Shown: piece by piece, positions 1 through 24,000 of the stretch
How positions within the stretch are numbered: the first letter of the stretch is position 1
Layout of the letters: every line of letters begins with the position of its first letter
Translations under genes and position numbers: made by a program
The notes under the pieces: model-generated
What the model saw: the letters and a program-made list of their open reading frames with translations, nothing else
The model's database searches: none
What the model was told of the DNA's origin: nothing
NCBI GenBank assembly: GCA_964526565.1
Contig: CAZGMC010000004.1
Location: forward strand, 15,370 to 39,369
Source: an uncultured Mycobacteriaceae bacterium
GTDB taxonomy: Bacteria > Pseudomonadota > Alphaproteobacteria > DSM-16000 > Inquilinaceae
Length of the DNA: 24,000 bases
Direction of reading: 5' to 3'

Positions 1-57
1 TCTTCCCGCCGCTGTCGGGCGAGGCCCGCGCGACCGCGCTTTAGGGACCCTGCCCGC

Positions 58-309
58 TCAGAACGCCACCGAGTCGCCGTTGGCCAGGAAGACGTGGCTG
101 CCGGTCGCGGCATAGCCCCCGGCGTTCTCCCAGTCCCACGGCACGGCGTACTGGCTGGCCGAGGGGCCGCCAAAGGCCATCATGGTGTCCTTCATGACGG
201 CGTCGTCGAACCAGCCGGTCTCGGTCAGGACGTCGATCTTCAGGCCGCGGCCGGTGCCGATGTCGCTCCGCCCGGCGGGCGCGGGAATGGTGGGCGCGGG
301 CGTATCCAT
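58..309 (-). CDS. small hypothetical protein (83 aa)
   Basis: This is the internal ATG of track ORF 58..435, chosen because AGGGGAGG lies 8 nt upstream on the minus strand. Almost every codon ends in G/C, as in the confident genes here. The product (MDTPAPTIPAPAGRSDIGTGRGLKIDVLTETGWFDD...) matches no family I can name. Confidence 0.55.
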   Translation of the reverse strand: MDTPAPTIPAPAGRSDIGTGRGLKIDVLTETGWFDDAVMKDTMMAFGGPSASQYAVPWDWENAGGYAATGSHVFLANGDSVAF

Positions 310-548
310 GGTATTGGCCTCCCCTGGCGCGCGATTTTGCCGCCAGTGTGACTCCGCCCGCAGGCAACCGGGGCCGCGACAAAGCGTAGCGCCGGGATCC
401 GCGCGATCGTCCCGGTTGCCCGGCATGTACGGCATGGCTGCCCTGCAGTGCGCTCAACAACCTGCAAGAAGACAGCCATTTCCTGCCCTGGTATCCTCTC
501 CTTCCTGTCGGCCGCCGCCGATGCTCCGCCCCGGAGGACCGCCTCCTC

Positions 549-1529
549 ATGACCGTCGAAGCCCGCGCCGCGGAGTCGTCGCTGTCGTGGCTGGCGCACG
601 TCCCGGTGCCGCTGTTCGCGGTCAGCATGGGACTGGGCGGGCTCGGCCTGGCGTGGCGGCGGGCGCATGCCGTGCTTGATTGGCCGGCCGCGGTCGGCGA
701 GGCGATCGTGCTGCTGGCGGCCGTGTGCTTCGCCGCCATTGCGGTGCTGTACGGGCTGAAGGCGCTGCGCTTTCCGGGCGCCGTGCGCGCCGACTTCGCC
801 CACCCGGTGCGGGTCAACTTCTTTCCGGCCGCCTCGATCAGCCTGCTGCTGCTGGCCGCCGGCGTGCTGCCTTATGGCCGCGGCCTGGCGGAGGCGGTGT
901 GGCTGACCGGAACGGTGCTGCAGCTCGTCCTGGCGCTGACCATCTTCGCCCGCTGGATCACCCGCAACGTCGAGATTCATCAGGCCAGCCCGGCCTGGTT
1001 CATCCCGGTCGTCGGCAACATCCTGGTGCCGATCGCCGGCGGGCCGCTGGGCCACATCGAGGTGTCGTGGTTCTTCTTCTATGTCGGGTTGGTGTTCTGG
1101 CTGGTACTGTTCACCATCGTGCTGTACCGGATCATCTTCCACGATCAGATGCCCGGCCGGTTCCTGCCGACCCTGTTCATCCTGATGGCGCCGCCGGCGA
1201 TCGGCTGCGTCGCCTACGGGGCGATCAACGGCGGCGGGCTGGACCCGCTGGTGCGGCTGCTGTTCTTCACGGCGCTGTTCATTGCCCTGCTGCTGGCGGC
1301 CATGGCGCGCCTGTTCGTGCGCCTGCCCTATGCCGTGAGCTGGTGGGCCTACACGTTCCCGTCGGCCTCGCTGGCCGGCGCCGCGCTGCACTACCACGCG
1401 CTGATCGGCGGGTGGGGCAGCACCGTGCTCGCCGTCGTCATCCTGCTGGCGGCGACGGCCATCATCGCGCTGGTCGCCGTTCGCACGGTGGCCGCGCTCG
1501 TTCAGGGACGTTTATTCGTTCCGGAGTAA
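549..1529 (+). CDS. TehA/SLAC1-type (tellurite-resistance/dicarboxylate transporter family) anion channel-like membrane protein
   Basis: The 326-aa product has about 10 hydrophobic segments. Its N-terminal LAHVPVPLFAVSMGLGGLGLAWRRA and the later PAWFIPVVGNILVP and WWAYTFPSASLA stretches are typical of the TehA/SLAC1 family. GGAGGA lies about 10 nt upstream of the ATG. Confidence 0.8.
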   Translation: MTVEARAAESSLSWLAHVPVPLFAVSMGLGGLGLAWRRAHAVLDWPAAVGEAIVLLAAVCFAAIAVLYGLKALRFPGAVRADFAHPVRVNFFPAASISLLLLAAGVLPYGRGLAEAVWLTGTVLQLVLALTIFARWITRNVEIHQASPAWFIPVVGNILVPIAGGPLGHIEVSWFFFYVGLVFWLVLFTIVLYRIIFHDQMPGRFLPTLFILMAPPAIGCVAYGAINGGGLDPLVRLLFFTALFIALLLAAMARLFVRLPYAVSWWAYTFPSASLAGAALHYHALIGGWGSTVLAVVILLAATAIIALVAVRTVAALVQGRLFVPE

Positions 1530-1593
1530 GGTGGGACGCATGCCATCAGCCGGCCGCCGTGCCGCCGGATCGACCCGCCAGGAGCCCGCGACC

Positions 1594-2250
1594 ATGTCGT
1601 TCCCGCAGGCCACTGCGAACATCCTGCTCGAGACCGAGTCCGTTCTGTTCCGCCCGGAGGAACCGTTCCGACTCACCTCCGGCCGCTTGAGTCCGGTCTA
1701 CATCGACTGCCGGCGGCTGATCTCGTACCCGCGGGCCCGCGCCGCACTGATGGACATGGCGGTCGACCTGCTGGCCCGCGACGTGGGCTACGAGGCGTTC
1801 GACGTGATCGCCGGCGGCGAGACGGCCGGCATCCCGTTCGCCGCCTGGATCGCCGAGCGGCTGGTGCTGCCCATGGTCTATGTGCGCAAGCAGGCCAAGC
1901 CGTTCGGCCGGCTGCGGCAGATCGAGGGGTTCCTGGAGGAAGGCGCGCGGTCGCTGCTGGTCGAGGACCTGTGCACCGACGGCCGCTCCAAGCTGGCCTT
2001 CATCCGCGGCCTGCGCGATGCCGGCGCGCAGGTCAACCACTGCTTCGTCGTGTTCAACTACGGCATCTTCCAGGAGGACGTGGCGGCGCTGCGCGGGGAA
2101 GGCGTGCGCCTGCACTGGCTGGCCACCTGGGACGACGTGGTCACCGAGGCGCAACGGTGCGGCTTCTTCGACGACGACACCATCGCCCAGGTCCGCCAGT
2201 ACCTGGCCGACCCGGAAGGCTGGTCGGACAGCCGGCAGGACGGGGCATAG
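1594..2250 (+). CDS. pyrE: orotate phosphoribosyltransferase
   Basis: The product carries the type I PRTase PRPP-binding motif (SLLVEDLCTDGRSK) and LTSGRLSPVYIDCR near the N-terminus, which is typical PyrE. I chose the start at ATG 1594 (MSFPQA...), with GGAG 10 nt upstream, rather than the track start at 1531. Confidence 0.9.
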   Translation: MSFPQATANILLETESVLFRPEEPFRLTSGRLSPVYIDCRRLISYPRARAALMDMAVDLLARDVGYEAFDVIAGGETAGIPFAAWIAERLVLPMVYVRKQAKPFGRLRQIEGFLEEGARSLLVEDLCTDGRSKLAFIRGLRDAGAQVNHCFVVFNYGIFQEDVAALRGEGVRLHWLATWDDVVTEAQRCGFFDDDTIAQVRQYLADPEGWSDSRQDGA

Positions 2251-2529
2251 AGCCTGGCCGCAGGTCGCCGGCCCGCCCACCCGAACGATGAGCAGGGCCT
2301 TTGGCCTTCCTCCGTTTGGGTGGACACCTTTGCCAGGCTCCCTGCGGGAGCGGAAAGGTGACCCATGGCAACGACACGACGGTCCTCCACAGCCACGCAT
2401 TTTCGCATCCACGCCGACCTGGACGCCTGGGAGGGCGATCAGCGCATCTTCTGCCGCAGCTATGACCGGCTGATCCCGCGCGACTGCGTCTGATGACGGA
2501 CCATCCGGAAGGTCGACCGGCTGCCGGCT

Positions 2530-3141
2530 CTACGTCCCGCCGCCGGCCGCAAGGGCGGCGTTTGCGCCGGCCAGCTCCGGCACCTCGTGGGCGCGGCCGT
2601 GCAGTCGGAGCAGTTCTGCCAGGTCCGGATGAGTGCGGGTCACCGCCGCCAGATGGTTGCGCAGCGCCGCCTCCAGCGCGCCGCCGCGGCCGAGCAGCAG
2701 GTCGGCCATGGCCACCATCCGGCTGTTGGGCCAGCTGCGCGGGCGGACCATCTGCAGGGCGGAGAATGCCTCTTCCTCGCGCCCGGCATTGTGCTGAGCC
2801 ATGAGAATGGCCGCCGCCGCCGTGGAGCGCGACACGCCGGCATGGCAGTGCACCAGAAGGTGGATGACCGGCTCGTCGACCAGCCGCTCGCCCAGCGCCA
2901 GCAGGGTCTCGATGTCGGCAATGCCCGGCGGGGCGAAACCGTCGATCTGCTGGACCACGTCATCGAAGCGGTAGGTCACCCGGCTGTGCGGGGGATAGTC
3001 GGCGAACGCCGCCGGGTCCGGCCAGTCCGGGTCGAGGATCGACACGACGTGGCTGACGCCCAGCCCGGCGAACGCGGGCAGCTCGCCAAGGCCGCAGATG
3101 GACAGACGATAAGGCAGCAGGGGCGAAGTCCGAGCGATCAT
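2530..3141 (-). CDS. Cys-based protein-tyrosine-phosphatase-like protein (COG5350-like)
   Basis: The product has the CX5R(S) phosphatase signature HCHAGVSRS. Its N-terminus (LSICGLGELP...VSHVVSIL) resembles the small predicted PTPs common in alphaproteobacteria. The start is moved to ATG 3141 (MIARTSPLL...); the upstream part of track ORF 2530..3306 is Arg/Gly-rich and not protein-like. Confidence 0.75.
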   Translation of the reverse strand: MIARTSPLLPYRLSICGLGELPAFAGLGVSHVVSILDPDWPDPAAFADYPPHSRVTYRFDDVVQQIDGFAPPGIADIETLLALGERLVDEPVIHLLVHCHAGVSRSTAAAAILMAQHNAGREEEAFSALQMVRPRSWPNSRMVAMADLLLGRGGALEAALRNHLAAVTRTHPDLAELLRLHGRAHEVPELAGANAALAAGGGT

Positions 3142-3430
3142 GGGCACCAGGATGATTGCGGGAACTGATGGGCCGTAAGGCGGCCGCCGGCGCGGCAGGC
3201 GCGCCCTGCCGCCGTGCAGTAGATGGCGTTCGCCGCCGTCATGACCACCCCCCTGTCGCCTCCGGCCTGCCCGGTTCGACGATCGGCTTGAAAGTGATGC
3301 GGCCACCTGCGATCAAGGCTTCATATTGGGCGCGGACCTTGCGGCGTCTCGATACGGCTGATCTCAGGAAACGCTCAATCCTCACGATTGTCGTCGAACC
3401 GGGCCTGCTGGCCACACACGGAAGATCGCC

Positions 3431-6400
3431 ATGAACGACGCACCGGAAAGGGTCTCCCACGTTGTCGGCATCGGCGCCTCCGCCGGCGGCATTGCCGCCG
3501 TTGGTACCTTTTTGGACAACACGCCCGCCGACAGCGGCCTGGCCTTCGTCGTCATCATGCATCTCGACCCGTCGCGGGAGAGCCACCTGCGCGACCTGTT
3601 CGCGCGGCATACCGAGATGCCGGTGGTCGATGCCGAGGATGGCATGCCGGTGCTGGCCAACCGGGTCCACATCCTGCCGCCCAACGCCAAGCTGCGCCTG
3701 ATCGACAGCCATTTCCGCCTGGAGGCACTGGACCAGCCGCGCGCCGAGCGGCGGCCGGTCGACTATTTCTTCACGTCGCTGGCCGGGGAATACGGCGACC
3801 ACGCCATGTGCGTGATCCTGTCGGGTACCGGCAGCAATGGCTCGGCCGGCCTGAAGCGGGTCAAGATCGCCGGCGGCCTCGCCGTTGTCCAGGATCCGGG
3901 CACAGCCCAGTACAGCGGCATGCCGCACAATGCCATCGCCACGGGCGTGGTGGACCTCGTCCTGCCGGCGGACCGGATTCCGCAAGCCCTGGTCCACTAT
4001 CTCCGTCATCCACACGCCTTGCGGCCGGCCAGGGAGGATGTCGAGGACCGGGAGGCCGAGCCTGATCGGGACTTCCATTCCATCCTGACGCTGCTGCGGA
4101 CCCGCACCGGACAGGAGTTCCGCTGCTACAGGCGCAAGACGCTGCTCAGGCGCATCTGCCGGCGGATGGGCCTGCGCCAGGTGGACGGCCTGGGCCGCTA
4201 TGCCGCCCTGCTGCGCGAGGACCAGCGCGAGGTCACCGCTCTGGCCCGCGACCTGCTGATCAACGTCACCAGCTTCTTCCGCGACCCCGAGGCATGGCAG
4301 GTCCTTGCCGAACGGGCCATCGATCCGCTCATCGCCGAGCATCGCGGCGATGAGTCTCTGCGCATCTGGGTGCCCGGCTGCGCCACCGGCGAGGAGGCCT
4401 ATTCGCTGGCCATGCTGTTCAGCGAGCGGGCCGACGCCGCACAGAAACGGACCGAATTCACGATCTTCGCCAGCGATGCCACCGAGGATGCCGTGGCCAT
4501 CGGCCGCGACGGCGTCTACCCGGCCAGCATGATCGAGGAGCTGGAGCCGGAGCGCATCAAGCGGTTCTTCGACCGCGAGGACGACATCTTCCGGGTGCGC
4601 AAGGAGTTGCGCGATGCCGTCATCTTTGCCCCGCAGAACGTGCTGCAGGATCCGCCGTTCTCGCGGCTGGACCTGATCAGTTGCCGCAACCTGTTGATCT
4701 ATCTGGAGCCCGACGTCCAGCGCAAGGTCATCTCGCTGTTCCACTTCGCGCTGCGCCAGGGCGGCTACCTGTTCCTCGGCAATGCCGAGACCGCGGCCGG
4801 CCAGGACGACCTGTTCGAGACGCTGTCGAAGACGTGGCGCATCTACCGGCGGATGGGGCCGACGCGTCACGAGCTCATCGACTTTCCCATCATCCGGCAC
4901 GACGGCCGCGACGACCACGACGGCCACGAACACGGGGCGCCGCGTCAATCCGGTCAGCCAATGCCGGAGCCGGCGGCGCTGGGGCGGGCGGCGGACATTG
5001 CCCGGCGCGCCCTGCTGGACCGCTATGCGCCGCCGTCGGTGCTGGTCGACCGCCGCCTCAGGGTTGTCCATTTCTATGGCGCAACGGAACAGTTTCTGCG
5101 ACAGCCCGGCGGCGAGCCGACCACCGACCTGATGGCGCTGCTGCGCGACGGCCCGCAGGCCAGGGTGCGGAGTGCGGCCCAGGATGCGCTGGCCGGCAGC
5201 CATCCGGTCACGGTCGAGGCCTGGTACAGGCATGACGGCGGCTTCTGTCCAGTCCAGGTGACGGCGGCGCCGCTGCGGCTGCCCGGTGACCTGGATACAG
5301 CTCTTCTGATCAGCTTTGCCAAGCCCGCCGGCGCCGAGGCGCCGCCCGCCGCAGCGCCGCCGACCGAAGGACATCGCGCCACAGAAGAGCAGCTCGAGCA
5401 GGAACTGCGCGCAGTCCGCGACGAGCTGCGCATGACCATCGAGCAGATGGAGAGCTCGAACGAGGAGCTGAAGGCCTCCAACGAGGAAATCATGTCGATG
5501 AACGAGGAGCTCCAGTCGGCCAACGAGGAGCTGGAGACCTCGAAGGAGGAGCTGCAGTCGCTCAACGAGGAGCTCAACACGGTCAACGCCCAGCTCCAGA
5601 ACAAGGTGCACGAGCTGGAAGGCCGGACCAACGACCTGAACAACCTGCTCAACAGCACCGACATCGCGACGCTGTTCCTGGACCAGGGCATGTGCATCCG
5701 CTGGTTCACGCCAGGCATCAAGGACCTGCTCGACCTGATGCCCTCGGATGTCGGCCGTCCCATCTCACACTTCGCACAGAAGTTCACCGATGGCAGCTTC
5801 GAGGATGACGCGGCCGCAGTGCTGCGCACCCTGGTGCCGCGCAGCGGCGAGGTGGCGAGCGACGACGGCCACTGGTACATCCGGCGGTTCATGCCCTACC
5901 GCACCGAGGACAACCGCATTGACGGGGTGGTCGTCACCTTCACGGACATCACGGAAAGCAAGCAAAGCGAACAGCAGATCGCCCGGGCCAGGGAGTTTGC
6001 GGAATCGATCGTCGACACGCTGCACCAGCCGCTCGTCGTCTTCGACGACAGACTGCGAGTTCTTTCCGCCAATGAGACATTCTACAGAGACTTCCAGGTG
6101 TCACGGGATGATACGGAAGGTAAATTTATTTACGATCTTGGAAACGGTCAATGGAATATTCCGGATCTGCGCCACGTTCTTGAGGACATCCTGCCGAAGC
6201 AGCGGATCGTCAGGAATTTCGAGGTCGAGCACGACTTCGACTCCATCGGCCGGCGCGTCATGCTGCTGAATGCCCGCCGGCTCGACCACATGCCGCAGAT
6301 CCTGATCGCCATCGACGACATCACCGCTCGCAAGCAGGCCGAGGAGCGGCTGCACAGGGTTCTGGAGACGGACGCCGTCGGGATCTTGTTTTTCGACGAG

Positions 6401-7663
6401 TCGGGAACCCTCATCGATGCCAATGACGTGTTCTATCGCATGACTGGTTATGCGCGCACCGAGGTGGAGGCCCGCGCCCTGACGTGGCGCATGATGACGC
6501 CGCCGGAGTGGGTCGAGGCCAGCGAACAGGAATTGGCCAGGCTGGCGCTCACGGGCCGCATAGGGCCTTACGAGAAGGAGTATTTCAGAAAGGACGGCTC
6601 GCGCCTCTGGATGCTGTTCGCCGGGCGCAGCCTCGGCGATGGCACCGTTGTCGAATACTGCATCGACGTGACCGACCGGAAGCGCATGGAGGAGGCGCTG
6701 CGGGAAAGCGAGGAACGGTACCGGTTCCTGTTCAATGCGATTGACGAGGGGTTCTGCACCATTGAAATGATCTTTGACGAAAGCGGCCGACCGGTCGATT
6801 ATCGCTTTCTGAGTGTGAATGAATCATTCGAGCGCCAGACCGGCCTCAAGGATGCTGTGAACAGGACCATGCGCTCGCTGACGCCAAAACACGAGGAGCA
6901 CTGGTTCGAGATTTTTGGCCGGATTGCCATGACAGGCGAGGCGGAGCGCTTCGAGAAGCCGGCCGCGGAACTTGGTCGTTACTATGAGGTCTATGCCTTC
7001 AGGGTCGGCAATACTGAAGAACGGAAGGTCGGCATCATCTTCAAGGACGCGAGCGAGCGCAAGCGGGCCGAGGAGCGGCAGGCGCTGCTGGTGCGCGAGC
7101 TCAACCACCGGGTCAAGAACATGCTCGCCTCGGTGCAGTCGATCGCCGCGCAGACGTTGCGCCGCAGCGAGTCGCTGGAGGGCTTCGGCAAGGCCTTCTT
7201 CGGCCGCATGGAGGCGCTGGCCCACTGCCACGACCTGCTGGTCCAGAGCAACTGGCGGGGTGCCAATGTCAGCCGCCTGCTGCGCGAGACCCTGAAGCCG
7301 CACTTCCGCGACGGCCACGACCGCATCACCGACGACTGCGCCGATTTCACCCTGCCGCCCTCTTCAGCCCTGGTCGTGACCCTGATCCTGCACGAGCTGG
7401 CGACGAACGCGGCCAAGTACGGGGCGCTGTCCACTGCCGACGGCCGCATCGAGGTGGATTGCCGCCGCGTCGACGATTCGGGCGCCCCCAGGATTCACTT
7501 TGTCTGGGTCGAGCACGATGGTCCCCAGATCGCCCCGCCGACCCACAAGGGCTTCGGCCGCACCCTGATCGAGCGCAGCGTGCAATACGAGCTGGATGGC
7601 GAGGTGGACCTCGACTTCCGCAGCGAGGGGCTATGCTGTAAGGTGACCTTTCCCGCGCCGTAG
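3431..7663 (+). CDS. multidomain sensor: CheB-like methylesterase + CheR-like SAM methyltransferase + coiled coil + PAS repeats + HWE/HisKA_2 histidine kinase
   Basis: The 1410-aa product shows each domain by motif. The N-terminus has CheB-type motifs (VVGIGASAGG, ILSGTGSNG). The CheR-type region has VTSFFRD, IWVPGCATGEEAYSLA and DLISCRNLLIYL. A heptad NEEL coiled coil follows, then several PAS-like blocks. The C-terminus has the kinase motifs ELNHRVKNMLA (phospho-His box) and GFGRTLIE. Confidence 0.9.
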   Translation: MNDAPERVSHVVGIGASAGGIAAVGTFLDNTPADSGLAFVVIMHLDPSRESHLRDLFARHTEMPVVDAEDGMPVLANRVHILPPNAKLRLIDSHFRLEALDQPRAERRPVDYFFTSLAGEYGDHAMCVILSGTGSNGSAGLKRVKIAGGLAVVQDPGTAQYSGMPHNAIATGVVDLVLPADRIPQALVHYLRHPHALRPAREDVEDREAEPDRDFHSILTLLRTRTGQEFRCYRRKTLLRRICRRMGLRQVDGLGRYAALLREDQREVTALARDLLINVTSFFRDPEAWQVLAERAIDPLIAEHRGDESLRIWVPGCATGEEAYSLAMLFSERADAAQKRTEFTIFASDATEDAVAIGRDGVYPASMIEELEPERIKRFFDREDDIFRVRKELRDAVIFAPQNVLQDPPFSRLDLISCRNLLIYLEPDVQRKVISLFHFALRQGGYLFLGNAETAAGQDDLFETLSKTWRIYRRMGPTRHELIDFPIIRHDGRDDHDGHEHGAPRQSGQPMPEPAALGRAADIARRALLDRYAPPSVLVDRRLRVVHFYGATEQFLRQPGGEPTTDLMALLRDGPQARVRSAAQDALAGSHPVTVEAWYRHDGGFCPVQVTAAPLRLPGDLDTALLISFAKPAGAEAPPAAAPPTEGHRATEEQLEQELRAVRDELRMTIEQMESSNEELKASNEEIMSMNEELQSANEELETSKEELQSLNEELNTVNAQLQNKVHELEGRTNDLNNLLNSTDIATLFLDQGMCIRWFTPGIKDLLDLMPSDVGRPISHFAQKFTDGSFEDDAAAVLRTLVPRSGEVASDDGHWYIRRFMPYRTEDNRIDGVVVTFTDITESKQSEQQIARAREFAESIVDTLHQPLVVFDDRLRVLSANETFYRDFQVSRDDTEGKFIYDLGNGQWNIPDLRHVLEDILPKQRIVRNFEVEHDFDSIGRRVMLLNARRLDHMPQILIAIDDITARKQAEERLHRVLETDAVGILFFDESGTLIDANDVFYRMTGYARTEVEARALTWRMMTPPEWVEASEQELARLALTGRIGPYEKEYFRKDGSRLWMLFAGRSLGDGTVVEYCIDVTDRKRMEEALRESEERYRFLFNAIDEGFCTIEMIFDESGRPVDYRFLSVNESFERQTGLKDAVNRTMRSLTPKHEEHWFEIFGRIAMTGEAERFEKPAAELGRYYEVYAFRVGNTEERKVGIIFKDASERKRAEERQALLVRELNHRVKNMLASVQSIAAQTLRRSESLEGFGKAFFGRMEALAHCHDLLVQSNWRGANVSRLLRETLKPHFRDGHDRITDDCADFTLPPSSALVVTLILHELATNAAKYGALSTADGRIEVDCRRVDDSGAPRIHFVWVEHDGPQIAPPTHKGFGRTLIERSVQYELDGEVDLDFRSEGLCCKVTFPAP

Positions 7664-7708
7664 AACCGATGCGCCGCGTATGCAGCAACGCAGGAGCTGA
7701 GCACCAGC

Positions 7709-8101
7709 ATGCCTATGCATTCAGTAGACGGACTGTCCGGCCTGCGAATCCTGCTTGTGGAAGACGAATACCTGTCGGCAATGGCGATCGAGGCGCTCCT
7801 GCTCGACCTGGGCTGCGAGATCGTCGGTCCGGCAGGCTCGGTCGATCAGGCCCTGGAGGCGCTGCGCGAGGCGACCATCGACGGCGTCCTGCTGGATCTC
7901 AATCTCCGCGGCGAACGCTCCGATCCGGTGGCCGCGGCGCTCATGGACCGCGGCATCCCGTTCATCGTGCTGAGCGGCTATGCCTCCGGCTTCCAACGCC
8001 TGGACGGCTTCGGCACCATGCCCCAATTGCGCAAGCCGGTCCCGGCCGCCCCCCTGATCGACGCCATGCAGCAGACCTTCCTGGCCACCGCCACCGACTG
8101 A
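7709..8101 (+). CDS. single-domain response regulator (REC only)
   Basis: The 130-aa product has LRILLVEDE acidic residues, the phospho-acceptor context VLLDLNL, and a conserved LRKP lysine. It lies 45 nt downstream of the kinase gene on the same strand. Confidence 0.9.
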   Translation: MPMHSVDGLSGLRILLVEDEYLSAMAIEALLLDLGCEIVGPAGSVDQALEALREATIDGVLLDLNLRGERSDPVAAALMDRGIPFIVLSGYASGFQRLDGFGTMPQLRKPVPAAPLIDAMQQTFLATATD

Positions 8102-8123
8102 TCCGGGGCGGGGCGGCCCCGCC

Positions 8124-8366
8124 TCACGGCCTCAAATCGATCGCGTAGCTCTCGATGACCGGGTTGGCGAGGAGCTTGCGGCACATCTCCTCCACCCGGG
8201 CGCGGGCGGTCTCAATGTCGGTCTCGTCCAGGTCCAGCTCGATCAGCTTGCCCTGGCGGACGCCGCCGACGCCGTCGAAGCCGAGCTGCACCAGGGCGTG
8301 GCCGATGGCCTGGCCCTGGGGGTCGAGCACGCCGGGCTTCAGGGTGATCTCCACGCGCGCCTTCAT
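8124..8366 (-). CDS. purS: phosphoribosylformylglycinamidine synthase subunit PurS
   Basis: The 80-aa product ([25 protein letters not shown]...) is a typical PurS. Its start overlaps the purC stop (ATGA overlap at 8363-8366). Confidence 0.9.
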
Positions 8367-9136
8367 GATGCCGCCTGTGCGCCTGCGCCCTTGACGACGG
8401 TGACCTCGCCCTCCGGCAGGATGCCCAGGCGCCGGGCGACCTCACGGTAGGCGTGCTCGACATTGCCCAGGTCCTGGCGGAAGCGGTCCTTGTCGAACTT
8501 CTCGTTGGTCTGCACGTCCCACAGGCGGCAATTGTCGGGGCTGATCTCGTCGGCCAGCACGATGCGCATGTCGCCCTGGTCGTTGTACAGGCGGCCGAAC
8601 TCCAGCTTGAAGTCGACCAGGCGCAGGCCGATGCCCAGGAACAGGCCAGACAGGTAGTCGTTCACGCGCAGCGCCAGCGACATCATGTCGTCCAGGTCCT
8701 GCGCCGCCGCCCAGCCGAACGCGGTGATGTGCTCTTCCGTGATCATCGGGTCGCCCAGCTCGTCGGACTTGTAGTAGTACTCGACGATCGAGCGCGGCAG
8801 CGGCGTGCCCTCGGCGATGCCGAAGCGGCGCGAGAACGAGCCGGCCGCGACGTTGCGGACCACCACCTCGATCGGGATGATCTCGACCTCGTAGACGAGC
8901 TGCTCGCGCATGTTCAGCCGGCGCACGAAATGCGTCGGGATGCCCATTTCGCCGAGCCGGACCATCAGGTATTCGGAAATGCGGTTGTTCAGCACTCCCT
9001 TGCCCGAGATCACGCCCTTCTTCTGGTTGTTGAAGGCGGTCGCGTCGTCCTTGAAGTACTGGACCAGGGTGCCGGGCTCCGGCCCTTCGAACAGGACCTT
9101 GGCCTTGCCCTCGTAGATCCGGCGGCGGCGGGTCAT
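8363..9136 (-). CDS. purC: phosphoribosylaminoimidazole-succinocarboxamide (SAICAR) synthase
   Basis: [30 protein letters not shown] and [14 protein letters not shown] are classic PurC motifs. The start is set at ATG 9136 ([13 protein letters not shown]). Confidence 0.92.
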
Positions 9137-9159
9137 GGCGTGCGCCTCTCGCAGAAATG

Positions 9160-9191
9160 GCGGAGTCGCCGCAGAACCGCGGCGACTCCGC
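9160..9191 (-). terminator. perfect 13-bp stem-loop between the NRDE-family gene and purC
   Basis: GCGGAGTCGCCGC-agaacc-GCGGCGACTCCGC. On the minus strand it follows the stop at 9231 and is trailed by CATTTCT, a weak U-tract. It also sits about 24 nt upstream of the purC start, so it could be a leader structure instead. Confidence 0.4.
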
Positions 9192-9230
9192 TCATGCCAC
9201 TGATATAGCAAGATGGCCGGGGCTTCTCAA

Positions 9231-10055
9231 TCAACTGCGCCCGGCCCCGTCGGCGTCGCCCCCGTCGTTCCCGCCGGCCCCGCCGGCCCCGGCCCCAAGG
9301 TCGATGGGCCGGTAGGGCACCGTGCCCGGCCGGCCGCGGGCGAAGCGCCACGCCGGCCGCGTGCCGAAGCGGCGGACTGCGGGCAGCGCGATCAGGCTGG
9401 ACGAGACGGTGCCGTAGTCGCTGTCGGTGACGACGCACAGCGCGCCGAGCGGCCCGGCGGCCGGCTGATGCTCGCGGCTGGCCATCAGCGCCTCCCAGTC
9501 GGCCCACGCATCGATATCGGGATCGGGCGCGGCCGCCGTGCGGAAGCGCGCCAGCATGGCGGTGCGCGGCGTTGCCGGATCGTTGAGGTCGTCGGCGGCG
9601 AGCATGGACAGGCCCGCGGGCAGCGACTCGACGGCGATGCCGGGGCGGTCCGGATCGTCGGGGCCGCGATTGGCCACCCAGAAGGCATCGCGGTTGTCGG
9701 CGATGACCAGGTTGAACGGCCGGTACGCAGCCGGGTCCAGGTGGGCCAGGGCCGTCGCCGAGTCGGCCGCGTCGGCATGATCCAGCGCCTCCAGTACCAG
9801 TTCGCCGCGGCTGCGCTTGCCTTCGGCCGGGCCCAGCGTGCCGCGCCGGTTGAGCACGGCGGCGACGACGCCGTCGTCGTTCATGCCCAGCCAGCTGCCG
9901 CCGGCGTGCTCGTCGAAGCCGGCGACCACGTCGGGCCGGTCCTCCCAGTGGCGGGCCGGCGGGCGCCACGGCCGGCTGGCCCGCTCGTCGCGGTTGGCAG
10001 CGACCAGCACGGGCCAGTCATGACCGGGGCGGCGCAACAGGATGATCGTGCACAT
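9231..10055 (-). CDS. NRDE-family protein (TANGO2/DUF833-like, N-terminal Cys)
   Basis: The product starts MCTIILL and contains the eponymous motif VAANRDE. Confidence 0.8.
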   Translation of the reverse strand: MCTIILLRRPGHDWPVLVAANRDERASRPWRPPARHWEDRPDVVAGFDEHAGGSWLGMNDDGVVAAVLNRRGTLGPAEGKRSRGELVLEALDHADAADSATALAHLDPAAYRPFNLVIADNRDAFWVANRGPDDPDRPGIAVESLPAGLSMLAADDLNDPATPRTAMLARFRTAAAPDPDIDAWADWEALMASREHQPAAGPLGALCVVTDSDYGTVSSSLIALPAVRRFGTRPAWRFARGRPGTVPYRPIDLGAGAGGAGGNDGGDADGAGRS

Positions 10056-10086
10056 GCGCGTCGGAGCTTGGATCTTCAGGTTCCCT

Positions 10087-10122
10087 TGTGACGTAATGTG
10101 TGACGTAATGTGTGACGTAATG
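10087..10122. repeat. three perfect tandem copies of the 12-mer TGTGACGTAATG
   Basis: Read directly from the sequence. The copies span 10087-10098, 10099-10110 and 10111-10122, 32 nt upstream of the NRDE-family start codon in a divergent intergenic region. Confidence 0.95.
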
Positions 10123-10170
10123 ACCCCATAGTCTGCCAGGATGGCCCGGTTCTCCCCATATTCAGATATG

Positions 10171-10186
10171 TTAACGGGTTGTTAAC
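10171..10186 (+). promoter_or_regulatory. candidate CtrA box (TTAA-N7-TTAAC)
   Basis: TTAAcgggttgTTAAC is an exact match to the Caulobacter-type CtrA full-site consensus. It lies 64 nt upstream of the 10250 start, in an AT-richer patch of a GC-rich genome. Confidence 0.5.
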
Positions 10187-10249
10187 CGTGAAGGGCGGGA
10201 CCGCCCGTGCCGTCCGCGAAACGACGGGGGAATTGCCAGGGAGTGCATC

Positions 10250-10591
10250 ATGACGACCTTCGACAATCGCGAAAAGGCCATGGAGGGGCTGTATGCCCAC
10301 GATCTGGACCTGCTGTTCCGGGTCAATTGCCGGCGCGACAGGCTGGTGGCGATGTGGGCTGCTGAACAGATGGGGATGTCCGACGCCGAGGCGAAGGCCT
10401 ATGTCGACCGGATCGTCTCGATCGACTGCGAGAAGGCGCACACCGCCGTCCACGATGCGGTTCTCGAAGACCTCCGCAGCAAGGGAGTCGACGTCTCCGA
10501 CCATCGCCTGCGGACCAAGGTCAACCGGTTGACCCGGCGCGCCTGGGAGCAGGTGATGCAGGACGACAGGCTGCCGTCGGCCGCGTTCTGA
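10250..10591 (+). CDS. DUF1476-family protein (homologue of the alphaproteobacterial F1-ATPase inhibitor zeta subunit)
   Basis: The 113-aa product has the N-terminus MTTFDNREKAMEGLYAHDLDLLFRVNCRRDRLVAMWAA. This closely parallels the Paracoccus zeta-subunit N-terminus as I recall it (MTTFDDRERAHEAKFAHD...RRNRLLGEWAA). Confidence 0.75.
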   Translation: MTTFDNREKAMEGLYAHDLDLLFRVNCRRDRLVAMWAAEQMGMSDAEAKAYVDRIVSIDCEKAHTAVHDAVLEDLRSKGVDVSDHRLRTKVNRLTRRAWEQVMQDDRLPSAAF

Positions 10592-10620
10592 TCCGCCGGC
10601 GCAGCGACGGCATGACGGCG

Positions 10621-10646
10621 CGGTATCATGATACCGCTTACGTAAG
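10621..10646. repeat. two abutting perfect palindromes: CGGTATCATGATACCG and CTTACGTAAG
   Basis: Read directly from the sequence: a 16-bp palindrome at 10621-10636 and a 10-bp palindrome at 10637-10646. They lie 30 nt downstream of the DUF1476 stop and upstream of the candidate rplM promoter. Confidence 0.9.
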
Positions 10647-10673
10647 CTTTTGTCCTGCGCGGTGTTTCGCGGA

Positions 10674-10702
10674 TTGACACGTCGGATACGGGCCCGTACA
10701 TA
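10674..10702 (+). promoter_or_regulatory. candidate sigma70-type promoter for rplM-rpsI
   Basis: TTGACA (10674-10679), a 17-nt spacer, then TACATA (10697-10702). The -35 is perfect and the -10 is weak. Confidence 0.35.
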
Positions 10703-10705
10703 ACT

Positions 10706-10744
10706 GGCTCCGCCGCTCGGGAACGAGCGGGCGGGGCCTTTTTT
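10706..10744 (+). terminator. intrinsic terminator-like hairpin with a T6 tract, upstream of rplM
   Basis: GGCTCCGCCGCTCG-GGAA-CGAGCGGGCGGGGCC forms a stem of about 14 bp with one bulged G, followed by TTTTTT (10739-10744). It may be the terminator of the DUF1476 gene or an attenuator in the rplM leader. Confidence 0.7.
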
Positions 10745-10807
10745 CGGACAGACCGAGCGTTTCGGCGCGGCCGGACCGGCGACCGGCGGGGCCGCGAGGA
10801 TGGAGCC

Positions 10808-11269
10808 ATGAAGACCTATTCCGCGAAACCGTCGGAGGTGGAGCGCGGCTGGTGGGTGATCGACGCCGAGGGCGTCATTCTGGGCCGGCTGGCCGCGATC
10901 ATCGCCACCCGCCTGCGCGGCAAGCACAAGCCGATGTTCACCCCGCACGTCGATTGCGGCGATCACGTCATCGTCGTCAACGCCGAGAAGGTACGGCTGA
11001 CGGGCCGCAAGCGCGACCACGACATCTTCTACTGGCACACCGGCTATCCCGGCGGCATCAAGGGCCGCTCCAAGGGCCAGATCCTCAGCGGCCGGCACCC
11101 CGAGCGGGTGATCCAGAAGGCCGTCGAGCGGATGGTGCCGCGCGGGCCGCTGGGCCGCGACGTGATGCGCAAGCTGCGCGTCTATGCCGGCCCGGCCCAC
11201 CCGCACGAGGCGCAGCAGCCACAGGTTCTGGACGTTGCCGGGATGAACCCGAAGAACAAGAGGGCCTGA
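10808..11269 (+). CDS. rplM: 50S ribosomal protein L13
   Basis: The product ([47 protein letters not shown]) is an unmistakable L13. GGATGGAG precedes the ATG. Confidence 0.95.
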
Positions 11270-11273
11270 GCCG

Positions 11274-11747
11274 ATGGCCGAGACGACTCTGACCGACCTG
11301 AAGGACCTGGGCAGCACCGCGGGCACCGAGCCCGAGCTGCCGCAGCCCGAGCTCGACGCCTTCGGCCGCGCCTATGCCACCGGCCGGCGCAAGGACGCGG
11401 TGGCCCGCGTGTGGATCAAGCCGGGTGCCGGCCGCGTCACGGTCAACGGGAAGGACGTCGAGGTGTACTTCGCTCGCGCCGTGCTGCGCATGATCATCAA
11501 CCAGCCGTTCCTGGTGTGCGAGCGTGACAACCAGTTCGACGTGATGTGCACGGTCTCCGGCGGCGGGCTGTCCGGCCAGGCCGGCGCGGTGCGCCACGGC
11601 ATCAGCCGCGCCCTGACCCGCTTCGAGCCGGCGCTGCGCCCGACCCTCAAGCGCGGCGGCTTCCTGACCCGCGACAGCCGCACGGTCGAGCGCAAGAAGT
11701 ACGGCAAGGCCAAGGCCCGCCGCAGCTTCCAGTTCTCGAAGCGGTAG
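11274..11747 (+). CDS. rpsI: 30S ribosomal protein S9
   Basis: The product has [15 protein letters not shown] near the N-terminus and ends ...[18 protein letters not shown], both typical S9. It starts 4 nt after rplM. Confidence 0.95.
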
Positions 11748-11776
11748 GGCGGGCGGCTCCGGATGGCGTTTTTCCC

Positions 11777-11805
11777 TTGATCCGCAGGCGCCGCCTCACC
11801 AATAT
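11777..11805 (+). promoter_or_regulatory. candidate promoter for tRNA-Ala
   Basis: TTGATC (11777-11782), a 17-nt spacer, then CAATAT (11800-11805), about 50 nt upstream of the tRNA 5' end. Confidence 0.4.
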
Positions 11806-11858
11806 TGTCATCTTGTGAAGGGCGCAAGCGCCCTCCACGAACCTCCTTGAACGACTGC

Positions 11859-11931
<73 letters not shown>

Positions 11932-11946
11932 TGGACACACCCAGGA

Positions 11947-11972
11947 CCCGGCCGGAAACGGCCGGGTTTTTT
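11947..11972 (+). terminator. rho-independent terminator after tRNA-Ala
   Basis: CCCGGCCG-GAAA-CGGCCGGG is an 8-bp GC stem with a GAAA tetraloop, followed by TTTTTT. Confidence 0.85.
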
Positions 11973-12012
11973 CGTATCCGTCCGTCAAAACCGTATCGGG
12001 CGCATTGTGAAC

Positions 12013-12846
12013 ATGACCGTTTCCGACCCGCCCCTCATCGTCATGGTGGCCCCCAACGGGGCGCGCCGGACCAGGGCGGACCATCCGGCACTGCCGGTCA
12101 CGCCGGCGGAGCTGGCGGACAGCGCGGCGCGGTGCCTCGAGGCCGGGGCGGCAGCAATCCACGTCCACGTCCGCGACCGCGACGGGCGCCACACCCTCGA
12201 CCCGCAGGCATACGCCGCGGCGCTGGCCGCCATCCGCGGTGCCGTCGGCGACCGGCTGATCTGCCAGATCACCACCGAGGCGGTCGGCCGCCACACGCCG
12301 GCGGAGCAGGTGGCGACGGTGCGCGCCGTGCGCCCGGAGGCTGTGTCGCTGGCGCTGCGCGAGCTCGCCCCCGGCCCCGAGGACGAAGCCGAAGCGGCAC
12401 GGTTCCTGGCCTGGCTGGCCGCCGAGCGGATTCACCCCCAGTTCATCCTGTACGACAGCGCCGACGTTCGGCGCTTTGCCGACTGGCGGCGGCGCGGGCT
12501 CGTGCCGCAGGAGCGGCCGTTCCTGCTGTTCGTCCTGGGCCGCTACGCCGGCGAACGCGGCGCCCGGCCGGCCGACCTGATCCCGTTCCTGACCGCCGCG
12601 GCGCCGGGCGGCGGCCTGGAAACCCCTTGGGCCGTCTGCGCTTTCGGCCCGCGCGAGGGCGCCTGCGCGTTGACGGCGGCGGCCTTGGGGGGGCATAGTC
12701 GCATCGGTTTTGAGAACAACATGTCTCTGGCCAGCGGCGCGATTGCATCCGACAATGCGGCGCTGGTGGCCGAGACGGTGGCCACGGCGGCCCTGATCGG
12801 ACGTACGGCCGCGACCGCCGACCAGGCGCGCGACGCACTCTATTGA
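12013..12846 (+). CDS. beta-keto acid cleavage enzyme family protein (BKACE/DUF849, 3-keto-5-aminohexanoate cleavage enzyme-like)
   Basis: PLIVMVAPNGARRTRADHPALPVTPAELADSAARCLEAGAAAIHVHVRDRDGRHTLDP matches the BKACE N-terminal TIM-barrel signature (AP.G...P.lPvTp.E......AGAa..H.HvRd). The start is set at ATG 12013 because the track start at 11923 would overlap the tRNA and its terminator. Confidence 0.8.
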   Translation: MTVSDPPLIVMVAPNGARRTRADHPALPVTPAELADSAARCLEAGAAAIHVHVRDRDGRHTLDPQAYAAALAAIRGAVGDRLICQITTEAVGRHTPAEQVATVRAVRPEAVSLALRELAPGPEDEAEAARFLAWLAAERIHPQFILYDSADVRRFADWRRRGLVPQERPFLLFVLGRYAGERGARPADLIPFLTAAAPGGGLETPWAVCAFGPREGACALTAAALGGHSRIGFENNMSLASGAIASDNAALVAETVATAALIGRTAATADQARDALY

Positions 12847-12981
12847 GGGACCGGGGGCGGGCCCGTGCCGGGTCGCCCCCTGGCCAACGCCGCGACACGC
12901 CGGGTACAAGGCGGCCGCGGCGGCGCCGGGATTGCCGGATGGCAACCCCGTCAAGAAGAAGGCAGACATGGAGGAACGAGC

Positions 12982-13965
12982 ATGCGAACCATCGTAGCAG
13001 GCACCCTGGCCGTCGCCGTCGCCGGCGCCGTCGGCCTGACCGGCCCGGCGGTGACTGCCCAGGACGAGACCTTCGTCTCGATCGGCACCGGCGGCGTCAC
13101 CGGCGTCTATTATCCGACCGGCGGCGCCATCCAGCGCCTGGTCAACCGCGGCCGCGCCGAGCACGGCATCCGCGTCGCCGTGGAGAGCACCGGCGGCTCG
13201 GTGTTCAACCTCAACGCCATCGGCTCGGGCGAGCTGGACATGGGCGTCGCCCAGTCCGACCAGCAGTACAACGCCTATCATGGCGAGGGCCCGTTCGAGG
13301 AGGTCGGTGCCAACGAGGACCTGCGCGCCGTCTTCTCGATCCACGGCGAGCCGTTCACCGTCGTCGCCCGCGCCGACGCCGGCATCGCGACCTTCGAGGA
13401 CCTGCCGGGCCACCGCGTCAACATCGGCAACCCCGGCTCCGGCCAGCGTGCCACCATGGAGCGGCTGATGGAGGTCTATGGCTGGAGCATGGACGACTTC
13501 AGCCAGGTCTCCGAGCTGCAGTCGTCAGAGCAGGCCCAGGCCCTGTGCGACAACAACGTCGACGCCATCGTCTTCACGGTCGGCCACCCGTCCGGCTCGA
13601 TCCAGGAGGCGACGACGACCTGCGACACCGTCATCGTGCCGGTGCAGAGCGAGACCGTCGACCAGCTTGTGGATGAGAACCCGTACTACGCCTACACCAC
13701 CATCCCCGGCGGCATGTACGAGGGCAACCCGGACGATGTCGTCACCTTCGGCCCGAAGGCCACCTTCGTCACCTCCACCGCGGTCGGCGCGGACGTGGTG
13801 TACCAGGTCGTCGCGGCGGTGTTCGACAACATCGACGACTTCCGCCGCCTGCACCCGGCCTTCGCCACCCTGGAGCCGGAGCAGATGGTTCGCGACGGCC
13901 TGTCCGCCCCGCTGCATGAGGGTGCCGAGCGGTACTACCGCGAGCACGGCCTGATCCAGGAATAG
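12982..13965 (+). CDS. TAXI-family TRAP transporter solute-binding protein
   Basis: A signal peptide (MRTIVAGTLAVAVAGAVGLTGPAVTAQ) is followed by the TAXI hallmark SIGTGGVTGVYYPTGGAIQRLVN. GGAGGA lies 7 nt upstream of ATG 12982. Confidence 0.9.
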   Translation: MRTIVAGTLAVAVAGAVGLTGPAVTAQDETFVSIGTGGVTGVYYPTGGAIQRLVNRGRAEHGIRVAVESTGGSVFNLNAIGSGELDMGVAQSDQQYNAYHGEGPFEEVGANEDLRAVFSIHGEPFTVVARADAGIATFEDLPGHRVNIGNPGSGQRATMERLMEVYGWSMDDFSQVSELQSSEQAQALCDNNVDAIVFTVGHPSGSIQEATTTCDTVIVPVQSETVDQLVDENPYYAYTTIPGGMYEGNPDDVVTFGPKATFVTSTAVGADVVYQVVAAVFDNIDDFRRLHPAFATLEPEQMVRDGLSAPLHEGAERYYREHGLIQE

Positions 13966-13990
13966 GACACGACCAGTCAGCAGGAAGGCT

Positions 13991-14022
13991 GCCGGCGGGG
14001 CGGAACATTCTGTCCCGCCGGC
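13991..14022 (+). other. intercistronic stem-loop after the binding-protein gene
   Basis: GCCGGCGGGGC-(10-nt loop)-GTCCCGCCGGC forms an 11-bp stem with one G:U pair, followed by TTTCC. The 3' arm sequence TCCCGCCGGC recurs at 14029-14038 and 14041-14050. Confidence 0.6.
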
Positions 14023-14068
14023 TTTCCTTCCCGCCGGCCTTCCCGCCGGCGGCCATCGGGAACGGCCC

Positions 14069-16900
14069 ATGAGCGCAGAGGCACAGGAGCGGCAGTCCTC
14101 CGCCAACAACCTGGAGGATCTGGTGGCATCGACCGATACCGGCGCCCGCCACCCGGACAGCCCCGTCGCCGCCAGGATCATGATCCATGCGGCGTTCCTC
14201 TGGTCGGTGTTCCAGCTGTGGATCGCCTCGCCGCTGCGCTTCCACGATTACTTCGGCGTCACCTTCAGCCCGAACGATGCCCAGACGCGGGCGATCCACC
14301 TCGGCTTCGCGCTGTTCCTGGCCTTCCTGGCCTTTCCCGCACTGAAGCGCTCGCCGCGCGACCGCGTGCCGGCGCTCGACTGGGTCCTGGCCATCGTCGG
14401 CGCCTTCTGCGCCAGCTATCGCTTCTGGTTCTATGATGACCTGGCGCGGCGTCCCGGCCTGCCCACCGACCTGGACATCTGGGTGTCGGTGGTCGGCCTG
14501 ATCCTGCTGCTGGAGGGCACGCGGCGCTCGCTGGGGCCGCCGCTGATGGGCGTGGCGATGGTGTTCCTCGCCTACGTCTTCTTCGGCGACGCCAACTGGC
14601 TGCCGGACATGATTCGCTATCCGGGCGCCAGCCTGAACCGCGCCATGAGCCATATGTGGCTGGAGGACCAGGGCGTGTTCGGCATCGCGCTGGGTGTCTC
14701 CACCAAGTTCGTGTTCCTGTTCGTCCTGTTCGGTGCGCTGCTGGAGCGGGCCGGGGCCGGCAACTATTTCATCAAGGTGGCATTCTCCCTGCTCGGCCAT
14801 TTGCGCGGCGGCCCGGCCAAGGCGGCGGTGGTCGCCTCGGGCATGACCGGGCTGATCTCCGGCTCGTCGATCGCCAACGTCGTCACCACCGGCACCTTCA
14901 CCATCCCGCTGATGCGGCGGGTCGGCTTCACCTCGGAGAAGGCCGGCGCGGTCGAGGTGGCCAGCTCCGTCAACGGCCAGATCATGCCGCCGGTGATGGG
15001 CGCGGCCGCCTTCCTGATGGTCGAGTACGTCGGCATCCCGTACATCGACGTGATCCGCCATGCCTTCCTGCCGGCGGTGATCTCGTACATCGCGCTGCTC
15101 TACATCGTCCACCTGGAGGCGCTGAAGCAGAACATGACCGGCCTGCCGCGGCCCGGCCGGCCGCTCGGGGGCAGGTGGGCGCTGATCGCCTTCGGCTTCA
15201 CGGTCGCCTCGGTGCTGATCATCGCCGGCGCGGCCTACTGGGTGCTGGCCGCAGCGGCGGCCCTGGCACTGGACAGCGCGGTGTTGCTCGGCATCCTCGC
15301 CGTGTTCGCGCTGGAGGTCGTGTTCTTCAAGGCGCTCAAGGCGCGCCTGCCCGCCGACCGCGCCCGCCACTTCATCTCGGCCGGCGCCCTGGTGCTGGGC
15401 AACGTCGTCCTCGGCACGCTGGCACTGTACTACGGCATCGCCGTGCTGCGCGACGTGTTCGGCGGCGGCGCCAGCTGGGCGATTGCGGCGCTGGCCGCCG
15501 TGGTCTACGTGGCGCTGATCTGGTACGCGGCGCGGGTGCCCGAGCTGGAGATGGACGACCCGAACTCGCCGATCATCCACCTGCCCGAGCCGGGACCCAC
15601 GGTGAAATCCGGCCTGCACTTCCTGCTGCCGATCGTCGTGCTGGTCTGGAGCCTGATGATCGAGCGGCTGTCGCCGGCGCTGTCGGCGTTCTGGGCGACC
15701 GCGCTGATGATCTTCATAGTGCTGACGCAGCGCCCCCTGTTCGGCATCTTCCGCCGGTCGCGCCAGCCGCTGTGGGACGCCGCGAAGCAGGGCTTCTCCG
15801 AGCTGTTCGAGGGCATGGTCACCGGCGCGCGCAACATGATCGGCATCGGCATCGCCACGGCCACCGCCGGCATCATCGTCGGCACCGTGACGCTGACCGG
15901 CATCGGCCTGGTCATGGCAAATTTCGTCGAGTTCCTGTCCCAGGGCAGCCTGATCCTGATGCTGCTCCTGGTCGCCGTGCTCAGCCTGATCCTGGGCATG
16001 GGCCTGCCGACGACCGCCAACTACATCGTCGTGTCCGCCCTGATGGCCCCGGTCGTGGTCGAGCTGGGCGCCCAGAGCGGGCTGGTCGTGCCGCTGATCG
16101 CCGTGCACCTGTTCGTGTTCTACTTCGGCATCATGGCCGACGTGACGCCGCCGGTGGGCCTGGCCTCGTTCGCCGCCGCCGCGGTATCGGGCGGCGACCC
16201 GATCCGCACCGGCATCATTGCCTTCTACTATTCGTTGCGGACTGCGGCGCTGCCCTTTATCTTCATTTTCAACACACAGATCCTGTTGATCGGCATCGTT
16301 GGACCGGTCAACCTGATTCTGACCGTGGGCAGCGCCACCGTCGCCATGCTGGTCTTCGCCGCTGCCACCCAGGGCTATTTTTTCACGCGCAGCCGTCTTT
16401 GGGAATCGGCCGTGCTGCTGCTGGTCGCGTTCACCCTGTTCCGGCCGGGCTTCTGGATGGACATGGTGTTTCCCCCAATCGAGCAGGCCGACCCGGCGCA
16501 ACTCGTCGAGCTGGCCGAGCAGGCGCCGCGCGGCGGCCGCCTGCGTGTCATCCTTGAGCGGGAAGACTTTCGCGGCAACGTGACGAGGGTCACGCAGATG
16601 CTCGACCTCGGGCCCGCCGGCCCCGGCGAGGAGCGGCTGCGCCATGCCGGGCTGGATTTCTTGACGGTTGGCGAGGACGAGGTCACCGCCGAGCCGGTCA
16701 TGTTCGGGCCGCTCGACGACCCGGACTTCGACCCGGTGCTGACCGTCGTGTCCGTCCAGCAGCGTGCCGAGGTGCCACCGAAGGAGCTTGCCTTCATTCC
16801 GGCCCTTCTGGTGCTGGGCCTGATCGTCCATATACAGCGGGTGCGCAGCCGGCGCCAACCGGCAGCACCGGCGGCCGCGGCGGCGGAGGCAAGGGTGTAG
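14069..16900 (+). CDS. TAXI-type TRAP transporter fused permease with a C-terminal extension (DUF3394-like)
   Basis: The 943-aa product is very hydrophobic with many TM segments. SVFQLWIASPL near the N-terminus and SGSSIANVVTTGTFTIPLM are typical of fused DctQM-like TAXI permeases. The last ~150 aa are a mostly soluble segment ending in one more TM (FIPALLVLGLIVHI). Confidence 0.88.
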   Translation: MSAEAQERQSSANNLEDLVASTDTGARHPDSPVAARIMIHAAFLWSVFQLWIASPLRFHDYFGVTFSPNDAQTRAIHLGFALFLAFLAFPALKRSPRDRVPALDWVLAIVGAFCASYRFWFYDDLARRPGLPTDLDIWVSVVGLILLLEGTRRSLGPPLMGVAMVFLAYVFFGDANWLPDMIRYPGASLNRAMSHMWLEDQGVFGIALGVSTKFVFLFVLFGALLERAGAGNYFIKVAFSLLGHLRGGPAKAAVVASGMTGLISGSSIANVVTTGTFTIPLMRRVGFTSEKAGAVEVASSVNGQIMPPVMGAAAFLMVEYVGIPYIDVIRHAFLPAVISYIALLYIVHLEALKQNMTGLPRPGRPLGGRWALIAFGFTVASVLIIAGAAYWVLAAAAALALDSAVLLGILAVFALEVVFFKALKARLPADRARHFISAGALVLGNVVLGTLALYYGIAVLRDVFGGGASWAIAALAAVVYVALIWYAARVPELEMDDPNSPIIHLPEPGPTVKSGLHFLLPIVVLVWSLMIERLSPALSAFWATALMIFIVLTQRPLFGIFRRSRQPLWDAAKQGFSELFEGMVTGARNMIGIGIATATAGIIVGTVTLTGIGLVMANFVEFLSQGSLILMLLLVAVLSLILGMGLPTTANYIVVSALMAPVVVELGAQSGLVVPLIAVHLFVFYFGIMADVTPPVGLASFAAAAVSGGDPIRTGIIAFYYSLRTAALPFIFIFNTQILLIGIVGPVNLILTVGSATVAMLVFAAATQGYFFTRSRLWESAVLLLVAFTLFRPGFWMDMVFPPIEQADPAQLVELAEQAPRGGRLRVILEREDFRGNVTRVTQMLDLGPAGPGEERLRHAGLDFLTVGEDEVTAEPVMFGPLDDPDFDPVLTVVSVQQRAEVPPKELAFIPALLVLGLIVHIQRVRSRRQPAAPAAAAAEARV

Positions 16901-16906
16901 GCGACC

Positions 16907-17335
16907 ATGTACCGGGACATCCTCTTGCCGGTCGACCTGGCCGATTCCAGCTCATGGCGTGCGGCACTGCCAGTGGCGCTGACATTGTGCCGGTCGTTCG
17001 GCGCCCGGCTGCACGTGGTCAGCGTAGTGCCGGACTTCGGCATGGCCATTGTCGGCCAGTACTTTCCCGAAAGCTTCGAGAAGGAGATGATCGAGGAGAC
17101 ACGCAAGGCCCTGCACGCCTTCGTCGGCGAGCACGTGCCGGCGGACGTGCCGGTGCAGCACGTCGTCGCCCACGGCACGGTCTATCAGGAGATCCTGCGC
17201 GCCGCCCACGACACGGGCGTCGACCTCATCGTCATCGCCTCGCACCGGCCGGAGCTGCGCGACTACCTGCTGGGCCCCAACGCCGCCCGCGTCGTGCGCC
17301 ACGCCGGCATGTCGGTGCTGGTCGTGCGCGAGTGA
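16907..17335 (+). CDS. universal stress protein (UspA family)
   Basis: The 142-aa product has YRDILLPVDL at the N-terminus and DLIVIASHRPELRDYLLGPNAARVVRHAGMSVLVVR at the C-terminus. It starts 6 nt after the permease stop. Confidence 0.85.
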   Translation: MYRDILLPVDLADSSSWRAALPVALTLCRSFGARLHVVSVVPDFGMAIVGQYFPESFEKEMIEETRKALHAFVGEHVPADVPVQHVVAHGTVYQEILRAAHDTGVDLIVIASHRPELRDYLLGPNAARVVRHAGMSVLVVRE

Positions 17336-17347
17336 GGGACGGATACG

Positions 17348-18082
17348 ATGATCGATTGGAACCGTCTGAGCCGGCCCGAACTGACGGCCATGCATGAGGC
17401 CGCCACCGAGGTGGTGTTGTGCCAGCGCGTGCTGGCCAAGACGGGCGACAACGTGGTCTCCGAAATCCTGCGCGATGCCGGAACCTTCTTTGAATGGCAT
17501 CACTATCCCAAAGGCGACGTCTACGACGCCGAGTACCACGCACAGTATTACTACCACGCTCATCCCGAGGGTCAGCGCGTCCCCGGCGAACACGGCCACT
17601 TCCACGTGTTCCTGCGCCCCTTCGGCATGCCGGAGGGAATGAAGCCGGCACCACTGCCCGACTACAAGCCGGCCCGGAACCGCAATGACGAATTGAGCCA
17701 TCTGGTCGGCATCTCCATGAACGGGGCCGGCCAGGCGATCCGTCTGTTCACCACCAACCGCTGGGTCACGGGCGAGACTTGGTACTCGGCCGAAGATGTG
17801 ACCGCCATGCTTGATCGCTTCGTGATCGACCACGCGCGGCCGTCGTGGCCGACCAACCGCTGGATCACCGCCATGATGCGGCTGTTCCGGCCGCAGATCG
17901 CCGCCCTGCTGCACCAGCGCGACCGGCGCATCGCCGAGTGTGCAGCGCAGAGCCGGAGCCGGAACGTCTATGAGGACCGCGACCTCGAGGTGACGTCGGA
18001 GCTGGGCATTTCGGTGCCGGACCAGATCGTCGCCCTGGAAGATGCCATGCAGGGCCTGCGCCGCGACGCCGCAGCGGTCTGA
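17348..18082 (+). CDS. His-cluster protein of unknown function (I recall relatives catalogued only as a DUF, possibly DUF6969; unverified)
   Basis: The 244-aa ORF starts 12 nt after usp and has high GC3 throughout. It contains a dense His/Tyr cluster, WHHYPKGDVYDAEYHAQYYYHAHPEGQRVPGEHGHFHVF. It has no motif of a characterised enzyme family that I can name. Confidence 0.7.
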   Translation: MIDWNRLSRPELTAMHEAATEVVLCQRVLAKTGDNVVSEILRDAGTFFEWHHYPKGDVYDAEYHAQYYYHAHPEGQRVPGEHGHFHVFLRPFGMPEGMKPAPLPDYKPARNRNDELSHLVGISMNGAGQAIRLFTTNRWVTGETWYSAEDVTAMLDRFVIDHARPSWPTNRWITAMMRLFRPQIAALLHQRDRRIAECAAQSRSRNVYEDRDLEVTSELGISVPDQIVALEDAMQGLRRDAAAV

Positions 18083-18135
18083 AGACGGCCTTCGGCCGAC
18101 CACAGGGACCGCCCGCGCCGGCAGCGGCAGCGGCC

Positions 18136-18182
18136 GTCGGCTCCCCCCTCCCCCCGGGGGGGGGGCCAGGCAGGCAGCCGAC
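18136..18182. repeat. GC homopolymer palindrome: GTCGGCT-C6-T-C6-G10-...-AGCCGAC
   Basis: Read directly from the sequence: C6 at 18143-18148, T at 18149, C6 at 18150-18155 and G10 at 18156-18165. The flanking 7-bp inverted repeat is GTCGGCT (18136-18142) and AGCCGAC (18176-18182). Confidence 0.9.
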
Positions 18183-18371
18183 TTCATCTGCCCATCCGCC
18201 TTCTGACCCGGTCCGGCCGGTCCCGAACGCCCATCCGGCGCCGGTCAACGCGCATCAACAACGCTCGCCATGCGTCAGCGCATCTGAACAGCGCTGGACC
18301 CGTTTTGACATGCATCATGGCGGTTCGTCGCAGCAAACATCAGTATGCCCGTGTTCGCAGTCGTTCGGTCG

Positions 18372-18394
18372 TGTTCATGTCAGTTTGATGAACA
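18372..18394. promoter_or_regulatory. inverted repeat TGTTCAT-N9-ATGAACA (candidate operator)
   Basis: The 7-bp arms are perfect. The repeat lies 88 nt upstream of the 18482 start. The right arm is part of ATGAACATGG, which recurs exactly at the start codon (18482-18491). Confidence 0.35.
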
Positions 18395-18481
18395 TGGTGC
18401 CGGCAGAGCAGGGCAGCGCTCGCGGGCCCGCCTTTGCACCACGATGGATGACGGCTCGAGACGACGAAGGGATCCTTCCGT

Positions 18482-20371
18482 ATGAACATGGACAGTAACA
18501 GCAGAACCTTGCCGTTCGTGCTGCCCGACGACTATCAGGCCGTGGTCGCCTCGGCCCCGCGCGTCTTCGTTCCGGAGACGCGGCGGGAGCTGGTAGACTT
18601 GGCGCTCGGCGGCGCCGGCAGCGACCGCTTCGAGGTCGGCTATGACGTGCCCGGCAAGGGCTATGTCGCCGAGGCCGAGGTGGTGCGCGCCCGCAATGGC
18701 GTCGTGGTCAACTACCTTGAGTCGTACATGCGCCGCCGGGATCCCGACAGCATGGTCGTGGCCGATGCCGCCCCCACGGACCAGCGGCGCTTCGACGACC
18801 GGTTCGGCGGGCCATTCGCGCCGGTCCGCAAGGACATCCTGAACTGGCTGGCCGCGCAGGAACTGGTGCTGGTCCCGTTCAAGGCGGGGCACGCGGACTA
18901 CGGCTACGACGCGCTGCTGCTGGCCCCGGCCAATGCCGGCTTCTTCGCCGCCGCGTTGGCCGACCTGCAGGGCAGCATCCCCGGCAGCGAGGTGCCAACG
19001 GACTTCGCCCCGCGCGCCTTCGTCGTCCTGGCGCCGCCGTTCCGGCACACCCTGTGCGAGGGCCGACAGGTCGTGGTCCATAACCGGACCGACCAGGCCC
19101 ACGAGGTGTTCTCGTTCAACCTCTATCCGGGCCCCAGCGCCAAGAAGGGCATCTACGGCGTCCTGCTCAACATCGGTGAGGCCGAGGGCTGGGTCACCAC
19201 CCACTCCTCGACGGTGCAGCTGGTCACGCCCTACGACAACACGTTCACGATCATGCACGAGGGTGCCTCGGGCGGCGGCAAGAGCGAGATGCTGGAATAC
19301 CCGCACCGTGAGATCGACGGGCGCCTGCTGCTCGGCCACAACCTGGTCACCGGCGAGAAGCGCTACCTCACCCTGCCGCGCGCCTGCGAGCTGCATCCGG
19401 TCACCGACGACATGGCCCAGTGCCAGCCGAGCCTGCAGAACCAGAGCCGGAAGCTGGTCGCCACCGACGCCGAGAACGGCTGGTTCGTGCGCGTCGACCA
19501 CATCAAGCAGTACGGCACCGATCCGCACCTGGAGCGGACCTGCGTCAATCCGACCGAGCCTCTGCTGTTCCTGAACCTGGAGGCAGTTCCCGGCGCCACC
19601 TGCCTGATCTGGGAGCACACATATGACGCTCCCGGCAAGCCGTGCCCGAACCCGCGCGTGGTGCTGCCACGCCAGCAGGTGCCGAACATCCAGAACGATC
19701 CGGTCGAGGTCGACATCCGCACGCTGGGGGTGCGCACGCCGCCGTGCACGAAGGAGCAGCCGAGCTACGGCATCCTCGGCATGATGCACGTCCTGCCGCC
19801 GCCGCTCGGCTGGCTGTGGCGGCTGGCCACCCCGCGCGGCCATGCCAACCCCAGCATCGTCGATACCGGCGGCCTGAGCAGCGAGGGCGTCGGCTCGTTC
19901 TGGCCGTTCGCCACGGGGCAAAAGGTCGAGCTGGCCAACATCCTGCTGCGCCAGATCCGCGAGACGCCGGAAACCGACTTCGCCATCTTTGCCAACAGCC
20001 ACATCGGCTGCTGGAAGGTCGACTTCATGCCGCAGTGGATCGGCCGCGAATACCTGGCGCGGCGCGGCGGCGCGCGGTTCCGTCCCGGCCAGCTCGAGCG
20101 GGCGCGGCTGGCGATCCTGGGTTATGTGCAGTTGCAGATGCAGGTCGAGGGGGCGCTGGTCCCGGACTGGTTCCTGCGCACCCATCTGCAGCCGGAGGTC
20201 GGCGAGGAGGCCTATGACATCGGCGGCGAACAGCTGATGGGCTACTTCCGGCGCGAACTGGAGCATTTCCGCAAGGCGCCGTCCCTCGACCCGGTGGGCC
20301 GGCGCATCCTGGAGGTCTTCTTCGACGGCGGCCACCAGGGCAACTACAAGGACGCCTGGGCGGCGGCCTGA
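18482..20371 (+). CDS. large protein of unknown function with a PEPCK/HprK-type P-loop (I recall relatives annotated as DUF4914; unverified)
   Basis: The 629-aa ORF has high GC3. It carries the P-loop HEGASGGGKSEMLE (nt 19262-19288), followed about 40 aa later by HPVTDDMAQC and then ENGWFVRVDH. This order resembles the PEP carboxykinase kinase-1a/kinase-2 motifs and the HPr kinase GxSGxGKSE...ADD motifs. An in-frame stop at 18449-18451 fixes the first possible start at 18482. Confidence 0.8.
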   Translation: MNMDSNSRTLPFVLPDDYQAVVASAPRVFVPETRRELVDLALGGAGSDRFEVGYDVPGKGYVAEAEVVRARNGVVVNYLESYMRRRDPDSMVVADAAPTDQRRFDDRFGGPFAPVRKDILNWLAAQELVLVPFKAGHADYGYDALLLAPANAGFFAAALADLQGSIPGSEVPTDFAPRAFVVLAPPFRHTLCEGRQVVVHNRTDQAHEVFSFNLYPGPSAKKGIYGVLLNIGEAEGWVTTHSSTVQLVTPYDNTFTIMHEGASGGGKSEMLEYPHREIDGRLLLGHNLVTGEKRYLTLPRACELHPVTDDMAQCQPSLQNQSRKLVATDAENGWFVRVDHIKQYGTDPHLERTCVNPTEPLLFLNLEAVPGATCLIWEHTYDAPGKPCPNPRVVLPRQQVPNIQNDPVEVDIRTLGVRTPPCTKEQPSYGILGMMHVLPPPLGWLWRLATPRGHANPSIVDTGGLSSEGVGSFWPFATGQKVELANILLRQIRETPETDFAIFANSHIGCWKVDFMPQWIGREYLARRGGARFRPGQLERARLAILGYVQLQMQVEGALVPDWFLRTHLQPEVGEEAYDIGGEQLMGYFRRELEHFRKAPSLDPVGRRILEVFFDGGHQGNYKDAWAAA

Positions 20372-20389
20372 ACGGACGTTGGACGGCCT

Positions 20390-20422
20390 GGGGCGGAGCG
20401 GCAGGCAGAGCCGCTCCGCCCC
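20390..20422. terminator. bidirectional terminator-like hairpin between convergent genes
   Basis: GGGGCGGAGCGGC-aggcaga-GCCGCTCCGCCCC is a perfect 13-bp stem. It sits between the stop at 20371 (+) and the stop at 20449 (-). It is followed by ATTCCTTTCC, which is only a weak T-tract. Confidence 0.6.
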
Positions 20423-20448
20423 ATTCCTTTCCGGGCGTGGGCGGAGCC

Positions 20449-20898
20449 CTAGTCCGCTGCCTGCTCCGGCGCCGTCACGCGGCGCAGATAGGCCATCAGG
20501 GCACGCAGATCCTCGTCGTCGCGCAGAGCGGCGAAGGCCATGCGATTGCCGGGAATGTAGCGGCGGGGCTCGCGCAGATAGGCCTCCAGCGTTTCCTCGG
20601 TCCACACGATGTCGGCGTTGCGCATGGCCTCGGAATAGCGGAAGTCCGGCAGACTGCCGGCCGGCCGGCCGAACAGACCGACCAGGTGCGGCCCCACCTT
20701 GTTTTCGCGATGAGCGGCGGCGTGGCAGGCGGCGCAGCGGGTATAGACCTGCCGCCCCTGAGCGAACAGGGCATACTCTGCCGTGCCCGTGTCGCCATCG
20801 CCGCCGTCACCGCAGCCGGCGGCCCCGAGCAGCAGCGCCGCCGCGACCGTCGGCTTCAGCCAGCGCCTCAGCCAGCGCCTCAGCCAGCGCCTCAGCAT
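20449..20898 (-). CDS. lipoprotein-type class I cytochrome c (c2-like)
   Basis: The product has the heme motif CAACH, NKVGPHLVGLFGRPAG, and the distal Met context IPGNRMAF. The N-terminus MLRRWLRRWLRRWLKPTVAAALLLGAAGC has a lipobox-like LGAAG-C. The start at ATG 20898 overlaps the rhodanese stop by 7 nt. Confidence 0.85.
   Translation of the reverse strand: MLRRWLRRWLRRWLKPTVAAALLLGAAGCGDGGDGDTGTAEYALFAQGRQVYTRCAACHAAAHRENKVGPHLVGLFGRPAGSLPDFRYSEAMRNADIVWTEETLEAYLREPRRYIPGNRMAFAALRDDEDLRALMAYLRRVTAPEQAAD
20856..20896 (-). repeat. in-frame 12-bp tandem repeat (3.4 copies of TCAGCCAGCGCC on the + strand) encoding (RRWL)x3
   Basis: Read directly from the sequence, with copies at 20856-20867, 20868-20879 and 20880-20891 plus a partial copy at 20892-20896. 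On the minus strand it reads ATG CTG (AGG CGC TGG CTG)x3 AAG. Confidence 0.95.
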
Positions 20899-21350
20899 GA
20901 CGGGCAGGGCTCGGTCGGCAGCCGCCGCGACAGCCAGCCCGGTCCGTCGCGGCTGCCGTGCATGCCTTCGGCTACGTCGTAGACGTGCGTGAAGCCGCGC
21001 GCGGCCAGGAACGACTGCGCCGCCCGCGACCGTGCCCCCGACGCGCAGATCAGCGCCACTGGCCGGTCGCGGTCGCCGCCCACCGCCGCCTCCACCGCGC
21101 GCAGGAAGGCCTCCGGCCCGCCGCTGTTGTGGATGGTGACGGGCAGGGCACCGGCCGGCAGCCCGGTGCGCCGCCATTCCATCGGCGAACGCACGTCAAC
21201 GAGGACCAGTTCGCCCGTTTCGGCACGGCGCAGCGCCTCGTCCGCGGCCAGGCGTCCGTCATCGGCCGCGGCATGCCGCCCGACGGCGGCAATGGCCATG
21301 ATCATCATTGCGGTCAGCAGTCCCTTCACCGGCAGGCCTCCCTGTCGCAT
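20892..21350 (-). CDS. exported single-domain rhodanese-like sulfurtransferase
   Basis: The product has a signal-like N-terminus (KGLLTAMMIMAIAAVGRHAAA), LVDVRSPMEW, and the active-site loop ICASGARS. The start is uncertain: ATG 21350 has no SD, whereas GTG 21329 lies 7 nt after GGAGG. Confidence 0.8.
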   Translation of the reverse strand: MRQGGLPVKGLLTAMMIMAIAAVGRHAAADDGRLAADEALRRAETGELVLVDVRSPMEWRRTGLPAGALPVTIHNSGGPEAFLRAVEAAVGGDRDRPVALICASGARSRAAQSFLAARGFTHVYDVAEGMHGSRDGPGWLSRRLPTEPCPSC

Positions 21351-21448
21351 GGGAACAGCACGCGGCGCCGCTCGCCTCGCAGGCGGGGGAGCAAGGCTGC
21401 CCAGTCGGCGGCGCGGCTGACATGCTGGTATCCTTTATGGCTGAACGG

Positions 21449-21463
21449 GTTGCATTTTGCAAC
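21449..21463. promoter_or_regulatory. perfect palindrome GTTGCA-TTT-TGCAAC (candidate operator; fits T-N11-A)
   Basis: Read directly from the sequence, in the divergent rhodanese/DUF2336 intergenic region. GCAAC recurs at 21493-21497 and 21521-21525, and TTGCA recurs at 21561-21565. Confidence 0.4.
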
Positions 21464-21562
21464 GCGGGGCCGGTGTCGGTGCAGGCCAGCCTGGCAACGC
21501 TGCAAGAGCCTGGGCTTAAGGCAACATTAAAGAGTCCTTGGCAGTTTGTTTCGCATACGCTT

Positions 21563-21592
21563 GCACCGGCCCCGGACACCATGGGCCGGTGC
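21563..21592 (+). other. perfect 10-bp stem-loop in the DUF2336 leader
   Basis: GCACCGGCCC-(10-nt loop)-GGGCCGGTGC. Its 3' end lies 30 nt upstream of ATG 21623 and is followed by a CCTCCT element. Confidence 0.5.
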
Positions 21593-21622
21593 CGTTCAGT
21601 CCTCCTGCGGTTGGGCTCCCGG

Positions 21623-22744
21623 ATGACAAGTTCTCTTACGCGCGATGACGTCACCCGTCTGCTGGCGGAACCCTCGGCGCAGGTGCGCGCCACGATCGCC
21701 GAAAAGGTGGCCGGCCAGCTCGACGCGACCAGCCTGACCCGCGACGAGCTGCAACTGGCCCAGGACATCGTTCAGATCATGGCTCGCGACGCCACCACCC
21801 TGGTGCGCGAGGCGTTGGCGGCGAACCTGAAATCGTCCAGCAACCTGCCGCGCGACGTGGCGCTGCACCTGGCCAGGGACATCGACTCGGTCGCCGTGCC
21901 GATCCTGGAATGCTCCGAGGTGCTGGCCGACGAGGACCTGATCCGCCTGGTTCGCACGCAGCCGGAGAGCAAACAGGCAGCCATCGCCCGCCGCACCGCA
22001 CTGTCGGAGGCAGTGGCCGATGCCCTGGTGCAGACCGACAACCGCACCGTCGTGCGTGCCGTGGTCGCCAATCACGGCGCGCGCATCGGCGAGGAGACCC
22101 TGCACCGCGTGGTAGACCGGTACGGGGCCGACGAAGGCATCCAGGAGCCGCTGGTCCGGCGTGGCAGCTTGCCAATCACCGTGACCGAGCGGCTCGTCGC
22201 CATGGTCTCCGACCGGCTCAAGGACTATCTGGTCACCCACCACGAGATGAGCGCGGACAGTGCCAGCGAGCTGGTCCTGCGCGCGCGCGAGCGGGCCACC
22301 GTCAACATCGTCAGACCGTTCACCGACGAGGACGCGCTGGAGAAGCTGGTGGTCCAGCTCGGTCGCAACGGCCGTCTGTCGCCCTCGCTGGTGCTGCGGG
22401 CGCTGTGCATGGGCGACATGCCGTTCTTCGAGTACGCCATGGCGCAGCTCGCCGGGGTGCCGGTGGTCAACGCCCGCATCCTGATCCACGACCCCGGCAT
22501 GCTCGGCATGAAGTCTCTGTACGACCGGGCACGGCTGCCGGCAAAGCTGTTTCCGGCGTTCCGCACGGCTGCGCAGGTGGCCAGGGACACGGACTTCCGC
22601 GGCGCCGACTACGACCGCGAGAGCTACAGCCGCACCATGCTGGAACGGATCCTGACCCAGTGCGAGGACCTGCGCTGGGACGACGCCGAATACCTGCTGC
22701 GCAAGCTGATCGACATCGCCCCGCCGGCCATGAACGCGGCGTAG
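21623..22744 (+). CDS. DUF2336 domain-containing protein
   Basis: The 373-aa product is helical-repeat-like. It begins MTSSLTRDDVTRLLAEPSAQVRATIAEKVA and contains LPRDVALHLARD, which matches my recollection of the alphaproteobacterial DUF2336 family. The start is set at ATG 21623; the track ORF start at 21308 would run through the divergent promoter region. Confidence 0.75.
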   Translation: MTSSLTRDDVTRLLAEPSAQVRATIAEKVAGQLDATSLTRDELQLAQDIVQIMARDATTLVREALAANLKSSSNLPRDVALHLARDIDSVAVPILECSEVLADEDLIRLVRTQPESKQAAIARRTALSEAVADALVQTDNRTVVRAVVANHGARIGEETLHRVVDRYGADEGIQEPLVRRGSLPITVTERLVAMVSDRLKDYLVTHHEMSADSASELVLRARERATVNIVRPFTDEDALEKLVVQLGRNGRLSPSLVLRALCMGDMPFFEYAMAQLAGVPVVNARILIHDPGMLGMKSLYDRARLPAKLFPAFRTAAQVARDTDFRGADYDRESYSRTMLERILTQCEDLRWDDAEYLLRKLIDIAPPAMNAA

Positions 22745-22773
22745 CGACTGCCGCGTCGGACGGCTGCCAGCGG

Positions 22774-23325
22774 CTATTGCTGCGCCGGTTCCTCGATCAC
22801 TGCGCAGGCGATCCGCGGACCGGAGGCGCCGGCCGGATCGGTCCGGTAGTCGTCGGGGCCCTGATGGATGACCATCGCGCTGCCGTCGTCGTCGAAGAGG
22901 GAGGTTTCACCCTCGTCCAGCGTGACACGGTCGGTGAAGTGCTCGACCATCAGCCTGCCGTCATTGCCGACATGGACGTTGGGCAGGTCGCCGGCGTGCA
23001 TGCCCTCCGGCGAATGGAAGCCGTGGGCGCGACCTTCCGGATTGAAATGTCCGCCGGCCGAGGTGAAGTCGGGCGCCGCGCACGCGCCGGTCTCGTGGAT
23101 GTGGTAGGCATGGATGCCCGCCGGCAGGCCGTCGATCGCGGTGACGATCAGCACGCCGTTGGGTGTCTGGGTCAGGGTGACCATGCCGATCTCGGCCCCG
23201 TCGCCGTTGATGTACGTGCCGGTGGCGGTCTGCGATCCCTGCGCCTGCGCCTGACCGGCACCGGCACCGGCACCGGCCGCCAGTACGGCACCCATGGCTG
23301 CCGCCAGCCCCGCTTTCCAGGCCAT
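22774..23325 (-). CDS. sodC: periplasmic Cu/Zn superoxide dismutase
   Basis: The product has a signal peptide and the motifs HAYHIHETGAC, GGHFNP, HAGDLPN and VIHQGPDDY, with the disulfide Cys in RIACAVI. AGGAAGGA precedes ATG 23325. Confidence 0.92.
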   Translation of the reverse strand: MAWKAGLAAAMGAVLAAGAGAGAGQAQAQGSQTATGTYINGDGAEIGMVTLTQTPNGVLIVTAIDGLPAGIHAYHIHETGACAAPDFTSAGGHFNPEGRAHGFHSPEGMHAGDLPNVHVGNDGRLMVEHFTDRVTLDEGETSLFDDDGSAMVIHQGPDDYRTDPAGASGPRIACAVIEEPAQQ

Positions 23326-23368
23326 GATCCGATCCTTCCTTGTTGTTGATCTCAGCATTCGACGAACG

Positions 23369-23394
23369 AACCGCCGGGGCGCTCCCCCGGTTCC
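23369..23394 (-). promoter_or_regulatory. candidate EcfG-type (general stress response ECF sigma) promoter upstream of sodC
   Basis: The minus strand reads GGAAC (23394-23390), 17 nt, then gGTT (23372-23369), i.e. GGAAC-N17-GGTT against the consensus GGAAC-N16/17-CGTT. It lies about 45 nt upstream of the sodC ATG. Confidence 0.35.
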
Positions 23395-23568
23395 GCCGCG
23401 CAACGCTCCCTGGCGGTCGCAGCAGGACGATACGGCAAGGCCCCGGCCCGCGGAAGTGTAAGGTCAACCGACCTTTGTCGAAGGTGCGGCGCCGGCGACG
23501 GCGCGCCGCGTCAAGACTGGCCGGTCATTGGGGACAACCCGCGACGGTTCGAATGTTTCGGCCGCCAC

Positions 23569-23582
23569 TTGACCACGGTCAA
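23569..23582. promoter_or_regulatory. FNR/FixK/Dnr-type box TTGAC-CACG-GTCAA (TTGA-N6-TCAA)
   Basis: This is a perfect palindromic 14-mer, extended to CTTGAC-N4-GTCAAG at 23568-23583, in the 550-bp sodC-nnrS divergent intergenic region. Confidence 0.45.
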
Positions 23583-23875
23583 GCCTGAGCCGCACCGGCC
23601 CGGTACGCTGCGAGCCGCCGGTTTCGCGGCGTTTCCCGGAGCCATGTCCCGGAGCCGTGCTCACACCGGCTGACTGCATCCAGAACCCGACGCCGACCCA
23701 TCCGGACCAGGTGCAAGGAATCGGCATGCCCTGACAGGCCTCCATGAACGGGAAATCACACCCTTGACCAACACAACGACCCGGTTGTCAAATCAAGGTA
23801 GCGATACACCCCTGTTCCGGACGGCGTCGCGTTGGTCTGTCCCCGCGTTCTGGCAAATGATGCCTAAAGAGGCCG

Positions 23876-24000
23876 ATGCTCGCAATCCTTGAAATGGGCT
23901 TTCGCCCCTTCTTTCTCGCCATGGCGCTTTGGGCCATTCTGGCAATGTTGCTGTTCACGCTGGGCGCACACGGCGACATCGTGATCTCCAGCCACTTCGG
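23876..24000 (+). CDS. nnrS: NnrS-family membrane protein, N-terminal fragment (runs off the window)
   Basis: This open frame is not in the ORF track. It reads MLAILEMGFRPFFLAMALWAILAMLLFTLGAHGD... GFRPFFL followed by a TM helix is the typical NnrS N-terminus. AAGAGG lies 3 nt upstream of the ATG. Confidence 0.6.
   Translation, partial: MLAILEMGFRPFFLAMALWAILAMLLFTLGAHGDIVISSHF

Follow-up and report, generated by a model that had tools for sequence, protein, structure and literature searches.

Six genes lie on one strand directly after a tRNA-Ala gene in the stretch of DNA analysed here (24,000 nt, hereafter the window), which raises the question of whether they serve a single pathway, as the original prediction had proposed. 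The evidence points, with moderate confidence, to three independent units placed side by side. The first unit (12013-17335) would be an uptake module of a BKACE-like enzyme, a TAXI binding protein, a fused Q-M permease with a DUF3394 domain and a universal stress protein (USP). The second would be DUF6969, a cytoplasmic His-cluster protein with an SpbR-family gene downstream as its evolutionarily stable neighbour, and the third would be DUF4914, an enzyme of the PEP carboxykinase (PEPCK) fold that has a separate upstream region and terminator. The features of the locus are as follows.

11859..11931, + strand: tRNA-Ala, anticodon GGC (ARAGORN; Rfam RF00005, 62.6 bits)
11946..11972, + strand: intrinsic terminator 3' of tRNA-Ala, by direct reading (8-9 bp G+C stem CCCGGCCG, loop GAAA, stem CGGCCGGG, T6)
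12013..12846, + strand: BKACE-family zinc TIM-barrel protein, catalytic glutamate replaced by Ile145 (Pfam PF05853 BKACE, E 7e-71)
12982..13965, + strand: TAXI-type TRAP solute-binding protein, GluP-like, with signal peptide and GGAGGA ribosome-binding site (TIGR02122, E 8e-102)
13991..14022, + strand: 14-bp G+C hairpin with T-rich tail, separating the binding-protein gene from the permease gene
14069..16900, + strand: fused TRAP Q-M permease with C-terminal DUF3394 domain, VcGluQM architecture (TIGR02123, 687 bits; DctM; PF06808, PF11874)
16907..17335, + strand: universal stress protein, 6 nt 3' of the permease gene (PF00582 Usp)
17348..18082, + strand: DUF6969 protein with invariant His/Tyr cluster and its own GAGGGA ribosome-binding site, 12 nt 3' of the USP gene (PF22308, E 3e-89)
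18083..18481, + strand: 399-nt spacer (C-run/G-run hairpin 18139-18167; TTGACA 18305; palindrome 18372-18394)
18482..20371, + strand: DUF4914 protein, full-length PEP carboxykinase fold, P-loop GASGGGKSE at residues 261-269 (PF16260, E 1e-291)
20389..20423, no strand: perfect 14-bp hairpin where the DUF4914 and cytochrome c genes converge
20449..20898, - strand: cytochrome c (c-550-like)
20892..21350, - strand: rhodanese-domain protein (weak rhodanese-type NCBIfam matches)
21308..22744, + strand: SpbR-family (DUF2336) protein, conserved DUF6969 neighbour (PF10098; NF052659 SpbR)

The tRNA-Ala gene, its terminator, the six genes and their domain assignments, as first described, were all recovered using ARAGORN, Rfam, Pfam, NCBIfam and, for the terminator, direct reading of the sequence. 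The intergenic gaps, which are 135, 103, 6, 12 and 399 nt in gene order, were reproduced with the same start codons. Only ~40 nt separate the tRNA terminator from the start codon of the BKACE-like gene, and no promoter for this gene was detected in those 40 nt, a point against the three-unit reading.

The transporter and its ligand

The TAXI binding protein is 56% identical to VcGluP (PDB 8S4J) over 297 residues in an ungapped alignment, and 60% identical to 9OZ4. In the ligand site, 9 of the 13 residues are identical to those of VcGluP, including Y45, S75, Q93, H123 and E125, where Y45 and Q93 are the key determinants. All direct ligand contacts are kept, whereas four second-shell or main-chain positions differ (S40G, D157Q, Y200F and M201T). 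The site pattern GVYYSQHEGQ[F/Y]TG is kept in the binding proteins of the module.

VcGluPQM of Vibrio cholerae (VC0430/VC0429) is a TAXI-TRAP transporter specific for glutamate whose genes are followed by uspA, and the DUF3394 permease architecture was described for VC0429 (PMC11574862). In the present system, too, Q and M are fused and the permease ends in the DUF3394 "claw", and the USP gene lies directly 3' of the transporter genes. The substrate had been proposed to be an unidentified organic acid, which, judging from the sequence, is probably not the case because the binding protein shares its ligand site with a glutamate binder that has been characterised. By likeness to VcGluP, from which four ligand-site positions differ, the most likely ligand of the periplasmic binding protein is L-glutamate or a closely similar amino-dicarboxylate, which would then pass to the ion-gradient-driven permease. 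The hairpin at 13991..14022 probably attenuates read-through into the permease gene, which would favour production of the binding protein over that of the permease.

TeaABC is a DctP-type ectoine transporter, whereas the transporter here is of the TAXI type. The TeaABC-TeaD system of Halomonas elongata appears in PMC11574862, by citation, as a TRAP transporter with a regulatory USP, and it resembles the present locus in having the USP gene directly 3' of the TRAP permease gene. USPs have been reported as negative regulators of TRAP transport (PMC11574862). By analogy, the USP here probably modulates transport, a role suggested at the outset and consistent with this literature.

DUF6969 and its neighbours

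The earlier description of this protein as a His-cluster protein fits DUF6969, as seven histidines (H52, H64, H70, H72, H82, H84 and H86) are invariant in an alignment of 32 homologues. DUF6969 is probably metal-binding and cytoplasmic. Its AlphaFold2 model is confident (pLDDT 90, pTM 0.90) but gave no fold match among solved structures, and the fold, as modelled, appears to be undescribed.

DUF6969 and DUF4914 had both been tied to the transporter. In the neighbourhood analysis, TRAP genes are near DUF6969 in 23 of 62 informative loci, and DUF4914 has no such linkage. Of 70 informative loci, 45 have an SpbR-family gene no more than 3 kb downstream of DUF6969. Across Azospirillaceae, DUF6969 and SpbR occur without TRAP genes, and an Mla-type ABC operon lies upstream instead. 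The cluster boundary drawn originally left out the SpbR/DUF2336 gene, which is the most constant neighbour of DUF6969; this pairing has not been described before. In the window, the SpbR-family open reading frame passes the NCBIfam SpbR equivalog cut-off (NF052659, 475 bits against 400, residues 110-467 matched), and the gene itself probably begins near 21580-21635. In Caulobacter crescentus, SpbR (CC2323) is a protein of the cell pole with an effect on chromosome segregation and serves as an RcdA/ClpXP substrate (preprint), its function having been studied in Caulobacter only.

One alternative to three units is a five-gene unit in which DUF6969 is a true TAXI-TRAP accessory, for example a metal-dependent enzyme or a sensor for the imported compound, and only DUF4914 is foreign. 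DUF6969 is probably co-transcribed with the USP gene in this genome, because the local spacing of 12 nt is tight, and for that reason only. The 6-nt and 12-nt gaps argue for a shared permease/USP/DUF6969 transcript in the window, which counts against three units. In other genomes, however, the spacing between the USP and DUF6969 genes ranges from 138 nt to 6.6 kb, often with an intervening FGE-sulfatase-like gene. The TRAP genes in the 23 loci lie on the same strand 5' of DUF6969 and span several orders, and this adjacency, which persists at 55-65% protein identity, also counts against three units, as it could reflect function instead of inherited gene order. The linkage nevertheless tracks the phylogeny of DUF6969, as expected under inherited gene order. 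Two loci (L062 and L069) keep BKACE-like and TAXI-like genes beside DUF6969 without any permease gene; on the other side, the TRAP module and DUF6969 are each found without the other (the module without DUF6969 in L172, L173 and L174), and SpbR is a more constant neighbour of DUF6969. The five-gene unit is considered unlikely.

The BKACE-like enzyme and the head of the module

In the three-unit reading, the BKACE-like gene belongs to the uptake module. Its product shares the full-length PF05853 domain and the TIM barrel with Kce (PDB 2Y7D) and BKACE15 of Paracoccus denitrificans (PDB 8RIO), and keeps the zinc ligands, namely HxH and the Glu of GFE. Unlike in both enzymes, the catalytic base (E143 in Kce, E171 in BKACE15) is Ile and the adjoining Glu is Gln, where PQFILYD aligns with PEVEVYE of Kce and FEFECYD of BKACE15. 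The residues aligned with E14 and D231 of Kce are Arg and Asn, whereas an invariant Glu in the motif T[TS]E[AS] is gained in the subfamily. The change from the catalytic Glu to Ile is conserved in 15/15 syntenic orthologues and 120/120 closest homologues, and all scores against NCBIfam equivalogs are far under the cut-offs. The E171L mutation abolishes the activity of BKACE15, and family members missing a catalytic residue are reported to be inactive on keto acids. The BKACE-like protein would be a zinc TIM-barrel enzyme in which classical beta-keto-acid cleavage is unlikely because the canonical catalytic glutamate is missing, unless the subfamily-specific Glu89 replaces the base. The C-C cleavage step assigned to it earlier is doubtful for the same reason.

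The module of the BKACE-like, TAXI, fused permease and USP genes is conserved across Rhodospirillales-type alphaproteobacteria. The BKACE-like gene is linked to the TAXI-TRAP-USP genes in 16 of the 23 TRAP-carrying DUF6969 loci, in 4/4 BKACE-side loci and in one close relative. In loci L169-L175, the order is BKACE-like, TAXI and permease, followed by USP in all but L172, where an RND pump gene on the opposite strand comes after the permease gene. A class-III aminotransferase gene lies directly 5' of the BKACE-like gene in 11 of the 16 module-carrying DUF6969 loci, and in L173 and L175 the two genes share 4 nt. The module of related genomes starts with this aminotransferase gene, its end overlapping the BKACE-like gene, and such a head suggests that two enzymes act together in a step on an amino compound. 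The class-III aminotransferase gene is absent from the window; it was probably lost from the module head, upstream of which tRNA-Ala and ribosomal protein genes are found instead. A glutamate importer has no obvious need for an aminotransferase and a BKACE-fold enzyme, which weighs against the ligand assignment.

The first unit could also be a plain glutamate importer of the TAXI, permease and USP genes only, functioning as VcGluPQM, with the BKACE-like gene and, elsewhere, the aminotransferase gene as unrelated neighbours. The same three genes occur in V. cholerae, where neither a BKACE-like gene nor an aminotransferase gene is close by, in contrast to this lineage, where the BKACE-family gene, and in relatives also the aminotransferase gene, lies 5' of the transporter genes. 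The window itself lacks the aminotransferase gene, and its BKACE-like gene is 135 nt upstream, right behind the terminator. Such a reduced unit is nonetheless rather improbable, given that the BKACE-like gene is 5' of the TAXI gene in 7/7 loci (L169-L175) and in 16 TRAP-carrying DUF6969 loci, that the 4-nt overlap occurs in two loci, and that the BKACE-like/transporter block holds together where DUF6969 is absent.

DUF4914 and the downstream genes

DUF4914 had been labelled a PEPCK/HprK-like P-loop protein, a label that fits; of the two folds, the search settles on PEPCK. Its AlphaFold2 model (pLDDT 85) matched ATP-, GTP- and PPi-dependent PEPCKs in Foldseek with E 1e-21 to 1e-18. It has a P-loop and matches these enzymes, including those of E. 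coli (PckA) and Thermus thermophilus, over its full length with TM 0.6-0.77. It differs from them in an identity of only 12-17%, extra insertions and a longer C-terminus. The positions aligned with E. coli R65, Y207, K212, K213, H232, S250, K254, T255 and R333 do not vary within the family, whereas the equivalent of D268/D269 is ambiguous; hhalign against E. coli PckA gave a probability of 4% and E 0.01. The Pfam PEPCK families gave no match to DUF4914, and a literature search found no paper that mentions the family. From the model and the aligned residues, DUF4914 is predicted to be an enzyme with the PEPCK fold and the catalytic residues of that enzyme.

DUF4914 was absent from 80/80 DUF6969 loci, and BKACE, TAXI, TRAP, USP, DUF6969 and DUF2336 genes were found in 0/84 DUF4914 loci; these counts speak against its membership in a shared pathway. 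Outside this lineage, its nearest homologues (73-77% identity) lie in unrelated gene contexts, and only a close relative shares the insertion. DUF4914 was probably inserted recently between the DUF6969 and cytochrome c/SpbR genes, in this lineage only. About 190 nt of the spacer adjoining DUF4914 are conserved with the close relative, whereas the distal part is not, and the perfect palindrome TGTTCAT-N9-ATGAACA is unique, with 0 expected by chance, and is a candidate operator. The hairpin at 20389..20423 is likely a bidirectional terminator.

The linkage counts largely refute one pathway of all six genes (TAXI as the importer, DUF4914 transferring a phosphoryl or carboxyl group, DUF6969 carrying out a metal-dependent step and BKACE cleaving a C-C bond), which is very improbable: the genes share one strand, three gaps are small and the six-gene order recurs in the close relative, but DUF4914 lacks linkage to the other five genes outside this lineage and has its own 399-nt upstream region and terminator, the binding protein resembles a glutamate binder, and the BKACE-like protein lacks the catalytic glutamate. 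The single-pathway claim is borne out only in part, by the conserved link among the BKACE-like, TAXI, permease and USP genes; pathway membership of DUF4914 and DUF6969 is not supported.

Further downstream, the rhodanese-domain protein is 89% identical to the rhodanese of L169 (tblastn), and its stop codon overlaps the start of the cytochrome c gene. The cytochrome c is probably a lipoprotein, and three tandem 12-nt repeats at its N-terminus encode RRWL three times.

Gene order in the window and across genomes

The six plus-strand genes at 12013–20371 of the window, which has a G+C content of about 68%, are a juxtaposition of three units, and the six-gene "system" does not exist as a unit. The features concerned are as follows.

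11859–11931: tRNA-Ala(GGC)
11946–11972: canonical terminator after tRNA-Ala
12013–12846, plus strand: BKACE-like gene, first of the cluster
17348–18082, plus strand: DUF6969 gene
18482–20371, plus strand: DUF4914 gene, last of the cluster
21308–22744: SpbR-family (DUF2336) gene, downstream of the cluster

The gene order described in the original prediction is confirmed because the coordinates of the open reading frames (ORFs) and the Pfam and NCBIfam labels all agree: six plus-strand ORFs follow the tRNA-Ala terminator, at exactly the positions implied by the gaps given there, and the labels BKACE, TAXI, fused TRAP permease with DUF3394, Usp, DUF6969 and DUF4914 are borne out. The proposal that the six genes form one operon or pathway did not hold, as the conserved linkage of all members fails across other genomes. 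DUF4914 was linked to the rest of the cluster in 0 of the 80 DUF6969 loci and 0 of the 84 DUF4914 loci (894 kb in total). The links drawn between the importer and both function-unknown proteins were dropped, and DUF6969 and the TRAP module can occur apart. The merged question of the first reading is now split into three, each of which can be tested separately; three points stay of interest: the aminotransferase/BKACE-like/TAXI module, which is undescribed; DUF6969, whose fold is unmatched and which pairs with SpbR; and DUF4914, a possible, if doubtful, new class of carboxykinase.

Only about 40 nt (11973–12012) separate the T-run of the tRNA terminator from the start codon of the BKACE-like gene, and neither a Shine-Dalgarno sequence nor a promoter match was seen in this interval. 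Rfam gave neither a riboswitch nor another regulatory RNA in the cluster, and the consensus scan gave a single promoter-like site, located within the BKACE-like gene, a yield that does not exceed chance. Elsewhere in the window, a single 1410-residue protein (3431–7663) joins CheB methylesterase and CheR methyltransferase domains to several PAS domains and an HWE histidine kinase. The presence of an HWE-type histidine kinase and of a DUF2336 gene indicates an alphaproteobacterium.

A scan with the DUF6969 profile, using one genome per species, gave at least 593 loci, in which the closest relatives of the window protein belong to Rhodospirillales-type alphaproteobacteria. The best 80 loci were analysed by tblastn with the window proteins.

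Linkage to DUF6969 in the best 80 of at least 593 loci
DUF4914 near DUF6969: 0/80 loci
DUF2336/SpbR within 3 kb downstream of DUF6969: 45/70 informative loci
TRAP permease upstream of DUF6969, same strand: 23/62 informative loci
USP near DUF6969: 21 loci
BKACE-like near DUF6969: 16 loci

In these 80 loci, whichever of the genes occur stand in one fixed order: BKACE-like, one to three TAXI copies, permease, USP and DUF6969. USP and DUF6969 lie 138 nt to 6.6 kb apart, often with an FGE-sulfatase-like gene in between, and in Azospirillaceae an Mla-type ABC operon lies upstream of DUF6969, with SpbR still downstream. In a neighbour-joining tree, the TRAP linkage tracks the DUF6969 phylogeny, as would be expected if the arrangement is ancestral and some lineages broke it up later.

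The FGE-sulfatase-domain protein (PvdO/EgtB-like, about 300 residues, with a signal peptide) occurs near DUF6969 in 24 of the 80 loci, in most of them directly upstream on the same strand, and is absent from the window. Its gene lies as follows in the comparison loci.

L040: 8918–9817, and 23 other loci among L006–L085 (loci around DUF6969)
L175: 16643–17500 (locus around BKACE-like/TAXI)

The aminotransferase/BKACE-like/TAXI module

When the loci were looked up from the BKACE side, the order BKACE-like, TAXI and permease was found in all four, with USP next after the permease in three and DUF6969 in only one. A class-III aminotransferase gene (NF005685, about 760–780 bits) lies directly upstream of the BKACE-like gene in three of these four loci, with a 4-nt overlap in L173 and L175, and adjoins it in 11 of the 16 loci in which a BKACE-like gene is linked to DUF6969.

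Class-III aminotransferase gene in the loci around BKACE-like/TAXI
L173: 7670–9004
L175: 7667–9004
L174: 7652–8977
L169: 372–1709

From the locus counts on both the DUF6969 and BKACE sides, the conserved module therefore starts with the aminotransferase; it consists of aminotransferase, BKACE-like, TAXI, permease and USP, and can stand apart from DUF6969 and SpbR. In a close relative of the window, three genes lie between the aminotransferase and the BKACE-like module, and in the window the aminotransferase is gone, with tRNA-Ala and the ribosomal protein genes rplM and rpsI upstream instead. A DMSP-lyase/cupin-type gene (PF16867; L172: 8323–9000) takes the place of the aminotransferase in a single locus, with zero gap to the BKACE-like gene. 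The literature searched contained no report joining TAXI, DUF849 and an aminotransferase, and the module is undescribed there.

The BKACE-like protein matches PF05853 over its full length (239 bits). It falls far below every NCBIfam cut-off and matches no characterised equivalog, as the best scores were 144 bits for Kce (cut-off 382), 119 bits for 3-oxoadipate transferase (cut-off 350) and 104 bits for dioxohexanoate transferase (cut-off 430). Its active site was compared by alignment to five solved family members. The zinc ligands (two His and one Glu) are kept, with HVH and GFENN aligned to those of Kce (PDB 2Y7D), and the family motif P-E-x-E-x-[YF]-[DE] reads P-Q-F-I-L-Y-D. The catalytic base of the family is the second Glu of this motif, which is E143 in Kce and E171 in BKACE15 of Paracoccus denitrificans, where the E171L substitution abolishes activity (PMC11961710). 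The residue aligned with it in the window protein is Ile145, and Ile or Val replaces the catalytic Glu in 15/15 syntenic orthologues and 120/120 closest homologues. The same homologues have an invariant FENN (FEDN in Kce), an Arg where Kce has E14, and a new invariant Glu within T[TS]E[AS].

Because the catalytic base glutamate is replaced by Ile145, the protein is filed as a member of the BKACE family and not as a BKACE enzyme, and its assignment as a beta-keto acid cleavage enzyme was rejected. Family members without a catalytic residue were earlier classed as inactive "non-BKACE" proteins. The window protein is an atypical member of the BKACE family, a zinc TIM-barrel enzyme that is itself conserved. 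The coupling of a probable glutamate-type TAXI-TRAP to an aminotransferase and a BKACE-fold enzyme lacking its canonical base may reveal new chemistry in this family.

Few TAXI-TRAP systems have an assigned substrate. The binding protein scores 340 bits against TIGR02122 (cut-off 84; PF16868 E 3e-85), the fused Q-M permease, with DctM and DUF3394 domains, scores 687 bits against TIGR02123 (cut-off 321), and PF00582 spans the full length of the USP (residues 1–141, E 4e-25). The binding protein shares 60% identity with the TAXI protein of PDB 9OZ4, an entry for which no paper was found, and 56%, without gaps over 297 residues, with VcGluP (VC0430, PDB 8S4J) of the glutamate-specific TAXI-TRAP of Vibrio cholerae. 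L-glutamate is the high-affinity ligand of VcGluP; Y45 and Q93 are the main determinants, S75, E125, Y200 and M201 also line the site, and Y200 is negligible for binding according to its authors (PMC11574862). Nine of the 13 ligand-site residues are shared with VcGluP, including every direct side-chain contact; Y45, S75, Q93 and E125 (VcGluP numbering) are identical, and the Y200 position is Phe. The four differences (S40G, D157Q, Y200F and M201T) touch water-mediated or main-chain contacts, or the position that is negligible in VcGluP. Orthologous binding proteins in related loci keep the site pattern GVYYSQHEGQ[F/Y]TG.

The window permease shares the C-terminal DUF3394 "claw" of VcGluQM, and the USP gene follows the transporter genes as uspA does in V. 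cholerae. With the VcGluP-like site, DUF3394 and the USP gene, the TAXI, permease and USP trio therefore joins a described kind of system as a new member, and most likely imports glutamate or a near analogue. Thus, of the original link between a BKACE enzyme and a TAXI importer, the linkage was kept, whereas the probable ligand is of the glutamate type, the canonical catalytic glutamate is absent and the aminotransferase partner is missing from the window.

Between the binding-protein and permease genes lies one further feature.

Between the two genes: 14-bp hairpin with a T-rich tail

This hairpin probably attenuates read-through. Two or three tandem TAXI genes precede one permease gene in L040, L045, L047, L059, L071 and L175. 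The extra paralogues in related loci (37–53% identity) have divergent ligand sites, which suggests that one transporter may serve several ligands.

DUF6969 and the SpbR-family neighbour

At 50% identity, the DUF6969 family falls into 1245 clusters; almost every member is single-domain, and no paper in the literature searched mentions the family. The AlphaFold2 model (pLDDT 90, pTM 0.90) gave no fold match among solved structures (best E 0.69, TM <0.2), and sequence searches against solved structures returned nothing for either DUF6969 or DUF4914. A cupin fold, considered for the HxH motifs, was rejected, as there was no cupin among the fold matches. Seven histidines and several tyrosines are invariant. 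Because H70, H72, H82, H84 and H86 alternate along two predicted beta-strands (residues 65–70 and 81–89), their arrangement suggests a metal site.

The downstream DUF2336 gene passes the NCBIfam SpbR equivalog (NF052659) with 475 bits against a cut-off of 400 (PF10098 E 9e-78). Its true start is probably near 21580–21635, because the long ORF (21308–22744) overlaps a divergent rhodanese gene. In Caulobacter, SpbR is a protein of the cell pole; it influences chromosome segregation and undergoes degradation via RcdA and ClpXP. The steady pairing of DUF6969 with the SpbR family points towards cell-pole biology and not catabolism, and our best guess is that DUF6969 binds metal and acts together with the SpbR-family protein, and is not a catabolic enzyme. 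A DUF6969-DUF2336 fusion, sought as independent evidence of this link, was not found; the only fusions seen are to a C-terminal SH3_3 domain. These are rare proteins of about 630 residues (P0387 and P0438), in which DUF6969 is followed by a linker of about 300 residues and the bacterial SH3 domain.

DUF4914 and the PEP carboxykinase fold

PEP carboxykinase (PEPCK) is a central enzyme in carbon metabolism. The DUF4914 model (pLDDT 85) has a two-domain PEPCK fold by Foldseek, in which ATP-, GTP- and PPi-dependent PEP carboxykinases were matched full length (about 600–700 columns, E down to 3e-21), the best TM being 0.77 to Thermus PEPCK. All 50 fold matches listed are PEPCK entries. Of the earlier PEPCK/HprK-like label, the first half is retained with this fold, whereas an HPr kinase/phosphorylase was rejected, as Pfam, NCBIfam and the listed fold matches gave no HprK.

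No Pfam PEPCK model matches the DUF4914 sequence, and a sub-profile of its core found nothing among solved structures. In a profile search, YPGPSAKKG...H of DUF4914 aligns with Y-x-G-x-x-KK...H of the Thermus enzyme. The fetched loci yielded no canonical PEPCK gene, and E. coli Pck served as the residue reference. The hhalign alignment to it is weak (E 0.01, low probability); it pairs R85/R65, Y215/Y207, K221-K222/K212-K213, H241/H232, S263/S250, K267/K254, S268/T255 and R392/R333, and all the DUF4914 residues so paired are invariant in the family. Of the E. coli catalytic residues R65, Y207, K212, K213, H232, K254, T255, D269 and R333, only D269 has an ambiguous equivalent in this alignment, and the invariant VTDDM may or may not correspond to it. 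DUF4914 appears to keep the oxaloacetate/PEP-binding Arg, the Tyr/Lys-Lys/His metal-site motif and the P-loop.

The family, of about 630 residues, comprises more than 8000 clusters, and identity across phyla is 60–65% (at least 60% among Planctomycetota, Sumerlaeota, Clostridia and Alphaproteobacteria). It looks like an overlooked, very widespread relative of PEP carboxykinase. No paper in the literature searched mentions DUF4914 or describes a new PEPCK class. On the model, DUF4914 is best read as a putative uncharacterised carboxykinase-type enzyme. It is conceivable, though rather unlikely, that PEP carboxykinase-type enzymes include a fourth class, so far unrecognised, to which DUF4914 belongs and which would carry out nucleotide-dependent (de)carboxylation of PEP/oxaloacetate or a close analogue. 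Its neighbours elsewhere hint at a CO2/bicarbonate link: an MpsC gene (PF10057) often precedes it on the same strand (13/81 loci), and adenylate kinase, PurE/PurK/PurC and beta-carbonic anhydrase are other frequent neighbours, with adenylate kinase, PurE/PurK and beta-carbonic anhydrase in a few loci each. In eight loci, DUF4914 is followed within 50 nt by an ORF of about 300 residues that has neither an annotation nor a Pfam match; an unknown ORF of this size is likewise among the most frequent neighbours.

In the window, DUF4914 is best read as a lineage-specific insertion outside the TRAP cluster. The arrangement is common only to one close relative, whose DUF4914 is at least 90% identical and in which the USP-DUF6969 and DUF6969-DUF4914 gaps are 201 and 434 nt. 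The closest homologues outside the lineage (73–77% identity) and a planctomycete copy have unrelated flanks, mostly on the opposite strand. About 190 nt directly upstream of DUF4914, holding TTGACA and a unique palindrome, are kept in the close relative, and no conservation was found with the upstream regions of DUF4914 genes in other contexts. A perfect 14-bp hairpin lies 3' of the gene. A C-run then G-run hairpin (CCCCCCTCCCCCCGGGGGGGGGG, 18139–18167) without a T tail lies about 60 nt past the DUF6969 stop, in a part of the spacer that is not kept in the close relative. In the cytochrome c gene (minus strand, 20449–20898), three tandem 12-nt repeats at 20853–20896 encode three copies of RRWL at the extreme N-terminus, directly ahead of a lipoprotein-like signal sequence, LLGAAGC.

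What the first reader, a model, noticed from the sequence alone, without database searches (positions are those of the whole stretch)
18482..20371. 629-aa protein of unknown function predicted to be a PEPCK/HPr-kinase-superfamily nucleotide-dependent enzyme
The sequence shows HEGASGGGKSEMLE (aa 259-272), a G-x-S-G-x-GKS-E P-loop like that of HPr kinase/phosphorylase and close to the GLSGTGKTT kinase-1a motif of ATP-dependent PEP carboxykinase. About 40 residues later come HPVTDDMAQC (hydrophobic-x-DD, like kinase-2 / LVADD) and then ENGWFVRVDH. PEPCK shows the comparable order GDDEH.W...FN.EGG. A ~260-aa N-terminal region precedes the P-loop, as in PEPCK, and a ~300-aa C-terminal region has no motif I recognise. 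If this is right, the protein is an uncharacterised phosphoryl- or carboxy-transfer enzyme. Its context (TAXI importer, BKACE) points to a small organic acid substrate rather than a protein substrate.
Basis: partly seen in the sequence, partly recalled or inferred. Interest (0 to 1): 0.7.

Follow-up and report, generated by a model that had tools for sequence, protein, structure and literature searches.

The report
PEPCK-like enzyme of unknown substrate (DUF4914)
This gene encodes a typical member of a large, very strongly conserved and completely unstudied bacterial protein family (DUF4914) that has the fold and nearly every catalytic residue of phosphoenolpyruvate carboxykinase, so it is almost certainly an active enzyme of that type, but its substrate is unknown.

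Summary
ORF 18482-20371 (+) encodes a 629-aa protein with the stated motifs at the stated positions.

It is a full-length member of Pfam DUF4914 (E = 1.5e-291). The family has more than 8000 90%-identity clusters, keeps about 60% identity across phyla, and no paper in the searched library mentions it.

A confident AlphaFold model (pLDDT 86) matches ATP-dependent PEPCK over its whole length (Foldseek E about 4e-20, TM up to 0.77). GTP- and PPi-PEPCKs also match. A profile-profile alignment to ATP-PEPCKs is significant (E = 2.2e-6).

The eight residues used to verify ATP-PEPCK map as follows:
- Seven map to identical residues: R65, K212, K213, H232, K254, D269 and R333 onto R84/R86, K221, K222, H241, K267, D310 and R392.
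- The eighth is a conservative change (K288 to R337).
- Y207 maps to Y215.
All are fixed in 130-131 of 131 homologues.

Differences from PEPCK: a roughly 28-residue hairpin between the P-loop and the Asp pair, an HprK-like GKSE P-loop, and extra invariant residues (E64, R188, R522).

The TAXI/BKACE context is not conserved. Where neighbours recur they are MpsC, PurE/PurK/PurC, adenylate kinase and a DUF3360 transporter.

Best reading: a two-metal, nucleotide-dependent PEPCK-type (carboxy)kinase acting on a small oxo-acid. The substrate is unproven.

The parts
18466..18472 (+). Shine-Dalgarno-like GAAGGGA, 9 nt before the ATG
   Evidence: read directly from the sequence
18482..20371 (+). CDS, 629 aa, DUF4914 family protein with a full PEPCK-like two-domain fold
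18725..18745 (+). YMRRRDP (aa 82-88). R84 and R86 are invariant. Aligns to the G-R65-S-P-K-D-K substrate-binding Arg segment of E. coli PckA.
19034..19051 (+). PPFRHT (aa 185-190). R188 is invariant (131/131), specific to the family, and has no PEPCK counterpart.
19118..19150 (+). NLYPGPSAKKG (aa 213-223). Y215 aligns to PckA Y207 and K221/K222 to K212/K213 (the latter a Mn2+ ligand in PEPCK).
19190..19210 (+). WVTTHSS (aa 237-243). H241 aligns to PckA H232 (Mn2+ ligand). The spacing from the KK pair to the His is 19 residues in both proteins.
19256..19297 (+). HEGASGGGKSEMLE (aa 259-272), the P-loop / kinase-1a. S263, K267 and S268 align to PckA S250, K254 and T255. E269 follows the Ser, as I recall for the HprK/P P-loop (GKSE).
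19319..19381 (+). GRLLLGHNLVTGEKRYLTLPR (aa 280-300), a family-specific beta-hairpin inserted between the P-loop and kinase-2
   Evidence: model strands 282-287 and 293-296; K267 to D310 is 43 residues against 15 in PckA; positions 286/287 are variable
19388..19420 (+). ELHPVTDDMAQ (aa 303-313), kinase-2. D309/D310 are assigned to PckA D268/D269 (Mg2+ and Mn2+ ligation).
   Evidence: D309 and D310 are 131/131; strand then DD then strand topology. hhalign disagreed, so the assignment is an inference from conservation.
19466..19501 (+). DAENGWFVRVDH (aa 329-340). E331-x-G333...R337 aligns to PckA E282-G-G...K288 (phosphate-binding Lys replaced by Arg).
19640..19660 (+). PCPNPRV (aa 387-393). N390 and R392 align to PckA N331 and R333 (substrate and phosphoryl binding).
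19832..19855 (+). PRGHANPS (aa 451-458). Aligns to the A-G-T-E-R-G segment of PckA, which I recall (memory, not checked here) as the mobile active-site lid.
   Evidence: R452 130/131, G453 129/131, N456 128/131
19991..20065 (+). ANSHIGCW...REYLARR (aa 504-528). Aligns to the N440-T-G-W and K448-R449 nucleotide-base region of PckA. R522 is invariant.
   Evidence: the register here is uncertain by about 1 residue
20389..20423 (+). Intrinsic-terminator-like hairpin (14-bp stem, 12 G-C pairs) 18 nt after the stop codon

Best explanation
The gene encodes a catalytically competent enzyme of the phosphoenolpyruvate-carboxykinase superfamily. It belongs to a distinct, uncharacterised sequence class, Pfam DUF4914.

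Shown here:
- It has the complete two-domain PEPCK fold.
- It keeps the P-loop.
- It keeps the residues that align to the PEPCK active site.

Inferred mechanism, by analogy with ATP-PEPCK:
- Mg-NTP binds at the P-loop (K267, S268), helped by R337 and D309.
- A second metal, Mn2+ in PEPCK, is held by K222, H241 and D310.
- A small 2-oxo/enol carboxylate is clamped on that metal by R84/R86 and R392 under a closing lid (PRGHANPS).
- Y215 lines the pocket that holds CO2 in PEPCK.
- The gamma-phosphate moves between the nucleotide and the enolate oxygen of the substrate, probably coupled to loss or gain of CO2.

The simplest reaction is oxaloacetate + NTP <-> PEP + NDP + CO2, or the same chemistry on a close analogue. 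The family-specific features suggest a substrate, co-substrate or regulation that differs from the canonical enzymes. These features are the 28-residue hairpin, E269 in the P-loop, and invariant E64, R188 and R522.

In this window the gene stands alone as its own transcription unit.
For: Family: Pfam DUF4914 matched end to end, E = 1.5e-291.

Fold: AlphaFold model with pLDDT 85.9 and pTM 0.87. All of the top 50 Foldseek PDB hits are PEPCKs. ATP type: E = 4e-20, TM 0.74-0.77 on the target. GTP and PPi types also match.

Sequence:
- The DUF4914 profile's best PDB sequence hit is Thermus ATP-PEPCK (E = 0.04).
- hhalign of 40 DUF4914 sequences against 8 diverse ATP-PEPCKs gives probability 89%, E = 2.2e-6, over 422 columns spanning aa 78-598.

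Active site: the residues a published survey uses to verify ATP-PEPCK are R65, K212, K213, H232, K254, D269, K288 and R333 (PMC13147460). They map to R84/R86, K221, K222, H241, K267, D310, R337 and R392. Y207 maps to Y215 and S250 to S263. Each is 130-131/131 in homologues down to 27% identity. The KK-to-His spacing is identical at 19 residues.

Background on PEPCK: it needs Mg2+ and Mn2+ and has a dedicated CO2 site (PMC8100219).

Transcription unit: 400-bp upstream gap, SD-like site, strong terminator hairpin.

Weak contextual support for a link to inorganic carbon or nucleotides: in other phyla the gene recurs beside PurK/PurE/PurC, adenylate kinase and a transporter, in shuffled gene orders.
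Against: - No activity has been measured for any family member, and no paper in the searched library mentions the family.
- Neither the Pfam PEPCK models nor any NCBIfam model detects the protein.
- I had no model coordinates, so residue equivalences come from profile alignment. The kinase-2 assignment contradicts hhalign's own placement and rests on conservation only.
- Several extra invariant basic and acidic residues (R188, R522, E64, E269) and about 60% identity across phyla suggest a larger or different substrate than oxaloacetate.
- I could not test whether hosts also carry a canonical PEPCK (one search found no usable replicons).
- No conserved neighbour names a substrate, and no riboswitch was found.
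Confidence: 0.55

Rival explanations
1. The fold and two-metal phosphoryl-transfer machinery are the same, but the reaction is not PEP/oxaloacetate interconversion. Instead it is a kinase or phosphotransferase acting on a different, probably larger, polyanionic substrate. Candidates are a purine-pathway or nucleotide-related metabolite, or phosphate/pyrophosphate. The PEPCK substrate residues would be re-used for that substrate.
For: - Extra invariant charged residues absent from PEPCK (E64, R188, R522, E269) and a family-specific hairpin.
- Unusually high conservation, about 60% identity between phyla.
- Recurrent, rearranged linkage with PurK/PurE/PurC (9 loci), adenylate kinase (6) and the DUF3360 transporter (7) in Bacillota, Spirochaetota and Verrucomicrobiota.
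- A divergent PocR-AraC small-molecule sensor in 10 Verrucomicrobia loci, which suggests inducible use.
Against: - Every residue that contacts oxaloacetate, PEP or CO2 in PEPCK, as far as it can be mapped, is retained unchanged.
- PurK and PurE are both present in the clusters, so no purine step is obviously missing.
- The neighbours occur in only 7-24% of loci and not at all in this window.
Confidence: 0.3
2. An HprK/P-like protein kinase/phosphorylase whose protein substrate or partner is the small MpsC (DUF2294) protein, which is often encoded just upstream.
For: - The P-loop reads G-x-S-G-x-G-K-S-E, the HprK/P form as I recall it, with E269 invariant.
- MpsC lies immediately upstream on the same strand in 18 of 80 genome loci spanning four phyla (a 19th has it downstream on the opposite strand), which makes it the commonest neighbour.
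- MpsC itself has no known function and is dispensable for MpsAB (PMC6689103).
Against: - The protein has the whole PEPCK N-terminal domain and the KK/His Mn2+ site. By my recollection HprK/P lacks both. All of the top 50 structural matches are PEPCKs.
- There is no Pfam Hpr_kinase hit.
- The isolated P-loop segment finds no HprK/P by sequence.
- MpsC is absent from this window and from about three quarters of the loci.
- No ptsH or HPr gene is nearby.
Confidence: 0.07
3. A non-catalytic nucleotide-binding sensor or regulatory protein that only retains the PEPCK scaffold.
For: No enzymatic data exist. The gene stands alone, without pathway partners, in most genomes.
Against: Pseudo-enzymes usually lose catalytic residues. 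Here all metal, phosphate and substrate residues are fixed in 131/131 or 130/131 sequences.
Confidence: 0.03

Closest known systems
ATP-dependent phosphoenolpyruvate carboxykinase (PckA, EC 4.1.1.49; e.g. PDB 1AQ2, 1OEN, 1J3B)
   Same: - Whole two-domain fold (Foldseek E about 4e-20, TM 0.74-0.77).
- Significant profile-profile alignment.
- Same order, and largely the same spacing, of the substrate Arg, Y...KK, His, P-loop, DD, E-x-G...K/R and N-x-R motifs, a lid-like loop and the C-terminal helix.
- Seven of the eight verification residues are identical and the eighth is conservative.
   Different: - About 13-16% identity.
- Not detected by the Pfam PEPCK models or by any NCBIfam model.
- A 28-residue hairpin inserted between the P-loop and the Asp pair, and an 8-residue longer loop after it.
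- The P-loop ends GKSE, not GKTT.
- PVTDDMAQC replaces LIGDDEHGW.
- K288 is Arg.
- About 90 residues longer, with extra invariant E64, R188 and R522.
- Activity is unknown.
GTP-dependent PEPCK (EC 4.1.1.32; e.g. PDB 2QZY, 4R43)
   Same: Same fold. It appears among the top Foldseek hits (E about 1e-18, TM 0.59-0.64). By recollection it has the same KK/His/DD two-metal logic.
   Different: The structural match is weaker than to the ATP class. I made no sequence-level comparison, and nucleotide preference cannot be read from the sequence.
PPi-dependent PEPCK (EC 4.1.1.38; PDB 6K31, 8E1U)
   Same: Foldseek E about 1e-18, with the highest coverage of the query (TM 0.67-0.72 normalised on the query). 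It shares the KK...H...DD core (K335, K336, H356, D659, D660; PMC13147460). It shows that large insertions between these motifs are tolerated in this superfamily.
   Different: PPi-PEPCK is about 1100 aa and uses PPi. DUF4914 is 629 aa and keeps a canonical nucleotide P-loop. I made no sequence-level comparison.
HPr kinase/phosphorylase (HprK/P)
   Different: By recollection HprK/P is about 310 aa, has a different N-terminal domain and lacks the Y...KK...H metal and substrate site. There is no Pfam Hpr_kinase hit, no sequence hit with the isolated segment and no HPr gene nearby.

Membership tests
Pfam DUF4914 (PF16260) | Full-length match to the family HMM above the gathering score | tested here: met
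   968 bits against a 25.7-bit cut-off, E = 1.5e-291, aa 14-623 on profile positions 1-609 of 612
Pfam DUF4914 (PF16260) | Family-wide invariant residues present in this member | tested here: met
   All 18 columns that are 131/131 carry the consensus residue in the query
PEPCK superfamily (fold level) | Two-domain PEPCK fold over the whole chain | tested here: met
   Foldseek against the PDB: the top 50 hits are all PEPCKs, E down to 3.9e-20, about 600-650 aligned columns for the ATP class, using a model with pLDDT 85.9
PEPCK superfamily (fold level) | Statistically supported sequence homology | tested here: met
   hhalign A1 against A2: probability 89.2%, E = 2.2e-6, 422 columns. Against a single sequence it is not significant.
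ATP-dependent PEPCK (PckA, EC 4.1.1.49) | Active-site residues R65, K212, K213, H232, K254, D269, K288 and R333 (list from PMC13147460) | tested here: met
   They map to R84/R86, K221, K222, H241, K267, D310, R337 (Lys to Arg) and R392. The D269 equivalence is inferred from invariance, not from hhalign's placement. The R65 register is uncertain by 1 residue.
ATP-dependent PEPCK (PckA, EC 4.1.1.49) | Recognised by the curated family models (Pfam PEPCK_ATP, NCBIfam pckA) | tested here: not met
   Only DUF4914 is reported at E <= 10 in Pfam, and nothing in NCBIfam
ATP-dependent PEPCK (PckA, EC 4.1.1.49) | Kinase-2 signature L-I-G-D-D-E-H-x-W (signature recalled from memory; LIGDDEHGW is seen in E. 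coli PckA) | tested here: not met
   The sequence is PVTDDMAQC. Only the DD pair is shared.
ATP-dependent PEPCK (PckA, EC 4.1.1.49) | Catalyses oxaloacetate + ATP <-> PEP + ADP + CO2 | not testable with these tools
   Needs an enzyme assay
HPr kinase/phosphorylase | P-loop G-x-S-G-x-G-K-S-E | tested here: met
   GASGGGKSE, aa 261-269; E269 is 131/131. The HprK consensus is from memory.
HPr kinase/phosphorylase | Match to the Hpr_kinase_N/C family models and an architecture of about 310 aa | tested here: not met
   No such Pfam hit at E <= 10. The protein is 629 aa with a PEPCK-type N-terminal domain. The isolated segment aa 230-345 finds no HprK in the PDB.
HPr kinase/phosphorylase | Genomic or functional link to HPr/PTS | tested here: not met
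   No PTS or HPr gene in the window or among the recurrent neighbours
PPi-dependent PEPCK | About 1100-aa architecture and use of PPi instead of a nucleotide | tested here: inconclusive
   Structural similarity is present. The length of 629 aa and the intact nucleotide P-loop argue against membership, but the donor specificity is not testable here.

The most novel reading that the evidence does not exclude
DUF4914 is a previously unrecognised fourth class of carboxykinase. It would be a nucleotide-dependent PEP carboxykinase, or a carboxykinase for a related 2-oxo acid, that is widespread in saccharolytic Bacillota, Spirochaetota, Planctomycetota, Verrucomicrobiota, Chloroflexota and Bacteroidota (the last from memory of the Pfam description), and in some Alphaproteobacteria. 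In some lineages it would be co-regulated with the CO2/bicarbonate-demanding purine steps (PurK/PurE/PurC), adenylate kinase and a dedicated transporter. It would therefore be an unaccounted-for reaction at the PEP-pyruvate-oxaloacetate / inorganic-carbon node.
Probability: 0.27. Interest if true: 0.85.

Novelty: new variant of a known kind. Interest (0 to 1): 0.62.

Why it matters
PEPCK sits at the junction of glycolysis, gluconeogenesis and the TCA cycle, and three classes are recognised (ATP, GTP, PPi). This report identifies a family with the following properties:
- More than 8000 sequence clusters.
- About 60% identity between phyla.
- No paper in the searched library mentions it.
- It keeps the entire PEPCK catalytic apparatus but escapes all PEPCK sequence models.

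If it is a carboxykinase, metabolic reconstructions and flux models of many anaerobic polysaccharide degraders, gut Bacteroidota and Verrucomicrobia, Planctomycetes and uncultured phyla lack a reaction at a central node. If it uses another substrate, it is a new chemistry on a classic scaffold.

Either way the hypothesis is directly testable, because cultured carriers exist and the key residues to mutate are now specified.

Tried and rejected
1. Plain sequence searches against the PDB. The whole protein and the P-loop segment alone gave only chance-level hits (crystallins, MIR domains). Homology is visible only with profiles and structure.

2. hhalign against a single PckA sequence was not significant. 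It needed a PEPCK alignment.

3. I rejected hhalign's placement of kinase-2 on G285-H286-N287. Position 286 is essentially random and N287 is not fixed, while D309/D310 are invariant.

4. I rejected the window context (TAXI, BKACE, DUF6969) as a functional clue. It does not recur in 85 other loci.

5. I withdrew "MpsC implies CO2/bicarbonate". Fan et al. 2019 show that MpsC is dispensable for MpsAB and not syntenic with it outside staphylococci.

6. I rejected DUF4914 as a PurK substitute, because PurK itself sits next to it in L011 and L017.

7. Rosetta-stone fusions gave only chimeric partial-domain artefacts with MFS and DprA.

8. No riboswitch or leader lies upstream of DUF4914 in 16 sources. 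The T-boxes belong to divergent trp operons and the c-di-AMP riboswitch is 5 kb away.

9. I could not test co-occurrence with canonical PEPCK.

11. Literature searches for DUF4914 and PF16260 returned no papers. The searches for Lys213/His232/Asp269, for "pyrophosphate-dependent phosphoenolpyruvate carboxykinase" and for PPi-PEPCK with P-loop were unproductive.

12. DUF3360 shows no remote Pfam affinity.
Full report
**1. The observation**

The window is high-GC (about 68%), so long spurious ORFs occur on both strands. The ORF at 18482-20371 (+) is real.
- It has an ATG start, 629 codons and a TGA stop.
- A GAAGGGA ribosome-binding-like site lies 9 nt upstream.
- It matches Pfam DUF4914 (PF16260) from end to end, with 968 bits and E = 1.5e-291.
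- The overlapping 741-aa minus-strand ORF has no such support.

**2. The family**

A search of 5.8 billion proteins hit the 8000-candidate ceiling, and every listed hit carries PF16260. Identity to the query is still 59-66% for Planctomycetes, Clostridia, Sumerlaeota and others.

It found 596 confirmed relatives spread over Bacillota, Spirochaetota, Planctomycetota, Verrucomicrobiota, Chloroflexota, Acidobacteriota, Omnitrophota, Myxococcota and more. The closest is a Geminicoccaceae (Alphaproteobacteria) MAG at 71%.

An exhaustive HMMER scan of 1.84 billion 50%-identity representatives found only 792 hits at E <= 0.001, mostly fragments. Nearly all full-length members collapse into one cluster, plus a handful of divergent full-length ones. 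HMMER did not reach any PEPCK among the 150 best hits listed. The family is therefore large, tight and isolated.

NCBIfam has no model for it. Full-text searches for "DUF4914" and "PF16260" returned no papers.

**3. Fold**

I built an AlphaFold2 model on a 40-sequence alignment. It is confident, with mean pLDDT 85.9 and pTM 0.87.

Foldseek against the PDB returned 117 hits at E <= 0.001, and the top 50 are all PEP carboxykinases.
- ATP-dependent enzymes come first (1XKV, 1OS1, 1J3B; E = 4-8e-20; TM 0.73-0.77 normalised on the target; about 600-650 aligned columns).
- GTP-dependent enzymes follow (2QZY, 4R43).
- The 1100-aa PPi-dependent enzymes (6K31, 8E1U) cover the largest share of the query (TM 0.67-0.72 normalised on the query).

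**4. Sequence-level homology and residue mapping**

Plain phmmer against PDB sequences finds nothing. The family profile's best PDB hit is Thermus ATP-PEPCK, at E = 0.04 only.

I assembled eight diverse, annotated ATP-PEPCKs: E. coli, Riemerella, Sulfurimonas, S. aureus, Rhizobium, Sphingobium, Bacillus mycoides and Halarchaeum. Profile-profile alignment of the two families gives probability 89% and E = 2.2e-6 over 422 columns. It covers aa 78-598 of the query and 58-526 of E. coli PckA.

A published genome survey verifies ATP-PEPCKs by the residues R65, K212, K213, H232, K254, D269, K288 and R333 of 1OEN. It verifies PPi-PEPCKs by K335, K336, H356, D659 and D660 (PMC13147460).

In the alignment the correspondences are:

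| E. coli PckA | This protein | Note |
|---|---|---|
| R65 | R-R-R 84-86 | R84 and R86 are the invariant ones |
| Y207 | Y215 | |
| K212 / K213 | K221 / K222 | |
| H232 | H241 | KK-to-His spacing is 19 in both |
| S250 / K254 / T255 | S263 / K267 / S268 | |
| E282-G-G...K288 | E331-N-G...R337 | |
| N331 / R333 | N390 / R392 | |

Three further segments also align: the A-G-T-E-R-G loop (on PRGHANPS), the N-T-G-W/K-R region and the C-terminal helix.

**5. The kinase-2 ambiguity**

hhalign placed PckA's L-I-G-D268-D269 on L-L-G285-H286-N287, not on D309-D310. I tested this with divergent family members from the exhaustive search (27-37% identity) and then with 131 full-length homologues.
- Position 286 is essentially random (R, E, K, T, Q and others).
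- N287 is not fixed (123/131).
- D309 and D310 are 131/131.

The model also has a strand ending in DD followed at once by another strand (303-308, 311-313). This matches my recollection of the LIGDD-EHGW topology in PEPCK. Two extra strands (282-287, 293-296) precede it.

This step is an inference from conservation and secondary structure. I had no model coordinates to superpose.

**6. Conservation figures**

The following are each 131/131: E64, R84, R86, R188, Y215, G217, K221, K222, S263, G264, K267, E269, D309, D310, E331, N390, R392 and R522. H241, R337, D329 and R452 are each 130/131.

So the full PEPCK catalytic set is under absolute selection, which argues against a pseudo-enzyme. E64, R188, R522 and E269 have no PEPCK counterpart. 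E269 makes the P-loop read GKSE, which I recall as the HprK/P form.

**7. Context in the window**

The relevant gene order is:
- BKACE (11923-12846; the true start is later, because a tRNA lies at 11859-11931)
- TAXI binding protein (12865-13965)
- fused TAXI membrane protein (14069-16900)
- a 448-bp gap
- DUF6969 (17348-18082)
- a 400-bp gap that contains a C-run/G-run hairpin
- DUF4914
- a 14-bp-stem terminator hairpin (20389-20423)
- a convergent cytochrome c gene

The gene therefore looks monocistronic. None of BKACE, TAXI or DUF6969 recurs beside DUF4914 in the 82 other loci then held. The closest relatives, at 72-79% identity, have entirely different neighbours.

**8. Context elsewhere**

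I clustered all ORFs from 80 genome loci and identified the clusters with Pfam. The recurrent neighbours are:

| Neighbour | Loci | Comment |
|---|---|---|
| MpsC / DUF2294 | 19 | upstream on the same strand in 18 of the 19; four phyla |
| PocR-AraC regulator | 10 | Verrucomicrobia; divergently upstream in 9 of the 10 |
| DUF3360 membrane protein | 7 | |
| PurE | 7 | |
| Adenylate kinase | 6 | |
| PurC | 2 | plus the window, 9 kb away |
| PurK | 2 | |

Gene orders are shuffled:
- MpsC-DUF4914-PurK-PurE-DUF3360
- PurE-DUF3360-MpsC-x-DUF4914-PurK-Adk
- MpsC-PurE-PurC-DUF4914
- MpsC-PurE-DUF4914
- MpsC-DUF4914-DUF3360
- MpsC-DUF4914-Adk

Several of these units are bracketed by opposite-strand genes, so they are discrete clusters and not spill-over from a pur operon. 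This points loosely to nucleotide and/or inorganic-carbon metabolism. It is present in a minority of loci and not in this window.

Two tempting readings were dropped.
- The name "MpsC" is no evidence for a bicarbonate link, because mpsC is dispensable for MpsAB and not syntenic with it outside staphylococci (PMC6689103).
- DUF4914 is not a PurK replacement, because PurK is itself in the cluster.

No riboswitch precedes the gene in 16 sources. No informative domain fusions exist.

**9. Mechanism**

Established knowledge of PEPCK:
- It interconverts oxaloacetate and PEP with ATP, GTP or PPi.
- It uses CO2 at a dedicated site.
- It needs Mg2+ and Mn2+ (PMC8100219).

The roles of individual residues are from my knowledge of the E. 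coli structures. The PDB entries hit include mutants R65Q, Y207F, K212, K213S, S250A, K254S and D269N, which shows that these positions are the studied catalytic ones.

By analogy I propose the following steps. They are inferred, not shown.
- Mg-NTP binds at K267/S268, with R337 and D309.
- A second metal binds at K222/H241/D310.
- A 2-oxo/enol carboxylate is held by R84/R86 and R392 under a closing loop.
- Y215 lines a CO2 pocket.
- Phosphoryl transfer to the enolate oxygen is coupled to (de)carboxylation.

My estimates are:
- about 0.85 that this is an active, nucleotide-dependent enzyme of the PEPCK superfamily;
- 0.55 that it performs PEPCK-type chemistry on oxaloacetate/PEP or a close 2-oxo-acid analogue;
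- about 0.27 that it is a bona fide carboxykinase class in the strict sense.

The main rival (0.3) is the same machinery acting on a different, more highly charged substrate. An HprK-like protein kinase acting on MpsC (0.07) and a non-catalytic sensor (0.03) are less likely.

**10. Comparison and novelty**

It works like a PEPCK but is not a member of the ATP-, GTP- or PPi-PEPCK families as currently defined.
- The curated models do not detect it.
- The kinase-2 signature is not met.
- It has its own insertion and its own invariant residues.

It is a member of DUF4914, which is catalogued but functionally blank. I therefore rate it a new variant of a known kind. Fold-level resemblance may already be visible in structure-based classifications that I could not consult. 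I found no publication on it.

**11. Limits**
- I had no coordinates for superposition.
- There is no expression data.
- No experiment has been done on any family member.

Noticed in passing
window 20856-20896 (inside ORF 20449-21177, minus strand): A perfect 12-nt tandem repeat, 3.4 copies of TCAGCCAGCGCC. It encodes (RRWL)x3 immediately before a lipobox-like LLLGAAGC in a cytochrome c protein. This is an unusual repeat in the n-region of a signal peptide, and the true start is probably the Met just before it.
   Followed up: partly
window 11859-11931 (+): A tRNA gene (Rfam 62.6 bits) overlaps the mechanically listed TTG start of the BKACE ORF (11923-12846). The Pfam BKACE match starts at aa 37, so the real start lies further in.
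   Followed up: partly
window 3431-7663 (+) and 7709-8101 (+): A 1410-aa single polypeptide that combines CheB methylesterase, CheR methyltransferase, several PAS domains and an HWE histidine kinase. A stand-alone receiver domain follows it.
   Followed up: no
window 10250-10591 (+): ATPase inhibitor zeta subunit (PF07345). I recall this family, and the HWE kinases, as typical of Alphaproteobacteria. Together with the nearest genomic DUF4914 relative, a Geminicoccaceae MAG at 71%, it places the source organism in the Alphaproteobacteria.
   Followed up: partly
window 17348-18082 (+): A DUF6969 protein (E = 2.8e-89) lies 400 bp upstream of DUF4914 on the same strand. It does not recur next to DUF4914 elsewhere. 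A C-run/G-run palindrome at about 18141-18170 follows its stop codon.
   Followed up: partly
window 9231-10055 (-) and 21308-22744 (+): A bacterial TANGO2-family protein (PF05742) and a DUF2336 protein. Both are uncharacterised families, and neither was examined further.
   Followed up: no
L011 440-594 (+): A borderline Rfam hit to the TwoAYGGAY RNA motif (44.2 bits against a 43-bit gathering score), just upstream of an MpsC-DUF4914-PurK-PurE-DUF3360 cluster in a Clostridia MAG. It was not seen in the 15 other sources scanned.
   Followed up: partly
L017 637-1179 / 1163-2578; L011 4385-4879 / 4933-6312: PurE is directly followed by a DUF3360 membrane protein of unknown function; in L017 the two ORFs overlap by 17 nt. 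DUF3360 has no remote Pfam affinity. It may be a transporter tied to the AIR-carboxylation step.
   Followed up: partly
L045 12818-13987; L050 7324-8493 (+): Verrucomicrobia encode a 389-aa protein with two adenylate-kinase domains in tandem. It lies about 900 bp downstream of DUF4914, after a roughly 300-aa ORF with no Pfam match.
   Followed up: partly
L033, L045, L050, L061, L063, L072, L073, L080, L081 (upstream of DUF4914); L082 (downstream): A PocR-sensor AraC-family regulator is transcribed divergently from DUF4914 in 9 of these 10 Verrucomicrobia loci; in L082 it lies about 2 kb downstream. This suggests control of the gene by a small molecule in that phylum.
   Followed up: partly
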